DNA of 64,000 nucleotides, from the NCBI GenBank assembly GCA_000091205.1, contig AP006495.2. One strand, 5' to 3'. Below, piece after piece: positions 1 to 64,000 of this stretch; the first letter of the stretch is position 1; the number at the start of each line of letters is the position of its first letter. Below the pieces are notes generated by a model, which searched no databases, was not told where the DNA came from, and saw only the letters and a program-made list of their open reading frames with translations. This DNA comes from Cyanidioschyzon merolae (lineage: Eukaryota). The position numbers and the translations under genes were made by a program.

Positions 1-3
1 ACC

Positions 4-645
4 TCAAGCGTAAAAGACTGCCTCCACGACCTGATCATGTGCTGATACCGGCACCTCGGTGACCAGCTGGCATGAAAGCGCAAGACCAACTCTTCGAGGC
101 GGAGGAAGCTGCATCTCGAGATGCAAATGCTCACACGTCGCCAGAAAGGTGTCGTAGTAGCCCTTGCCGCGACCCAGTCGACGACCGAACGTGTCAAAGG
201 CGAGTCCGGGCACGACAATGAGGTCGAGAGGTTTTCGCTCTCGCTCAACCAGCGTGCGCATTTCTCTTCTGACTTGTCCGTTCCACGTAGAAGGCGGCTC
301 CCGAATACCCATGGCGTTCAGGGGCCAGCTCTCGACGTCCTGCAGACCGTGGGCCTCCAAAAACAACATCTTTCGCACTGATCCTTCATCCACACGGGGC
401 AGAAAAACGCGTTTCCCTTCAGCAAAACAGGCGGCAAGCAAATCAGTCGTCTCCACTTCGCTAGTCGGCATGTGGCAGAATGCCGCTACAGTTCGTGCAG
501 ACCGAAACACCTCCGAGTTGGTGAGCAGTCGGCAGGCTTCCGCGGAACGCTCTCGCAACTCGTTCCTTGAAACCTGCCGAAGCAGCTCCCGCATGCGCTT
601 TCGAAGTTCACGTTTCATCAAAAGCACATCCTGCGTGCTTCCCAT
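4..645 (-). CDS. MTHFS: 5-formyltetrahydrofolate cyclo-ligase (MTHFS family); may be truncated by the window edge
   Basis: 213-aa ORF contains the 5-FCL signature stretch LDLIVVPGLAFDTFGRRLGRGKGYYD. The ATG is at 645 on the minus strand. Confidence 0.7.
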   Translation of the reverse strand: MGSTQDVLLMKRELRKRMRELLRQVSRNELRERSAEACRLLTNSEVFRSARTVAAFCHMPTSEVETTDLLAACFAEGKRVFLPRVDEGSVRKMLFLEAHGLQDVESWPLNAMGIREPPSTWNGQVRREMRTLVERERKPLDLIVVPGLAFDTFGRRLGRGKGYYDTFLATCEHLHLEMQLPPPRRVGLALSCQLVTEVPVSAHDQVVEAVFYA

Positions 646-959
646 ACCCTAGGCGTGACAACTCGAGTGCTTCGAGGCGCTCACTGGTCGCCTCGAGGTC
701 AGCAGGCAGCAGACAAGCTGAGCTAGCGTTCGTCGAAGAGCGGCATACGCTTCATACGTATCCGAGTGAAGTGCACCACGGGATGCTGTGCTTTGTTCCT
801 ACATCTCGGAGTATTTTCCGAACGAAAGTTTAGATGTGCAAAGTCGGCTTTCGACGTGCAAAAAGTAAGAGCTTACGGACGCATACAAGTAGCCTCAGGA
901 TTCATGTCACGCTGTTCGACGTGGCTCTTTCGACGCTTTGCCGCTGGAATTCGGTACGT

Positions 960-1800
960 GGCCGGAATGAGGACGTTTCACGCCTCCTTCGAACTAGTTT
1001 TCGTGAAGCAAAGGATATCAATCGTCAGTCCATATGGATAAGCCTCCGGTCTTCTCCGTTCCTTATGTGCAGGATGTTCAAATCGCGCGTGCTTCAATTT
1101 TATGGATCTCTCGCTAAGGAACGTTATAGGCGATGTGGGATTGAAGGGGAATCCAAAAGCGGGGCGTCATTCCAGGATGCGTTCTTCGCCAGCTCAAGCC
1201 GAAAAGTCCCTGAGTTTCTCACCCAAATATTCGATTGCGTTCGAAAGACAAACCCTCCTGTGGCTGTGACCAGTGACACAACTGCATTCGACAGCACCGG
1301 CATGCTGCATTTCGGGTGACACGCTCCCAAACGCTTCCGTATCTTCTGTTTGCATCGAAAAGGCTCTTGTCTTCGGAATTGAGTCATCGCATCCACTGGG
1401 TCCAGCGGAGAGCGTCTTCATCGCTTTGCACAATGGGAACGGTGACGGGCAGACACTTGTGCTTATGATCTCCAGCCTGGATTTTGTTTTTGGTATTCGA
1501 TTTATGATGGAATTCATCACGTTCCATAAATCCTCGGTCAGCGGGAATAGCCTGCAACCGCCCGTGCACCAGACAGAATACTCCCGGAGGACATCACTCA
1601 GAAGAAGCCCCAGATCGTTGGATGCAGCACTGAGCGTTGAAAACGAGAACAGTATCCAATGGAGCCTTCTGGATCCGAAGGGGTATGAACAGAGCGACGC
1701 AGCGAGCCTGGACGCGCGACACAGCAGCGCTCGGAGCACGGGCAGGTCTGACACATGCATTCGGGAGGGCCTGACCACAACCAAGTGCCACAGCTAGAGA
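960..1800 (+). mobile_element. Degenerate Fanzor-family derivative copy (copy E): weak RuvC-III remnant near 980-1040, then the R1 region homologous to the methyltransferase-like ORF of copy B
   Basis: Nucleotide homology of 1140-1560 with 25440-25810 and 18040-18280, for example caaatattcgattgcgttcgaaagacaaaccctcctgtgg versus caaatactcgattccatttgaaagacaatgccttctcacttgg. Upstream, tatcaatcgtcag resembles ccatcaatatccgacg. Alignment was done by eye. Confidence 0.45.
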
Positions 1801-2425
1801 GTTTGCACAGAAGTTGTATACCAAGAGGCTCGAAATGGCAAGCGAACCGTAGATTGCATCTCCCGTCCGTGAACGCAATGCGTCGCAAACAACCAGAAGC
1901 GTCCGAATCGGGATGCTGACGCTACCGCCACCGTGCTTTCACTGCTGACATCGGAGCCGCAAAGAAATGAGAGACGGGCGTATCTAAAATCTGAGATAAG
2001 AGAGAGCAAACGGGCGCTGTTGCAGAAAATCCCCGCACACACAAGTGTTGGCGGCAGTGGAAACAGTCTCGAGCTTTAGAGAGCGCGTCCGAATTATGAG
2101 ACCTATTCCGTTTTAGGTGGATCCAGGTGTAGCGCTTTCGTCGTAAACGCAACGCACGAGTTCCAGTTCCATGCGATGCGCGAGACGCTGCCAGGCAGCG
2201 CGAGTGCTCGTTCTACCGCAGTCACCCGCTGGTACTGCCGATACCTTCGTGCTGTGCTCGCGTTTCGAAACGGGAACATGGCTCGTGTCGTCGCGCTGCT
2301 GCGCCCAAGTGTCAAGTTGTACGTCGCTCACGCTTTCGCTCAGCGTCAATAGATATCACTTGATCCTTTACAAAGCGCACGGCATCCATACTCCGTATCA
2401 TCGTACCGGATCGTTCGCTCGATGC

Positions 2426-4444
2426 TCAGCGATTGTCAGGAGCAATAGACGGTATGAGGGTGCTCGCCGCGATCGGCGGTGTTGCTAGCTTGGTTGCCGC
2501 TGCATCACTTGAACGTTCCTCTTTGCGCAACTGGGCTCGCCAGTGCGGCGTGTAGCGTTTGCCTCTGCCTTGCCAGCGTTCGCAGAGCGACAGATGTCGT
2601 AGATTGGCGGCCTCGCCGCCGTACAGCTCAGCGTGGTTACGGAGAGTCAGGTCCCATTCCCAGTCATGTTCGCGCAGATCCAACCCGGTTGCATCCGGAA
2701 GGAAGATGAACGTCGCCAGGAAACCGATGACGGCAGCAGCGGCAGTAAGGATGAATATCGTTCGAATGTCGACGTAGCCGAAGGTGAGCGTCGAGACCAG
2801 TGCGCCTAGTTTGCCGCAAAAGGCGCTGAGGCCGTGCGCACGAGCTCGCACTTCGCTGGGGTAGAGTTCGGCAGCACCGACGTAGGTCACCACGTTCGGT
2901 CCAACCTGCGAGAAGAAGGAAGCCAGAATGTAAAGTGCGATCAATGCATGACGGTTACTTGTTCGGAAGTGCTCATAGGTCCCAGCGAGTATCGCGAAGA
3001 ATACCGCGATCATCGCGAAGCCAAAGAGCTGCAGTCGGCGTCGTCCGCACCACGGCTGGTCGATGATCGCTGCCGCGAGGTAGTAACCAACCAGGGAGAC
3101 GCCATTGTTCAGCACGATCCACGCATTCTGGATAAGGAGATCAGCATTCTCGTTGATACCGTTGAATATGGGACCCGAGTAGAGACGGTTTCCGTACAGA
3201 ATAACATCATTGAGGAACCAGGTAAAACCGGTCCCGATTAAACGTGACCAGTAGTAGCTGAGTAGCTGGCGATATTCCGAGCGGCTGGAGCGGAGCGTCA
3301 ACACGCGACGGCGTCTCGCCTCCCGTCGTTTCGCCGCTCTCTTGAAGACCTCGTCCTCCTGAACAAAGTAAAACCGATGGATCAAAAGTCCGAACAACCA
3401 AAGCGCGCCGACACCGTACACAAAACGCCAAACAAAACTCAGGGCTCGTTGAGAGTACCCCATTTCGTTATTCGATTGGATGCGGCAATTCGGCGCAGTC
3501 TGCTTGGCAACCGCAATGGCAACTAGGGTTAGCAGCGACCCAAAGAGGATGCCAATGCCTTGCATGCTGAAGACCAGCGTGATGGCAGCGCCTCGCAAGC
3601 GTCTCTGGATCTGATGACGCTCATGAGCGGAGGTTTCCTCGATTTTCTGTTTGTGTTCAGCGGCACGAGAGGCGGATATCGGGTACTCGCCTCCAATACC
3701 GATGCCTAAAAGTCCGAAGAATGAGCTGAGGACAATAAAGATGGTACTGATATCCACAGAATATACAAATGTCATGACAAGGGCGCCTGTAACCATAACC
3801 GCTGCCGTGCAGATACTCCCGATACGACGGCCTAGGGCGTCTGCGACCCAGCCAAAGCCCAGCATCCCAAGCATGATACCACCGAAAACGACACAGGAGT
3901 TTGCAATAAGAATACTTCTGGTGCACGTGTCGCGAGAAGGGTACCCTCCGCCGGGGCCGGTGCAGAAGCCCGGAATATTGTCCTGGCAGGGGGCACTTGT
4001 GCACTGCGGAAAGAGACCCGGACAACGCACTTGGTTGGCGCAGTTGACGCTTCCATGCACTGCTCCGAGCCAGCAAGTTGGATAAGCCGCTTCCCAGACC
4101 GTTTTAAGTTGTCCAGTGGTGATGAGGAAGTACGCTGCAATGAACATACCCGCGCCCGCGCTCATAGAGCGTATCATCGACATCAACACGGTCCAGTAGC
4201 GCGCACGAGGCGCTTGCCGCACCTCCGGGACGTCAACGCCATTCGCAGGCGTTTCTACTTCGCTCTGTGTACGCGAGAGTTGAAGCGAGTTTTCGCTTGC
4301 CTCAAACTGGAGCCCAGCGTCCGCGTCGTCGACCGCAGTTGCACGCTCCTTCGGCGCTTTGGCACGAGGCAGCATCGAAACGAAGCGTCCAGATAGACTG
4401 CAATTGATGGCGTCACGCCTCGGACTGGAGGTCTCGGACAACAC
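2426..4444 (-). CDS. Inorganic phosphate:H+ symporter, PHO84/Pht1-type (MFS, PHS family)
   Basis: 672-aa ORF with about 12 predicted TM segments. It carries the PHS-family signature GIGIGGEYPISASRAAEH (GGDYPLSAT-type) and has a Cys-rich insertion between TM1 and TM2. Confidence 0.75.
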   Translation of the reverse strand: MLSETSSPRRDAINCSLSGRFVSMLPRAKAPKERATAVDDADAGLQFEASENSLQLSRTQSEVETPANGVDVPEVRQAPRARYWTVLMSMIRSMSAGAGMFIAAYFLITTGQLKTVWEAAYPTCWLGAVHGSVNCANQVRCPGLFPQCTSAPCQDNIPGFCTGPGGGYPSRDTCTRSILIANSCVVFGGIMLGMLGFGWVADALGRRIGSICTAAVMVTGALVMTFVYSVDISTIFIVLSSFFGLLGIGIGGEYPISASRAAEHKQKIEETSAHERHQIQRRLRGAAITLVFSMQGIGILFGSLLTLVAIAVAKQTAPNCRIQSNNEMGYSQRALSFVWRFVYGVGALWLFGLLIHRFYFVQEDEVFKRAAKRREARRRRVLTLRSSRSEYRQLLSYYWSRLIGTGFTWFLNDVILYGNRLYSGPIFNGINENADLLIQNAWIVLNNGVSLVGYYLAAAIIDQPWCGRRRLQLFGFAMIAVFFAILAGTYEHFRTSNRHALIALYILASFFSQVGPNVVTYVGAAELYPSEVRARAHGLSAFCGKLGALVSTLTFGYVDIRTIFILTAAAAVIGFLATFIFLPDATGLDLREHDWEWDLTLRNHAELYGGEAANLRHLSLCERWQGRGKRYTPHWRAQLRKEERSSDAAATKLATPPIAASTLIPSIAPDNR

Positions 4445-5479
4445 CGCAAAACGTGCCTAGTAGCGTCGTCTACGCGTACTGGACAGGCGCGCCTCTGTGA
4501 CGTGGAGCCATGGCGTGTCCGGCGTCACGTATCGGTCACTTTGCCGCAGCGGTGTCCGAAAGCGCCCGTTTCTTCTTCATGGTCTAACATCGATGAGCGT
4601 ATTCAGGTTATGAACCATCATCCTCGTCGATAAGCGACCATTGTATTGGAGAATTCTAAAGAGACCTCTATCCATTGAAATAAGCATTTGCGTGTTGTAT
4701 TCTGCAGGGCATGAGCTCCCAAAACTGAATAGAAGGTAGGTTGATCCGGTACCTCTGCTGTTATTAAAGCTCTACGTGGACTCAGGCGGGCACCTACGAC
4801 AATCACCAGGAGCCGGTACTCTCGATAGGGACATTGCGGAGCTGTCCTGAGGCCCTTGTCACAGGGCGTCAGGTTTATGGACGGATTCAGAATCCCCTGT
4901 ACACGAGGTTTTCCCATCGGCAACCTGAAAAGTGACTGACGCGCTGCCACAGGTCTCTTCGATACACGCTTTACCACAGACCAGTCGTACCGGAGGAAAT
5001 AGGAGTTCGATGGGTCCAGCGATGCCCAGGGATCCGAGACTGCCCCAGACACTTGCTGCGACGCTACACTCGTGCGACATTCAAACGAAACGCTGATCTG
5101 CTTCCGCTGTTCCTGCATTTCGATCTTTTCCGAAGTTTTTTCAAGCACAGCCCCGAAAATCGAAGTGCAACAATATGCGGTGACGAATTCATGCGTAGTT
5201 TTTGGATTCCCAGCCGTCGTGTCGGATTGGCACATTCCAGGTTGTGTCGCTGGAGGTCGATGCGTCACCGGAATCCAGAGGAGGATTCTCGACGTCGTCG
5301 TACACGGGGTTCGTAAACAAAGCAACATCATAATCCAGTGCGTCCGTGCAAGCCTCCGCTTTTCTCCCTTCCTTACGTTTGGCGAGCGCTAGTCATGATT
5401 CTTCAGGTTCACGATTTGTCTGTGTCAAGGCAACTCACTCGTGGATGCAGCAACTCAATGGCATCCCTCGATGAATATC

Positions 5480-5870
5480 TCATAAGCTAACGCCAAAAGT
5501 TTACTGAAATTGTCACGTTATGTAAGCGATCTCGCTCGAGCGGCAAAAGAATCCTCCTCTGTCTGTGGCCCTCGACAAAACGGCATTCGACACCAGCAGC
5601 ATGATACCTCGAACGAGATATGCTCCACGAGGCGCCCGTATCCTCTGTTTGCATGAACAAGGATCACGGGCTCGTACTAGAGTCATCGCAACGATCGCTT
5701 CCAGCAGAGATCCTCTTAGCGCTCTGCACGTAAGGGCGCAAAGTTTGAAATTTCACGACTTGTTTTCCTTCCGGCACTCGTTTCCTCGTGGACAACGACG
5801 CTTTCCAAAAATGTTCTACCGAGTCCAACAGGATGCGCTTGCACTCGCAGCGAACAGAATACTCGCCTAG
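5480..5870 (+). mobile_element. Solo R1 fragment (copy F) of the same repeat family
   Basis: 5560-5720 aligns to 1240-1400 and 25500-25650: ...gcattcgaca[cg]cagc..., ccgtatcctctgtttgcatgaacaagg versus ccgtatcttctgtttgcatcgaaaagg. No Fanzor-coding part was recognised. Confidence 0.4.
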
Positions 5871-7142
5871 CGGATCGCCCAGAACAAGCCCGCTTTCGCA
5901 GGAGCGGCACTAAGCGCGGCAGCGGAGGATCGGAACTAGGCGCGCTTCCTGTACCCGTTATGGGTTTGCATTGAGCGATAGAGCAAACGTTGATGCAACA
6001 CAGGGCTGCCCCCGGAGAGCGCTTTGGTGTCCATACGGGAGCACCCGCCAATTATCAAAAGTAATCGCTGCGACCAGTGCTCCATGACTGTTTACAAAAG
6101 ACGATGAAGGTTGCTGGCGATGCGTAGAGATTACAACTGCCGTCTGTGTATAAAGTTCGTCGAGAGATCAGCGTGAAGCGGCAAAATCGCGGCGTTAACG
6201 CTGTGATAACCATCTCTCAACTGCTGACCACGGAGCTGGCGAGACAGGAGCGACCGGCGTATTGAATACCACGGATAAGAGCGTATGAAAGGAAGCAGTC
6301 ACAGAAAAAGCCCGTCAAGACTAGTGCTGATAACAGTGGCAAGCGATACATATTTTAGTCAGTGCGCGCGAATTCGCAAAGCGGACCCCTTCTACTCTGT
6401 CCTGACTTGTATTTGTATAAAGAAGTAGTGAACACGTCGCCCGAGTCAATGGAGACGCGGGAGTCGCGAGCTGCTGTTTCCATAGCGAACGTTGCAAGCG
6501 ATGCGAAAGGCACCACTTCGCGCATAGATATCCAGGTTTGCACTTCGATTCTTCAGAAATGAGCGGTCTCATCCCGTCGTTGCGGAAGTAGTACACTGAT
6601 TCTAGCTTCCTCCAGTAGGCTCCAGGTACGAAGCAGCCTATGCTTTGGGAAAGGTGTTCGACCTTTGGACCCGCAGTCGCTTTTGAAACCTGCTAGCAAA
6701 GCCGCTCACCGCATACGAAGCCGCGTATTCTCTGCGAATAAAAAGTCCGACGTTCAGGCATGAAACCGTTTCGAAACTTTCCAGCGGAGCCTGCATTTCC
6801 AGTAGAACTCAACGAGACGCTAAGACCGGCTACATATATGGCTGGGTACTCGCCCGGTTAGCAGGTACGCTCGCTGAACCTGTGCCCGTTCACGACGCGT
6901 TTCAGTCCCTAGCGCTTGTCGACAGCGGTGCTCGTGAGCAGCAGCTCGTTACAGCGCACATTCAATGAGACATGTAGACTGCTGCAGTCCCGAGCAACGC
7001 CCTTGCCAAGTAACGGGTACCGAGATCCACCGTTTGTACTGCCGCAGCGCCTTGTCGCTGACGTCCAGCTCGCTGGAACCCAACACCGCTTTCAGGGCGA
7101 GCGCGGCGACGCCCTAGTTCGCGTTCCAGCGAGCCGGTCTCT

Positions 7143-10100
7143 ATGCTAGGTAGCTCCGGTGCAAGTATCCAGCGGACCAGGGAGGTTCAGTCCCCAAAAC
7201 GTCGTGGTGACGTTCGATCTTTTGGTCATGCAAAGGCGGCAGGTGTCAGGTCACCACAGGTGACGGGATTCGTCCCGGAACTATGTCCACGCTGGGGCGC
7301 ATGCCCTGCTAGGCAGACTCGTCGCAGACACACAGCAGCGCACTGTGTCGTGCGTCCAAGCAGCGTCTATCCGCGAGCAGTGTGCTCCTTCGTGAGCAGC
7401 AGCTGGAGGCTCGCACTGAAGCACATCGAGACAGCGTCAACTGGGAGCGTCCAGCGACGCTTGCTCGGCCTACAAGCGTCGTCAGACTCGAAGGACTCGA
7501 CTGGGGCACCAACGGCGCGTTTGGAGCCGGTTTTTCAGACCGCAGAACACGTTGCTGCGCACTATGCGGTGGAGATTGAAGCTGGACTCAGTACGAGCCG
7601 TGCTCGCGAACTCTTGCGCATTCATGGACCGAACGCGCTTCCCGAACCGGAACCACAGACGCTCGTTCAACGAGTGCTCAAACAGTTTGACGATCGTCTG
7701 GTGCAGATCCTTCTGGTCGCTGCCGGCATATCCTTTACGTTGGCAGCAACAGCAAAGGAGCGAACGGCTTCCGCGTTCCTAGAGCCTGTCATTATTCTAA
7801 CGATTCTGCTCTTGAACGCTGGTATCGGGGCGATCCTCGAGTCGCGAGCAGACGAGTCCATCAGGGCCATGCGAGCCTATATGAGCGAGGAGGCTGTGGT
7901 TGTCAGGGATCAGGGCGCTAGGTCGTGTATACCAGCGCGGGAGCTCGTGCCTGGTGACGTCATTGAACTACGAGCCGGTGACCTGGTGCCAGCGGATGCT
8001 CGTGTCGTGCGGTTACTCTCGAATACGCTCCAAGTCGACGAGTCGATTCTCACCGGTGAGTCCCTTGCAGTGGACAAATACGTTGAGGCAATGGAGCAGG
8101 CGAAAGATGCACGAGGCACCGGTCGACTTCCGTACCAAGAGCAGCGCAATATGTTGTTCACAGGCTCCGTGTTGACCAGGGGTCGCTGCCTCGCTATCGT
8201 GGTCGCAACTGGCGAAAATACTGCTGTCGGTACAATCCGTGGCCAACTCGTACGGAGAAGCAGCAGCAGCAGCAGCAGCAGCGCTAGTCGCAAGAATGGT
8301 GAAACGGAGTTAGCCACGGAAGCGACTACCGAAACCCCGCTGGTGGAGCAGATGAATCGCCTGGGAGACCTGCTCACCAACCTTGTGCTGGGTATTTGTG
8401 CAGCGGTATTCGCGCTCAATCTTGTACAGGAAATCCAACAAGTACCCCTTGCCATGATCATTTCACAACAACAGGTCGATTTAAGTCGTATTCTCGAGCA
8501 GGTCATCGAATCCTTCAAATTCTCGGTGGCTCTGGCTGTAGCTGCAGTTCCCGAGGGTCTGCCTGCTGTAATCACCACCTGCCTAGCCCTCGGAACGCAG
8601 CGCATGTCGAAGCGCAACGTACTTATCCGCTCCCTGCCCTGCATTGAGACACTCGGCTGCACATCTGTGATTTGTTCGGATAAGACCGGGACACTGACCC
8701 AGAATCGCATGCGCGTCGTGGAACTCGTACCGGTACATGATTCGCTCAAGGAGGCGCTCTCGCTGGTGCTTGCACTCTGTTCAGAGGCCACCCTGGATGG
8801 ACGAGGTGATCCGACGGAGCTCGCATTGCTGCGAGCCGGCGAAGAGCTGCGACCCTCCGACAGTAACCGAGCATTCTGGGAGTCGCATGCACGAATCCTG
8901 CAGGTCAATGAGTTCGATCGTGTTCGGAAACGCATGAGCGTCGTCGTTACCTGCAGCGTGCCGGTTTTGTCGACGGCGAATACGAACGATCACAAAAGCA
9001 CCTACACGTATTCACTAGTCAAGGGCGCACCAGAGACTGTTCTGGAACAGTGCTCCTTCGTTGAGCCAGACGCTGTAGCATACTGGTCAGAGCAGACGAG
9101 GGAACGCTCACGTAGCGGTCTTCGCTGTATTGCACTGGCTATCCGAGAATGCACCAGCGACGCTGCACAGGACAGTGCCGAGAAACAGCTCACGTTCCTG
9201 GGACTCGCTGCCCTGCAGGATCCTCCGCGTCCAGGAGTCCGTGAAGCGATCGCTCGCTGTCGACAAGCAGGTATTCGGGTAGTGATGATCACGGGGGATC
9301 ACGCCTTGACGGCATCTGCAATTGCCGCTCAAGTCGGTATCCTCGATACCTCCATGATCGCAGATGCCGCAGCGGAGAAGAGCGGTACCTTGACGCCTAC
9401 AGTGGTGCTCGGTGCGGACCTCGAGAGCAACCGTTACACCCCAGACCAAGTGGCAGCAGCGCGAGTGTTTGCACGCGTCGAACCGAAGCACAAGCTACAG
9501 ATCGTCGAGACGCTGCAGCGGACCCGCAGCGAAGTCGTCGCCATGACCGGGGACGGTGTCAACGATGCACCGGCGTTGGCTGCTGCGGACGTCGGCGTCG
9601 CCATGGGAACCGGAACCCAGGTTGCAAAGGCCGCTGCCGACATGGTCATTGTCGACGATAATTTCGCTACGATCGTCTCAGCTGTGGAAGAGGGCCGCTC
9701 CATCTACGCCAATATGCGGCAGTTCATCCGCTATCTCCTCAGCAGCAATATTGGTGAGGTGATTGCCGTCCTGGTGAGCTCGCTTTGGCTGCACGTTCCG
9801 GAGATTCTGTCACCGGCGCAGTTGCTCTGGGTGAACCTCATTACCGACGGTTTACCTGCCATCGCGTTGAGTTTCAACCCGACGGATCCGGAGGCCATGC
9901 AACGGCCGCCTCGTCGGCGCGATGAACCCTTCCTACGTACCCAGGGTGGACTCGGTGGTGACCTTGCCCGTTATCTGGCGATTGGTACATACGTTGGTCT
10001 CGCTTGCGTCTTCGGATACCGTGGATTCATAGACAACACCGTCCAAGCGCGCTCCGTGGCCATGTCAGTGCTTGTCACTGCCGAGATGGCCAATGCCTTG

Positions 10101-10370
10101 AATGCGGTATCGGAAACCGAGTCGATTATCCTGCAGCCACATTTGATGGTGTCGAATCGTTGGCTCCTGGGTGCCGTGCTTGCCTCAATGGCACTGCAGC
10201 TGATCGTGCTTGAGAGTCCTCTGTCGCAGACAGCTTTTGGAGTCGAGCGCCTTTCTCTTGGGGATTGGCTATTTGTGGTGGGCGCCTCCGTTCCCGTCAT
10301 TGCCGTTGATGAAGTGTTCAAATTCTTTCTGAGAAGAGCGCGGGCGAAACGGTCGAGTCAGGGTTCGTGA
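7143..10370 (+). CDS. SERCA-type (P2A) Ca2+-transporting P-type ATPase
   Basis: 1075-aa ORF with CSDKTGTLTQN, TGDGVNDAPAL and PEGLPAVITTCLALGTQRMSKRNVLIRSLPCIETLGCTSVICSDKTGTLT, close to SERCA. An N-terminal extension of about 130 aa precedes the conserved SERCA start, and a poly-Ser insertion is encoded by (AGC)8 at 8259-8283. Confidence 0.9.
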   Translation: MLGSSGASIQRTREVQSPKRRGDVRSFGHAKAAGVRSPQVTGFVPELCPRWGACPARQTRRRHTAAHCVVRPSSVYPRAVCSFVSSSWRLALKHIETASTGSVQRRLLGLQASSDSKDSTGAPTARLEPVFQTAEHVAAHYAVEIEAGLSTSRARELLRIHGPNALPEPEPQTLVQRVLKQFDDRLVQILLVAAGISFTLAATAKERTASAFLEPVIILTILLLNAGIGAILESRADESIRAMRAYMSEEAVVVRDQGARSCIPARELVPGDVIELRAGDLVPADARVVRLLSNTLQVDESILTGESLAVDKYVEAMEQAKDARGTGRLPYQEQRNMLFTGSVLTRGRCLAIVVATGENTAVGTIRGQLVRRSSSSSSSSASRKNGETELATEATTETPLVEQMNRLGDLLTNLVLGICAAVFALNLVQEIQQVPLAMIISQQQVDLSRILEQVIESFKFSVALAVAAVPEGLPAVITTCLALGTQRMSKRNVLIRSLPCIETLGCTSVICSDKTGTLTQNRMRVVELVPVHDSLKEALSLVLALCSEATLDGRGDPTELALLRAGEELRPSDSNRAFWESHARILQVNEFDRVRKRMSVVVTCSVPVLSTANTNDHKSTYTYSLVKGAPETVLEQCSFVEPDAVAYWSEQTRERSRSGLRCIALAIRECTSDAAQDSAEKQLTFLGLAALQDPPRPGVREAIARCRQAGIRVVMITGDHALTASAIAAQVGILDTSMIADAAAEKSGTLTPTVVLGADLESNRYTPDQVAAARVFARVEPKHKLQIVETLQRTRSEVVAMTGDGVNDAPALAAADVGVAMGTGTQVAKAAADMVIVDDNFATIVSAVEEGRSIYANMRQFIRYLLSSNIGEVIAVLVSSLWLHVPEILSPAQLLWVNLITDGLPAIALSFNPTDPEAMQRPPRRRDEPFLRTQGGLGGDLARYLAIGTYVGLACVFGYRGFIDNTVQARSVAMSVLVTAEMANALNAVSETESIILQPHLMVSNRWLLGAVLASMALQLIVLESPLSQTAFGVERLSLGDWLFVVGASVPVIAVDEVFKFFLRRARAKRSSQGS

Positions 10371-10886
10371 ATCGTGACTACCGGAAAAGGGAGCGCAGGC
10401 TTGGGCACTTGCGAAGAGCATTTTGCTAGAAACCGGCAAGTGCTGGCCTTGTCCTGGATGTATGTGCTGCATCACTGCATGACACCTGAAATGACGCGCT
10501 CGCCTCTGTCTAGCACGCCTGGAGACGAAGAATTCTATATCCTTTCTCTTTCTGCTGCTTGCGGATGAGGCATTGCTCATTGCAAATAAGTAGTTGCGCA
10601 TTGCTTGCTCCTTACATAAATGTTAAAGCGATCGATGGCTGTGTCCATGCCCGCTCTGACTGGGTTCATGTGAGGCGCTTTTACCTTTTGCCGAAGCGCG
10701 TTCCATGGTTATGCTCACCTCATGGAGAACATGTCCGACGTACATGTTGGTACCACAGTGCTCGAGCCTTTCGTAACGCTTCTTGAACGGCCACGATTGG
10801 GGTACTGCTATTCCAAGCTCGAGAGTGAATGTTTGTAATGCCTCGTCGTCAACGTCGTTTCGGCAAGTCCGTCGTGCACACACCGT

Positions 10887-10901
10887 CACACACACACACA
10901 C
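10887..10901. repeat. (CA)7 microsatellite
   Basis: cacacacacacaca lies in the convergent intergenic region between the ATPase and the GT49 gene. Confidence 0.8.
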
Positions 10902-11369
10902 TTGCACGTGCACTTTTCAGCGATGCTTCTTCTTGGAATATTCTCACCTCAGGTTCAGGGACCGTTCAGAATATGTCTCTCACATGATCGCTGGATCATC
11001 GATCGGTACTCGATGTCGAACTGGATCCCCCGGTCCGTATCTCGTCCAACGAAAAGCGTCAGCAGAGGCACGCCGCATCGCCCTCGGTTATATGCGCTTT
11101 CTGGTTGCGCATGCGAGAGCCTCTGGTTCCATTCGTCGGCCCAGTAGCATCCAAAAGATGTCCGGTAGTTATTCCAATGCGTCGTTTGAGCGCTGCGAAG
11201 GAGTGCGTCTCATCGGAGAGCCCTGACGACAAGCATCCGCCATCGCGCTGTGTGTCTGCGCGCCTCCGTATGCAGCTTCGCGCTCGACGAACAAGCGACG
11301 CTGCTTCGCTTCTGCATCATCATCGTCGGCCCCGGAATCATACACTGCTCACAACCACGCACGCCGTTA

Positions 11370-12887
11370 TCAGCTGGTGGAGCGCTCTTCAAAAGAAACG
11401 CTCTTACCGTACCGCGTTCGAAGCAGCTGTTCGTGGTACGCTCTAGCCGACTTCAAAGCTCGGAGATTCTCGTGTTTCTGCTGGTTTCTCCAGCTCGCGT
11501 ATTCGTGGTTCATGTGAATGATGAATCCGTCTCGGAGAACATACATTCGGTAGCCCGCATAATGGAGCTCCTTAATGAAGCTCTGCTTGTTCCAACCGTA
11601 ACCAACGAAGGAATCCTCGTATCGCGGTAGACCATGTCGATAGGCCACGATGTACGGTTCGTAGCCGTCGCGATAGCGCACGCGGTACGGCTTGTGCGGC
11701 TCGTGTTCGGATGTTTCGTTAGCGTCAGCAAGCCAGCGAATGTAATCCGTTGGACCGTGTCCCGGCCAGTACCAGGATACGTGGAAGGGCACAATACGAC
11801 CGGCGCGAGTCTCCGCAACAAGTTCCGCGCGTGTCGCCGGCAACGATGTCTGATGCTCTTCCCGAGCCTGAAGCTTCTCAAAGGCGGGTACAATCAGCAC
11901 GGCCCGACGTTGTTGCATCTCTTCGCGAAGCTCCGGGAATCGTCGAAGCGTCCTCTGAACGCTCTCCACGAGGTTCGGGCTCGGCACAAAATCGACATCC
12001 ACCAGGAACACCCAGTCAGTGCGGGCGTTATCGAGCGCTAGGTTTCGCGCAGCGTTGAACGGGTAGTACGTCGGACGTTCGTAGTCGTCGGCGAGCAGCA
12101 GATGAATATCTACGCGATCAGATCGTCCCTTGGGATACATGTCCAGAACCTGGTGAGATTGGCTGACGTCGGGGAGCACCAGAGCGCAAGATATCGGTGC
12201 TGGCCAGTGCTCAGTGAGCCGGCGCAACTCAGACAACTTGGAGAGGGATGCATGGGTCACAAGCGAAACGTTGATTTCAGTGAGTGCCCGATGTGATCGC
12301 TGGATCTTCTGCGGACCCAGCACATTTTCTAGCTTCAACGTATCCAGAGCCGGTGCACTTGCAGCGACAAAATAGGGAAGCGTGCGCAGCGCCAGCGCTG
12401 TTTGCGACGGCACCGTTCGAGAGGGCGCCTGTCGCGCCTCCGCACACCTCTCATAAAGCGCGTTTTCGAGCTCTTCACATGCGGGAAGTGTCAGCGGTGG
12501 ATCCGTGCCCGCAAGCTGATGCGGGTTATCAATTAAGCGACATAGGTACATGAGGCGAGCAAGCGAGCGCACGCACCGAAAGTATTCTCGTTGTGGACCT
12601 CGTGGCAAGGTATCGCTGTCTCCGAGCCAAACCGCCCGCAAAGCATCACCGTTTGTGGACACCTTTCTCCTAAAAAGAGCATAGTTAAAAGTAGGAACGA
12701 AGCGGACCAAAAAGAACGCGCAGCAGACAAGAGCGATAAGCGCAGCGAGCCCCAGCAGGCGGAGTCGTCGACGCCCCACAGTCCGTCTTGCGCGGCGCTG
12801 CTGATATTCTCTGTCAGGCCACGCTGGCAACCAGCCTTTATGGAGCGCTCTCTCGCTACCATAGTTTTGTACCGTACTGCGAATCAT
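11370..12887 (-). CDS. GT49-family glycosyltransferase (B4GAT1/LARGE-like), type II membrane topology
   Basis: 505-aa ORF with an N-terminal TM anchor (LLGLAALIALVCCAFFLV). It has the GT-A/DxD-like block YYPFNAARNLALDNARTDWVFLVDVDFVPSP and a C-terminal YGWNKQSF...HMNHE block typical of B4GAT1-like enzymes. Confidence 0.65.
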   Translation of the reverse strand: MIRSTVQNYGSERALHKGWLPAWPDREYQQRRARRTVGRRRLRLLGLAALIALVCCAFFLVRFVPTFNYALFRRKVSTNGDALRAVWLGDSDTLPRGPQREYFRCVRSLARLMYLCRLIDNPHQLAGTDPPLTLPACEELENALYERCAEARQAPSRTVPSQTALALRTLPYFVAASAPALDTLKLENVLGPQKIQRSHRALTEINVSLVTHASLSKLSELRRLTEHWPAPISCALVLPDVSQSHQVLDMYPKGRSDRVDIHLLLADDYERPTYYPFNAARNLALDNARTDWVFLVDVDFVPSPNLVESVQRTLRRFPELREEMQQRRAVLIVPAFEKLQAREEHQTSLPATRAELVAETRAGRIVPFHVSWYWPGHGPTDYIRWLADANETSEHEPHKPYRVRYRDGYEPYIVAYRHGLPRYEDSFVGYGWNKQSFIKELHYAGYRMYVLRDGFIIHMNHEYASWRNQQKHENLRALKSARAYHEQLLRTRYGKSVSFEERSTS

Positions 12888-13019
12888 GGTTTTTTATCCG
12901 CTGCATATTCGTGCTGCTAGCTTTGAAGCGAAATGAGGTCTAAATAGGCGGCTTTCGAAGAGAAAACAGCGACGACTACACGAATGCGGATACAGATACC
13001 CACTTGTACTAATTGTACC

Positions 13020-14000
13020 AATATTAAGGTCTATTAGATCCCATTTGTAGAGGATGTGATGGGTGCCGCACCCCGCACAGGTCCAGCGGCCGCGTTTTCG
13101 TTGGATACGCTCGCGTGCGCTCGGCCACCGGGGAAGCAACGAAAGCGCGCTCTATGTTCCTTCATGTCAATGGTACTCCATATCCTGGTGCGTCTCATCA
13201 TATGCTTTTTTGCGGTTTATAGAAGATTTGTTCGAAATGCATTCATTTGAAGAAACAGAGAGAATCCAAGGAAAATTATAGACTGAAATTCGGGGATCCA
13301 GAAGGGCCCTCATCACCGCGTTATACCAGCGAACGAAAAATCCCCTAGTCGCCGACCATCGAGCGAAGAGGAACAAGTGACGAAGAAGCGGAAGCAAAAG
13401 GGAGATAGTCGCCAAAACGGTGATCTCTCGACCGGACGATGACCAGACTCTAGAGGCACATAGGGAACGAGAACCAGGAATCCATGCAAAGGTGACTTCA
13501 ACAGGAGCGAAGAAACGCAAAGAGTTCGTGAGCCGCGACGGAAACGCTGCTATCAATAGCAGACGATTTGCGGCGCTGAACGCGAGAGCCGACGAGCTGA
13601 TGCGATCCAAAATTGCGAGGCAGCGTCTCAGGATCCATGTGTGCCTGGATAACACTGACCCCGATACCAGGATGCGGGTGGAAACACACTGGGAGGCGTC
13701 TGCGCGCGGGTACTCATTTTGCCTCCATTGTCATAGAACGTTTATCGTTTTCCTGACCATATATGGGCAATCACGAATGGGCAAACCGCTGTTCTCGAAG
13801 AAGCGACAGGTGAGCAAGACCGCTGCATTAGCCAGTACGGCTATTTGCACGGGTGATCGCCTACAAATCGCCAAACATACCGGAGCGCTTCGCATCGCAG
13901 GCAACGTAAAAGCAATGTGTGGCTTCTGTTTGCGACATTCTTCTATTCTGCTCTATGACGACGTCGATTTCCATCACGAATGAGCTGTCAAGGAGTACGT
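13020..14000 (+). mobile_element. Internally deleted Fanzor-family element (copy A): 5' segment, then Fanzor 3' end, then partial R1
   Basis: The 5' segment 13020-13420 aligns to 17260-17665 (copy B) and to the minus strand of 49200-49500 upstream of the full copy, for example tgcttttttgcggtttatagaagatttgttcgaaatgc versus gttttttcgcactttataagagaggcgttcaaagtgc. The R1 part is at about 13760-13990. Confidence 0.6.
13420..13760 (+). pseudogene. Fanzor/TnpB-like C-terminal fragment carrying the RuvC-III motif (VSRDGNAAINSRR); no in-frame stop
   Basis: Translation DDDQTLEAHRER...KEFVSRDGNAAINSRRFAALNARADEL aligns to copy B, copy C and the full copy. The 3' block gggtactcattttgcctccattgtcatagaacgtttatcgttttcctgaccatata is conserved. 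Confidence 0.6.
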
Positions 14001-15916
14001 GACAAAAACTGCTCTCGAGCTGCTCCTGGTGAGACCCTTTTTTTCCGATTCAAGCCAGTCGAAGGCGACATCTCTGTTGCCAAACACCGTTTTTGAAGCT
14101 CACGGATCCATCGACGAGTCGTCCGCATCCATGACACTGTCATCCGACGAATTGCTCTTCGGAAAGTCATTCTCTTCCTGAACCATTCCTGAGCTGGTGT
14201 CTCTCAGCTATGCTTGTTTGCGGGAGGGAGCGAAAATGCGCGCCTCGGTCCGTGAACATCGCCCTTGGGAGCCGCTAAAGAGATTGATGCTCAGGAATCG
14301 TGGAGATATATGTAGGAGAAACAGAGTTCTGGAACAAGTTCCACTCAGTGCGTCGAAGGAGATGCTTTAAACGCTCCAGACAGCACATGAGACTCTGTTC
14401 GATTCGCTTGCAGTTTCGGTTGTATGGAGGCAAGAGTCAGGCATTCGCCAACTTGTGCGATAACTTGCAAAAAAGCAAATGGTCGATATCTCGAGTTGTC
14501 ATGCTGTAGTCAATGGCACTGGACGTGCAGTAACGCGCGAGCGCTGCACTCCGATTCCTTTGACGACAGCGTACATGGAGTGCAGGAATCGGCGCTTTCA
14601 GATTTCCTTCCATGAGTTCAGGACGACACCATTGCATCACGGGCGCGGGTGCATGTTGAATCAGGTACAGATGGAGAGCGTGAAACGGATCCGAATGCAC
14701 GAGATGGTGCTCACTAAGCTGAGCGGACGCCAGCTGACGGGGCGATCCCAGGTCCAAGGCTTGCTGTGAGGTGACGCTACCAGCAAACCTGCACACAAGC
14801 ACGTTCTACACCGAGACCCAAAACGCCTCGACCATCATCCGGGGATATCTTTTGCGTCCGAAGCATCCAGCGGCCATATGTCGAGCAAGCCTTCGAGGGT
14901 ATCGTTTGGTGATCAGTGTGGGCATTTTGCTGAAACGCGGAAGGCATGCGATGAAGAAAATCAGTAACCAGGAGAGAGGGGAATGGATTCTTTCGGGAGC
15001 GAGGCACTGGTATTGGACGGTCAGCGATCGAGCACGATTGATCACTATATACATCCGCAACGATTTTCCTTGGCAACTAGTGAACATTAGCAATGTTCAA
15101 TTACTCGATATCACCGTGCATATGCTCGACGCGAACGGCCGTACGATCGCCCCAGACTGCACTGTTACCGTACGACGTTCGTGGTAGCGTCTCCCGCGCT
15201 TTCGCAAGCGATCAGATTTCGCGAGACACCTACCGGGAAGCCTGATCCAGCCTCTACATCATGCCTGGATTCTGGACTGGGGATGGAGGAACGAGGACGC
15301 ATCACCATGTGCGGGGCGCTCCATACTCAACAAACTGGAAGCTTTTGCGCATCCGTCGGAATCTGGTCCGATGCACTGATCCAGTACACACTAAAATAAA
15401 GCAGTGACGATGGAGGGCGGTGCCTTTGACACCGTAAAGCTCGCTTGACAGCGACCGCATGGACAAGAGGGTGAAGTGCGCGGTTCCGCGGCGCGCTCGC
15501 CACGGGAAATGGCGCCCCAAGTGAAAAAGCGGTCAGAACACGTGCTCATACAAGGTCGAATGCGTTGGTTGCTCCCTCGGTTACCGACCAAAACCGCTTA
15601 CCACGATGGCACTTTGCATATCGATGATGTTTATCCAACGTTAGTGACAATGACGCAGTGCAGCGAATCATCTAGAGAATATATCTCTGGTTCCAGTGCA
15701 GACACGCCATCATGAATGCATTCAGTGATGCCCGTCACAATGCGCTTCGCTGGGAACACGCTATCCCCATTCGATGAAGCGCGGTACGGCAGGCCACGTA
15801 GACCTTGAAAACCCTTGCATTTGCTTGGCGCTGCAACACGAATCCGTTCAGGCATCGGAAAAGTGAACCGCTGCAATTCGGCATAGCATGCAGACCTTGA
15901 ACGCTGTCACGAGACG

Positions 15917-17026
15917 TTAGTTCTCTTCACTTGGAACCCCTGAAGCATCGGCTTCGCGAATTTTCTGCTCCAGCGCAGTGACCGTCTCGTCGATCTCACG
16001 AATGACCCTTCCCGAGTGGATGAATACGGCGCTGCGAAGCGCCTCAGACGAAGCGGTCGTCCAGATGCTCTTAGAGGCGCGTCTCATGTGCCAGAGGCTA
16101 CCCACGTGGATGAAGCGACAGGAAACGCCGAATAGAGACATGGACTCCGGTGTTTGTAGCCTGCACGAGTGGATATACGAATCCCATGGAAACCCGCAAG
16201 ACTCCTCTAACGTGGGGATGCACCAAAAATGTTTGAAGCACTGTAAAAAGAAACGCTGTGCGTCGAATCCGACACGATACAAGGCTGGTGATCCGTTTCG
16301 CCAGCTGCCGCGGGATTTGTCTTCGGTCAGCGAGCAGCCGCTCTGAACAGCGAGCAGTTGCTCTCGGGCCAGGTTACGAGCTTCGATTTCAACCTCAGAG
16401 AGCCAGTTGTTTTGGATAGGCACTGCATCCAGCTCCATCAGAAAGATCGCATGGTAATTGTTCCAGATTTGGTTGTGACCGATACTGCAGACAAATGTCA
16501 ACAGCGGCCCGTTAAATCTGCTGGAAATCGTACCAGATTTGGTCATGTTGTACACATCGTGCTCTGGTTTGAGGCCGCAGTCAAGAAAGCGTATCGACCG
16601 GAAGCAGTTCCGACAATAAGCGTTTCTTTCAAATTCATTGACTATTCGTGTACGATCCGTAACGTTCAATGCCCGACTCGTGAGCACAACCAAGTCCGGT
16701 CGGTCTTCCAGGTTTGCTTTGCCGCTGCGTTCCGAGTCCTTTGAGAACAAGCAAGGCGCAGCACCACTCGCGCCTGTGTTCGGTCGCCAATAGCGAAAGT
16801 TGGCCCGCAACGTGACCAGGTCAGCGGAACTGCCCAACGGTACCACAACTGCAAAGAGGCGACTGACCGGCAACCGTTCAGGCGGCTCCTCAACAATGTC
16901 AGTTCCAAGCGGCCTTCTCAGCAGCCATAGCGCAGGGAGCGCTGCACACGTAAACGCAGCAACCAAATACACCGTAAGTAGCAGCTGAGGTTTAAAGCCT
17001 GAGTAGCTGCTGGTCTTGCTTCGCAT
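15917..17026 (-). CDS. Type II membrane protein, possible Golgi glycosyltransferase (family not recognised)
   Basis: An ORF of about 369 aa from the ATG at 17026, with an N-terminal TM anchor (LLLTVYLVAAFTCAALPALWLL) and a luminal domain with an ELDAVP (DxD-like) motif. No confident family match from memory. Confidence 0.35.
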   Translation of the reverse strand: MRSKTSSYSGFKPQLLLTVYLVAAFTCAALPALWLLRRPLGTDIVEEPPERLPVSRLFAVVVPLGSSADLVTLRANFRYWRPNTGASGAAPCLFSKDSERSGKANLEDRPDLVVLTSRALNVTDRTRIVNEFERNAYCRNCFRSIRFLDCGLKPEHDVYNMTKSGTISSRFNGPLLTFVCSIGHNQIWNNYHAIFLMELDAVPIQNNWLSEVEIEARNLAREQLLAVQSGCSLTEDKSRGSWRNGSPALYRVGFDAQRFFLQCFKHFWCIPTLEESCGFPWDSYIHSCRLQTPESMSLFGVSCRFIHVGSLWHMRRASKSIWTTASSEALRSAVFIHSGRVIREIDETVTALEQKIREADASGVPSEEN

Positions 17027-17589
17027 TGTACGTTTTCGCTTCAACTAGGCAAAGAAGCGCTTTTTCTTGTCCCCAGCGCCACCTGCTCTGCGCTCGGGAG
17101 CTTCTGGAGACTATGAATGAAAAGCACGCACAGCACGCTCCTCGGCTCGCAGCGGTTTACCTGAATATTTGGCGTAGCTGTAGTGTGAGCACGTTTTACA
17201 CGCAAAAAAACCTCAGGAAAAGCGAACGTGATAAGTTGTCACGTTACATGGAAATCCGTGTTTCCGTTGATAGACTGCTTTGGGTAGCTTTATGTCATGG
17301 GGATCTGTTTGTGATGCGGCGACGACGACGACGACGACGCGCGCGGCATCTCGTACGGATACACGCTTGCAGTATTTCATCTCAATTGGGTTCCATCATC
17401 ACGCACGTGTCGTCAAATGCTATTTCGCGGTTTATTGCAGAGACATTCAAAGCGCGTTCCGTGGAAGGAATAAAACATCCCAGGGGAATGCACGGACCAA
17501 GTCGGGGACCCCGAAGGATCGTCCTCGCCAGGTGCCAGAAAAAACGAAAAATATCCTCTTGTCATCGAGTTTAGAGCGAAGAAGAGCAA

Positions 17590-17982
17590 GTGACAAAGAA
17601 GAAAAAGATGATGATTCGTGTTGGTAGGCGATTCAACGTGTACGCACGACGGAACGATGACGAGACTATGGTGGCACAGAGGGAACGAGTGCTAGGAATC
17701 CTTACAAGGATGACTTCAAGCATCCTCAATGCACGCAGTGAGCTCGTGAACCGCGACTTGAACACTGCTATCAATACCAGACGATTTTCGGTGCTGAACA
17801 CGAAACCCCAAGAGCTGACGCGAGCCAACTTCGTGGAGCAGCCTCTGATACTCAAAATGTGTAAGGAGAAGCTGGAGCCGATAGCAGGCGGCCGGTCAAA
17901 AAATGGTTGGGTGACGTCTGCGGGTGGGTATTCATATACCCTACATGATCGTGCGAAAACTTTTGTTTCAGTGACCACATAG
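17590..17982 (+). CDS. In-frame internally deleted Fanzor/TnpB-like ORF (130 aa): about 35 N-terminal residues fused to the C-terminal RuvC-III segment
   Basis: MMIRVGRRFNV resembles MVAKAFVLRQF, the N-terminus of the 49166 ORF upstream of the full copy. ERVLGIL...VNRDLNTAINTRRFSVLNTKPQELTRANFVEQPL aligns to aa about 570-630 of the full copy. The stop TAG is at 17980-17982. Confidence 0.5.
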   Translation: MTKKKKMMIRVGRRFNVYARRNDDETMVAQRERVLGILTRMTSSILNARSELVNRDLNTAINTRRFSVLNTKPQELTRANFVEQPLILKMCKEKLEPIAGGRSKNGWVTSAGGYSYTLHDRAKTFVSVTT

Positions 17983-18028
17983 TGCATGTGAATAAATCTG
18001 TTCTGATGTATAGCTCTTCGGGATCCGC

Positions 18029-18952
18029 TTGTCGCGCTTGCTCGAGCGAGATTTCGCGCTTGCGAACGACACCAATGCTACCTGCCTGGCCGTGCTCGGT
18101 TTCATGAGCTCAACGAAAGACCAGAACAGCGTGGGTGAGTTAGAAGACTTGGCCTTATGGGCAGTGGAAGCTCTTACGGTGGCGCTTGTCCCTCCTGACG
18201 ACACGCTATGCTGTCTCGATTCGCGAGCGTTCGGGCTCCTCGGTACGCCTGGAGAAACTGGTTTTCAACACGCGAGCATCATCGAGCAGTTCCGAGACGA
18301 CCTCTCCCGAAATAATAGACCGCACTTGGTCACGAGTGATGCCGGCGTTGAAAACCTCGCTGAACGCAGAGTCGATGGCTGTGTCACTTTCGGCGCCTTA
18401 GACAGCGCTTTCGCCGACGAGGCCTCCTGCGAGTCCGTGCTACGAACAGTCGCCCGCCTGCTGTGCTCAGGTGGAAAGTTCTTTGGTCTCTGTGTGGACA
18501 GCGCAAGCCTATGGACACCACTGCGGAAAGCTTACGAGGCACGACAGACTGGGCGGGCTGCTCCTGCACCCAGCGTCGATATTCGGCTACCGTACCGGGC
18601 AAGCGACGCGAGCTTCTGTATCGCCATGGATCCGGATGCGAATGCACTCTTTCGCTCCGCATACGGACACGTGTTTACGCTGGGCGTGGGCACAAGAACA
18701 AAAGCCTCGTCTCGAAAGTGCTATCTTGTGAACTTTGGAGAACTGATTCGAGTCGCATCACGCGTAGGTCTCGAGTACCGCGAGGCCTTGAACTTGAAGG
18801 ATTTTTGGGAAGAATTTCATCGCCCATTACAGTATTGTGAGGAGATGCGTAGCTTTTACCGACGCTTCCAAGGTCAAAAATTTCGACCAAGTCCAGCGGC
18901 GCTCGAGGGCGCTGCGTATTTCTCCGTATTTGTCTTTGAAGCAGTGTCCTGA
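18029..18952 (+). CDS. Element-borne class I methyltransferase-like protein resembling the C-terminal two-thirds of mRNA cap guanine-N7 methyltransferase (RNMT/Pox_MCEL family); the SAM-binding motif I was not recognised
   Basis: 307-aa intact ORF. The block [39 protein letters not shown] resembles the RNMT block [71 protein letters not shown] resembles [32 protein letters not shown], and [11 protein letters not shown] resembles SIYLVFAFEK. Degenerate paralogous copies of this ORF follow every Fanzor 3' fragment (copies A, C and E). Confidence 0.45.
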   Translation: [307 protein letters not shown]

Positions 18953-20676
18953 GCACATGCATTCCAACCTTTTAACAAATATCGTTTCTGACTAAACGCC
19001 CAATACTGAAAGCTGTAAGCATAAAGGGCCTCTGCCGTCAGAAATCATTGCTCTACCGAATGCATTAGCAGTTCGCTGCCAAGAAGCAACGATGCAGCAA
19101 ACCGACTCTAGAGCGCATCGGCGAGATGGAATCGCGCGGGCAGCGGCATCCGTTGCTCTGACTCTCCCATGTCGCATGTAGTGTTCCTTCTGCTGCTCTC
19201 AGAGCGGCAACAAGTGCTCTTCCATAAACGTGCCCTCATGGTCCACAAGCATGCGTTGACTTGCATCCAGGGTGCATTCAAGGCTTCTCTGAGAGCAGCG
19301 TTCGCACGAGCGATCGCGCGTCCCAGATACCGCTCCAAGCATGTACGAATCTGACTGCAGCTCAGTACTTCAACGTTTCGACCCGGAACGCTAAGGCTTC
19401 GACAACGCATCCACGTCCATCATTAGAGCTCCAGCAACATACTCGATCCGTTATGTACCAGATATGTGCGTCAGTGTTCATCTGGTCTACTGGTATCGCG
19501 GCTCAAAATCAGAGTCGCAAAACACCGCACACTTGCACGCTGCACGCACGCTACTTGCTCAATCCAAGCTCTACTTTATTCGCTGAGCCAGGATTTATGA
19601 GAGCAGCGAAACAGAAAATCGGGTCTTTGAAGGCATTGTTTCTCCAGTGATCACAAGGTCCAACAGCTTGTTCAAAACAGGGGCGGCGCTGGGCTCCAGG
19701 CCCAACGACGGTGCGCCGTCAACGCAACGCGGCCGTTCTGTGAGACGTCGTCGGGACGCCTTTGCGAGCTGCTTTCGAGGTGCAACGAACATCGCGCAAC
19801 GCTTAATTGCTACGCAGACTAGAGCTCGTGCGCAGCTGTTCCAGGTGCGCCTGTGAGCGTCGTGTCAGTACCTGCCACGGCAGCTGGTGCTCTGCCCAGC
19901 GTCATGCGAACAGCGCCAACGCGGCAGCAGAGCACTTGAGTACCCCGAAGACGGGTGCCAGCTGGTCTAACTTGGCGCACTACGCAATTGACACTGCAAG
20001 TTATCGATAAATCTTCAAGTGCAGGAAAGGCACCTGAGCGCTGGAGTCCATAGGTACCGAGCTTCCGAGAAACGACAACCAGTTGACGATAAGAGTCAAG
20101 TCAAAGCATTCAGCGCTCTGTACGCGTCTTTCCTCGCAGGCAACTGCAGTTTACAAACAGCTTCGATCCCCGCGCGTACGTCTCTACCAAAGGTTGCGCT
20201 ATGGTCTCCCAAGTCACTACGACTGCCTCGCAGACGAACGCTTGCTCTCGGGGGACCTGGTGCGGCTCCTCGCGCACCGCTTCCTATCTCGCAGTGCCAC
20301 GGGTCCCAGCGCTTAGTGACGCACCCAGTTCATAAAAAGTCGAAGCAGAGAAAAATTCGTCTCTCCGATCGAAAAGACATCAGCCGGGCTATATTTGGAA
20401 CGTGCAGCGGCTCCCGGTTTGCCACCCAGGGAAGCACACTCCCAGTCTACAGCTCTGAGCATGGCAAGTCGAAGTCCGCGGCCGAGGCACGCAATAGGTC
20501 TCGCGCCGTCCATCAGTCCTTTTTGTGTAATAATAAAACTAAATAATCTATTTGATACCGTTTCCCTTGTGACAACGACCACGAGAGGCAAAACCTGGAC
20601 CTCCGCATCAGCCGAGACCATCCACCGTCACCACTGAAGGCCACCTATTGGTGTTCCCAAACGTCGGGAACACTTC

Positions 20677-22035
20677 ATGGAAGCCGAACAAGACTCGAGA
20701 CTGAAGGATGCGCTTGGCAACCTCCACAGAGCAGGGAAAATAGCTCACGTTGATCCCGAAGTCCTCAAGGTGCTCTCGAGTCCAAAGGAAAGCCTCATTA
20801 CCGCAGTGCCGGTGCGTATGGACTCGGGGAAGCTCGAAGTATTTCGCGGGTACCGCGTCCGTTGGAACGATGCACGAGGTCCGACTAAGGGAGGCATTCG
20901 TTTCCATCCGTCCGTTTGTCTCGATGAAGTGAGCGCGCTGGCCTTTTGGATGACCTTTAAGTGTGCGGTTGCAGATATCCCGTTTGGTGGTGCCAAAGGC
21001 GGCGTGGCCTGTAACCCCCGTCAGCTCTCTCCGAGCGAACTGGAGCGCCTCAGCCGCTCATATGGGCGTAGTATTAGTCTGGTAATTGGCCCCGATCGGG
21101 ATATCCCTGCACCGGATGTCTACACGAACACACGCATCATGGGATGGATCATGGAAGAGTACGAACATACGCATGGCGGAATCCGACAGCCAGCCGTGAT
21201 AACCGGCAAGGCGGTTGCCCAGGGTGGGTCTCCAGGACGCGACGATGCCACCGCTCGTGGTGCCTACTACCTCATCAAGGAGATGGAAACGAGCACACAT
21301 CGTGAGCTGCTCTCAGGCGCTAACGGGCCGATAACGGTAGCGATCCACGGTTTCGGGAACGCTGGCCAGCACATCGCTCGCTTGCTAGCCCACGATCGCA
21401 AGTACCGCGTGGTCGCAGTGTGCGATAGTCGGACGGGCGTCTTCTGTCGTGAGGGCGTCGACGTCGATCGTTGTGTTGAGGTGAAAGCCGAGACCGGTGC
21501 ACTGGACGCCGAGCGCGTTGGACACGGAGCCACTAGCCTGGAACCCACGGCATTGCTGCTGCTTTCTGTGGACCTCCTGGTACCGGCGGCAATAGAGAAC
21601 GTGATTCATTCAGAAAATGTTGGCCAGATTAAAGCGCGGTTGATCGTTGAACTTGCCAATGGTCCGGTGTCTCCGGAGGCGGACAGAGCTCTCGCCTCGC
21701 GGAACGTGGACGTGATCCCGGATATCCTTGCGAACTCGGGCGGTGTGATTGTTTCCTACTATGAGTGGGTCCAGAGCCGCACCGGCCAATGGTGGAGCGC
21801 TGAACAGGTCCACGAGCGTTTACAGGCCAAAATGGTCCATGCGTACCGGGCTTTGTTCGAACTGCTTCAAAGGATTCGCGCATCGCCGACGGGGACTGCA
21901 TCGGCGGAGACTGACGGGGCACTGGGCGCGCTCACGTTCCGCGATGCGGCCTACGTACTCAGTCTACAACGCATTGCGGCTGCGATTCAGGCAACAGGGG
22001 GTAGTGCCTTTTTCGAAAAACGCAGCCATATGTGA
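20677..22035 (+). CDS. Glutamate dehydrogenase (Glu/Leu/Phe/Val dehydrogenase family, GdhA-type)
   Basis: 452-aa ORF with ATG at 20677. Contains GPTKGGIRFHP, the active-site region IPFGGAKGGV, and a Rossmann motif GFGNAGQHIARLLA. Confidence 0.85.
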   Translation: MEAEQDSRLKDALGNLHRAGKIAHVDPEVLKVLSSPKESLITAVPVRMDSGKLEVFRGYRVRWNDARGPTKGGIRFHPSVCLDEVSALAFWMTFKCAVADIPFGGAKGGVACNPRQLSPSELERLSRSYGRSISLVIGPDRDIPAPDVYTNTRIMGWIMEEYEHTHGGIRQPAVITGKAVAQGGSPGRDDATARGAYYLIKEMETSTHRELLSGANGPITVAIHGFGNAGQHIARLLAHDRKYRVVAVCDSRTGVFCREGVDVDRCVEVKAETGALDAERVGHGATSLEPTALLLLSVDLLVPAAIENVIHSENVGQIKARLIVELANGPVSPEADRALASRNVDVIPDILANSGGVIVSYYEWVQSRTGQWWSAEQVHERLQAKMVHAYRALFELLQRIRASPTGTASAETDGALGALTFRDAAYVLSLQRIAAAIQATGGSAFFEKRSHM

Positions 22036-22876
22036 GCGTCGTTCAGAGGATCCGTTGGACAGGTTCCTACGGGACCTCTGCGAGTCGTAAATCCGTAGCT
22101 ATGGTATCGATTTGCAGCTTCGCAGATATCGAGATTTGGGTGCCCTGTCATCGGTTGCGCAGCAACGCTCCGCCCATGACGAGAGCGCCACCGACGAGGA
22201 CCAGTGTGGACGTTGGAAAGTCTCTGCGGACGATGGCGGCGCATGTCGTTGTCCAGCAGCGTACTCTGCGGCGATGCGCACCGCACACTCCGTAAACGAT
22301 CCGCTCGCGCAGATGAACACATCATCTCGCCTGGATGCAATTTGCGAATATCGAGGACTATCCGTGGACATCAAAACCCACCTCAGCTCACTGGCGTACA
22401 ACATCAAGGGTTTACGCAAGCCGTACCATGAATCAAATCCACGCAGAGGCGACGGCACCAGCGCGCGCCCCTGTTTCAACACGATGTCTGACGCAGCGTC
22501 GCCAATGAGTCGATGCAACAGCCTCCATCCAGCGTCAACAGCCAACAGGCATGGAAGATGATCCATGATGGACAGAGGATGCGAAGCAGGTGCAGTCGCC
22601 CGGTTCGTGCCGAGCAGTCTTTAGGGGTATTGCAGCGGTTGCGCCAGCATCGCTCACAAAAAACGAAAGTCAGGGTGCAGCTGATGGCGGCACAGGTTAC
22701 GGCTGGTTTGGCGGCGCGAACTTATTGTATCCCGCTGCATAGATCAGAAGCGCATCAAAGCTTGCTCCTCATCAGGCAAAGCGCGCGCCATCTCGTATTC
22801 GACCAAGTCGACTTGTGCAGAGAGCGAGTACAGCGGCGGGTCGCCGACTGGCCACCCGCCGCTCCTGTTCAGGCGC

Positions 22877-23146
22877 TCACTTGGCTCCCGCTTCTGAAGT
22901 TGTCGCTACTGCTTGCTCCGCTTGCCCCTCCTCCTCAGGTTGCACGCCGATTTGTTCCATTAGGTCAGTGATGCTCTTTTCCAGTTCATCAATGCGGCTC
23001 GACATGTCTTCGATTCGCGATAAGATCGTGGAACTCATGCTCTCAAACCGTGACTGCATCTGTTCCAAGAGCTTTTGGACGTACTCAGTGAGATCCTCAA
23101 CCGGCTCCTGCAACTCTGACGTATTTGTCTTGTTTTCTGTTGCCAT
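22877..23146 (-). CDS. HSBP1: Heat shock factor-binding protein 1 (HSBP1-like)
   Basis: 90 aa from the ATG at 23146. DLTEYVQKLLEQMQSRFESMSSTILSRIEDMSSRIDELEKSITDLMEQ closely matches the HSBP1 coiled coil ([46 protein letters not shown]). Confidence 0.75.
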   Translation of the reverse strand: MATENKTNTSELQEPVEDLTEYVQKLLEQMQSRFESMSSTILSRIEDMSSRIDELEKSITDLMEQIGVQPEEEGQAEQAVATTSEAGAK

Positions 23147-24849
23147 CGTGTCTGAAAGGTGCCTATAAAAAACGTTCTCGCGCGCGAGCAAGGCGACGAA
23201 CGCTCAGCGCAAGGTCGTCGTCGACAAGTGCGTGCAGGCGTACGCGCGCCGGCTCGCGCTTCGATCGCTGGCGGGTTCCAGAGGGCGCGTATACCGCTGG
23301 TGCCTGCCCGGCGCCTTGGCTGGCTGGATCGCCCCAGGTCGACTGCCTCCCAGCCGCTCTTGCTATCTTGTCATTGGTGCAGGGTCGATGACGCGTACGA
23401 GACCCGCCGGATTACGCTGGCGTAGCCGATGATGCGTACACGAACTGCGCCAAGAGCCGTTTGATGCTCGTGCGTACCACGACGCCTCGAGGGGTGTCGC
23501 TTTGAAAAAGGCACGCTCAATAGGTCAAGCGGGTGTCTGGATGCCGAACTAAACACGTCAAGCTCCGCGGTGGATCCGGTGGCACGCTCAGTGCAAGGCG
23601 CGGTTGCCACACGCAGGCCAGGATACCAAGCAACTGTGAACAGTTCGCGCGCTTCCCAGCTTGAGATATTTTTTGGAACACTTTCTTCGATGTGCAGTCT
23701 CGATATCCAAAGTGGAACAGTAGGGGCTAACGAATGCCTCAATTGTTTTAGGAGCCTCGACCGTCCTTTCGAAGTTGCCTTGCTGCTAGAGCTTGTTGCG
23801 TCACCGAAATGAAAATGATTCGCAATGCCTCCGAACAAGGATTCGTAAACGAACCGATAGCTTTCTTTCATTCATCCGGACACGCCTCCACTATTCTCCT
23901 TTTCTGACGTGTGAGATGGTAAAATCATGCATTGTTCAAATGTTCGATCTTTATTTTTCAACTCAACTCGATCCTATCCACACTGACTGCAGTCGCATGC
24001 TTTCTCGCACTGTATAGCAGCAGATCAAGATCAAGATGCCATGTACCATACAGACGGTAGAAGAATTGCCTATAGGATCCATTCTTTACTGGACAGTGCA
24101 AGGGGATTGCATTTCTATCTCAGGTCAGTCATGTAACAGTACTCAAATTGTTGAAAGACTCGGCAAGAAAGAATAAGATGCGGTCAACGCCAAAACCGAT
24201 ACGCTTACGGACCGCTCGCGGTCCATGGTAGGAAAACGACCCGTTGATTACCTTACGGAAAGCAAAAATCAACGATAGTGTACACCACCACTGGCGTCTC
24301 TGCTTCCCAATAGCTTGTTCGTGTGGTCCTGAGAACACCTGGAAACACTTGTAAAACAGTCCCAGGTCATGCACGGCCATTCGCCACAGAATTCGCAACT
24401 GCAGAAGAGTTCCCGGAGCTTTGCGATCGGTATGAAGCAAATGGACAACGCTTTATTCTTTCAGTCGGTTCGATCTGCTTCGGACGAACCAGTCGGAGCT
24501 TGTATGGGTATTCGCATCGAGGCAGATCGTTGTATGTACGATCGAACTGGAAGCGAACGATGGCGCCATCTGTTCTAGTTTTAATGGGTTCATTGAGCGA
24601 CCTCTGTCTTGCTCGTGGAGCAGAAACATCCAACAGCACCAACCGCCTTGTCGAATAATAGAAGACTCTTCGCTGACGTACGGCGACTTTATTGGTCAAC
24701 GTGGCATTTGACAATCCGCCTTGCGTTCGAGCTTTTGGGAATTCTATCGGAATAGAGCTGATTTTCATTCCTCCGTACGCTCTTTAATTCAACCGCAACG
24801 AAAGAGTGCTTTCTACTGTGAAACGTAATCATCGGTCCACCGGGCGAGT

Positions 24850-26300
24850 CGCCGAAGCATCCAGCACACTGTGACACACCCGGGCACATTTCGTGGTCCT
24901 TCCGCAGGTCCTTCACCTTTGGGGAAGGTCCTCACCTAAACGCATAAAATAGTGCATTCATTTTCAGGAAATAAAAAATCGATGGTATGAGTTTGGATGC
25001 ACACTTCAGAACAAAGAGATGGAGAAGAGCCAGCGGAGCGCTTCGGTGATAGAAAAGCACCGAGAGCTGACACAGAACCAAATGACACAGAGTGAACGAG
25101 TTCTAGGAATCCTTGCATTGGTGGGTTCACGCAGCGACGATAAACGCATGGAGTTCGTGATACGAGACCTCAACGCTGCCATCAATATCCGACGATATGC
25201 AGAGCTGAAGACGAAACCCGCAGAGCTGTAACGATCCAACTTTATGAGGCGACCTATTAGGATCGAAGTTTGCAACGAGAAACTGAAACCGACAACAAGC
25301 AGCTGATCGAAAACGACTGGGTGGCGTCTGCACGTGGATACGCATCTACCCTACATAATCGTGCGACAATTTTTGTTCCACTGACCACATACCATGTCTG
25401 AATAACTTTTTGGCGTCCTCCTGTGACGACTCGTCGGCAAGCTCACGCAGAAATTTCACTGAACTTGTCAAGTCAAATACTCGATTCCATTTGAAAGACA
25501 ATGCCTTCTCACTTGGTTGCTATCGATGGAACCACGGTCGACTTCAGTTCGACAAATCCCGGGAGATACGCACGCAGTGGCTGTCTTCTCTTGTATTTGC
25601 GTGGAAAAGGTCTGGGGCGCGGACTCTAGTCACAGCGGTGATCTCTTCGGGTGCAGCGTGCGTCACGACTTCGCATGGGCGGAGCGTAGACGAATCGAAT
25701 TTTCTCGACTTGATCTCCAGCATGGATTACCATACCGGCGCTCGTTTCATCATGGACAAGCTTGCGTTCCACAAATCCTCTTTCGAATGGGACAGCGTGT
25801 GCTTGGTCGTCCTACGGATATTGAGTTCGCCACGGGCATCGCCCTAAACAAGTCCATGATCGTTGGGTCCGGCAACTGGCTGGCGCGGAAACCTTCCAGG
25901 ACGTCGCGGGGAGCCTTCTGGATCCGTCACGGGCCTGTGCCGGGCGATGCAGCGAGCGGTCACGCACCGCAGGGCGCCAATCTGAGGACGACAAATGGAG
26001 AATACACTCGAATGCCTGACTACCGACGAGTGGCACTGCTACGAAAGGCGCATCCGGGCTCTATACAAACAAGCGAAAAACGGCTGGCGAGGCGTCGATC
26101 GCAGCATTCGCCTGTGCATGGAAAACATGAAAAACATTCGAAAACAGCGTGATCAGGAGTTTAGCGCTGCCACGAACATCTTGCGACTGCTGAAAAAAGA
26201 GCTGGAAGCACAGGAGAGACTGGGGCATTTAAAACCTGAAAAAAGATACCCTCAAAGGGAACAGTTGGAAAAAGTCTGCAAAGGCTGGCATTGATAAAAC
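24850..26300 (+). mobile_element. Internally deleted Fanzor-family element (copy C): 5' segment, then frameshifted Fanzor 3' fragment, then degenerate R1/methyltransferase-like region
   Basis: 24985-25391 aligns at nucleotide and protein level to aa about 536-650 of the full copy. 25393-25810 aligns to 1140-1560 and 18000-18300. Confidence 0.55.
24985..25391 (+). pseudogene. Fanzor/TnpB-like C-terminal fragment (RuvC-III: IRDLNAAINIRR), frameshifted
   Basis: GCTLQNKEMEKSQRSASVIEKHRELTQNQMTQSERVLGIL...MEFVIRDLNAAINIRRYAELKTKPAEL aligns to the full copy's [40 protein letters not shown]...[16 protein letters not shown]. The downstream frame is shifted (RSNFMRRPIRIEVCNEKLKP). Confidence 0.6.
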
Positions 26301-26779
26301 CGGGAACAGACTCAAACTTTCGTTCACGCGCCCGAGCTGGCGTGCCCGTTCCGCTGAGTTTTCACCTGGGTGCTTAGCTCATGCACGAACGCGCTAGGAC
26401 TCGTTCAGAAAACGGACCCCTCTACAGACGCACCTCATGGAAAACCCCATGCTCACCGGGGCGCCGTCTTACGTCTCAACCCAATGCTGCCTTTTGCTGC
26501 GTTTCGCTCTCCAATCAACCTACGCCTCAGGCGATACGCCCATGAGCGCAGGTAACAAACCTACAATCGAAGCGTCTAGGCAGCCGGCAGCGTTGCGGTC
26601 GAGAGGGTGTCCCCGTGTCGCTCGGCCAATATCGTCCATAAATATACAACATAGAACAACCCATGAGGCTCCAGCTCCGATGACCTGCCTGCGAGCGATC
26701 CATTCGGCGTGCTTCCTGCGCGAACGATACCCGTCGAACAGCAGTGAGGGTGTTTCAGGTAACCGCGTCCAAGGGCACT

Positions 26780-27343
26780 ATGGTAAGCTGTGTTTTCTTC
26801 GTGTCTACATTTCATCCATATTCTTTGAATTGGCAACCACGAAACGCACCGCTTCTGCGCAGAGAAACGCTAACCCGGCGACCGACACCTGTTGTGGTGC
26901 AACGACGCGCGAACGGAGCTGCGCTGCCGATTCGGACCGAATGGAGCGGCTGGACGCGTCCTGAAAGCGGCGTGCGGCGTATGCCTACGAACATGCCCCG
27001 TGGACGCTCCAGGAAACCGTCATTTAGCCCAACTGGAGGCGGCGCTACGACACTGGAACGGGAGGCTGTGCGGGAAAAGACAACGGCAACCAAGGGTGTG
27101 GACCCCGGCAAGAAGTACAAGCTACTGCTGTTTAATGACGAGAAGAACACGAGGGAACGTGTCGTTGAGGTGCTCCTCAAGTGCATTCCGGGTCTTTCCA
27201 AGCTGGATGCACAGTCCATTATGCAAAAAGCACACACGACGGGCATGGCACTCGTCGGTGTCTGGGTCTTCGAACTCGCGGAGGCGTACTGCGACCTGCT
27301 GCGCTCTGAAGGCCTTGTCTCAGATATAGAGCCAGCTGAGTAG
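26780..27343 (+). CDS. clpS: ATP-dependent Clp protease adaptor ClpS-like protein with an N-terminal (probably organellar targeting) extension
   Basis: C-terminal core KKYKLLLFNDEKNTRERVVEVLLKCIPGLSKLDAQSIMQKAHTTGMALVGVWVFELAEAYCDLLRSEGL is ClpS-like. The start is uncertain: the ORF opens at 26744 (GTG) and the first ATG is at 26780. Confidence 0.65.
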   Translation: MVSCVFFVSTFHPYSLNWQPRNAPLLRRETLTRRPTPVVVQRRANGAALPIRTEWSGWTRPESGVRRMPTNMPRGRSRKPSFSPTGGGATTLEREAVREKTTATKGVDPGKKYKLLLFNDEKNTRERVVEVLLKCIPGLSKLDAQSIMQKAHTTGMALVGVWVFELAEAYCDLLRSEGLVSDIEPAE

Positions 27344-27534
27344 CAAGCGATTTGTACAGTATTTGCGCTACGTTGTCCTTTATCCGGCATCGATCCGAGA
27401 ACGGGTAACGCAGGGCAGAGCGCTCACCGAGAGGTATTCGCGTGCGTGCGCACGTGTATTCCTGGTGTGTCGTCTCCGAGCCGCCACCATGAACCGCGCA
27501 CGCTTCAGCTTCCTTCGGATGCTCATTGCCGCAG

Positions 27535-28329
27535 CTATCGGGCACTTTGCTGAGATACCAAGGTGCTTAGACCACCGTCTACCGCCAAGACCTGCCCCGT
27601 GATGAACGGATTCTCTATGAGCAGGACAATGGCGCTCGCCACCTCTTCGGGACGTCCGATTCTACCTAGCGGATGAAGCACTTCGCTTGCTTTTCTCGAT
27701 GCTGGTCGCTCCGTGATAAACGATGCAAGTGGCGTCTCCGTCATACCCGGTGCTACACAGTTGACGCGGAGTCCACGCGGTGCGAACGACGCGGCTGCAC
27801 TACGGGCCATGCCTATCACCCCGGCCTTTGCTGCTGCGATCGCTTCATGGTTCGGTAGCCCGTGCATGCTCACAGCACTTGTACAGAGAGTAACACTCTT
27901 GTTCACCGGACCGTCTCCCGTGGACTGGCGGAGGCGCGGGAGTTGTTTACAGGCCGCTCGCAGGACGTAAAAGGCGGAAGCAGTATTCAGCTGTAGCGTT
28001 TCCTGCAACAGCTCGTCGGAGACTGAGGTTATGGGCTTCAAAACGATAGAACCTACGCAGTGCGTCACGTGGTCCAGCGTCCCGTGCTGATCCAGCGCCT
28101 TTTTAAACGCTTCCTCAACCGCTGCAGACTGCAAAATATCCGCAGCGTGAACAGTCGGCGCGCCTGTGTCGCTAGGGCGCGACCCACCGAGCTCGCCAGC
28201 GAGTTGGTCCAGTTTCTCCTTGTTTCTTGCGACTAGAACTAGCTGGTGGCCTCGCTTATGAAGTAAGCGAGCCGTAGCAGCCCCAATTCCACCTGTCGCT
28301 CCGAAAATAATCGAGACTGGACCGGCCAT
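27535..28329 (-). CDS. Short-chain dehydrogenase/reductase (3-oxoacyl-ACP reductase-like SDR)
   Basis: 265 aa from the ATG at 28329. Shows the TGGIGAATARLL cofactor motif, NCVAPGMTETPL and a C-terminal ITGQVLAVDGG. The upstream part of the 400-aa ORF is non-coding leader. Confidence 0.8.
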   Translation of the reverse strand: MAGPVSIIFGATGGIGAATARLLHKRGHQLVLVARNKEKLDQLAGELGGSRPSDTGAPTVHAADILQSAAVEEAFKKALDQHGTLDHVTHCVGSIVLKPITSVSDELLQETLQLNTASAFYVLRAACKQLPRLRQSTGDGPVNKSVTLCTSAVSMHGLPNHEAIAAAKAGVIGMARSAAASFAPRGLRVNCVAPGMTETPLASFITERPASRKASEVLHPLGRIGRPEEVASAIVLLIENPFITGQVLAVDGGLSTLVSQQSAR

Positions 28330-29709
28330 GGCAATGTGAAACAGGGAATAGTCTCTGAAAATGAACGTGATTGCTCTTGAGCTTGATCTCGGCACTGGCC
28401 GATGCGGCCGCGATGCAGCAGGTGCTTGCATTTGCTCGGTTTTCGAGAACTTCGGGTCTCGCCAGCTGCATTGATCAAGAACAGCGACACCAAAGCATGG
28501 CAAGCCAGGTACATATGCTGACCACGAAAGCGTTCGGACAGCCGGCAGCGAGGATCCCGAGTTCAAGAATTGTCGCTCTGGACCAAGGCGCTTGAGAGAG
28601 GTCCGCGCCTCGAGGCTGAACGTGTGCTGGACCTGCGTTGCGTCAAAATGGAACACTAAAATGCTCGCTCTCTTCCTGTCTTTCGAGTTTTCCCAAAATT
28701 TCTCACGTATTCTGCATCGATATTCGGAATGGAGCAACTGCGGCTCATGGAATCAAATAAAGCATTAGGATTCTCGGTAGTGGGTTCAGGATGGATTCTT
28801 CGACTTTTTGCCGCTTGAGTTCGTGATGTCATCGGGATCGAGATACTTCGCGAAGCGAACGAACGTGGTGTCGTAAAATAATCGATATCGTCATCCGATT
28901 CAGGAGTATACGTCTACGCACGTGTCCGCTCCGTACGAGTTGCGTACCCGAATCAAACAGTCTTGAAGTTTTCGCTTTTCTAGATGCAAAGCGAGTCGTG
29001 TGCACAGCGATTCGCGTCGCTGGATTGACGAGGAGGAAAGATGAGCGTCGTCCCCTGATGACTTGTTAACAAGAACATGTCGAAAGTTCGCAGAACTCGT
29101 CACGTCAAATAATTGATTCCAGTCGGAAGGCAAAGCTTCTTCACTCTGTGCGGTAATCGACGGAACGGCACGCTACAGCAGCGCGACACGTCTCCGGGGA
29201 TAAGCTCCCAGACGCTCTCATCAGCTCTGTTTGCATGGGATAGGTCTAGGACGCTGACTTGAGTCATAGAAGCAATCGCTTCTTTCGAAGTGTTCGTCAA
29301 CGCTTTGCACGAAGGAAGCCTTGACGAAATGATACTTCTCGAGTACAGCGCCAACATGGATAATCCGTTCAGTCGGTTAGCTCGTCATGAATAACATCGC
29401 GTTCGACAAATTCTCTATTGACTGGAACAGTGCGCCTGCAGCCGACGTAGTACTCGCCGAGGGAAACGCTCAGACAAAGTCCGTGATCGTCGGCTGCGGC
29501 ACCGGATGCGGAATGCGAAAAGGACATCGCAGGGAGACTTGCATATCCACCAGGGGTAAGTATGGAGCGATGAAGGAAGCGGTGACGCGCCATCAGGCGG
29601 CATTCGGAGAATGAGGTGTGATGCACATATGAGAATCCACGACCAAAGCCAAGTGCCATCGTTGCGAGAAGCGAACCAGGGAAATATACAAAGAAGATGA
29701 AAATGGCAA

Positions 29710-29960
29710 GCGAAGCGGAAATCGCAACCGTGGGCTTTACATGTCACGCGTTGACAATAGCAGGAATCAGCGTAATCGGGAGTTTAAAGCCGCCATCAAC
29801 ATCCTTCGATAACTGTCAACGGATTCAGAGGCACAGGAGGGACGGATCCAGTGAACTCGATAACTACTACAGAGGAACAGGAAGCAGTGGCAAACGCAAC
29901 CCGCGTAGTCTAATGTTGATAATATTGGGTAGAGAGTCAAAGTGTCATGTATATACGCTA
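29710..29960 (+). mobile_element. Short decayed Fanzor/TnpB-like remnant (copy G) with a RuvC-III trace
   Basis: One frame reads NRGLYMSRVDNSRNQRNREFKAAINILR*, resembling [33 protein letters not shown] of the full copy. Downstream, ggaagcagtggcaaacgc resembles ggaagcagtagtaggcggcc. Confidence 0.4.
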
Positions 29961-30294
29961 TGGGTAGCGGAACAATTCGATACGAATCTTCCGTGGTTGC
30001 AGTGAGCTGGGAGCGTGCCCAGTCGATAGCCTTCGCTGACCGGTTGCCTGAAATCCGAGTCCCTCCGCGGTCCGGCGCTCGCCTTATCCAACGAACATGC
30101 ACCGCGATACGCGTTTTCGCTCTTCCAAGTGACGTCATACCTCCGAACAAGGGTTATCGACCCTGTGATGCAGTCGCCAGAGAACAGTTCTTTGCGGGAA
30201 CGTGCGAATATCCCCAGCGTCGCAAAGGCGAGTCGACCTGACCGGTCCCGCTTCTGCGGCATGATGCGGACTAGTTCCGCATTTTCCAAGCGCC

Positions 30295-30441
30295 GCGCAT
30301 GGTTCAGAAACCTTGAATGACAGTGTTTCAAGGACAGGTCTGAGGTATGGTACACACTTTTTACATGTATCCTGAACGTCGTGCATGGTTCAGATACGTT
30401 AAATCACAGTGCACAAAGGCCAGGTCTGGGGTAGAGTTGCG
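30295..30441. repeat. Tandem duplication, 2 x about 86 bp
   Basis: gcgcatggttcagaaaccttgaatgacagtgtttcaaggacaggtctgaggtatgg at 30295 repeats as gtgcatggttcagatacgttaaatcacagtgcacaaaggccaggtctggggtag at 30381. Confidence 0.7.
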
Positions 30442-33418
30442 TGTTCAGGGGACCGCTGCCGGCGTCTTAGGGAACCAGCCAGAAGCAAGTGGCAACTCCT
30501 GCTACTGCCGTTAACGAGAACATTCCTGTAGTATCCACGAGGTGCATCGTTTCCCAGTTGAGCGATAGTGGCAACTCTCGTTCTCCCCGAGTTGGCGGCT
30601 GGCCTCCATGTGGCCCGCATCGAGCGCACTGCTCGGACACGGAACCAAAACTGTCTGAAGATCGTGTTGCTGATGCTCGGCGAGCCGCAGACGGCACCGC
30701 ATCAGCACCGGCGCCGTGTTCGGTGGTACCGATTCTGGCTCCGAAAACGTCTGGTGTAGTTTCTCTTCTCAATGCAGCACGGCGAGCTAGACTCCTAAGC
30801 GTTCTGGGTCGATAATCCTCAACGATACGTTATGGGTTGCGGATTTGGGTCTGGGTCGCGCCACCTGTTTTGGTGACGCCGGATGGGCCAACCGTTGCTT
30901 CTGAACGAGGCAGTTATGCTCGTTAACTGCAGAGGACGAAGCACGGTCGTGATCGCTCAACTGGAGGCACTTTGGCTATCTGCACGCAAGAGACAGTATA
31001 GACCACGTCTTTTGGGGCATCTCTACACCCCTCGGGGCTCGAACGAAGGGAACTTGATCGATCTGGAGGTATGCATCCGCATTTGGCTGCAGAGAAGATT
31101 CACTGATAGCAGCGCTGGATGCCGCACCTGGTATTTGGCGCCCGCGAGCCCGCTTCAACGAAGGTGATGAAGTCGTATCGTACGGATCCATGGATATCTG
31201 GGGCAACGAGGAGAACGGGAGCCATTCAAGAGGACGGATAGCCCGGGTGGAATCGTTGATGGCAGAGGCGTCGCAGGCATCTTCCGCTGGTGGCAATGGT
31301 GATCCGGCATGGGAAGTCTGAAAACGCTGTATTGGAGGACGCTGCAGCATTGCAAGGCCTGCTGGCCTCGTTTCAAGGACAACGATAAATACGACATACA
31401 CGTGAAGCAGCAGTCTAGTTAGCGTGCTCGATCTATGAACCATCCGCGAGCGAGAGCACGTTGGTAAGACGTGCGCAGCCCATGTCTTGAGACACAGACG
31501 CCTGCTCCAATGCAGCCTCGCTAAAAAAAAGGTGCGACGACACTACGCCAGGAAACAACTGTCGTGAAACGACACTCAGGGGCCGCGAGCCCACAAGGGT
31601 CCTACTCCTGGCTACGAAGCTGCAGATAGTCACCTGCGAGCCGGTTCTGAGCCCCCCTTGAGGAGAATGAAAACCGGCTGACGTTGGCGGTCTATGTCAA
31701 AGCGGGTGCCCTGTGGCACCGACGCGGACGACGACACTCAGAGCTTTCGCTTCTGAGCCATCTGTTTCACACCTATCGCGTCTGTAGGTGTGGAACCAGA
31801 GGCACCGAAACGTCTTCCGCAAGCGCGCCTAACGGCCTTGTACTCCAAGAACTACGGCACGGAGTGCGCTCGTGAGTAGGTTCGCTTCTGACTCGTTTTC
31901 ATCCAGCAAGCTCGGCGGAGCAGAACTCGCCCAAACCGCAACGAGTAACGGTTTGCGTGTACATAGCTCCCCAAAGGTCCAGCAAGTAAACCGAACGCCT
32001 CCGGAGAGCGAATCAAGTGACGCGCAAGGGAAATGGGGGGAAACCCACTCTGTCCGCGGGAGTAGACACTCAGCGGTACCGTTGCACCGTACTGTGTGAT
32101 CTTCCAGCGGACGCCCACAGAGACGTCACAAGTGTCGGCTCCGTGTGCGTCGCTGGCCCAAGACAGAGTGTTCAAAAGCAGAAGCGTCTCGACGACCTGA
32201 ACTCGTCGACAGCCTCCTAGCGTGGTGTCCAGCGCACCAAGAACACCTAAGCGTTTACCGCCAGTTGGCGCCAAATGGAAGGCGCCAGCCGCGTGACGCC
32301 CGCTCTCCGAGCGCGTGGTCGACGTGACGCGTCCAGCGCCTTGAGCTGGTACTTTTGGTTAGACGGAACCCACGAAATCGTTCACTTCACTCCGTATCAT
32401 TTTAGGGAACCTGGTATTCGAGCACACGAAAAGTGCGAGAGCATCGATAGGGGTTAGCAGAGGGAATACGCCCGCGGCAGGTGGTTCTGCTCAAACCAAG
32501 ATATCGATGCATGCCCCTGGGTCGACATTTCACGATGAGCATCTACCCTGATAGCCGGAGCACCGACGTGGCATTCGAGTATCGTCCGGTCGATGCACGG
32601 TGTCACCAGGAGTGCTGGTATATCACCAAAATCCGGACAAGCGATGCATGCAAGCTGGGAGCCTCGTCTGGGTTTCTTTCTTGTGGAAACTCAATGCTTC
32701 TCGCCGAAATTCTCTGGATGCGTGATAGCTGGAGGTAACCAGGCAAGGTGCTGCCTTTCGCCTCCAACTCTTGCATGCTCGACCGGTTCAAGACCGGCGT
32801 TCGCCCAGCAATTCAGGGTACGTGGTTAAGCGGGAATCGTTTGCGGGATCATTTACACTTCAGTTTCATGCACAGAGAGGCACTGCGGGGCGGCCTGGGC
32901 CTTGTCTGGCGACCGCGGCGACGCATCGTGCATCGCTGCTGCAGAACTCTCGTTCGACGGTGAACATGTTTCTGAGTCCATGGAGCCGCAATCCCTCCTA
33001 GAAGAATGGAGGACTCATCCTCGTTGAAAAGCAGCGCTCGCGCACCCCCGCGGCCTCCAAGCACGATTTCCAGCTCCGATTCCAGGCAAGCGTCCAGTAT
33101 TGCAGCAGGGATCCTCTACAGGCTGGGCATGAGGCGTGCCTACGAGTTCCCGATTCATTCTCTTGTTGGAGACGTTCTTGAAAGGGATCGAGCGACGGGC
33201 ACCTGCAGAGGAACTGCGTTCTATCCCGTGATTATCCCGAGCACTCGTCCGTTCAAACGAGTCGGGTAGGATGCATCGATCTCCATCGATAGAAAACATC
33301 GCTTCGGTTGCGAAGCGATCGACGAGCGCGTCGCTTGCGGACCTCGACTGCCATCTTGACTCCTGAGCAGCAACTCTATCCGAGACGACTTCGACGACGA
33401 GCGCTCGTTCGAGTTTTT

Positions 33419-34132
33419 ATGACAGGAAAGGCAGCTTGGCCAGTTTTGCTTTACGTGCCGAACTTGATTGGGTATGCGCGCATAGGGCTAGCTTTGGTCG
33501 CCTTCTGGAACGTACCGCACCCGGCAACGTTCCTGACGTTCTATACCACCGGGTTTCTGCTTGACGCTGCTGACGGCTACGCAGCACGCCTGCTCGGGCA
33601 GTCGTCGGCGTTTGGTGCTGTGCTTGACATGCTGACGGATCGATTCTCTACCGCTGGGTTGCTTCTTCTGATTGCTCTACAGGATCTAGCGAACGCTGGT
33701 TTGACATGCAACACGGTGACGTGCGCTCTGACAACGTGTTTTCGGGTTACTGTATGCGTTGCCCTGCTTATTTTGGATGCAGTGAGCCACTTTTGGCAAG
33801 TGTGTGCCGCAACCCTAGCCCGTGCGACCAGTCACAAAGCCGCAGGTCCCGGACGCCTGGTGAAGCTATATTATCGCCGAAGTGTGTTGACAACGGTATG
33901 CCTTTTTAGTGAGGTGTTTTTGTTGCTGCATTTCACGCGTGTTGCTGGTTGGTCCGCCAGGGTCGAAACTGCCAGTCATATGGAGCTGCTATGGATTGCC
34001 GCATACTACGGTTGCGCTATAGTATATGTGCTCAAACAGTTTATATCTTTGGCCCAGATCTGGAACGCCGCGGCGCTTCTCGAGCTCTCATGTTCTGGAT
34101 GCGGACACGTATCCGACGCAAAACGCCCTTAG
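33419..34132 (+). CDS. CDP-diacylglycerol--inositol 3-phosphatidyltransferase (PI synthase; CDP-alcohol phosphatidyltransferase family)
   Basis: 238 aa from the ATG at 33419. N-terminus LLYVPNLIGYARIGLALVAF and the CDP-OH-P motif DGYAARLLGQSSAFGAVLDMLTDR are typical of PIS. Confidence 0.75.
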   Translation: MTGKAAWPVLLYVPNLIGYARIGLALVAFWNVPHPATFLTFYTTGFLLDAADGYAARLLGQSSAFGAVLDMLTDRFSTAGLLLLIALQDLANAGLTCNTVTCALTTCFRVTVCVALLILDAVSHFWQVCAATLARATSHKAAGPGRLVKLYYRRSVLTTVCLFSEVFLLLHFTRVAGWSARVETASHMELLWIAAYYGCAIVYVLKQFISLAQIWNAAALLELSCSGCGHVSDAKRP

Positions 34133-34243
34133 CCATGAACTGCTCATCTGCGTACGAGTTTTGCTGACCGCGCAGTGCTGCTAGCGCGGGGCAGTGTATC
34201 CGGAGAACGTCACCGCTGAGCACTGAAACGACGACCTGGATAT

Positions 34244-34263
34244 TGTGTGTGTGTGTGTGTGTG
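34244..34263. repeat. (TG)10 microsatellite
   Basis: tgtgtgtgtgtgtgtgtgtg. Confidence 0.85.
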
Positions 34264-35645
34264 GATCCAATGCTCTGTGGACGGGCGTTCAACGAACATG
34301 CGAGTGCATCTCGTTGCGTGGAACGACGACCCTGGACCCAGAGAGGGATGGCAAGAATCACCTCTGCCGACTCGTGCATCCATTGAGACGTTATCCGGGG
34401 CCATGCGGTTTGCGTGAACGATTTGCTGGCGCCTTGCGATGTTCCGTAGTTTTTCATATAGAATAGGATCGTCTTTCCACAAGCATGCGCTTGCCGACCC
34501 CACTGCGTGACTCCAGATCATGCTGCTTGGATGAGCGCTTTACTTGCGCCTTTGCAACATTCCACAGTCCTTCGTACAGAACAGTATAACCCTGCCACAT
34601 GTATACATTGCGTATCCCAATACCCGCTCTGTTGCCTAACGTCGCTGGTGCGCCTACATGACGCGTCGTGTATGTATGTGTGTGTATGATTCCATGGCGA
34701 AATGCCTAGCGCGGACGCTCGGTGCCATTCGCATCGCTGCATTGGGAACTGGTTTACCGCGAAACACATTCTGTTTCAGACACAGGTTACCAGAGCGCGT
34801 GCCATAGCGCAGCCTCGAACAGTTCATAAATTTCGCTCTCTGAGGTCCCTCTTGCATACGATTCTACCCCGAACATCCAAGAGGTGTTTCATGCACGCAC
34901 AGGCCGAGTGAAGCCGCTGTGCGATGCTTGCCACATGCAGCGACCATCGAATATGGAAAGAAAGGTATCATCCGCTGTGTAAGGTAGATTGTCCAGTAGA
35001 ATCCGGTCGATGCGATGATGTTTGCGATGGATCCAAAGGCAATAAGGTCGAGAAGAGGCCGACACCGCTCAACTACTCTCCACAATGAAAGCGATGCTAT
35101 GCAGAGTGGCATCATCGCCTAGATGATCCACGATGCGCTTTTCAGAGCACCTGGCACTCCCGTATCCGCGTCATCGAAAGCGGAGCATTGCGCACAGGAC
35201 GCAAGGTGTCTGTCTCGGTACGTCATGATATTCACACATACCCAGGGGAATACGATTGGACTCCTCTGTCTTTGGTCACTGAAAATTTTACGCAGCGACT
35301 CCGTCCAGGGGCCCTCGTTCCATGCGCAAACGAGGCCTCATCGAGCACATCATCTGTGACCGAGTCGCGAAATAACAGCGAGTCCGATGCTCGCAACGCG
35401 GTACACAGGCGACGAGCCGTCCAGGGCTGAGCGCTCCCCTGCTCGGAGACCTCGGCGCTGGACCCCGACTGTCGCCACTGACTCTCTTCGTCCGCGTCTT
35501 TGTGACTTTCGTGCAGCCCGCGAAGCCCCTGACTGTGGTGCAGCAACGCGCTCACGTCGCCAGCAGTGATTGCATCACACGGATGCACATTGTCCACAGG
35601 GAATCACTGGAGCTTCAAGGAACTGCGCAATGAAAACATTAGGCT

Positions 35646-36515
35646 TTAGTCTTTTGCTTTTGATACCGGCCAGTAGGTTCGGCGATAGAAGCGCAGGAAA
35701 AGCAGCAGGTACGATGCATTGCAGAACGTGCTGATCGCCAAGGCAGGCATACCCATGCAACGTTGCGGATTTCTCCAGTACAAGTAGAGATATGGGATCG
35801 TCAACGCGAAACTAGTGATGAATTGCACGATTTGCAGAAGCGTTATCCATCGCTTCCATGGAAACCGCCATTGCATGGACGCATACGCAAAGTACATGTA
35901 CATGATTGTATGGATGGCGGTATTAAACAGCATTCCATAGATTGAAAAATTGAGGCCGTAACGCAACCAGCTCCAAGTTTCGAATACCACCGATGCATGA
36001 TGCCAAACATGTAGCACCGTCAACGGTTTCCCGCGTGCCGCAAGCAGAAACGTATCGAAAAACTCCACCGGTTTCGACAAGTAAAACATGTACAGCCAGT
36101 AGTAGATGTTTCTGGGAAAATTATCGAACGACGAAGAACAGAAGGTGCGCTCTATGCTACCGTCGCTGCGCGTAACCGCAACGACGGCGCTGGCGGCGCC
36201 GAGGAACATCACCCCCGACCAGGCCGAGAGCACCAGGTTGTGCAGAAACGCCAGCAGCCTCAGAGCCTGGTCTAGTGGACGCGACACATGAATGCGCCAA
36301 GCTAACCACAGTATAAACGTGGAAAGAAAATAGAAAAACCAGAAAATCAGCAGCCAGATCGGCGCAGAAAACGCGTGGCTCGTTGCGCTTGGTGATAGTG
36401 TCGACCAGTGCGTCCAGTGTATAGGTACCTTCATACTCCCCGGTCCAGTACGAAGCGTTTCCACTGCAAACTTAAACTGCTGGATAGAAGCCTCCAGGAT
36501 CATATTCAGGTTCAT
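35646..36515 (-). CDS. Fatty acid elongase, ELO family (3-ketoacyl-CoA synthase, GNS1/SUR4 type)
   Basis: 290 aa from the ATG at 36515. ELO histidine box LHVWHHASV and multiple TM segments. A (GCGA)6 simple repeat lies at 36529-36553 just upstream of the start. Confidence 0.8.
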   Translation of the reverse strand: MNLNMILEASIQQFKFAVETLRTGPGSMKVPIHWTHWSTLSPSATSHAFSAPIWLLIFWFFYFLSTFILWLAWRIHVSRPLDQALRLLAFLHNLVLSAWSGVMFLGAASAVVAVTRSDGSIERTFCSSSFDNFPRNIYYWLYMFYLSKPVEFFDTFLLAARGKPLTVLHVWHHASVVFETWSWLRYGLNFSIYGMLFNTAIHTIMYMYFAYASMQWRFPWKRWITLLQIVQFITSFALTIPYLYLYWRNPQRCMGMPALAISTFCNASYLLLFLRFYRRTYWPVSKAKD

Positions 36516-36698
36516 GATTGACAGTCTAACGAGCGAGCGAGCGAGCGAGCGAGGAAGCCACACCTGCGCACATAGCCGCCGCCTGCTCCTGAACTGCAAC
36601 GAGGCGCCTGCGCTTTCGAACGAGCGAACGATGCGCTTGTCACTGGCAAACCGGTACGTTTCTGTCATTCTGCAAGCGCTGCACCTGCGACTTGGCCT

Positions 36699-38855
36699 AT
36701 GAAACCAGATCCTCAAAAAGCCTCCATAAAGCCAGATATACACGCTGGGCGTTATATAGGTGAAGAAGACTTGAGCGATGACGACGACTTTGAGCCAGTG
36801 CTCGAGTCCGGGAGCAGGACGCAGGACGGGACGCCTTACCGAGAGTATACCCTGCGCGTGCTGCCCTGGGTAGACTGGGATAAGCTGTTCACGGATACGC
36901 AGTCTGAACCCAGCGACAGTCTAGAGCTCTCGGACTCTTCACAATCTGGAGATGAAGACGAGCTCGGCAACGATAGCGGCGAAACGGCCGCTAGGAATAC
37001 AAAGGAAGCAGCGGAAGCAGAGTTTGTACGTCGTGAGTATATTCTCGCGCGCTTTCCAAACACGGACGGTTGCACAACCGACAAGCGCGAACAAACAACC
37101 GGTCTTCGCTTTGACCCGAGCACAAAGCTCCCAGTACCGAAACGCGGAGCAGTGCCGCGCTATCAGCCCGGTGGCTTTGCGCGACTTTGCCGCGAGGGCG
37201 AGGAGACCTTGCGTGAACGACTAGAGGCGTTGGAAGAGGCTCAGCGCGTGGATGCACAGCTCAAGGTTGGCAAAGCGCCCTGGTACAAACAACGGCGGGA
37301 TCTGGAGGGTATCGCTCGAATTCCGGAGCGTTATCGGAAACGACTCATCTTGGAGGTCGAGGAAACCTCTGAGCCTGCTCAGGGTGCCTCCGCGTCGGAG
37401 CCGAGCGCTGCCCACATGAGTGACGCGAAGAACGCTGGACGCCCCGAGGCGACTCGTACAGTTCGCGATGATCCCAAGGCGCCCAGTACAAAAAGACGGA
37501 AGGTCTTCTATGGTACCATGGATAGTGCGCTTGGGTCTGATTACTGTCTGATGATTGTTCGAGATGATCGTACCATCGATCTGGTGCCTGTTGGACGCTA
37601 CGCTTGGCATAATTTCAAGTTTGCGCCTAAGTTATCCGATATGGCGAATGAGCGCATGCATCGACGTGACGCTCGGCAGGCAGTGGACGCAACACGTCCA
37701 TCAGAGATGACCGTGGATCGCAGGGGATCGTCGCCTGTAATTGCGGATACGGGGGAGCAGGCAATCACCGTGAGTACTGAGGATGATCCGCTCGTCCACG
37801 TGGAACAGAAACTGAGAGCGCGCGCAGCCTTGGCGGATACCATTCTGGAACGCCGTCGGCATCTCGTGAATAGTTCGTCGCACGCGGCTAGTCTCTGGTC
37901 TGGCACCCAGTGGCAGCGCCCGTTCGTGCGTCGGACCGATGAGGGTGTGCATCCTCCACATGATTCGGAACCCGCTGTCAGTCAAGGGCAGTTAGACCCA
38001 TCTCTGCTGCTGTCGCGAAGAGAGATTGATTCGAGTGATGAATCAAACGCTGAGGATCGTTCTGGAGAAGATGACGTTGATGTCGTACGCGAAAACGGTC
38101 GACACACACCTGAGCGCTATCCAAATGCATCCGCTGATGATGCGTCGGTACTCGCGGCAGCGTTTCGGTATCGGGGGGGCCAGACGCCGTCGTGCTCGCA
38201 CTCGAATGCATCCGGTAGTGGCACCGAGTCGCAAAGTTCGCTTGAGCGTCTCGAGCGCTATCAGGCTGAGGATCCTCTGCGGCAGGGCAGCTTCTCTGAC
38301 GCTGGCGACGATACGGACATGCAGTGGAGGCATCGCTCGGGTCTGTCTGAAAACGGCCGGATGCTGAAACGCCTGCTCGAGAGGGAGAAAACTGCGCAGC
38401 CGCCAGCTGGAGTCGGATTCCGCTCAGAGATACCGCTAACGCGACCGTCTTCGCAGGCACCGTCAGATGCCGGAGCTACGGGCACCAGCGGATACGATTC
38501 TGCGCCCCGCTTCCAGGAACACGAGTCTATCGCGGGATCGGCTGGAGCCAAGTATCCCGGGAAGCCAGTCTCTGCAGGTGAACAGCACGCTGTGCCTTCG
38601 CATTTACTGCCGGCGCCGGATGGAGTTATCGAAGAAATGCATATCAAAGCCGTGTTGCGGTATCTCGCGAGGCAAGGTTCCTACGTTACTGTGAAGGAGC
38701 TCCTTTCTTATTTTCAACCATGGTTTCCAGCGCAAAAGGAGCGTGTTGCTGCTCTGGTTCGAAAAATGTGCACCGCACGCGAGATCCCACCTGGATCAGG
38801 TCGCATCTGTGTGTTGCTCAAGGAGCAGGTGCTGCAGCATGCCCCGGCGTCATGA
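36699..38855 (+). CDS. Transcription initiation factor IIF alpha subunit (RAP74/Tfg1-like)
   Basis: DYCLMIVRDDRTIDLVPVGRYAWHNFKFAP resembles the RAP74 N-domain SYYIFTQCPDGAFEAFPVHNWYNFTP. There is an acidic, low-complexity middle region. The C-terminal HIKAVLRYLARQGSYVTVKELLSYFQPW resembles the RAP74 winged helix. Confidence 0.55.
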   Translation: MKPDPQKASIKPDIHAGRYIGEEDLSDDDDFEPVLESGSRTQDGTPYREYTLRVLPWVDWDKLFTDTQSEPSDSLELSDSSQSGDEDELGNDSGETAARNTKEAAEAEFVRREYILARFPNTDGCTTDKREQTTGLRFDPSTKLPVPKRGAVPRYQPGGFARLCREGEETLRERLEALEEAQRVDAQLKVGKAPWYKQRRDLEGIARIPERYRKRLILEVEETSEPAQGASASEPSAAHMSDAKNAGRPEATRTVRDDPKAPSTKRRKVFYGTMDSALGSDYCLMIVRDDRTIDLVPVGRYAWHNFKFAPKLSDMANERMHRRDARQAVDATRPSEMTVDRRGSSPVIADTGEQAITVSTEDDPLVHVEQKLRARAALADTILERRRHLVNSSSHAASLWSGTQWQRPFVRRTDEGVHPPHDSEPAVSQGQLDPSLLLSRREIDSSDESNAEDRSGEDDVDVVRENGRHTPERYPNASADDASVLAAAFRYRGGQTPSCSHSNASGSGTESQSSLERLERYQAEDPLRQGSFSDAGDDTDMQWRHRSGLSENGRMLKRLLEREKTAQPPAGVGFRSEIPLTRPSSQAPSDAGATGTSGYDSAPRFQEHESIAGSAGAKYPGKPVSAGEQHAVPSHLLPAPDGVIEEMHIKAVLRYLARQGSYVTVKELLSYFQPWFPAQKERVAALVRKMCTAREIPPGSGRICVLLKEQVLQHAPAS

Positions 38856-41131
38856 GCGCATAAGCGGTAGGTCGATGCCGGGCACATCCGGCACGCTGCA
38901 TCGCGGGTTGCATGCCCTTCGCATACCGCTCCAGGCTTGATCAGGGGCGATAACAGACGCTCCAGCGATGTATCCTTTGCGTGCTGCCTGATACGGAAAA
39001 CGACATCTTCAAGCAGCGCATGACGCTCAGACATGTTCTTGATTGAAGCTTTGACGAGAAGCGAAAACCTTTGGAACGATCCGCTTTCAATCCAAGGCCG
39101 TAAGGATATCCGATCTCGTACGATCCATACAGGCAAGGATCTGAATGGAGCGCATTTTCCGTTCGTTTATTTTCAACGGATCGCTCGAGGCGCTCCCGGG
39201 TCACGCAATGCGATGGTGTGTGCTGGCGCTGCTGCTGGGCGTTCGGCGTTGCTGTGCGTTTACGAGTTATCTGCGCCCCCACGGTGTGCATGTGATGAAC
39301 GCCCGAGACGAATGAGGCCGCCCACGCTGCTGCCGGGCTGCGTCAGCAAGCATCCCCAGTTTGGTACGATCAAGTGCCGGGACATCCATGCAGTCCTGCA
39401 TGTTACGCGTGCGGCCGTCTTATCGCCTGAGCTGGCGCACGTAAGCGCACTCGCAACGCAAGTAGCTCTGGGTAGCGTTCTGAGGCCTAGACGCAGCGTG
39501 CTCGAGATGTTGCACATCCGAATGCCGTTCGGGAGATGCGATACCGGCGCTGTGGACGGAACCCCGGTCCGCTATGGAGCATGCGGCAGCGACGGACATC
39601 GATACCTGCACTGGATAAAATATCCAGTATGTTCTCTGCATGCTTACCTGACGTGCATTGACTTCATCTCAGATACTTGTCTGCGCTGTGCATTGTCTGC
39701 TGTAAGCTACGACCTGGGTTTGTTCAACGCAGCGCAGGCATGCACGAACATACATGATGGTATTTGCATGTCGATTTTGCAAGGTTGCTTGACCTGCCAG
39801 CTCTGAACTCAACCGTAGCGCACTCCACGCTGCGAGATGCGTTTATGACCGCACCCTGTCCTTTGATCTGCCAAACGTTCCCAGACACGAAAAGCAACCC
39901 AGGCATGCTTCATCTCTCATGACTGTACGTCGATAGATGATGCACATACAATACTCGTATACACGGTGTCCGCTCAGGTGGAAGACGCTGCGGGTCTCTG
40001 CTCGTGGCGTTGCCGCAGCGGTCGGAGAGTGTCGATCGCGCGTTCCTGCATCCCCGCCGGCGCTACTTGATACACGATGTACACTGACAGAATGCGCTGA
40101 TATCAAGAGCGCAATCGGGGGTGCCTGTTCAGTGTGTAAAGGTTGTATAAAAAACGCGATGTGCGCTGTCGACTGGAGAGAACGTTGCGTGCGATTGTAA
40201 CTACAGCGCAGCATTCTCGACATTCACTACGTTCAAAAAAAGACAGAAAAAAAGCACTTGCTTTTTGCAACGGTCCCGAAAGAACACAAACGAACCAGCA
40301 ACCAGCGACTCGATACCAATTTCGTTCCAGCTTCACGGTGAACATTGAACGGGGGCAAACGTCTCCGTATTTTCGAACGTTGATCCGCATGATGGAAGGT
40401 CGCACGACCCCGACGTGTCCGGCGGGCTCGTGCCTCACGCCTCCCTCAGTTACCGGGTGATGTGGCGACACCCGAGCGACTCATCTGCAACGATGTTTTT
40501 GTTTTTAGATGAGAAAGCGGTAGGCTGCATGCTAGGCGTTGCCCTGGTTGCAGTACGCTCCTGGCAGATCGCTTCGCGCTACCGCAAGCAGTGCGTCTCT
40601 CTCCGCAGCTTGCTGGCTCCCAGTATCATAAAGAGTCCCGATTCCGTATTGAATAAAAGACACTTCGAGCCAACGTCCTCAGTCGTATGCCAATCCCGTT
40701 CTATGCTCGTGCTGCACCCGCACCAGCTGTATAGGGGTTATTCAGGGGACAGCAAGGCAGGTACTCGCTGCGCGATAGAACGCACGAAACGACCAGTACA
40801 ACCTATATCACATATAGGTTATGGAACTTGAGCGTATGGCACAGCATGATGGACAATTCCATGAACCCTACTATCCATCCCGTGTCTGGGTTCCGTGGTC
40901 AATGGAAACATTTCGTCAAACATGAGAGAAAAAGCCGGTAGGCCTCAGCGTGCCACCAAGTCCCGTTTTTGAAATCCCTCATCGGGCGATCGCGCCAAAT
41001 CGATCGTACGTTGCGCGTTGGTGCGCTCTTGCGCTGTGCTGCGGCACGCTGCAGTACGCACGCTCTGGTGAACTGCTCTGTCGTGCTCGATATCGCAACG
41101 ATTGTGTTGACGGCACAACAAAGGTCTCTGA

Positions 41132-42139
41132 ATGGTGCATACAGGAGTATGCGCTTCAGGTGAACATATTCTGCAGAAGCAGGTAGCTTGTTTGGAAGCT
41201 ACCTGTGAGACGCTACGAGAGCATAGTCAACGGGAGTATGCAGCGCTCGAGAAGAGCGTGGCACAGGCGTTCACGGCGCTACAACGCGAGAATGCTGAGC
41301 TGGAGCTGATAGCGTCCCAATGGCGACGATGTTGTGCGGAGCAGCAGTGGGCTGGTATTGTTGCCCACCAGGAGTTGGTGAAAGAGCGTGCGCGGGTGCG
41401 CGAACTGGAGGAAAAAATTGAGTTGATGGACTTGCTGTACGCGGAGGAACAGCGTCGCTGGCAGCAGGCGCTTGCATCCATGGAGGCGGAACTGGTGCTT
41501 TTACGCAGTGTCAGCGTCCCCGGGCCGCTGGACACGAATCCGGACTTGCAACCGGCGCTGATGGAAGTACCCGCGATGAAGAGCATGACGTGTCCGCAAA
41601 TCGTGGAACCGAGCGTGGTGCCAGCCACCGAGAATGACGCAGACGATGCAATAGAGTCGCGTGAAAATACGGCCGAAGTACCGGAACGGCGAAGCAGTGC
41701 AAAATCCAACAAGTCTCGTACGGCGAAACGAAATCAAAGCCGAGGCAAGCGTTTGGTGCCATCACATCGTACCGAGCCTCGTCGCAAATCCGAAACTGCA
41801 CCCAAGCCGAGCAAACGGGAATCAGAACAGAGGGACGCGCAAACCCCAGTCGTGTGCTCGACGACTGCAAAGCGCCGCCGCCGCGTCTCTTTTTCAAGCC
41901 CAGCTGACCCCGTCTCTGTGCTGGAGGGTTCCAGCCTCTATGAAGGCCCCGGTCGAGATTGCGTTCATCCGCAGGAACCTGGACCAGCCGAACGCATCGT
42001 ACCTGATCGGCGTCAAAAAGCAGTGGACCTCCATTTCCAGAAAGCCCAACAAGGCAGGCGCAAGCTCTTCAGTTTTATCACGCAGCAGCGCCTTGTCATC
42101 GCCAAGCCGCGACCTGTACCAACGCTCACCCAGCTCTGA
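41132..42139 (+). CDS. Coiled-coil protein with a basic S/R/K-rich C-terminus; function unknown
   Basis: 335-aa ORF. The N-terminal 120 aa have heptad character (EATCETLREHSQREYAALEKSVAQAFTALQRENAELE...). No family recognised. Confidence 0.3.
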   Translation: MVHTGVCASGEHILQKQVACLEATCETLREHSQREYAALEKSVAQAFTALQRENAELELIASQWRRCCAEQQWAGIVAHQELVKERARVRELEEKIELMDLLYAEEQRRWQQALASMEAELVLLRSVSVPGPLDTNPDLQPALMEVPAMKSMTCPQIVEPSVVPATENDADDAIESRENTAEVPERRSSAKSNKSRTAKRNQSRGKRLVPSHRTEPRRKSETAPKPSKRESEQRDAQTPVVCSTTAKRRRRVSFSSPADPVSVLEGSSLYEGPGRDCVHPQEPGPAERIVPDRRQKAVDLHFQKAQQGRRKLFSFITQQRLVIAKPRPVPTLTQL

Positions 42140-42559
42140 GCGTGGTCGGGTGCCAGAGGCAGCAGCCTACGTGCGCTATCCGCACGAGATGCGAACGCTC
42201 GACTCAAGGCCCTTTTACAATGTCTCAGCATCAATACCCGCTGTACCTGGTGGCGCAGCGTCGCTGGTAGCCGCCCATCAACGCGTAAAGCATAGAACGG
42301 TGAACGAGCCTGCCGTGCCGCGCTCCATTCAACCCGATAACATATCCAATAATGACTACCGCGAAGCTTCCGCAAGCATGCACGATCCCTGTTTTGCATA
42401 GATGCTAGCGCGTTGGTCCAATTGCGAGGAACTGTGACGTGCAGCTGCCTTGCAGACGCACATGCCCGAACACCCCACTCCGGTAGCATCCATTTCGCTT
42501 CCATGTACCGCTCGCAGGGTGATTCGTCTGCGCGAAAGCATGCCATGCCGTTCGAGCGC

Positions 42560-44065
42560 TTATGCATCCTCCTCGTCACTGGTCACTAGCATTCGACGTC
42601 TGCTGCTCGACGCAGTCGCAGATACTCCGGATGCGGCGGGTGCTTGCGGTTCAGCGGATACGGCGGTCTCTGAGGACGGGCTCGCTGCCACATTGTCACC
42701 GGCACCAGCACGACTGCGCTGCTGGAGGTGGACTGCTGCGCCCGGGGCAGCGGCATCCAGCGGCGATGTGCCGGGGTGCTCGGAGGTCGACTCTGGCGTC
42801 TCGTGCTCGACCAGTGCCTCATCGGATGCGCTCTCCGCGGAGTTCATACTGTGGTCATCCTCGTGGTCATCGTCCAACATAGCCTCCAGCCGCTCCAGCT
42901 CAGCGTCTTCGTCACGAATCGTGCGTTGGCGAACCCCGAATCGACGATCATCCAACAACTCCATGGCAGAGTCGGCATCGGAAGCCTCTTCTCCGGAGTC
43001 ATCGTCCCGGGCGAGAGTCCCTGTCGAGCCCGTATGCCCTGCGTCGCGACGCTGTTCGCCAGCGAGCGGGTCCACGCCTAACTGTTGCGGTGCGAGCAAC
43101 TCATTCTGAGCGAGTCTCTGTCCTCGCCGACGACGTCGCGCTTCGATTCGTTGCTCGGCTTTTCGACGCTGATTCTCGAAATCAAGCAGCGTCTTCTCTT
43201 CGCTTTCTGGGGCCCGGTCGAGCGCTGCCACCTGCACGCGGCGGCTACGCCCCGTCTCTGCGAAAGATCTCGAGGCAAGGTCGCCCGCTCGAAGCTCCTT
43301 TTCGAGACCCGCTCCTAACTTTGCGGTCGACGGCACCCGAGCGCCTGCTAGTAGTTGTTGTACCACCGCCGGGTCAACGTTGGTTTTGAAATGGCCTTTG
43401 ATTTCGCCATTGTAGTTGACCATACGCTGCGGATCGCCGCAGATAACATGCTCGCGGCCTGGTATCCCCTGTTCTACAATCAGCTCGAGAGCTACCCGGT
43501 CGCCTATGTGCAGCGTACGGGACCCGTCGCTCCATTCGATGATGCGAGCGTTCGATTCCCACTCACCGGTAGTGGGATTCCGTCGCCAGCGGATCAAGGC
43601 GGGTTTCTTGGACCGGTTTCGCCACGGGCCAGCGGGTGCATCAGTACGAGAGTCTGTACGAGCATGGCTCTGGCTTTCCCTATTCTCCAGCGCTTCGATT
43701 CCAATAAACTTAAAAGGCAGCCGCAGCAGGTAATAGTCGGGGGTGTGGCGCCGGAGTCCACCTGCACCTGCCCCGCCTTGAACGGGAGCAGCTCCGCCGG
43801 GGCTCCCGGCCACGCAATGTTCAGCCCTGCTTTCAGCGGCCTCGTAGTCGGCGTCTTTAATCAAGTGAGCTTTTGGTTCAAGCGGTGTCCTGTTCGGAGC
43901 TCCGAAACCTCGCCCCGGTTCCCGGGCAGCCGTCTCGACCGCGAAGCGCGACTGGGCGCCCACGTCAACCGCATCCTCTACGGACTCGTCGCTGCTTGAG
44001 TCCCCGAAAATCTCCTGAAGATCACGGGACCACTTGGACTCGGTCATCGGTACACGAGTTCCCAA
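42560..44065 (-). CDS. LEO1: RNA polymerase II-associated Paf1-complex subunit Leo1
   Basis: Leo1 core PDYYLLRLPFKFIGIEALENR ... ESNARIIEWSDGSRTLHIGDRVALEL (compare [23 protein letters not shown]), with acidic/Ser-rich tails. The antisense ORF 42450-43109 is a mirror artefact. Confidence 0.75.
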   Translation of the reverse strand: MGTRVPMTESKWSRDLQEIFGDSSSDESVEDAVDVGAQSRFAVETAAREPGRGFGAPNRTPLEPKAHLIKDADYEAAESRAEHCVAGSPGGAAPVQGGAGAGGLRRHTPDYYLLRLPFKFIGIEALENRESQSHARTDSRTDAPAGPWRNRSKKPALIRWRRNPTTGEWESNARIIEWSDGSRTLHIGDRVALELIVEQGIPGREHVICGDPQRMVNYNGEIKGHFKTNVDPAVVQQLLAGARVPSTAKLGAGLEKELRAGDLASRSFAETGRSRRVQVAALDRAPESEEKTLLDFENQRRKAEQRIEARRRRRGQRLAQNELLAPQQLGVDPLAGEQRRDAGHTGSTGTLARDDDSGEEASDADSAMELLDDRRFGVRQRTIRDEDAELERLEAMLDDDHEDDHSMNSAESASDEALVEHETPESTSEHPGTSPLDAAAPGAAVHLQQRSRAGAGDNVAASPSSETAVSAEPQAPAASGVSATASSSRRRMLVTSDEEDA

Positions 44066-44664
44066 GTGACCAGGGTTGCCTTGTGAAGAAGGATAGCCGC
44101 TCGTAGAGCGCTCTCCGAACAGCGTTCGTTTACCAGCGTCTGTTCAATAGGGCTACAGCGGCGGCAGCGCGACAAGCTTCGCGCTCGACGGGCGTGAGCG
44201 GCAACACGCCTGTTCGCTCGCTCGATCACACCAGTGAGTTGTACTCTGCCGAAGCCTATATTCCAAGTCAGAGTCTTTATGATCTTCGTTTCTGGTTAAC
44301 GCGGACGACGCTCTGATTGCTCGTGTGTCTCCCGGGCGGTGCGTCCGGGTACGGCAGACACACCGCACCCCCGGTTCATACACTGAACCGAGAACGGGGC
44401 TGCTTCCCTGTGAAACGTCCTACTCCACCGTTTTCGATACGGAAACTCCGTATGGAACTAGAATGAGAATGTGCAGACGTCACGAAAAAAAATAGCGTCG
44501 AAAGGATTGCCCCTGAGGGTGCATCTCGGCAGCGAGGGTTCTGGTTGCAGCGCGTTTACGCGGAGCACGTCACGCATGTGTTGCTGAATACGCGCTACGA
44601 CCTGCTGCACAGCAGGTCGCTATACCAAGACTTTTCACTGGCGAATATGCTATAACCGCACGGG

Positions 44665-44665
<1 letters not shown>

Positions 44666-44710
<45 letters not shown>
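44666..44710. repeat. (AGC)15 microsatellite
   Basis: agcagcagc... x15, intergenic and downstream of PCCB. Confidence 0.9.
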
Positions 44711-44711
<1 letters not shown>

Positions 44712-45049
44712 GGCAATGCACATCACCGTTTCCGATGCTGTCAGACAAGCATCGGCTGCTCAGGAGCCTGTGTACGCACAGACGTGGAACTCTAGATGCA
44801 AAGCAACAATGCAACACCTGAGACGAACCGACAAGTCGCTTTGACACGAAAGGTCCAAGGAGAGCACCCAGACGCAAAGTTTCAGCTGCATCTGTGCTTC
44901 GCCGCGTGAGGCGAATGGGCGCCTCCCGCTCAGCAACCGATTCAATGATACTGATTGTACTCGTTTCGCGGAAGCAGTCCAGAAATGCAACAAGTAAGAA
45001 GTTGCATGCATTATGGCTGTACACGCGGCGTGCAAAGTGCACGATTCCT

Positions 45050-46864
45050 TTACAGGGGAATATTTCCATGTTTTTTCGGGGGCCATGGCTCCCGTAACGC
45101 CGCTGTCTCTTTGCTCGCTAGGAGGCTTAGCCCGTGTATGAGCCATCGACGCGTCAGTCTTGGTCGCACGACAGCATCGACGTAGCCACGCTGGAGTGCA
45201 ACCGAAACCGAGGATTCCTCGCTCGCTTCAGTGTCACCCGAAGTTTCGAGCGCATCCGTCGACGCAACTCGCCTGCGAAGGATCTGACTCGCTGCAGCCC
45301 TACCCATGACAGCGATATGGGCACAGGGCCAAGTTGCGTTCAGGTCGCCACGCAGGTGCTTGCTTGCCATGACACAGTACGCGCCACCGTATGCCTTACG
45401 CAAAATAATGGTCAGTTTCGGCACGGTTGCCTCCGTGTACGCATACAGCAACTTGGAGCCGTGTCGGATGATGCCGCCATGCTCTTGCTGCGTTCCGGGA
45501 AGGAAGCCTGGTACGTCAACCAGCGTCACGATCGGTATGCCGAATGCATCTGCAAAGCGCACAAACCGTGCTGCTTTGACGGCAGCGTCGGAATCGATTG
45601 CACCTGCTATGCACAGCGGTTGGTTGGCAATCAATGCCACACTGCGACCGTTCAGTCGAGCAAATGCAGTTAGCATGTTTGGAGCGAAATCGGTTTGAAT
45701 TTCTAGAAATTCTTCATCATCGACGAGGCGCATCAGAACATCCCGCATGTCGTATGGCGTATGCGCATCCGAGGGTACCAGTCGATCGAGCACGGGTTCT
45801 TCGCGGTCGCTGGGATCCTCGGTGACAACAACTTGGGGAGCGGGAACACGCGCATTCTGCGGCAGGTACGACAGCAGCTCACGGGCGAGTTGTATCACGG
45901 CAATATCGTCGTCGGCGTCTAAATGGGCAACGCCCGAGATACGACAGTGAACTGCGGCACCGCCAAGCGCCTCATCAGTTGTTTGTTCGCCTAGGGCAGC
46001 GTTCGTTACGCTGGGCCCCGTCACGAACATTCGTGCATGTCGTCTGCTCATGAGCACAAAGTCCGTGAGTGCTGGTGAGTACACTGCACCACCTGCACAC
46101 GGCCCGAGAATCAGGGAAAGCTGCGGGATGTATCCCGAAGCCAACACATTGCGTTTGAAGACCTCTGCGTAGCCTGCGAGCGAGCGCACCCCTTCCTGGA
46201 TGCGCGCTCCTCCGGAATCACAGAGAGCAACAACTGGCGCGCCGACCTCGATGGCCTTGTCGATGACCTTGCAGATCTTTGCGGCGTTGGCTTCGGAAAG
46301 AGAGCCACCAGCAACGGTGAAGTCCTGGCTGTAAACGAACACAGGTCGACCGTGAATCCGTCCAAAGCCCGACACAACGCCGTCGCCAGGAGTGCGATGT
46401 TTTCCAAGCGGATCCGAAGACGATGCATGGAGGGACTCTCTTGAACTGACCAGTCGATCAAGCTCTTGAAAAGAGCCACGATCCAGTAAAAGGTACAACC
46501 GCTCCCGAGCGGTTAGCTTTCCCTGGGCGTGCTGGCGGCGCACTCGAGCCCGGCCGCCTCCGCAAAGAGCGAACACTTCTTCCTGGTACGTCCGCTCGCC
46601 AACACCCAAGACAGACGCAAGTCCGCTCGCTACTATCTGGTCCGTGGCACCGGCTTCCGTCGAGGCAGAGTCCAGGTCCCTGTTCGTGGTTACGGAGCCG
46701 TTTACTGAACCACCCGTTCCAACGTCGTGCGGGTGTTCAGCGAAAGCGCCCCCGCCACCTGTACTGGACCTGGAGCACGCAGTGGACAGCCAAACGCGGA
46801 ACCGCTGTCGTACGGTTCTCCATGTGACGCTCTGCAGTCGCTGTGGCCAGGAGGTGTCTCGCAT
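45050..46864 (-). CDS. PCCB: Propionyl-CoA carboxylase beta chain / carboxyltransferase (PCCB-type) with an Arg-rich N-terminal presequence
   Basis: ALCGGGRARVRRQHAQGKLTARERLYLLLDRGSFQELD matches the PCCB N-region, and carboxyltransferase domains follow to the stop at 45050. The proposed start is M at 46864 (MRDTSWPQRLQSVTWRTVRQRFRVW). The listed ORF continues upstream in frame into the Fanzor sequence. Confidence 0.8.
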   Translation of the reverse strand: MRDTSWPQRLQSVTWRTVRQRFRVWLSTACSRSSTGGGGAFAEHPHDVGTGGSVNGSVTTNRDLDSASTEAGATDQIVASGLASVLGVGERTYQEEVFALCGGGRARVRRQHAQGKLTARERLYLLLDRGSFQELDRLVSSRESLHASSSDPLGKHRTPGDGVVSGFGRIHGRPVFVYSQDFTVAGGSLSEANAAKICKVIDKAIEVGAPVVALCDSGGARIQEGVRSLAGYAEVFKRNVLASGYIPQLSLILGPCAGGAVYSPALTDFVLMSRRHARMFVTGPSVTNAALGEQTTDEALGGAAVHCRISGVAHLDADDDIAVIQLARELLSYLPQNARVPAPQVVVTEDPSDREEPVLDRLVPSDAHTPYDMRDVLMRLVDDEEFLEIQTDFAPNMLTAFARLNGRSVALIANQPLCIAGAIDSDAAVKAARFVRFADAFGIPIVTLVDVPGFLPGTQQEHGGIIRHGSKLLYAYTEATVPKLTIILRKAYGGAYCVMASKHLRGDLNATWPCAHIAVMGRAAASQILRRRVASTDALETSGDTEASEESSVSVALQRGYVDAVVRPRLTRRWLIHGLSLLASKETAALREPWPPKKHGNIPL

Positions 46865-46962
46865 GGCGCACACCGCTGAACGCCGTTCTAAAGTAGAACG
46901 TCGTCGGCGGTGTACAGTAGTAGCGACCGGTGCGCCTTGGACAACAAGTCGCCTACTGACGT

Positions 46963-48913
46963 GCAGACGCTTCCTAGGCTTTTTCGACCGGCCGCCTACT
47001 ACTGCTTCCAATTGTGTCTCATATAGTAAAACCTTAAGAGGTTGTCCAACAAAATTCTCTCGTGTCATCTCTGGAGGTCTGTTCTCCAACACCGCACATC
47101 TCCTTATATTGATGGCGGTAATAAAATCTCGGTTCACAAAATCCATCCGTTTCGTGCCGTTGGGAGTTGTACTTACTAATGCAAGCAGTCCACGAACTTT
47201 CGCTCTCCTTTCCATTTGCTCTTCCGTCAGCTGTCTATACTTTGCTATATCCTCAGGGCTCCTCTGGCACTTTTCCATCTCGACTCTCTGAAGTGTTAAC
47301 CCCTGTTCATGGTGTGTATACGATGTTCGAAACTCATCTACAGGTATCGTAACGAAACGCCTTGCACACTCCTTGTACATTCTTGTCGTTGGAGCTGGTG
47401 TAGTGCCTTTCTTGGGCACCCATCGTCCTGCTCCGTCCGCTACGACGAGCCTCTGACTTTCCTCCTCCTTCAGGGCGCTCAACTCATTCAAAAAATTCGC
47501 GAACGCCCGCTGCCTCCCACCGTATAGATTCATTCGCAGACGAGCCCACCGGGGCTTGGTATACTCCTCCCATAGCGCATCCCAGTGCGCCATGCGAACT
47601 TCCATGAATTTCCGGACAGCTTCAAAGTCCGCTCCTCGGCTCGTCACCTTACTCAAAGCTTCCAGGTGCTCTTTCATTCCTGGATTCCAAGTCTCGATTT
47701 TCTTCCTCGCATTCATGATTCCCGATTCTCGATAGTATATTGCTCTCGAGAACTTCAAAAGACGCATGTCTTTCTGACGCATGCCGCCGTCAGTGCCATC
47801 TTCCAAACGCTTGGGTACTGCGATGGTGATGATATTTGTGTTTCCGAGGTCCGCGCCAACGACAAAGTCGTTATCATGCACTTTCTGCGCGGCAGGATCC
47901 CCCTCCTTCTCATCTTTATGCATCGCCGCGCCAACGACAAAGTCGTTAGCTTGCACCTCCTGCACCACAGGATCCGCTTCCTTCCCATCTTCATCCTTCA
48001 TCACGTCAACGACAAGGTCGTTATCCTGCACCTCCTGCATCACAGCATCCGCCTCCTTCTTTTCTTCATGCTTCGTCACGGGCGCAGCCGAGGGCGGAAC
48101 TGGACGATCTTTCTTCAACCGCCGACAGAGTACACACGTGGCTACTCCATCGGTTTCGATCAACCCAGTGAATACCTTCTTCGTGCTCACTTTGAGACGT
48201 TTGAAATCGAAGCTGCTCATCCAGTACGTCTCCCGGTTTCCGCCGGTGAAGTCCTCCCTGCTTACATCGAACTCCGGACAGATATCCCTCATGATGCCGT
48301 AAAGGACGCCGGAGTCGATAGTCACAAAATGTGACTTGATCTTGCACATTGGAACCACGTTGAATCGCTTCCGCATTAGGACAGCCTTCCGTCTCTCCCA
48401 CTCTTCCTTTGTCTCTTCACTCAGCTTCATCTCCGCTTTGCGTTCGAGCTCTCGGTCCAGAAACACAAAATAGCGCAGGACGAGGCGATCGTATCTTTCC
48501 CTATCTTTTTTCAGCTCTGATATCTTGTCTGTTGGATTCGCCAGGCCCAGTATCGCACGATGCTCTTTAATAACCGCACGGATTACGGAATCCTCATTCA
48601 TGCTCTCGTTTGAAACCTTCTTCTCGACAAATTTGATCTCATCTTCATGCTTGCGATCTTTCATGATGCCATTGATAATCGCCCATTTTCCATTACGAGA
48701 GATGCCCGGGTATAGCGCAAACACTGCGCATATCATGAAACGTTCCAGGTTCATTGTAAAATGGTTCTTCACATTCGTGAGGTACTTCTTCGCCCCGAAG
48801 GTGTAAATATCCCAGTCAACCTTGTTTAGAGTACCCTCGAATCTGTAAAAGGGATGTTTTTCGTGGAGGGCGTGCACTCGCTCATCACTCGTCGAACATT
48901 TTTCCTGTGCCAT
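46963..48913 (-). CDS. Fanzor1-like (eukaryotic TnpB/OMEGA-type) RuvC nuclease, main ORF (aa about 1-650 of the 1287-aa read-through ORF)
   Basis: Has RuvC-I ([19 protein letters not shown], compare GIDLG) and a TnpB-like segment [16 protein letters not shown] (compare VDPAYTSQTCSVCG, Cys ligands lost). RuvC-III is [18 protein letters not shown] (compare DRDVNAAINI). At the canonical RuvC-II position the sequence reads LVVADG (E replaced by A). Confidence 0.7.
47857..48055 (-). repeat. Three in-frame tandem repeats of about 69 bp inside the Fanzor ORF, immediately N-terminal to RuvC-I
   Basis: [53 protein letters not shown] and [18 protein letters not shown]. Also visible as repeats on the plus strand at 47781-48302. 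Confidence 0.7.
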
Positions 48914-49166
48914 GCATGAAGTGGCGGTTGAATGTCTTGTTGAAAAATTCTCCCGGAACCTCGACTGTTTTGATGCCCATCACGTTGTCGTACATCTCCC
49001 ACGCCAAATGCATTATTCCTGAAGAAGCCTTTGTTATACTCATGGAGTAGCACGCGCCACGTTTTCTGATGGCCTCCCATGACTTTTGCTTGGAGGGATC
49101 CTTGAATTGGCGTAGAACAAATGCTTTCGCCACCATTTCTTCGTACTGTTGTCTTTCAAGTTGCAT
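48885..49166 (-). CDS. Probable N-terminal segment (about 90 aa) of the Fanzor protein, separated from the main ORF by a 1-nt frame shift in an A5 run
   Basis: The ORF MQLERQQYEEMVAKAFVLRQF... ends [11 protein letters not shown] overlapping the main ATG (ggaaaaatg). Removing one A gives a continuous ...[14 protein letters not shown]... Its N-terminus is conserved in the mini-ORF of copy B. Confidence 0.45.
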   Translation of the reverse strand: MQLERQQYEEMVAKAFVLRQFKDPSKQKSWEAIRKRGACYSMSITKASSGIMHLAWEMYDNVMGIKTVEVPGEFFNKTFNRHFMHGTGKMFDE

Positions 49167-50149
49167 TTAGCGTCTGATTTCCAGTCTAAGGTCCCCCGTC
49201 TTTTCATGATTCTCTTGGCTTGGCGCTGTTTTTCTGGAAGCCGGCGACACTGGGCCTCCAGCATCGTCGACTTGCTTTGACATAACTTTTTTATTTTGTT
49301 CTGAAAAAGAACGCACTTTGAACGCCTCTCTTATAAAGTGCGAAAAAACACTCGAATACACTCACTTGAGCGTTGAAACCCCATTGAAATGAAAGACTGT
49401 CATATTGTGCGACTTCAGCACAGATCCAACCAGCACGTGAGACCCACACGTCAACGTATGGTCAGCATAGCGTTTCCATTCAACGCCGTGATACGCATTG
49501 TGTCGTGCATGCCAGATACGGAGCTGCGCGTATCGACCGCGCCATATAGAACAAACAACAGAAACTCACGACTACATACCAGTAAGATAACGATTTTTAC
49601 CCCCCCTCTGCAATGGACGTTAAAAGGGGGAGATGTTTCTATCATGTCGAATGTTTACCTCCTCGGCGGAAGGCCCCGCGAGCCCGACGAGTTTACCAGG
49701 CTCGTGCTTCATGCTCCCCCAGTGGCAGTTGCTATAATGAGACCCGAGCAACTCGTCCGCAATGTAATTTGTTCTTGGACTTGGATCGAGTAGCCTGCGT
49801 CTGGGCGTCGCGTTTGTCGTACTGGATTCCTCATATATCGCTTCACGCTTTTTGCAGGCAATTCCTTTGTCTCCACAAATTGCAGTCTCCCAGCATGATA
49901 ATGAATCCCGAACTCATGTCATTCGTAGCGTTCCTCGATCCGTCGCCCCCCCGTCGTATGGGAAATCCGTTCTTTCTCCATGATGCATCTGCACCAACGG
50001 TATAGCTGTTATTGCTGGTGCTCACGGCAGATAGTCGGCACACGATACAACGCACGAAACGACCAGTATATCCGAGAGGATATATAAGTAATGGAACTTG
50101 AAAGTAGGTTGCAGCAGCATTATGGACGCTTTCCCGAAAACTAATCCCC

Positions 50150-50278
50150 ATCCATCCATGCATCTATCTATCTACCTATCTATCTGTCTATCCATGCATG
50201 CATCTACCTATCTATCTGTCTATCCATGCATGCATCTATCTATCTATCTATCTATCTATCTGTCTATCTGTCCATCTG
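50150..50278. repeat. Compound (TCTA)n-based microsatellite with about 3 higher-order units of 32-36 bp (ccatgcatgcatctacctatctatctgtctat)
   Basis: Read directly at 50150-50278. A GC-only run (gccgccgccaccgccgcctccgccgccggcg) follows at about 50400-50440. Confidence 0.85.
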
Positions 50279-50539
50279 GAATCCATGGTCAATGTAAACG
50301 TCTTGGAATTGAAAAAAACAACACCAGCGGCGTCGTCGCTGCACGAATTCGCTGCCGTGACGCCGTCCAGCTGGCGACCTTTGTTTGCCGATCTTCTGCG
50401 GCCGCCGCCACCGCCGCCTCCGCCGCCGGCGACGACGAAGTGACGCGCCGCGGACCCGCAGCCGCCCGCGAGCCTCGTCGCCCGCACATTGCCGTGTCGT
50501 TTCGGCAAGTAGTGCGATATTCTTATTGTGCAGTAACGG

Positions 50540-51991
50540 ATGCCGCCGCGTGAAACGAACGATCATCAAGCAGCACTGGAGTCAGCGAACGCTCATTATC
50601 CTGTCCAAGCGCATTGCGTCCAAGATATGGAAGAAGAAGAACACGATCCTAGTTTGACTTACAAAGAGGGCGTTCCGGGCCCGACCTTGTCGTTTATCTG
50701 GGGCTTGAAAGTACCGCCGGGGCGCGCTGTCGAGCACAGAGTCGAGGACGGCGAGTACGTCGTGATCTCGTCGGCCTCGCTCGGTATCAAGAAACCCAAG
50801 GGGAAACGATCTGTTTTAGTGATGGAAGACCTAGACGTGCCGAAGCGCGGTTTTTCGGACGATGAGGACTCTAGCGCGGATAGCGACGAAGTGGCTTCGG
50901 AATCTGAATCAAGTAGCGGATCGGATTCTGGATCTGGTAGTTCTGAAGCAGATGAAGCCATGGTGAACGGTATCGATGAAGACGCATCAGATTCAGAGGA
51001 TGATGAGGGCGATTCGCAGGAGTCTAGCCCCGAGAGCTCGGCCACTGGTACCGGTTCCGAAGAGTCTGCCGACGAAGCGCTCGTCTCCTCCGAGGACGAG
51101 AGCGCCTCGGAAGTATCCGATGATGAAGATGATTCTTTTCCCGACACACCAGTGATACGTAGCATCCCGGTGTGCGTGCTCCTTCCAGGAAAAGTGGAGA
51201 GCCAGTCGCTCAACCTAGAGATTGTTGGACCACGTGTACTTCATTTTCGCACGTATGGCAAGGATACCATCTACATCTCTGGACACACCGAAATCGAGAT
51301 AGACGAATATGACTCGGAAACCGATGCTGAATACGATGACGATGTGGAAATGAGCTACGAAGGTTCCGAGAGCGATGACGGGATTGCAGAGTATTCGGCA
51401 TCCGGGTCGAGCTCGGCATCGGACGATGAGCCTCTGCCGTCACCGCCGCTCTCTGGGCACAGGAGAAGCGTCCGAATTACTGAAATTATGGAGAGTGAGC
51501 AAGCTGATCGAGTGAAACATGCGGACGCGGATCGCACAGCACATCGTACCAGAGCACGATCAGGAGCGACTGCCGCAGCAACTGATGCTGGGGCGTTGAC
51601 AAGCGGTGGCGCTCAAACGTCAACACGCAAAGCCGAACAGAAGAATCGCAAAGAAGGCGCATCATCGGCTGGCGACGCGAAAACAGGGCTGTCTTCGTCT
51701 GCAGCGGACGGGACGAGCAAACGGGGCACAACTCCTCGCAGCGAATCCTCTACAGACCAGAGCCATGCAGGCACCAAGCACGTGCGTTTTCCAGAAACTT
51801 TGGAGCCAGAGGAGCGCGGGAAGAAGCGGAGCGCATCGGAGCGGAGTAGCAACCCAGCAGCAGCTGCGGCTGCTTCGAGCGTTGCCGCTGCAAATGCCCT
51901 GTCTGGTAGCGTCTCCTGTTCCACGTGCGGCAAATCGTTCAAAATGGCAAGTGCTCTTGAGCAACATATGAAAGCGAAACATGCTGCGTAG
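50540..51991 (+). CDS. Acidic nucleoplasmin-like / histone-chaperone-like protein with a C-terminal C2H2 zinc finger
   Basis: N-terminal block LSFIWGLKVPPGRAVEHRVEDGEYVVISSASLG resembles the nucleoplasmin/FKBP-N fold. Long D/E/S-rich tracts follow, and the C-terminus has CSTCGKSFKMASALEQHMKAKH. The start may be M30 (50627). Confidence 0.45.
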   Translation: MPPRETNDHQAALESANAHYPVQAHCVQDMEEEEHDPSLTYKEGVPGPTLSFIWGLKVPPGRAVEHRVEDGEYVVISSASLGIKKPKGKRSVLVMEDLDVPKRGFSDDEDSSADSDEVASESESSSGSDSGSGSSEADEAMVNGIDEDASDSEDDEGDSQESSPESSATGTGSEESADEALVSSEDESASEVSDDEDDSFPDTPVIRSIPVCVLLPGKVESQSLNLEIVGPRVLHFRTYGKDTIYISGHTEIEIDEYDSETDAEYDDDVEMSYEGSESDDGIAEYSASGSSSASDDEPLPSPPLSGHRRSVRITEIMESEQADRVKHADADRTAHRTRARSGATAAATDAGALTSGGAQTSTRKAEQKNRKEGASSAGDAKTGLSSSAADGTSKRGTTPRSESSTDQSHAGTKHVRFPETLEPEERGKKRSASERSSNPAAAAAASSVAAANALSGSVSCSTCGKSFKMASALEQHMKAKHAA

Positions 51992-54576
51992 AGCACCGGG
52001 TGGCCCAATGAGTACGTTTCGTTTTCTTCTCGCTGGTGTGAGCACGAACTCGGGTATGGAAGGTCACAGACGCAACCACGATCAGCGGAATCAGAAGTAG
52101 ATGTCGATTCTGTTGTACTGAATTCACAAAAGGTCTTTCGGGATCTCTGGTAAAGCATATTGTGTTCTATATCCCTTTTTAAAGCTTGAATTCCTGGTTG
52201 ACATGCACGCCCCGCTGGTGAGTGAGTCTAGAACGCACCCATTCGGAGCCAAGAACCGTTCGTGCGCGTACGCGCACCCTTAACGTCCATGTCAGCATAA
52301 AACGGGACGGGTTCTCTGAATACAACGCACACCAGAGGTTCGGGTCCGTTTCCAATGCGATCGACGCTAGCGTTTACCGGCTTTCTCGGCGGCTGCTTCC
52401 TCTGATGCGCTGTTATCTCCGACTTTACCCATGCCGGTCTCAGCTTTTGCTCCAGCTCCGATATAACCAGTCGATGGATCATGAGACCAGCGTTCAAGTT
52501 CTGGTTTCGCAGTTTCCGGGTGTTGTCGACGCATTGCACGCACAGGAGGTCGTTTCGATCTGCGCTTCACTTGCCTTGTTCATCTTCTTGATATACACAA
52601 CACCGCTGCCGCCGTTGGCAGCGTTCACACTTGGTCGGAGTCACGTGTTCTCGTATGTCTAAAACACATTCTCTTCCGAACGCTGCGCTACGACGCGTGA
52701 GGACCTCTTTCATCGCTCGGTACACAGCCATGGCGGTGGCGGAAAGCTCCCAACCGTGGCCTCCGCGGTTTCCGTGGCCAGTGCCCTATCATATGATCAG
52801 GGGCTTCTCAAGAGCGATCTGCTCTGTGGGTACTGTACCAGCGGCATACACAAAGGCACGCTGTTCCATTCGATAGAGGATTTGTGGAACACGACGTTGT
52901 TCATGATGAAACAAGTAGCGGAAGAAAATCTACGCTGGCGATACACCCAAAAAAACTTCCATTAGTCTATGCTCCCGTAACGTAAACCGCTTCCGCACGC
53001 TCCACTGATTGTGGTTGCTGTGATGACTCCATTCCGAGTCCAAGCGCTTTTTCCTTAATAAACAGGATAGGCAGGAGCGTCCTGGAGAATCTCCCGTGAG
53101 AGGCATCTTGCTGCTTTGGAATCCATCATCGTCAGTGGCAAGAAACGCCGTGATCTTTTGACATCCGAACAGAGTCGATTACTGGATTTCACAATTTCAT
53201 TCGATTTTTCGGGGCGAACTTGTGAGCAAGTCGCCAAAAGACGTCGTGGAGCGTTGTTCCCCGTCCATCCAGCGAAGCGAGTCGGTACGCCGCGAGTCGC
53301 GTTGAAACGCACAGATCGATGACTTGAAGCACATGTGATTCGCGCATGCTGTACGGAAGGAAAAGCGATGAACGGAAGCGTGCACATATGCACTGGATAA
53401 TGACATCAGTTATGTTACGAACCCATCTTCGATCATGTCGCAAATCGTCTTGAATCCGATGACACAACGAACTCCGGTAGCAAAACGTCAGATAAACCAA
53501 TCCGAAACGACGACGACCGAGAATCCTAGATCTACGGATGAAACCGTACGCCCAGATTGCCGCACGTGGAATATTGAGCCTGTGTATCGATAAACGTTCG
53601 ATAAGAAAACCTCGAAGCGGTAACAGAACGAACATTTCAATGTTCTATTCCAATCTGACAAGCGTGCAGCCGCGCCAGAGTCTCCGACCCCTGGACTCAA
53701 CACGCACAGACGCGTGTCTCCGCGGTACAACGGTCGCAGTTGCGTTCGGGCCCGCGCATACCACCCGCAAAGCTGCGCAATCATGAGCAACACCGCTGTC
53801 CCTGTGCGAGCGTCGCTGCAGAACCCAGAGCACGCCTGCTGAACGCACCGATGCGTGTCTGTCGGCGTGCTGCAGACCCCGCGATCCAGCGCATGCCGTA
53901 CGCACCCAGCTGATCCCAGCATACATGGATTCGAGACGCTACGGCTGCAAGCGTTCGCGCTTCTATACGTCGGCAACGCGCCCGCGCCTGGTACGCACTG
54001 CATCGTCGGAGATGCGTACTGGGCAACCCTACATCCGGCTTCCATGCTCGATGCCGCTGCCACCGCCGCCGCCACCATCGCGCTCCTGCACGTACCTGGA
54101 TGAGGGCGTCGCGTGGCGGGGCGCATTGCGAGCCTCGTAGGCACCAGCACGGGCGCTGATGCGGCGCTCCGTGCGTGCTCGTATGGGCGTGCGCGGCACG
54201 CATGCCATGCCATGCGTGCAACGGGACACGTGTCCGCTTCTACTGCGTTCCATGTGCGCTACACGCATCCCTTGCGTGTAGACGCCACCGACTCGCTGAA
54301 ACTTTCGCGGATACGCTTCATCGAGTCGTATTTTGAGGCAATTTCTTTCGCAGGAACTAGAGTTGTTTGACAGGTACGAGACTAGTTCAAGCGCAGACAC
54401 GCACAGCGCTCATGCCGTTTCTGACGCCTTGCTGAACACGGCTGCTATCCAGTGCCTGGTCTGCTGCTAAACGCGACGTCGAGTCGAGCACGTTCAGCGA
54501 GCGCGCACCAAACAGACACGCAACGCCTCAGCAAGAAGCGACGGAAAGCGCATCTATTTGGGTCAAGCAGCAGCCT

Positions 54577-56334
54577 TTAAACACGCGGCAATCGCGCTCG
54601 CTTCTCGCTGCGCCTGCCTTGCAAGTCGTTGCGCTGTCGCTCTAGGTCGGGAGCAGAGGCTGCGCGCTGCCCCAAGGCCTCGGCGTGCACACACTGCACG
54701 TGATGCGTTCGCTTCTGCGGAGGCACCGATGCTCCGCACACGATACAGGAACAACGACGCCGATCATCCTCGCGATAGAACAGCAGCGCGGGCGGCAGTT
54801 GGATGCGTTCGCTTTGCACCCACTCGGATGCAAGCAAACGAACAACGTACGCCCGGTAAGCGACCACATTGAACTCAAGCCAACCGGCACGCGGTATCGA
54901 CAAGAAATACCAGACATTCGGTACGACCAGTGGCGGTTGAGACGTGCCGCGCGGGGCTAGCGGAAATCCCAACCGTATCGAAACCGCCGCTGCTGTGCAA
55001 AACGGGGGCTCTGCACAGCTTCGCTGACCAAAGCCGGCCACAGTCAACGATAGATGACCGCTGGCATCCAGTTCCAGCGCCTCCAGCGCCGGTACTTGAT
55101 TCGCGTCAGCTATCATTCGACCATGCAACGGAATCCAATAGAGCGGCGTATCCGCGCAGCTGCTGTTGTGCTTGCTGGGCTCGCGCTTGCACGCACCATG
55201 CAAGGTGTGATCGAGCGTCAATCCAGGCGCATTGCCGTTTCCGTTCCAAACACAGACATCCACGCTCGGGCGCGACTGCCTCGGGCGCTGCCGCCACCGC
55301 ACGCCAAGCGTCAGCTGCGGCCGCCAGAGGCGCACCCGCGCGTCCCCTGGCGGTAGCAATGCGAGCTCATCCAGTAGGAGCAGCATCACCATATCGGTTG
55401 GGGCGCGAATGACCAAATGCGCCGCATCATCCCGCGCCGTCCACGACGCGTTGACAATGACAAGCCGCGCGCCATCCTTCCGCAGACAGAGCGCTGGCAG
55501 CGTCGCCGCCGGTACCATCTGCAGACTCGAGCCCATGACCAGACACAAGCGCGCGTTTCGCGAGTCCTCGGTCGCGCCCATGAGATCCGCTTGCGGCAGC
55601 GGATCCTCCCAGTCGAGCAGCATATCGCGCGTCGATGCTCGCTGACCCCGCCATGCACAGTACACGCACTGGTGACCGGTTCGGCGACCGCCAACCGTGG
55701 GCACAACCACATCATTCAGGAAAATTTGACCACAGCGTTCACACTGTTCTGCGAAAATGTTCCCGTGCAGCTCAGAGAGACGATGACGAGCGAGTCCACT
55801 GCGCAGGTGCAAGCCGTCGATGTTTTGCGTGACAATGCGTCGCACCAAGCCGCGACGCACGAGTTCGGTGAGCGCCCAGTGGCTCCAGGTCGGCGCTGCA
55901 AGCTCTAGGCTGCAGTCTGGCGGCGGCGGCTGCGTCCGCGGGTCGATGACGTCCGCGCAACGCGCCCCGTCTCGAGTCAGAGGCTCGTGCTGCTGGGCCG
56001 CACCCGGAGCAACCCCAGGTCTCGAGCGTCCGTTTTTCGAGCGCGTCGCTTCGGACCAGACGCCGTGTGGTCCACGAAAGTCGCGCACCCCAGCTGCCGT
56101 GGATACACCCGCGCCCGTGTGGACAACAACGTCGCCGCACGCTGCGCGCAACCACTGGGCCAGCACTTGTACCTTTCGTTGCACGTCGAGCAGGCGATCC
56201 CAGTCGGGCGCGAGCCCGAGGCGTCCCTTGTTTTCATACGGGCGCAAACGTCCGGCGTAGTCGTGGGCCATGAAAACGCCGCCGCCTGTTTCAAGTACCA
56301 GGTTCTGGCCCCAGCTGAAACGATCCAGACGCAC
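54577..56334 (-). CDS. Class IV sirtuin (SIRT6/SIRT7-like NAD-dependent deacylase) with a C-terminal extension of about 300 aa
   Basis: VVHTGAGVSTAAGVRDFRGPHGVW, SELHGNIF, CERCG...CVYC zinc ribbon, LCLVMGSSLQMVPAATLP. The likely start is MAHDYAG (56271). Confidence 0.75.
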   Translation of the reverse strand: MRLDRFSWGQNLVLETGGGVFMAHDYAGRLRPYENKGRLGLAPDWDRLLDVQRKVQVLAQWLRAACGDVVVHTGAGVSTAAGVRDFRGPHGVWSEATRSKNGRSRPGVAPGAAQQHEPLTRDGARCADVIDPRTQPPPPDCSLELAAPTWSHWALTELVRRGLVRRIVTQNIDGLHLRSGLARHRLSELHGNIFAEQCERCGQIFLNDVVVPTVGGRRTGHQCVYCAWRGQRASTRDMLLDWEDPLPQADLMGATEDSRNARLCLVMGSSLQMVPAATLPALCLRKDGARLVIVNASWTARDDAAHLVIRAPTDMVMLLLLDELALLPPGDARVRLWRPQLTLGVRWRQRPRQSRPSVDVCVWNGNGNAPGLTLDHTLHGACKREPSKHNSSCADTPLYWIPLHGRMIADANQVPALEALELDASGHLSLTVAGFGQRSCAEPPFCTAAAVSIRLGFPLAPRGTSQPPLVVPNVWYFLSIPRAGWLEFNVVAYRAYVVRLLASEWVQSERIQLPPALLFYREDDRRRCSCIVCGASVPPQKRTHHVQCVHAEALGQRAASAPDLERQRNDLQGRRSEKRARLPRV

Positions 56335-56358
56335 GCAAGCACGACTTGCACCGGGGTT

Positions 56359-59300
56359 TTACTCTATCACGCGAACGTCCGACGAGAGGACTAGGGTCAG
56401 GGGGTTGCTTGCCCTGTCCAGCTCCGTGTCGCGCGCCCTATTCCAGCCTTGTCGAAAGTGAGCGAGCAACCCACAGAGAAACCGCTCGGCATCTCCTGGT
56501 GTAACAGGTTGTAACGCGTTCCCGCTCGTCAAGAGCGCATCCGGTGTGCCGGCCGCAGACGCAACCCGACTAGGAAACGTGCCAACGAGAAACAAGCGGT
56601 CCAGCGACGCGAGGCAAGGCACCAGCCGGTAGAGATCGCGGTCGCCAATGGCGGTGAAGTTCAGGACCAGGCACTGCAGCTGCGGCAACGGTAGGTGTCG
56701 ACGCGCACACGCTCGACCTTGCTGGAGGAGCTGCCGCGTGTCTTCCGGGAAGAGGCTCAAAAACGGCCGTCGAACTGCTGTAGATGAAAGGTCCAAGCTG
56801 TGCAGGCCGTGCAGGTGGTGAGCGATCACGTCTGCTGCGCGATCAGTGAGCTCCCACGCCATCATGAGGTTCAGTTCCCGCAGGCGACCGGGGACCGGCA
56901 GTGCTTGACAGAGCTGGGTAACGCTGCGATCCGTGAGCATAGGCCAGTGCGCGAGACGCAAGGTCTCTAAGGACGGTGCCCGTCGGGCAAGATGAAGTAC
57001 CAGGGCGACGCTTGGAGGGTTCTGCTCGGGCAGCCCAGATGCAGGTGCTGTATCGCGGGGCACGGACTCGTCGAGAAACGACACGAATGACCAGTCCAAG
57101 TGGCGCAGTCGGAGCGTTGGCAGGCGCTCCACCAGGGGGCCGTCCAGCGCCAGCGAACAACCGTGCGCAACAAAGACCTCGAGCCCCGGAAAACCGACAC
57201 CGTGCGAGTTGCACGCTTCTTGCAACACCGTCGTCGAGATGCGCAAACCGGGGTGCTCGGCAACGTTCAAAACTCGCAGAGGCAACCGCAGCAGATGTGC
57301 GAAGATTTCGGGGTGATGGAGACAACCGCTTCCGGGTGTCGCGCGAATATCGAGCTCTTCTAGCATCGGCGGGAGCGCACTGAGCATCAACTCGTTTGTC
57401 AGTGCCTGTGGGTTGAGTTCCGCGAGTCGCAGGACTCGCAAATGTGAGAGTGCCGGCGAGTGCAACGCATTCCCCAAGCCCGCAGCGGTAAGGCGCCAGC
57501 AGCCGCTGAGATCCAAGATGCGAACGGGGCTTCGTTGCAAATGCAGGCGACAGATGAGCTGCTCCACACGTTGCACCAGGTTCAGGAGGACGTCGTCGCT
57601 TATCAGGTCGCAGCTGCCGCTAAGATCCAGCACTCGCCAAAGTGCTGGGGTGTCCTCAACGACCGCACGCCAGGTGCGGCTCACTTGACGGAGGCGGAGC
57701 AGCTCGGGAAACGACAAGTACGTGAACAAGTGCCGCAGGATATCGCGAGCGCTCGCCGCATCACCGAGCGCGTTGACCGGGTGCACACGAGCGCCCGGAC
57801 GAGCGCGCGGTACAACGAAGCTTGCCTCGTTGGACGACACCCCGTCGGTATGGGACGCTTTCCCAAGCAATTCCGGGAATGCCGAGGATGTTGTCTCGAG
57901 CGACATGCGGAAAGCAACCGGTTTGGCAACGTCCGCGCCAGCGATTCGCTGACGTTTGGGCGTTGGAGAGCAGGAGTCATCAGGGATCTTGTTCCATCTT
58001 TCGGCGGGTGTTAGCGGCGAAAGAGACGTCCGATGCTGTGCCGCCTCGGTCCAGGATAGCGCACGAGCTTGAAGATTCATAACAATCGAACTCAGCTCCT
58101 CGATGCATTCGTGAAAAGTCACCTCCGGATAGGCCGGCTGAATGAGTTCCCTCAAAAGTGGTTGATTCTCTGCCCAGTAGAGCGCCTGCAGAATCTGGGC
58201 AATGTGTTTGGCGTCCGATGCGGAAAGCACGCTGGCTTGGCAAAGCGATTGGGCAAGGACAGCGCCGAGCGAGAGACTGTCTCCGACGTGTGCCGCTGTG
58301 GGCGAACCGCATTCCTGGACTGTGCGATAGAGATTACAGAGTTCCAGCAGATACGCTCCGGTGCGCTGGATGTGAGCGTGATCGTGCGAACTCGTTTGGT
58401 GCTGGGCAGCGCGCCAGGCGAGCAAGAAGCCGTCCCATTCGGTTGGCCATGCGAACGAAAATCCCAGCACGTCGGCACACCAGAGTTCCACGTAGAAGAG
58501 GTCTCGCCACTCAAACTGTAGCGCAAAGAAGCGAGCGAGCTCCTCAGTGCCGGGGTTTGTCACCTCATTGTACTTAATGGCGAGCATGGTAGCACCTACA
58601 GCAAGCCAGTCGGTGCGTTGCAAGCGGTGTCGTCGAGATGTGGGGAAGCGAACAAAAGGTTCCCGCTGACTGGAGCAGATGATGTCGAAATAGCTCCACG
58701 CGAGGTGCAGCGTCCGGGGCGAGAGCGCATGTTCGTGGATGAATGCAGCCATGAGACATTTGCAACGCAGCAGGTCTGGCACACACGGCGCTGAGCTGAG
58801 ACGCGAATGCCCGCGAGGCACATGTCCATAAAAGGGCTGCACGGCGGTTTTGATGGAAGCAGAGAGCGCCGCAGCGTTCGGACGCTCCGACTGAGGCAAA
58901 CTCAGATGTTTCAGAAGGTTGAACGCGCGCTCCCAATGCTGCCAGGGTATCTTAGGATGACGCGTTACACCATCGCTCTTGGATGGCGTTGTCATTGCAG
59001 AGAGATTTTCTTTGGATTCGGCTGCGTACTCACATAGACGCTGAATCCGCTGCTGTTGTATGCGAAGGTGCGCCAGCGCTTCGCCACGACAGCATCCTGC
59101 ACTGAGACGATCACCAACAACTGCAAGATAGGGATGCTCCAGCGCCTCCATGGCGCTCAGACGCTTGGTCGGATTTGGATGCAGGAGGCGCCGCATCAAG
59201 TCGAGCCCATCAGAGCCGAAACACTTTTCAAAACGAGCCCGCAACGGACTGTTGGTGCTCAGGGCGGCTTCGATGCGCGGGACCTGCAGTCCATTGCCGA

Positions 59301-60735
59301 AATGCGGCAGCCTGCTGGCTTCTGGCTGGCTATGCCAGCCGTCATCTAGCGGGCCACCAACGGCCTCCGCGATAAGACGCAGCTGGTCCACTTCGCTTTG
59401 CCCACGAAATAGGGCCCGCTCATCCTCGTTGGCATCGTGCACATTGGCAACTTCCGCAATGACGCAGGCCGCAGCCCATAGATCAGCAGCCGCGCTGTAT
59501 CGACGGGATCCCAGGAGCAGTTCGGGTGCACGGTACCACAAAGTGGCTACGACCGGCGTTAGGGCTTCAAATGTGCTTCTGCTGCTGTTTCGATGAAGCG
59601 AATCGCCATCGCTGGCGTCTCCTGTCGGCTCATATACTTGAAGGGGCGCCTCGCGGCCGAGAGAGAAGTTGATGAGCGCAAATGTCTCGTGCACCGCGCA
59701 CGAGCAGGACTCGTGTTTCCCTGTCTGCATCGCGACAATATTCTGTGGGCGCACATCACGATGTACAAATCCCTGCGTATGACAAAACGCGAAAGCCAAT
59801 ACGAGATCAAAAGCGAAGAACCGTGTTCGCTCAAGGTCAAAGGACTGCTTGTACCAATCATAGCGAGCGTTAGCGTAGAAAAGCGTGAGCTTCACGCTTC
59901 CATTGGCTCGATCGAGTGATCGATGCTGCCTCGGCTCAAGAAGGAGGTATCCGCTTTTCTGTTGCAGGTGATAAGAAGGCACATCGAGTCGTACTTCGAT
60001 CAATGGGCACACAAAATGGTGAAACAGCGGAGTCTGAGCAGCCAACCAGAGCGCGATACCGGCTTCGCGAACTTGCTTGTAGCTTAGTCCGTACTCGTCA
60101 TCGTACGCGACCTGATACACATCATCGGTGCTCTCACCATCTGTGTTGTTCGGTGAAGGAGGCAGCGGAATATACACTTGACGAGTCATGAGTGTCGCAT
60201 CGGTTCGCGAACCCGAGGCGTATACATTTTGGACGTAAACCGGAAACGAGAAGCACCGTTGACGTTGTGAGACGCGCAAGAGCTCACCAAACCACACCCG
60301 TTGGATCATGTCCGCGTCTGAAGTCTGCGGTGCAGAGCGCGACGGGGAGCTGGGCGCTCGCTCACCTGGACCCCGTCGCCCAGTGAGCAGCCTTGCCCTT
60401 GTTCTCTCTTCTTCGTCGAAGGGGATTCCCGTTTCATGTTGTCCGTGGCTCAGGAGTGCATGGAAATTGGACGCACCGCTTTCCGCTGAGCTGTTCAAGC
60501 ACTCGAGCTCAGCGACTGTGCAGCACATTTCGCCGCGGCACTTGGGCACCATCCCGACGAACAACGAAAGCCCATGACACGACTGGTGACAGCGAGAATG
60601 CTCTTCGAAGCCGAGTTCAGAGAGAGCACGACACTGCGAGCTGCGACGCATCACTTGCAACAGACCAGGCGCCGCAACAGCACCACAGAGAAAGTGCGCT
60701 TCCGTAAGCGTCAAAAAAAAACAGAAGAACCGCAA
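56359..60735 (-). CDS. 1458-aa multidomain protein: CDK-like kinase domain (DFG replaced by NFS), then a cyclin-box-like domain, then F-box and leucine-rich repeats
   Basis: HRDVRPQNIV, TLWYRAPELLLGSRRYSAAADLWAAACVIAE, DQLRLIAEAVGGPLDDGW (kinase). LAWSYFDIICSSQREPFVRFPTSRRHRLQRTDWLAVGATMLAIKYNEV (cyclin-like). LFTYLSFPELLRLRQVSRTWRAVVEDTPALWRVLDLSG (F-box), followed by LRRs. It is a single uninterrupted ORF. Confidence 0.6.
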   Translation of the reverse strand: MRFFCFFLTLTEAHFLCGAVAAPGLLQVMRRSSQCRALSELGFEEHSRCHQSCHGLSLFVGMVPKCRGEMCCTVAELECLNSSAESGASNFHALLSHGQHETGIPFDEEERTRARLLTGRRGPGERAPSSPSRSAPQTSDADMIQRVWFGELLRVSQRQRCFSFPVYVQNVYASGSRTDATLMTRQVYIPLPPSPNNTDGESTDDVYQVAYDDEYGLSYKQVREAGIALWLAAQTPLFHHFVCPLIEVRLDVPSYHLQQKSGYLLLEPRQHRSLDRANGSVKLTLFYANARYDWYKQSFDLERTRFFAFDLVLAFAFCHTQGFVHRDVRPQNIVAMQTGKHESCSCAVHETFALINFSLGREAPLQVYEPTGDASDGDSLHRNSSRSTFEALTPVVATLWYRAPELLLGSRRYSAAADLWAAACVIAEVANVHDANEDERALFRGQSEVDQLRLIAEAVGGPLDDGWHSQPEASRLPHFGNGLQVPRIEAALSTNSPLRARFEKCFGSDGLDLMRRLLHPNPTKRLSAMEALEHPYLAVVGDRLSAGCCRGEALAHLRIQQQRIQRLCEYAAESKENLSAMTTPSKSDGVTRHPKIPWQHWERAFNLLKHLSLPQSERPNAAALSASIKTAVQPFYGHVPRGHSRLSSAPCVPDLLRCKCLMAAFIHEHALSPRTLHLAWSYFDIICSSQREPFVRFPTSRRHRLQRTDWLAVGATMLAIKYNEVTNPGTEELARFFALQFEWRDLFYVELWCADVLGFSFAWPTEWDGFLLAWRAAQHQTSSHDHAHIQRTGAYLLELCNLYRTVQECGSPTAAHVGDSLSLGAVLAQSLCQASVLSASDAKHIAQILQALYWAENQPLLRELIQPAYPEVTFHECIEELSSIVMNLQARALSWTEAAQHRTSLSPLTPAERWNKIPDDSCSPTPKRQRIAGADVAKPVAFRMSLETTSSAFPELLGKASHTDGVSSNEASFVVPRARPGARVHPVNALGDAASARDILRHLFTYLSFPELLRLRQVSRTWRAVVEDTPALWRVLDLSGSCDLISDDVLLNLVQRVEQLICRLHLQRSPVRILDLSGCWRLTAAGLGNALHSPALSHLRVLRLAELNPQALTNELMLSALPPMLEELDIRATPGSGCLHHPEIFAHLLRLPLRVLNVAEHPGLRISTTVLQEACNSHGVGFPGLEVFVAHGCSLALDGPLVERLPTLRLRHLDWSFVSFLDESVPRDTAPASGLPEQNPPSVALVLHLARRAPSLETLRLAHWPMLTDRSVTQLCQALPVPGRLRELNLMMAWELTDRAADVIAHHLHGLHSLDLSSTAVRRPFLSLFPEDTRQLLQQGRACARRHLPLPQLQCLVLNFTAIGDRDLYRLVPCLASLDRLFLVGTFPSRVASAAGTPDALLTSGNALQPVTPGDAERFLCGLLAHFRQGWNRARDTELDRASNPLTLVLSSDVRVIE

Positions 60736-61705
60736 ACCAAACCGGTACTAGCGACTCTAAGCGTTGCAGCGGGTCGCAGGCCGGGTGCCGTCGTTCACTC
60801 AAAAAACGAAACAACCCGAGTTGCCTCGCCTGCAGAAAGCGTCCAACGCAGTCCGTGGCGAGTTTCTGCTCCCCGTTAGCGCGAGAAGACTGCGCGGAGC
60901 ACGCCCTGCGGCATACAGCGCCTCGTGGCGTCGTCGATGCCGCGCCAAACACACACGCATGCGCCGGCGCGTCTGTGATGATCCTGCAGCGCCAGTTTCG
61001 ATTCTCGTGTGCTGGCATCCGATTCTTGCTGTTTTTCTGGAATGAAACAGCGTCGACGTTGCGCATGGATGCCAGATGGCTGAATGCGTATTGAAATAAA
61101 TGAAACCGCTCATTATTATTCACGTTACTTCCGAGTTCCATGACCAGTTCTCGGATGTAACTGTCGTTATATACTTTTTATCGTGTGCCGAGTTCGTGCT
61201 TGGAACACCTGCCGTAGCGCCTAAACCGCTGGTGCCGATGCATCATAACGTGTGACCTGTTTTGGCACGCAAATGAGAGCGTCAGCTCGAGATGTCCTTC
61301 ATCCGACACATGGGAACAGCGACAGCATGCTGGGGAACGAAGCAGCGAGCTCATTGGGGTATTGTGAGATCGATGGATCGAGTCCGAGAGCTGCGCACGT
61401 CTCGCTGCTGCTGTTGGTAACCGTGAGAGAGGTCACGAGTGCGCTGGTGCGGGAACCCTGGGTGTGTATGTTTCGCTCTTTACACGGATACCTCTGTGCA
61501 TGAAACCGGAACAAGGCCCAAGGGTGCGTTAGAGCTATCGATCATCACTGGGAAGTTCGCTACAATGCGCTCTCGATGCACATATCGGAATGAAATGGAA
61601 CTGGTTGACCAAACTAGGTCAGGTATGCACACGAAGGTCTGGGCGTGTGCCCGTGATGATCAAGACCAGGTTTAGCGTGCTTTTCGGCTCTCTTGACTCC
61701 GGATT

Positions 61706-62005
61706 TCAATATACTGGTCTCTGTCTTCTCTCCAGCTCCGTTGGCTGTAGTCGAAGGATGTTGATTGCAGCGTCAAGATCCCTAGGTCGCAGTATTCTGC
61801 AGCTGTCGAAGAATTCCATAGACAGACGGTCGGCGCGATCGACGCTTCGCTGCACTTTTTTCATCTTCTTTGTACGTCCCTGAGGGGTGCATCCACCGCA
61901 GCCGTGACAATTGACCATCGCCAGGTGTTTCCGTAAGCCTGCGAAACCGAACGCGCTGGGCGCTGCCCTGTGTCGCGTCGAGATTTGCTTCATCGCTCCA
62001 TCCAT
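61706..62005 (-). pseudogene. TnpB/Fanzor-like C-terminal fragment (zinc-finger remnant plus RuvC-III)
   Basis: VNCHGCGGCTP...FFDSCRILRPRDLDAAINILRLQPTELERRQRPVY*. The RDLDAAINILRL and CxxC spacing are characteristic of TnpB. Adjacent minus-strand ORFs (61782-62363, 62140-62829) may be frameshifted upstream parts. Confidence 0.5.
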
Positions 62006-63251
62006 GCCCTTGGCGGATCCGGAAGGCTCGCCTCAATACCCTCCTTTGCTTCCGCTTCCGATGCCGTAACCTTAAACCACGGGCTTTATCTGGGCGATCC
62101 CTCGGAGAAGAAGCCGTGCTCGGCGCATGCAAGCGAGCGCTATCCCACTCGGTGGTGACTCCATGGCGCGCAACGCCATCCATGATGGAATGAGCATCTG
62201 CAGGAATATCCAGGCTGGAAAAGCCGCCGGCAAGTCTCAGGTCGCCTACACTCCTTTGCGGCAAACCGGTGACGGTCGCTCCGCTGAAAGCGAGCCGGCG
62301 TGATGGCTGAGGCCCAAGCCGCTTCCCCGCAGAAGCAGACGATGCACGAGCCTCTGGAAGCATACCCCGTGTGCGGGATCATGCTGATGCCCATGCGGAT
62401 TCGTCGATGGCCCGAAAGCGAGGAGGAATTGTGTTTCGGGCAGAATCGTTTATTTGACGTCAGCTGCTCAGTGGATATGCGGGATGAGCTCGCGATCCAT
62501 TCGTCAAGAGACGACGTGGCGTTATTGGCTCGTAAATCCGGACGCGCCCACGAGTTTGCTTGCAACTGGATGATCGAAGCATCGGAGCGTGCTCCATTGG
62601 AGGAAAACGAGGGGATTGGAGGCTTCTCCATATGTACTGATGAATTAGCATCGGTTACGCTACGAGCCGTTGTTCGAGGCCGTCGCGAATGCTCTCCATT
62701 CCGCAAACGTAGCGAATTCTCGCGGCAAAGCGTCGCCCGAGCTACCCCCAGACGCACAACTGAGCACCCGAAAAGGACGGATGAAATCAAAAGTGCACAT
62801 TGCTGCACTTCGAATCTCGATGCTGGCATCTAAAAATCGCTCCGAAAAATCGAAAAGCAGGAATAGAGCAGGTACTGCAACGTTGCATTTTCATCTGGTA
62901 CTCGTGTAGAAACGGCAAATTTCCACTATGCACGCTTGGAACACTGCGCGCTGAAGTCATACGTACGTACGCGCGCCGCCCTATACGTCGGCTTTGGCAT
63001 ACAACTCGCGCTGACTACCTAGGCAGCCAGGTGGACGGTCTCGTGTGTGAAAGAGACCTCGCACCGGTTCCCAACGGCGTGCTTTTTTGTGCCCTCTGCA
63101 CGAGTGCAACAGCGTTGTCCGCTTCAACTCCCTGTGGGTACTTTGTCGCTCCCGACATAACGCTTGCAGGTACGAGCCACCGCAAGGGACCTGGAACGTG
63201 GACCGAGGTTCAGGCCCTACATTCAACAATCAACGAGGAAACCAATCAAAA

Positions 63252-64000
63252 ATGAATAGTTACTGGAAGGACAACGCTTACAGCACGCTCGCTACGAGTC
63301 TAGACGGGCAGCGAACGCATTCGCCCCGAGACTCACCACTGGTAACCACCAGGGCGCCAATGGAGGCAGGCCAAGAACACGAGGACGACTTGGCTCAAAT
63401 AGCGATCGTGTCTTCACCAGGCTTACCGAAAATGATGGGCTCCTTGCACCCAGCAGGTTCCCTGTATGAAAAACCAGTTAACTTGCGGCTGGCTGTCGAA
63501 CAGCACCACGCGTTGCGAAGACTGCTCTCATCGCATGGTATCAAGGTCTACGACGTGCACGATATTCTGCTCAAGGACACGGAGCGCTCTGTCTCTGCTC
63601 GCGTTGCTCTGGAAAAGCTTGCTGCGCGCTGCCTCACGTACCAGTTTAGTACTGACGTTGATCGCGCACGCCTCGACGACTCGGAACGCAGCTTCATCGC
63701 CGACTCGTACAAGGAGAAGGTTCTGGAGGTCATGGCACCTGAACAGCTTGCCGATATTGTCAAGACCAATCCGGTAGTCACCATAGAGCCGAGCGGGCGC
63801 GATACCGGCTTCACCGCAAGTTATGCTTTCAAGCCGCTCACCAACTTGATGTTTACGCGCGACCAGCAGGTGACCACACGTCGCGGTATTGTCATGGCTC
63901 GACTCCGTTCCGAACAACGCCGCCGGGAAGTCGATGTCATGCAGTTCTGTTTTGAAAAACTGAAACTCAAAATCATCGGCCGCATACCGGAAAATGCGTT
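63252..64000 (+). CDS. Amidinotransferase-superfamily protein (DDAH / arginine deiminase-like), 5' partial; continues beyond the window
   Basis: Open frame from the ATG at 63252 to the window end, not in the ORF track because no stop falls within the window. PLTNLMFTRDQQVTTRRGIVMARLRSEQRRREVDVMQFCFEKLKLKII matches the ADI/DDAH block (NLyFTRD ... [20 protein letters not shown]). Confidence 0.5.
   Translation, partial: MNSYWKDNAYSTLATSLDGQRTHSPRDSPLVTTRAPMEAGQEHEDDLAQIAIVSSPGLPKMMGSLHPAGSLYEKPVNLRLAVEQHHALRRLLSSHGIKVYDVHDILLKDTERSVSARVALEKLAARCLTYQFSTDVDRARLDDSERSFIADSYKEKVLEVMAPEQLADIVKTNPVVTIEPSGRDTGFTASYAFKPLTNLMFTRDQQVTTRRGIVMARLRSEQRRREVDVMQFCFEKLKLKIIGRIPENA

Follow-up and report, generated by a model that had tools for sequence, protein, structure and literature searches.

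An open reading frame (ORF) on the minus strand of chromosome 13 of Cyanidioschyzon merolae 10D carries the motifs of a Fanzor nuclease, and the locus raises the question whether a recently active gene, broken by a single nucleotide, stands here among host genes, or the remnant of an older transposon. The window, by which we mean the whole stretch of 64,000 nucleotides that was analysed, comes from this chromosome, six of its ORFs being identical to proteins BAM80984-80996 (matching ORFs include CMM127C, CMM129C, CMM134C and others). A trypanosomatid or an oomycete source of the window was weighed and discarded. The locus is very probably a decayed copy of the Fanzor1 transposon CMe-1A, separated by 15 bp from the start codon of the downstream propionyl-CoA carboxylase beta gene; it is the host and the published description that give it the name CMe-1A, not a comparison with the Repbase sequence. 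Both the presence of Fanzor1 in C. merolae and the repeat family have been in print since 2013, and the copy in the window is in all likelihood dead. CMe-1A was described as an old family of about 150 copies in the C. merolae genome, about 80% identical to their consensus, about 3 kb long and devoid of terminal inverted repeats (TIRs), and was left unclassified by its authors (Bao and Jurka 2013, PMC3627910).

Limits of the element and its repeat family

The whole repeat element, a CMe-1A-like Fanzor1 transposon copy, occupies positions 46879..50318 on the minus strand (about 3.44 kb with an internal microsatellite) and contains a single ORF. Its 3' end is sharp: coverage by paralogous loci falls to zero below 46879, 24 paralogue alignments stop exactly at this position, and ...cgttcgactttcgaacggcgtt is the terminus of 56 copies before their flanks diverge, the flank directly beyond it beginning here with CAGCGGTGTGCGCCATG... 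The 5' end is marked by the start of a T-run and homology among the copies begins at TTTTTTTCAATTCCAAGACGTTTAC, the coordinate of about 50318 being approximate, with about 45 nt more of conserved sequence upstream in some copies. A T-run of variable length is present at every 5' junction, and the first base of the 3' flank is T, C or G, never A. Neither terminal inverted repeats nor asymmetric inverted repeats were found between the ends of nine full-length copies; when the first 82 nt were compared with the last 80 nt, seven of the nine gave no complementarity reaching 7 nt, and the other two gave chance 7-mers that differ from each other.

Two repeats lie inside the element. A (GATA)n / 32-bp microsatellite of 116 bp (50162..50277, no strand assigned) has expanded within the 5' non-coding region, at a place where other copies have ...cccagattgcgggatggat... 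Just upstream of the RuvC-I motif is a 75-bp tandem repeat encoding three units of 25 aa (47854..48080, minus strand; period 75, 3.0 copies, 81% matches), the unit number of which varies among family members (2-5 units in relatives) and which is predicted to be disordered (AlphaFold pLDDT <50, residues 272-340).

In metagenomes that hold near-identical Cyanidioschyzon DNA, we collected 242 related stretches. The DNA identity of paralogues is 65-87%, that of the nearest sampled ones about 85-87%, and the element ends are common to dozens of copies. A full uninterrupted ORF is found in only one of 81 sampled loci.

The neighbouring carboxylase gene

Outside the element lies the host gene for the mitochondrial propionyl-CoA carboxylase beta subunit (45050..46864, minus strand; Pfam Carboxyl_trans, E = 4.8e-165), which matches exactly the 604-aa protein BAM80995.1 / XP_005537031.1 and whose ATG is 15 bp downstream of the element 3' end and in frame with the Fanzor remnant. 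The stop codon of the family (46937..46939, minus strand) is TAG or TAA in 54 of about 72 paralogues and reads CAA here, and because of this loss (TAG to CAA) the ORF runs in frame into the carboxylase: it does not end at 46963, as had been supposed, and continues to 45050, stop-free for 1287 codons through the carboxylase gene. Its length of 1287 codons is an artefact that the loss of this stop has produced.

One may consider that the host has exapted the remnant, either as a truncated Fanzor polypeptide starting at the ATG at 48913, by itself or fused to the carboxylase in a product of 1287 aa, or by using the element 3' end as promoter or 5' UTR. In favour of exaptation are the 1287 codons without a stop, the fusion frame that is open in L058 too, and the proximity of the element, whose end is 15 bp away from the carboxylase ATG: the upstream control region of this gene must lie within or across it. 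However, losing the stop, together with a frame match that has a 1-in-3 chance over about 75 nt, is enough to produce the read-through; in the reference annotation M684 is where the carboxylase begins; related strains have upstream stops that leave called products of 590-875 aa; the clade conserves the N-terminal 130 aa or so that are missing here; and a strain-to-strain comparison for purifying selection gave unusable values. We therefore consider exaptation improbable, and the unannotated 3.4 kb upstream of the chromosome 13 propionyl-CoA carboxylase beta gene are best explained as a transposon remnant.

Reading frames and lesions of the copy

The main frame of the Fanzor1 coding sequence (46940..48913, minus strand, 658 codons) encodes, in order, a REC-like helical region, RuvC-I, the relocated RuvC-II glutamate, a degenerate zinc-finger region, RuvC-III and a C-terminal tail. 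Translation of the ORF returned the motifs quoted in the original prediction, LVVADG included, in the order given there. The N-terminal part is in another frame (48898..49283, minus strand, from the family start ATG at 49283-49281), in which tblastn places residues 8-107 of the 752-aa relative P0001 at 49217-48906. The 93-codon ORF at 48885-49166, which is not in the frame of the main ORF and had been correctly picked out as about 90 displaced N-terminal codons, is the N-terminal continuation of the gene, since P0001 spans both frames. When one A is removed from GGAAAAATG the two frames merge, as had been foreseen, into one ORF, which counts 742 aa before the position of the family stop and aligns with P0001 in one colinear block (70.6% identity, 725 columns). 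An A5 run, situated at 48899..48903 (minus strand) and not at 48893-48897 as first reported, lies at or near this +1 frameshift, which parts the N-terminal frame from the main frame. The intact relative L001 is one base shorter in the same stretch and needs no frameshift; by comparison with it, the extra base can be placed only somewhere between 'acagg' and 'atgagcg'.

The view that the gene is broken only by a 1-nt slip does not hold. A nonsense codon TAA (49167..49169, minus strand) replaces the family CGA (Arg), found in 32 paralogues by codon counts, and interrupts the N-terminal coding sequence 39 codons into the native ORF. The ATG at 49166, previously taken as the start, is a mutated AGG that follows this in-frame TAA, most paralogues having AGG there, and the family start is at 49283, which is ATG in 47 of 54 paralogues. 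To these are added the loss of the stop codon and six copy-specific changes at clade-conserved residues (P356L, Y493D, N598I, A599T, H262L and R29L). The TAA is present in all four independent metagenome assemblies that cover the site, including L033, L041 and L002, of which at least L033 and L041 represent the orthologous locus. The nearest paralogues being as distant as given above, the TAA being in all four assemblies and the family being old, the description of a recently active copy is not supported.

That the gene is nevertheless intact in the organism, the frameshift being a homopolymer error of sequencing or assembly, or being bypassed by programmed ribosomal frameshifting, so that an active Fanzor1 of about 740 aa is made, is suggested by the position of the break at or near an A5 run, by the colinearity with an intact relative that is restored by dropping one A and by the unbroken catalytic triad. 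Against this, the A5 run recurs in three of the four assemblies (among them L033 and L041) and the fourth, L002, has an A6 that is also out of frame, so that resequencing of the run is unlikely to restore the gene; programmed frameshifting was considered and dropped; L001 is in frame at this site; and the early TAA, the lost stop and the six altered residues speak against an intact gene as well. We give an intact gene a very slim chance. Because of the lesions in its ORF the copy is predicted to be inactive, a pseudogene which, judging from its sequence, can no longer make a full Fanzor1 protein: the TAA falls in the native N-terminus and the frameshift would cut off the first 130 codons or so. 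A caveat to decay is that no stop interrupts the 658 Fanzor codons of the main frame, in which the catalytic triad stands complete, and that a truncated product beginning at the ATG at 48913 would be conceivable from the sequence.

Two comparisons were set aside. A dN/dS analysis of the window against near-identical metagenome versions of the locus was rejected: the excess divergence is most likely an assembly or repeat artefact, because the differences cluster in the 75-bp repeat and in the last 100 bp or so next to the ends of contigs, the single-copy flanks being 99.8% identical. L003, tried as a more distant orthologue, is a mosaic with a 3' end about 98% identical and an N-terminus about 75% identical, and was left out.

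Fanzor1 homology and fold

Single-sequence searches with the window protein gave no match in Pfam, NCBIfam or the PDB (phmmer); the OrfB_IS605, OrfB_Zn_ribbon/Cas12f1-like_TNB and NCBIfam TnpB models were not matched by it, PF07282 was found in relatives only below threshold (E = 0.034-0.23), and a 9-sequence profile had no match in the PDB. Using a profile built from 103 relatives, the window ORF included, we obtained from the PDB the Fanzor1 structures PpFz1 (9cf0, E = 2.6e-26), SpuFz1 (8gkh, 1.2e-20) and GtFz1 (9cer, 2.5e-16), and no TnpB, Fanzor2 or Cas12 chain up to E = 10. Among the profile and single-sequence searches tried, it is the only one that gave PDB sequence matches. The main-frame ORF matches the family profile with E = 1.3e-151, far beyond chance, and the N-terminal frame matches its positions 21-108 (E = 1.9e-13). 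The AlphaFold2 model of the main-frame protein (pLDDT 80.4, pTM 0.78) retrieves by Foldseek, from the PDB, Fanzor1 structures at all ranks from 1 to 7 (E 1e-12 to 4.5e-9), with Cas12 proteins next in rank, and by model and Foldseek the Fanzor1/TnpB/Cas12-type fold (WED-REC-RuvC-NUC) is present. Profile and predicted fold together identify the minus-strand ORF as a genuine Fanzor1 homologue, in agreement with the original prediction. Chance likeness of motifs within an unrelated repeat-encoded protein, to which the empty single-sequence (Pfam, NCBIfam, PDB phmmer) and 9-sequence searches and a best single match to PF07282 below threshold in a relative might point, has next to no probability and is refuted by the strong matches of the deeper profile and of the fold to Fanzor1 structures, with the catalytic motifs aligned. 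This Fanzor1 clade escapes single-sequence Pfam and PDB searches, and it takes a deep profile or a search by fold to recover it.

Catalytic site and zinc finger

The D-E-D triad is kept in the window copy, and its three residues are invariant in the 103 relatives. The RuvC-I aspartate D355 (47849..47851, minus strand), in GADLG here and DPG in the clade consensus, aligns with DPGR/DPNK of PpFz1/SpuFz1. The glutamate E527 (47333..47335, minus strand), in VDEFRTS, aligns with DEYKTS of SpuFz1, DEFRTS of PpFz1 and PEHYTS of GtFz1, and the RuvC-III aspartate D596 (47126..47128, minus strand; clade consensus NRDxNAAxNI) with NRD of SpuFz1/PpFz1. In SpuFz1 the triad is D383/E541/D606, D383 being in the active site and E541 of DEYKTS binding Mg2+ (PMC10432273, PMC11423790), and a rearranged RuvC-II site has already been described (PMC10530073). 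The canonical RuvC-II position is non-acidic throughout the clade (consensus VAYG; ADG, within LVVADG, in the window copy). The RuvC-II glutamate is a relocated one of Fanzor1 type, beside the [TS][TS] motif; for the alanine at the canonical position, two explanations had been offered, of which the rearranged site stands, with an invariant Glu in DEF/YxTS, and the inactivating mutation does not.

A C4 zinc finger, part of the original Fanzor motif (Bao and Jurka 2013, PMC3627910), was not found between the TS motif and RuvC-III: the window segment through to LLALVSTT has one Cys and no CxxC, and both Cys pairs are kept in only 10 of the 103 clade members. Since the authors of the family list the C. 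merolae protein as Fanzor1, and in view of the profile and fold homology, the clade may be read as a zinc-finger-less subgroup that would still belong to Fanzor1.

The 3' end as a candidate omega-RNA scaffold

The element ends in a hairpin (cgacgttcta-ctt-tagaacggcg + tt; 46879..46905, minus strand; RNAfold -10.6 kcal/mol), one pair of which shows a G-C to T-A double change in the window. Among 37 non-redundant copies, 33 fold at -8 kcal/mol or below at the 3' end; the plotted structures have the terminal stem in most of these 33, in two different sequence versions, with a hairpin of 10-11 bp that in most copies finishes 0-2 nt from the element end. RNAalifold on a MAFFT alignment of 35 3' ends returned just one long-range helix, AGTAGTAGGCGGCCGG with CCGGTCGCTACTACT, whose 8 pairs are all nearly invariant and show no covariation; it missed the terminal hairpins because the two versions stand in different registers, and these were therefore scored per sequence. 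The 192-nt 3' region (46879-47070) folds at -65.7 kcal/mol (z = -3.2), third-codon-position conservation is 0.85-0.88 in the C-terminal tail region versus 0.80-0.82 in the catalytic domain, and Rfam has no match in 46500-50500.

The element 3' end (46879..47010, minus strand), with its conserved coding sequence for the C-terminal tail, 58-nt post-stop tail, long-range helix and terminal hairpin, is a candidate omega-RNA scaffold or cis-acting end. Intact members of the family encode in their single ORF of about 750-780 aa a Fanzor1 nuclease with a RuvC fold and the active-site residues Asp, relocated Glu and Asp. If it works as the characterised Fanzor1 enzymes do, the protein would take up an omega-RNA made from the structured 3' end, whose extension into the flanking DNA would serve as guide, and the two together would cleave DNA that matches the guide beside a target-adjacent motif.

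Comparison with known systems

SpuFz1, PpFz1 and GtFz1 (8gkh, 9cf0, 9cer; PMC10432273, PMC11423790) share with the C. merolae protein the fold (Foldseek E as low as 1e-12 and TM as high as 0.57/0.63) and the catalytic motifs, namely DPG/DPN in RuvC-I, Glu in DE[FY]xTS (PEHYTS in GtFz1) and NRD in RuvC-III, but only 13-15% identity. The CCCC of SpuFz1 is not found in this copy, which lacks the first CxxC, nor in about 90% of its clade, and the 30-nt inverted repeats of the SpuFz1 elements have no counterpart in those of C. merolae. By contrast with the three characterised proteins, a 25-aa tandem repeat precedes RuvC-I and this copy is a pseudogene.

The Chlamydomonas reinhardtii elements CRe-1, 2 and 3, which are carried by Helitron2 (Bao and Jurka 2013), likewise contain Fanzor1 only and look non-autonomous; as in C. 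merolae, there is a 3'-terminal hairpin, the 5' junction has a T-rich tetranucleotide, and fragments are biased to the 3' part. In the C. merolae element, by contrast, neither asymmetric terminal inverted repeats nor a clear hairpin at the 5' end were found, the 3' hairpin reaches the very end of the element, and the host genome is not known to contain a RepHel partner. TnpB2 of IS200/IS605, with its rearranged RuvC-II (PMC10530073), has the Glu about 35-45 residues downstream, beside a TS motif, and a structured 3' (right) end, as here; from prokaryotic TnpB in general, the C. merolae protein is set apart by the lack of any significant sequence match to TnpB models and structures, by roughly double the length, by an extensive helical region at its N-terminus and by its eukaryotic host.

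As a tentative and rather unlikely extension, CMe-1A might be a hairpin-ended element of single-strand or rolling-circle type (Helitron2-like or IS200/IS605-like) that is mobilised in trans, its hairpin being the last stem of the omega-RNA, and might represent a large zinc-finger-less Fanzor1 subgroup, perhaps still active where a rare copy is intact. C. merolae, which is tiny, haploid and easily targeted by homologous recombination, would, if this reading were true, offer a convenient natural system for the role of Fanzor in its transposon.

The closest known system is CMe-1A itself (PMC3627910), which agrees in host genome, in its length of about 3 kb, in its one Fanzor1 ORF, in the absence of TIRs and of clear TSDs, and in its many copies, about 80% alike, most of them degraded and a few intact. 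No difference was found at the level of the family, of which the present locus is one damaged member. Beyond the published description, we add the conserved 3'-terminal hairpin, the T-run at the 5' junction and the missing CCCC zinc finger, and these features, together with the sharp 3' end, could guide the classification of CMe-1A and a search for its omega-RNA.

Fanzor1 homology and active site

Searches with the single window protein gave no match in Pfam, NCBIfam or the PDB, and a profile built from nine relatives likewise gave none. Using this nine-sequence profile in an exhaustive profile search, we collected 4149 relatives at E ≤ 0.001, and a second profile made from 103 of them had only three distinct significant sequences in the PDB, all Fanzor1: those of Parasitella parasitica (PDB 9cf0, E = 2.6e-26), Spizellomyces punctatus (SpuFz1; PDB 8gkh, E = 1.2e-20) and Guillardia theta (PDB 9cer, E = 2.5e-16). 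For the window ORF, an AlphaFold2 model (pLDDT 80.4, pTM 0.78) has these same Fanzor1 proteins as its best seven Foldseek matches (E 1e-12 to 4.5e-9), followed by Cas12 enzymes. Profile and predicted structure thus both bear out the Fanzor homology of the original prediction.

Seven columns are invariant in the 103-sequence alignment, among them D355 (GAD), E527 (VDEFRTS) and D596 (NRD), which align with DPNK, DEYKTS and NRD of SpuFz1, respectively; in SpuFz1, two magnesium ions are coordinated by D383, N385, E541 and D606 (PMC10432273). The alanine at the canonical RuvC-II position had been read either as inactivation or as a rearranged site, and the alignment supports the second reading: this position is non-acidic clade-wide (consensus VAYG), and the invariant E527 aligns with SpuFz1 DEYKTS. 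This is the "rearranged catalytic site" known from Fanzors and from some TnpBs (PMC10530073).

The element and its family

A scan of metagenome contigs gave 242 related stretches, from a few samples in which DNA 99.8% identical to the single-copy genes of the window also occurs. The limits of the element were set by paralogue coverage across the window. Its 3' end is sharply defined, at 46879 (...cgttcgactttcgaacggcgtt), and a T-run at about 50318 forms its 5' end. The element is thus about 3.44 kb long and has one ORF; no inverted termini were found between the two ends. A (GATA)n / 32-bp-period microsatellite (50162-50277) is expanded in the 5' non-coding part, where other copies read ...cagattgcgggatggat....

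A Fanzor1 repeat family is already published for the C. merolae genome. [quoted passage not shown] All that was measured on the window element agrees with the published description, and it is very probably a member of CMe-1A.

Seven copies (L006, L014, L028, L029, L031, L059, L065) share about 45 nt of additional conservation ahead of the T-run (gactgcctgatctcccaggtgcgcccaccgagcgcgattc). Either the element really starts further upstream, so that many copies, that of the window among them, have lost a little of their 5' end, or it is often inserted beside another repeat. The window also contains five heavily decayed fragments on the plus strand (13501-13629, 14405-14694, 17674-17847, 25085-25228 and 29639-29809), whose similarity to the Fanzor1 profile is confined to its C-terminal RuvC-II/III region (positions 455-597; E 4e-9 to 1e-3), and the conserved 3'-terminal ACTACTGTACAC motif is kept in none of the five. 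Two further stretches, 40394-40880 (minus strand) and 61149-61246 (plus strand), resemble the element only in its 5' non-coding part (positions ~180-660; 67-72% identity), with no Fanzor coding sequence. They may represent TE-N2_CMe, a short element that, according to Bao and Jurka, has the 5' 635 bp of CMe-1A.

State of the window copy

Two reading frames are found on the minus strand, a long ORF of 1287 codons (48913-45050), the first ~660 codons of which hold the originally predicted motifs, and an upstream ORF of 93 codons in a different frame (49166-48885); a look-up of protein records found neither of them. A 752-aa metagenome relative (P0001, 72% identical) covers both frames, and the N-terminal and main-frame pieces were therefore once a single gene. 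Once one A of GGAAAAATG is removed, the resulting 742-aa ORF can be aligned to this relative in a single segment (70.6% identity). The motifs, the two frames and their joining by a one-A deletion are thus real, but the coordinates and limits needed correction, the A5 run lying at 48899-48903, a few bases from its first placing.

Codon counts across paralogues at key positions put the family start codon at 49283 (ATG in the window and in 47/54 paralogues). It is followed by a nonsense codon at 49169-49167 (TAA; CGA in 32 paralogues), the ATG at 49166 previously taken as the start is a mutated Arg codon (AGG in 29 paralogues), and the family stop at 46939-46937 is lost (CAA; TAG or TAA in 54 paralogues). 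Together with the +1 frameshift, the nonsense codon and the lost stop make three lesions of ORF structure. Compared with close paralogues, the window copy also carries P356L, N598I, A599T, Y493D, H262L and R29L, at sites that 80% or more of 100 distant relatives conserve; P356L adjoins the RuvC-I Asp, and N598I and A599T adjoin the RuvC-III Asp. In bacterial TnpB the residue after the RuvC-I Asp is usually Leu.

An error of the reference assembly does not explain the frameshift, because the lesions recur in independent assemblies: the TAA and the A5 run are both present in two of the same locus (L033, L041), and a copy with a different 3' flank (L002) has the TAA and A6 instead of A5, likewise out of frame. 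A complete uninterrupted ORF occurs in only one of the 81 sampled loci, a locus seen twice (L001, L006). The window copy is among the better preserved, yet on its sequence it is a pseudogene, and its description as near-intact and broken only by one slip is not supported.

The proposal of recent activity is not supported either, as the window copy shows no sign of it. Paralogues differ from it by 13-35% at the DNA level. The RuvC half has a dN/dS of 0.3-0.4 and the N-terminal half one of 0.5-0.65, and conservation is lower at third codon positions than at the other two; this is the signature of past protein-level selection in active lineages, an argument already made by Bao and Jurka (PMC3627910). 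A single-locus dN/dS, comparing the window with near-identical strains, was discarded since the differences were clustered at contig ends and in a 75-bp repeat, with flanks 99.8% identical.

Positions 1-3108 of L002 (Ga0080006_1163603) are 98% identical to window positions 49979-46879, with a wholly different 3' flank, and share with the window the TAA, the lost stop and an unusual T-A pair of the terminal hairpin. Either an already broken copy was recently duplicated or mobilised in trans in the strain concerned, or the contig is chimeric.

Neighbouring host genes

Six ORFs of the window are residue-for-residue identical to C. merolae 10D proteins BAM80984-80996 (tags including CMM127C, CMM129C and CMM134C). 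The annotated mitochondrial propionyl-CoA carboxylase beta subunit (BAM80995.1, 604 aa, minus strand) has its ATG at 46864, 15 bp downstream of the element 3' end at 46879. Because the family stop codon is lost, the Fanzor frame continues in frame into this gene, which forms the last 604 codons of the 1287-codon ORF (carboxyltransferase, Pfam PF01039, E = 4.8e-165). With the element end so close to the ATG, the promoter or 5' UTR of the carboxylase beta gene must sit within or across the transposon. A perfect (AGC)15 microsatellite lies at 44666-44710, between a Leo1-like gene and the carboxylase gene.

A candidate omega-RNA at the 3' end

Most copies have a 10-11-bp hairpin ending 0-2 nt from the element end, and 33 of 37 non-redundant copies fold at or below -8 kcal/mol. 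The hairpin exists in two sequence versions, GCGTCGTTCGA-CTT-TCGAACGGCGT and AACGTTTTTC-TTTT-GAAAGACGTT; in the window, one pair shows a double change from G-C to T-A. Visual comparison suggests a similarity, in direct orientation, between the ~21 nt that open the element (TTTTTCATTGACAAAACGTTT) and the ~21 nt that close hairpin version B (TTTTTCTTTTGAAAGACGTTT), with 16/21 positions alike. The 192-nt 3' region folds better than shuffled sequences (z = -3.2) and contains an almost invariant long-range helix, AGTAGT..GG with CCACTACT, for which no supporting covariation was found; Rfam gave no match. Third-position conservation is raised in the C-terminal tail, which is absent from distant relatives.

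From the hairpin, the folded 3' region, the long-range helix, the raised conservation of the tail, the sharp 3' end and the Fanzor1 fold with its complete active site in the family, and with SpuFz1 and TnpB as models, we infer that an omega-RNA scaffold would be encoded in the last ~130-190 nt at the 3' end, with the flank directly past 46879 acting as guide. A role of the terminal hairpin as a DNA signal in transposition is just as possible.

Comparison with known systems

The CCCC zinc finger common to SpuFz1 and TnpB is missing from the window copy and from ~90% of this large Fanzor1 clade; in the E527-D596 segment, 42 of the 103 relatives have a single Cys and 15 have none, and the C. merolae family has an extra insertion of ~25 aa. 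The 75-bp tandem repeat of the window (47854-48080, minus strand) encodes three 25-aa units, where relatives carry 2 to 5, and corresponds to a duplicated strand leading into the RuvC-I Asp, in a region predicted to be disordered.

More speculatively, the C. merolae element might move like the Chlamydomonas Fanzor1 elements that are carried by Helitron2 (Bao and Jurka 2013, PMC3627910), a reading that we keep as a minority hypothesis because neither asymmetric terminal inverted repeats nor a 5' hairpin were found at the element ends. In about 40 of the sampled copies (L001-L081), a T-run is present at all 5' junctions, in many cases after GA, and the start of the 3' flank is non-random: it begins with T, C or G, never A, and continues mostly with G, often as GTTGGTG or a TGTTGTTG-like sequence. 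The terminal hairpin, the 5' T-run, the 3' flanks without an initial A, the lack of TIRs and the 3'-biased fragments all recall the Chlamydomonas elements.

Follow-up and report, generated by a model that had tools for sequence, protein, structure and literature searches.

A red algal gene joins a dead CDK-like kinase, a cyclin domain and an F-box/LRR ubiquitin-ligase adaptor in one protein

Cyclin-dependent kinases, cyclins and Skp2-type F-box proteins are normally separate polypeptides, and the question raised by one locus of Cyanidioschyzon merolae is whether all three have been joined in a single protein and what such a protein might do. In the window (the whole stretch of DNA that was analysed, 64,000 nucleotides), positions 56359..60735 of the minus strand form one ORF, which counts 1458 codons from a mechanical TTG start in the ORF list. 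A reading made from the sequence alone (the sequence-only reading) had described a single ORF of 1458 aa; the frame is indeed uninterrupted, but the first ATG does not come until codon 29 (window 60651), so that the protein is 1430 aa long. The codons upstream of this ATG are probably 5′ UTR and not coding sequence (Table 1). The protein is identical in 1430/1430 residues to C. merolae 10D XP_005537034.1/BAM80998.1, which carries the NCBI annotation 'similar to cyclin dependent kinase'. The F-box genes of C. merolae number only five, and Skp1, Cul1 and Rbx1 are each present once (PMC11376382). Most likely the gene belongs to this catalogued set of five, as locus CMM138C; the tag is assigned because the CMM125C/CMM126C gene pair is adjacent at 33308–36743 and the CMM055C primers are absent. 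It is a gene already annotated, and the earlier count of F-box genes probably took it in.

Table 1. Features of the fusion gene, with positions in the window and residues of the 1430-aa protein
Feature	Residues	Window position	Strand	Basis or remark
In-frame codons from TTG start to first ATG (28)		60652..60735	-	ATG is the start of the annotated protein and of all database variants
Complete coding sequence	1-1430	56359..60651	-	1430 codons + TAA stop at 56359-56361; coordinates verified by translation
N-terminal tail	1-114	60310..60651	-	8-19% identity to orthologues; 4% invariant columns
CDK-like pseudokinase domain, three family-specific inserts	115-510	59122..60309	-	Pfam, PDB matches, CDK2 alignment
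LRVSQRQRC in place of glycine-rich ATP loop; LRVSQR invariant	125-133	60253..60279	-
SYKQVRE, PSTAIRE-helix equivalent	190-196	60064..60084	-	aligned to CDK2 PSTAIRE
Catalytic loop HRDVRPQN (HRDLK to HRDVR); catalytic-loop Lys to Arg	297-304	59740..59763	-
NFS, replaces Mg-binding DFG motif; invariant	328-330	59662..59670	-
TPVVATLWYRAPELLLGS, T-loop Thr through APE motif	365-382	59506..59559	-	longest invariant run in protein
Linker 1	511-622	58786..59121	-	24-35% identity; model pLDDT <50
Cyclin domain, two tandem cyclin folds	623-872	58036..58785	-
LAIKY, invariant cyclin-box helix with cyclin A Lys266 equivalent	690-694	58570..58584	-
Linker 2	873-964	57760..58035	-
F-box	965-1012	57616..57759	-	Pfam matches above cutoffs
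LRR solenoid, FBXL type, ~11 beta/alpha units	1013-1365	56557..57615	-	AlphaFold2 model, Foldseek, phmmer
C-terminal tail, including a predicted long helix	1366-1430	56362..56556	-

The domains follow one another in the order kinase, cyclin, F-box and LRR, as had been proposed, and independent tests upheld each of these four assignments. Two or three neighbouring genes could in principle lie in frame by accident and be expressed separately, and older gene models do split the locus (895 + 218 + 211 aa in Cyanidiococcus F1559; 1102 + 301 aa for Cyanidium in EukProt). The split models are confined to older annotations; in newer assemblies the locus is one model, of 1427 or 1351 aa, and past the F-box the 1102-aa EukProt model ends in sequence that does not align with the orthologues. 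The lineage has very few introns. When the fusion was sought in related genomes, the same uninterrupted gene was present in Cyanidiococcus, in a further relative (locus L001) and in Cyanidium caldarium, and outside these Cyanidiophyceae and C. merolae none was found. The four taxa have continuous ORFs of 1430, 1427, 1419 and 1351 aa with synteny to a SIR2 gene kept. Pairwise identity among the four species is 34–67% and no stop codon occurs across 4.3 kb; an open frame of this length kept to 34% identity therefore cannot be chance. At that lowest identity the C. merolae and Cyanidium proteins still align as one HSP, from residue 91 to residue 1373, and the linkers, which overall lack the conservation seen in the domains, are in frame and carry invariant CCR and SPLTPA motifs. 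Accidental juxtaposition is accordingly very improbable, and a natural fusion is supported at the DNA level. The fusion of a cyclin domain and an F-box/LRR ubiquitin-ligase adaptor to a dead CDK-like kinase in this red algal gene is thus confirmed, and it apparently has not been described previously.

The kinase domain belongs with the CDKs, a branch of the CMGC kinases. The Pfam Pkinase profile (PF00069) matches it far above cutoff (E = 1.4e-24; 87.4 bits, cutoff 31.7), over profile positions 91–263 only, i.e. the C-lobe. Among PDB sequences it is most similar to CDK5, Pho85, CDK2 and CDK1 (E 6e-26 to 1e-21), and the top 60 hits are without exception CDKs or Pho85. The three inserts, as aligned with CDK2, are ~35, 11 and 26 aa long, and the domain is 64–75% identical to close orthologues and 34–50% identical to that of Cyanidium. 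The HRD, APE, CDK-like, F-box and NFS motifs quoted in the sequence-only reading are all there, including DQLRLIAEAVGGP; the APE motif sits inside TPVVATLWYRAPE (residues 365–377).

Alignment with CDK2 shows that the catalytic apparatus is degenerate at four places. The kinase domain has no GxGxxG loop, β3 Lys33 of CDK2 is replaced by Arg157, and both HRDLK and DFG are altered as listed in Table 1. All four changes are invariant across the four species, and from this invariant loss the domain is therefore classed as a pseudokinase by sequence criteria; it is almost certainly catalytically inactive. The earlier suspicion of a pseudokinase, raised by the NFS motif and the missing glycine loop, is strengthened by the two Lys-to-Arg replacements. 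The opposite possibility is an atypical active kinase, physically linked to a cyclin of its own and an SCF adaptor, that would phosphorylate a substrate to make a degron and then ubiquitinate it within one complex. WNK and CASK are precedents for kinases that are active without canonical residues, and here the HRD aspartate (D299), Asn304, APE, the T-loop threonine and the arginine triad are all kept; the C-lobe also shows the highest conservation in the protein. Against this stand four independent losses occurring together, among which the Lys-to-Arg changes and the DFG Asp-to-Asn change are the classic substitutions of kinase-dead mutants, as well as the restriction of the Pfam match to the C-lobe. 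An active kinase is thus improbable.

The dead kinase retains elements with which a CDK faces its cyclin. In SYKQVRE the Arg and Glu of PSTAIRE are kept, and the segment is invariant except for E/D at the final position; the αC segment as a whole is 57% invariant, compared with 21–23% in the remaining N-lobe. T365 aligns to CDK2 T160 and is followed by Pro. The arginine triad, which in CDK2 (R50, R126 and R150) reads the phosphorylated T-loop, is present as R195, R298 and R333. The whole protein contains only seven invariant runs of at least five residues, among them SYKQVR, TPVVATLWYRAPELLLGS and LAIKY, and the cyclin-contacting elements are its best-conserved parts. Six cysteines, invariant and specific to the family, are located in the dead kinase or next to it; one of them, C215, is within an invariant Cys-Pro motif.

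The cyclin-like box noted earlier belongs to a cyclin domain, an assignment confirmed by profile search and fold even though Cyclin_N scores only 17.8–21.5 bits, below the Pfam cutoff of 23, in 4/4 members. A search of 1.84 billion proteins with the family profile returned eight bona fide cyclins (E 1.6e-6 to 6e-4) and, outside the family, nothing else. The region has two tandem five-helix cyclin folds (Pfam PF00134/PF02984 family), its model matches cyclin A2 best, and the domain is closest to the cell-cycle (A/B/D/E-type) cyclins. In the CDK2–cyclin A structure, Lys266 and Glu295 of cyclin A are CDK contacts; they align to K693 and E722, both invariant. The hydrophobic patch MRAIL is partly kept, as LRCKC or, in Cyanidium, VRQVV, which makes RxL-type substrate docking uncertain.

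The F-box is found by two Pfam models, both above cutoff: F-box-like (PF12937; E 2.4e-10 to 6.8e-10, 39–40.5 bits, cutoff 24.3) and F-box (PF00646; E 8.5e-8 to 2.5e-7, 30.8–32.3 bits, cutoff 20.5). The string LSFPELLRLRQVSRTWRAV is present in the protein, and the motif occurs in all orthologues. The repeats that follow are upheld by fold, though the Pfam LRR_6 and LRR_4 matches are below cutoff and the C-terminal region, used by itself as a database query, gave no matches. The AlphaFold2 model of the LRR region, in which strand/helix units alternate, has a pTM of 0.66; the models are of moderate quality (pLDDT ~66, from alignments of 3–4 sequences) and cover single regions. Foldseek matched the LRR model to FBXL2 (4e-9) and FBXL17 (2e-8), and also to TIR1, COI1, Skp2 (1e-5) and FBXL3; phmmer likewise gave FBXL2 (1e-4) and FBXL17 (5e-3). 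The predicted solenoid directly after the F-box, a trait of the FBXL subfamily, is in this sense confirmed by the fold of the model. The LRR is ~60% identical to those of close orthologues.

Of the remaining segments, the N-terminal tail shows little conservation and is probably disordered, and in an environmental variant with seven amino-acid differences 4/7 fall in it. Linker 1 contains the invariant CCR at residues 520–522. Linker 2 holds the invariant SPLTPA at residues 878–883 (window 58003–58020) and CSPTPKRQR at residues 893–901. The retention of the T-loop Thr-Pro and of invariant SPLTPA suggests that the protein may be under proline-directed (CDK-type) phosphorylation control. The roles given here to cyclin A Lys266/Glu295, the arginine triad and the Cks consensus are those of the CDK2–cyclin A literature.

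For the function of the fusion, we give an even chance to a substrate receptor of an SCF ligase in which a built-in dead CDK–cyclin pair would form part of the recognition module, as the domain content suggests. The F-box would dock on CMP118C, the single C. merolae Skp1, in a putative SCF assembly. The pseudo-CDK and the cyclin domain would pack together as in a real CDK–cyclin complex, with the PSTAIRE-like helix and T-loop set against the Lys/Glu pair of the cyclin box; such intramolecular packing is feasible because linker 1 (~110 residues) is long enough. The dead holoenzyme and the LRR arch may then bind proteins that recognise CDK–cyclin complexes, with CDK inhibitors, CDK substrates with cyclin-docking motifs or Cks as candidate ligands, and the bound proteins would be presented for ubiquitination. 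If so, the protein would be a single-chain counterpart of the Skp2–Cks1–CDK2–cyclin A assembly.

The same domains could instead act in trans, the pseudo-CDK gripping a free cyclin (e.g. the G1 Cyclin 1) or the cyclin domain gripping a free CDK (CDKA); as an SCF receptor, the protein would then remove core cell-cycle subunits by destruction or sequestration. In its strongest form this proposal equates the gene with Fbx3, the tetrapyrrole-regulated protein responsible for ubiquitinating Cyclin 1, and makes the degenerate ATP cleft the ligand site. In C. merolae, Cyclin 1 is a binding partner of Fbx3, and Mg-protoporphyrin IX acts as an inhibitor of this F-box protein (PMC3539659; PMC8504449). 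Fbx3 is further counted among the haem-binding proteins (PMC7209954). The gene described here is very probably among only five F-box genes, its cyclin-binding PSTAIRE-like helix is invariant, and among the family-specific cysteines, C133 and C316/C318 would border what was once the ATP cleft. If names follow locus order, however, Fbx3 would be CMJ108C and the present gene Fbx5; the locus tag of Fbx3 was not found in the accessible literature, and the reviews call Fbx3 a plain F-box protein and mention neither a kinase nor a cyclin domain. Furthermore, any cyclin bound in trans would have to compete with the protein's own cyclin domain, whose CDK-contact residues are conserved. We consider the trans-acting trap unlikely, and prefer the substrate receptor with an internal dead CDK–cyclin pair.

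Among known systems, the CDK1/2/5/Pho85 group shares with the present protein the PSTAIRE-like helix, HRD, T-loop threonine, APE and the GxSExDQL motif, whereas here the catalytic residues are lost, three inserts are present and the kinase is set within a 1430-aa multidomain protein. Fbx3 of C. merolae belongs to the same organism and five-gene F-box set and has a cell-cycle/cyclin theme (PMC3539659, PMC11376382). Cyclin F (FBXO1), the founding F-box protein, has its F-box N-terminal to the cyclin box, has neither a kinase domain nor an LRR, and does not pair with a CDK; the domain order found here rules out a cyclin F orthologue. Because cyclin F is a natural case of F-box and cyclin in one chain, only the addition of a dead CDK and an LRR is unprecedented in the fusion that the sequence-only reading said would be striking. 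A further likeness is to human SCF-Skp2 with Cks1–CDK2–cyclin A, of which plant FBL17 is a functional analogue. Its domain cast is the same: an F-box + LRR receptor, a CDK, an A-type-like cyclin and possibly Cks. The only PDB chain that joins Skp2 and cyclin A is 7luo, which we take to be an engineered construct. The F-box stretch is nearest to Skp2, its best PDB sequence match, whereas the LRR is more like those of FBXL2 and FBXL17. Unlike SCF-Skp2, the algal system is one polypeptide, and its CDK is, judged from its residues, catalytically dead.

The single 1458-aa ORF of the sequence-only reading is a mechanical call in the ORF list of the window, counted from a TTG. The existence of one ORF was confirmed, but the length was not: translation from the first ATG, at codon 29 (window 60651), gives a protein of 1430 aa. 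This protein is identical over 1430/1430 residues to C. merolae 10D XP_005537034.1 (BAM80998.1, UniProt M1VIM9), annotated as "similar to cyclin dependent kinase", and every motif quoted in that reading was found at its position in the translation and in the alignment with CDK2. At 90% identity, the protein belongs to a cluster of 37 members that includes XP_005537034.1, and most of the members listed come from JGI metagenomes. The 3′ neighbor of the gene is identical to C. merolae sirtuin 6, located on a chromosome of 866,983 bp, which indicates that the window is nuclear DNA of this red alga. Introns are very scarce in this eukaryote.

C. merolae has one copy each of Skp1, Cul1, and Rbx1 (PMC11376382) and only five F-box genes, CMC028C, CMI121C, CMJ108C, CMM061C, and CMM138C (PMC11376382, citing Kobayashi et al. 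2011). CMM061C, a first guess based on protein order, was rejected: published CMM055C cloning primers were searched for in the window and were absent, which argues against this locus, and the phosphatidylinositol-synthase-like and elongase genes of the window match two published neighbors, CMM125C (phosphatidylinositol synthase) and CMM126C (ELO-like; PMC4928187), placing the window on chromosome 13 (M). Since the gene under study lies nine ORFs beyond this pair, it is most probably CMM138C, an assignment inferred from the neighboring gene pair and not from a record. No locus tag or expression data were found for it in the supplements searched or in the main text of PMC2646357. GenBank already contains the gene, and it is probably one of the five published F-box genes.

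Coordinates of the features discussed, in the window unless the orthologue locus L001 (Logan SRR18192416) or another species is named
Feature	Location (strand)	Residues or length	Remark
Phosphatidylinositol-synthase-like gene	33308..34132 (+)		CDP-alcohol phosphatidyltransferase (CDP-OH_P_transf)
ELO-family elongase gene	35646..36743 (-)		adjoins phosphatidylinositol-synthase-like gene
Mechanical ORF with carboxyltransferase domain	45050-48913 (-)	1287 aa	
GC minimum of window	48001-50000		0.488
Nucleoplasmin-like-domain gene	50540-51991 (+)		
Nucleoplasmin-like-domain gene, L001	12629-14014 (-)		
Sirtuin 6 (SIR2) gene	54577..56334 (-)		BAM80997.1
Mechanical ORF of fusion gene	56359..60735 (-)	1458 codons	
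Fusion gene, C. merolae 10D	56359..60651 (-)	1430 aa	XP_005537034.1
Predicted CDK-like pseudokinase		aa 115-510	
Cyclin region		aa 623-872	
F-box		aa 965-1012	
LRR		aa 1013-1365	
Six invariant Cys	59086-60279 (-)	aa 133, 215, 316, 318, 520, 521	no CDK2 counterpart
SPLTPA segment of linker 2	57949-58020 (-)	aa 878-901	
Fusion gene, L001	5509..9768	1419 aa	
Fusion gene, Cyanidiococcus yangmingshanensis		1427 aa	gene model P0072
Fusion gene, Cyanidium caldarium		1351 aa	gene model P0096

The proposed CDK-like kinase was recovered with Pfam Pkinase (E 1.4e-24, 87 bits against a cutoff of 31.7), with a match to profile positions 91-263 only, corresponding to the C-lobe, and the best 60 PDB sequence matches of the protein were all CDKs or Pho85 (CDK5 with E 6e-26, Pho85, CDK2, CDK1, and CDK3). 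Human CDK2, CDK5, and cyclin A2 served as references for the alignments, and the CDK5 row, with Asn at the position of the DFG Asp (a mistyped or mutant form), was left out as evidence. In the alignment with CDK2, the N-lobe is present yet degenerate. The glycine loop GEGTYG is replaced by an insertion with LRVSQRQRC, Lys33 of strand β3 by Arg157, HRDLKPQN by HRDVRPQN, and DFG by NFS, each change being invariant in 4/4 orthologues. Kinases are classically inactivated by replacing Lys with Arg and Asp with Asn. The suspicion of a pseudokinase, first raised by NFS and the missing glycine loop, is therefore strengthened by Arg157 and HRDVR, and an atypical active kinase is a less likely alternative to which we attach only a slight chance. 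The alignment also shows what has been retained: the PSTAIRE helix (as SYKQVRE), the T-loop Thr (T365, with Pro next), the arginine triad for reading the phosphorylated T-loop (R195, R298, and R333), and the APE and CMGC GxSExDQL motifs. Three family-specific inserts of ~35, ~11, and ~26 aa are present. Judged by its sequence, the domain is a CDK-derived pseudokinase, a member of the CDK branch of the kinase superfamily whose catalytic residues deviate from the canonical set.

Six invariant Cys residues are located in or beside this domain. C133 belongs to the stretch that stands in for the glycine loop, and C215 to H-F-x-C-P-L, a Cys-Pro motif that is likewise invariant; a CxC made up of C316 and C318 lies inside the 11-aa insert immediately before NFS, and C520 and C521 belong to a 'CCR' directly after the kinase domain. 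They may represent a candidate metal, cofactor, or tetrapyrrole site in the old ATP cleft.

The cyclin-like box was the weakest call of the sequence-only reading. With a cutoff of 23 bits, Cyclin_N scored 17.8 in the whole protein and 21.5 when the region was searched by itself, and it was under threshold in 4/4 family members, but profile searches, structure prediction, and Foldseek support the assignment. A profile of aa 565-885, built from the four family members, gave 41 matches among PDB sequences, 39 of them to cyclin A2 (best E 0.005), with the alignment spanning the MRAIL helix to helix 5 of the first cyclin fold. Among 1.84 billion representative proteins, the profile matched 11 at E <0.001, i.e. 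three family representatives and eight others (E 1.6e-6 to 6e-4). All eight are genuine cyclins by Pfam (Cyclin_N 45-153 bits; Cyclin_C also matched in three, above its cutoff in two), with cyclin-A, cyclin-A1-like, and G1/S cyclin-E1 as named examples. The AlphaFold2 model of the region (pLDDT 65.8, pTM 0.47) consists of helices only, arranged as two sets of ~5, and the top 50 Foldseek matches in the PDB were all cyclin-fold structures (cyclin A2, cyclin D1, and Brf2), aligned over ~250 columns with low TM-scores. The invariant K693 and E722 align to cyclin A Lys266 and Glu295, the CDK-contacting residues of its cyclin box, and the hydrophobic-patch MRAIL is only partly kept (LRCKC; VRQVV in Cyanidium). 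The region belongs to the cyclin fold family as a divergent member.

The predicted F-box exceeded the Pfam cutoffs with two models (F-box-like, E 6.8e-10; F-box, E 2.5e-7). The Pfam LRR models stayed under threshold, but the AlphaFold2 model of aa 955-1430 (pLDDT 66.5, pTM 0.66) contains a helical F-box followed by a solenoid of ~11 alternating strand/helix units, for which Foldseek returned FBXL2 (4e-9), FBXL17 (2e-8), TIR1, COI1, ribonuclease inhibitor, Skp2 (1e-5), and FBXL3. In phmmer searches of PDB sequences, the F-box stretch was closest to Skp2 (8e-4), and the LRR to FBXL2 (1e-4) and FBXL17 (5e-3). When the F-box-LRR region alone was used as a database query, no match was obtained at E 0.001, self included, presumably owing to saturation of the candidate list by repeat words. 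The region is a predicted FBXL-type substrate receptor and the protein is a bona fide F-box protein.

The natural fusion proposed earlier is supported at the DNA level, as full-length members with an uninterrupted frame were found in four taxa. In L001 the ORF is continuous, the 1255-aa product of the gene caller resulting from a late start, and the Cyanidium protein aligns with that of C. merolae in a single HSP (aa 91 to 1373, 34% identity, E 3e-177). Older annotations split the locus in Cyanidiococcus F1559 (895 + 218 + 211 aa; models P0003/P0070/P0071) and in EukProt Cyanidium (1102 + 301 aa; models P0004/P0097, the P0004 tail having no alignment to orthologues past the F-box). Newer NCBI assemblies contain single full-length models, and together with the unbroken frames this identifies the splits as annotation artefacts; a mis-merged ORF is the less likely explanation and, in our view, barely credible. 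An exhaustive profile search of 1.84 billion representative proteins detected no family member outside the four taxa, and none in Galdieria, so the family appears confined to the Cyanidium/Cyanidioschyzon side of Cyanidiophyceae.

The order of the fusion gene, SIR2, and the nucleoplasmin-like gene is conserved between the window and L001. The window copy of the latter has a very acidic Ser/Asp/Glu-rich middle part and a C-terminal C2H2 zinc finger. In the neighboring 1287-aa ORF, residues 793-1270 form a carboxyltransferase domain (PF01039, 548 bits). Its N-terminal ~790 aa gave no Pfam or PDB sequence match (aa 1-760 scanned) and contain Lys/Glu/Asp-rich tandem-like repeats and a 'DEFRTSYTH' motif. 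The latter recalls RuvC motifs, and a TnpB- or Fanzor-like identity was considered and rejected for want of Pfam or PDB support. This part may represent a mobile element, or a distinct gene upstream of the carboxylase, that happens to share its frame.

Conservation tracks the domain map. Identities to Cyanidiococcus, L001, and Cyanidium are 74, 75, and 50% for the pseudokinase C-lobe, 68, 61, and 30% for cyclin fold 1, and 54, 60, and 40% for the F-box; the LRR is ~60% identical to the two close orthologues, the linkers 24-46% to the orthologues, and the N-terminal tail 8-19%. Runs of ≥5 residues that are invariant in the four orthologues are limited to LRVSQR, SYKQVR, TPVVATLWYRAPELLLGS, LAIKY, SPLTPA, LMMAW, and RRPFL, which places the strongest constraint on the elements that make up the CDK-cyclin interface in authentic complexes, the glycine-loop replacement, and a motif of linker 2 with two proline-directed phosphosites. 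An environmental variant (JGI metagenome 3300025503) differs from window 56362-60651 at 10 nucleotides, 3 synonymous and 7 non-synonymous, too few for an informative dN/dS; four of its amino-acid changes fall within the 114-aa N-terminal tail. The invariant SPLTPA of linker 2 contains two Ser/Thr-Pro sites and is followed in 3/4 species by CSP[T/Q]PKRQR, with the full CDK consensus TPKR in C. merolae and QPKR in the other two; this stretch is also an NLS-like basic patch. Both motifs are candidate regulatory phosphosites or a candidate Cks-docking site, and the P-x-T-P motif fits the Cks1 phospho-Thr docking consensus.

We propose that the F-box would recruit Skp1-Cul1-Rbx1, while the dead CDK and the cyclin domain would dock in cis, as the 110-residue linker 1 permits. 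The surrogate holoenzyme, together with the LRR arch, could then recognize CDK-cyclin binders such as inhibitors, docking-motif substrates, or Cks, making the protein a counterpart of Skp2-Cks1-CDK2-cyclin A in a single chain; proline-directed kinases may control it, to judge from T365-Pro and SPLTPA. For this mechanism as a whole, SCF recruitment with the cis pair and LRR arch as recognition module, we see an even chance. The main rival is a trap acting in trans, with a free cyclin captured by the pseudo-CDK. It is attractive because the C. merolae F-box protein Fbx3 has Cyclin 1 as its target and is subject to inhibition by Mg-protoporphyrin IX (PMC3539659), and the six family-specific invariant Cys in or beside the dead kinase also speak for it; we nevertheless consider it unlikely. 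A further reading, which we regard as a long shot, is that of a natural single-chain 'CDK-cyclin-Skp2' machine, in which an extinct CDK-cyclin holoenzyme was re-purposed as an SCF sensing head for a substrate or ligand. The protein, or a paralogue, may then be a tetrapyrrole-sensing cell-cycle checkpoint receptor of Cyanidiophyceae, whose Cys-lined old ATP cleft would bind haem or Mg-protoporphyrin, switch the PSTAIRE-like helix, and control which cyclin, CDK, or inhibitor is ubiquitinated.

CDK, cyclin, and Skp2-type F-box protein are textbook separate proteins that couple cell-cycle kinase signaling to proteolysis. A protein that holds all three, with the kinase apparently disabled, would surprise cell-cycle and ubiquitin specialists. 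It offers direct Rosetta-stone evidence that the physical link among the three is ancient or recurrent, would show that a CDK and a cyclin can together serve as nothing more than a scaffold for recognition, and would be a clean, conserved case among the few pseudokinases whose structural context is defined. The absence of separate Skp2, FBL17, or Cks accessory layers in a minimal eukaryote may find its explanation here, and there could be a tie to the control that tetrapyrroles are reported to exert over Cyclin 1 stability. Its function is directly testable in C. merolae, where gene targeting and inducible knock-down are available and where there are only five F-box genes and one set of Skp1/Cul1/Rbx1. 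The searchable literature yielded no account of the four-part architecture or of any CDK fused naturally to a cyclin, and nothing relevant on Fbx1/2/4/5. In its proposed way of working, the protein resembles SCF-Skp2 with CDK2-cyclin A-Cks1 as accessory. It can also be likened to cyclin F, a natural chain of F-box and cyclin that uses its cyclin domain for substrate recognition; however, domain order and content differ, so it is not a cyclin F orthologue.
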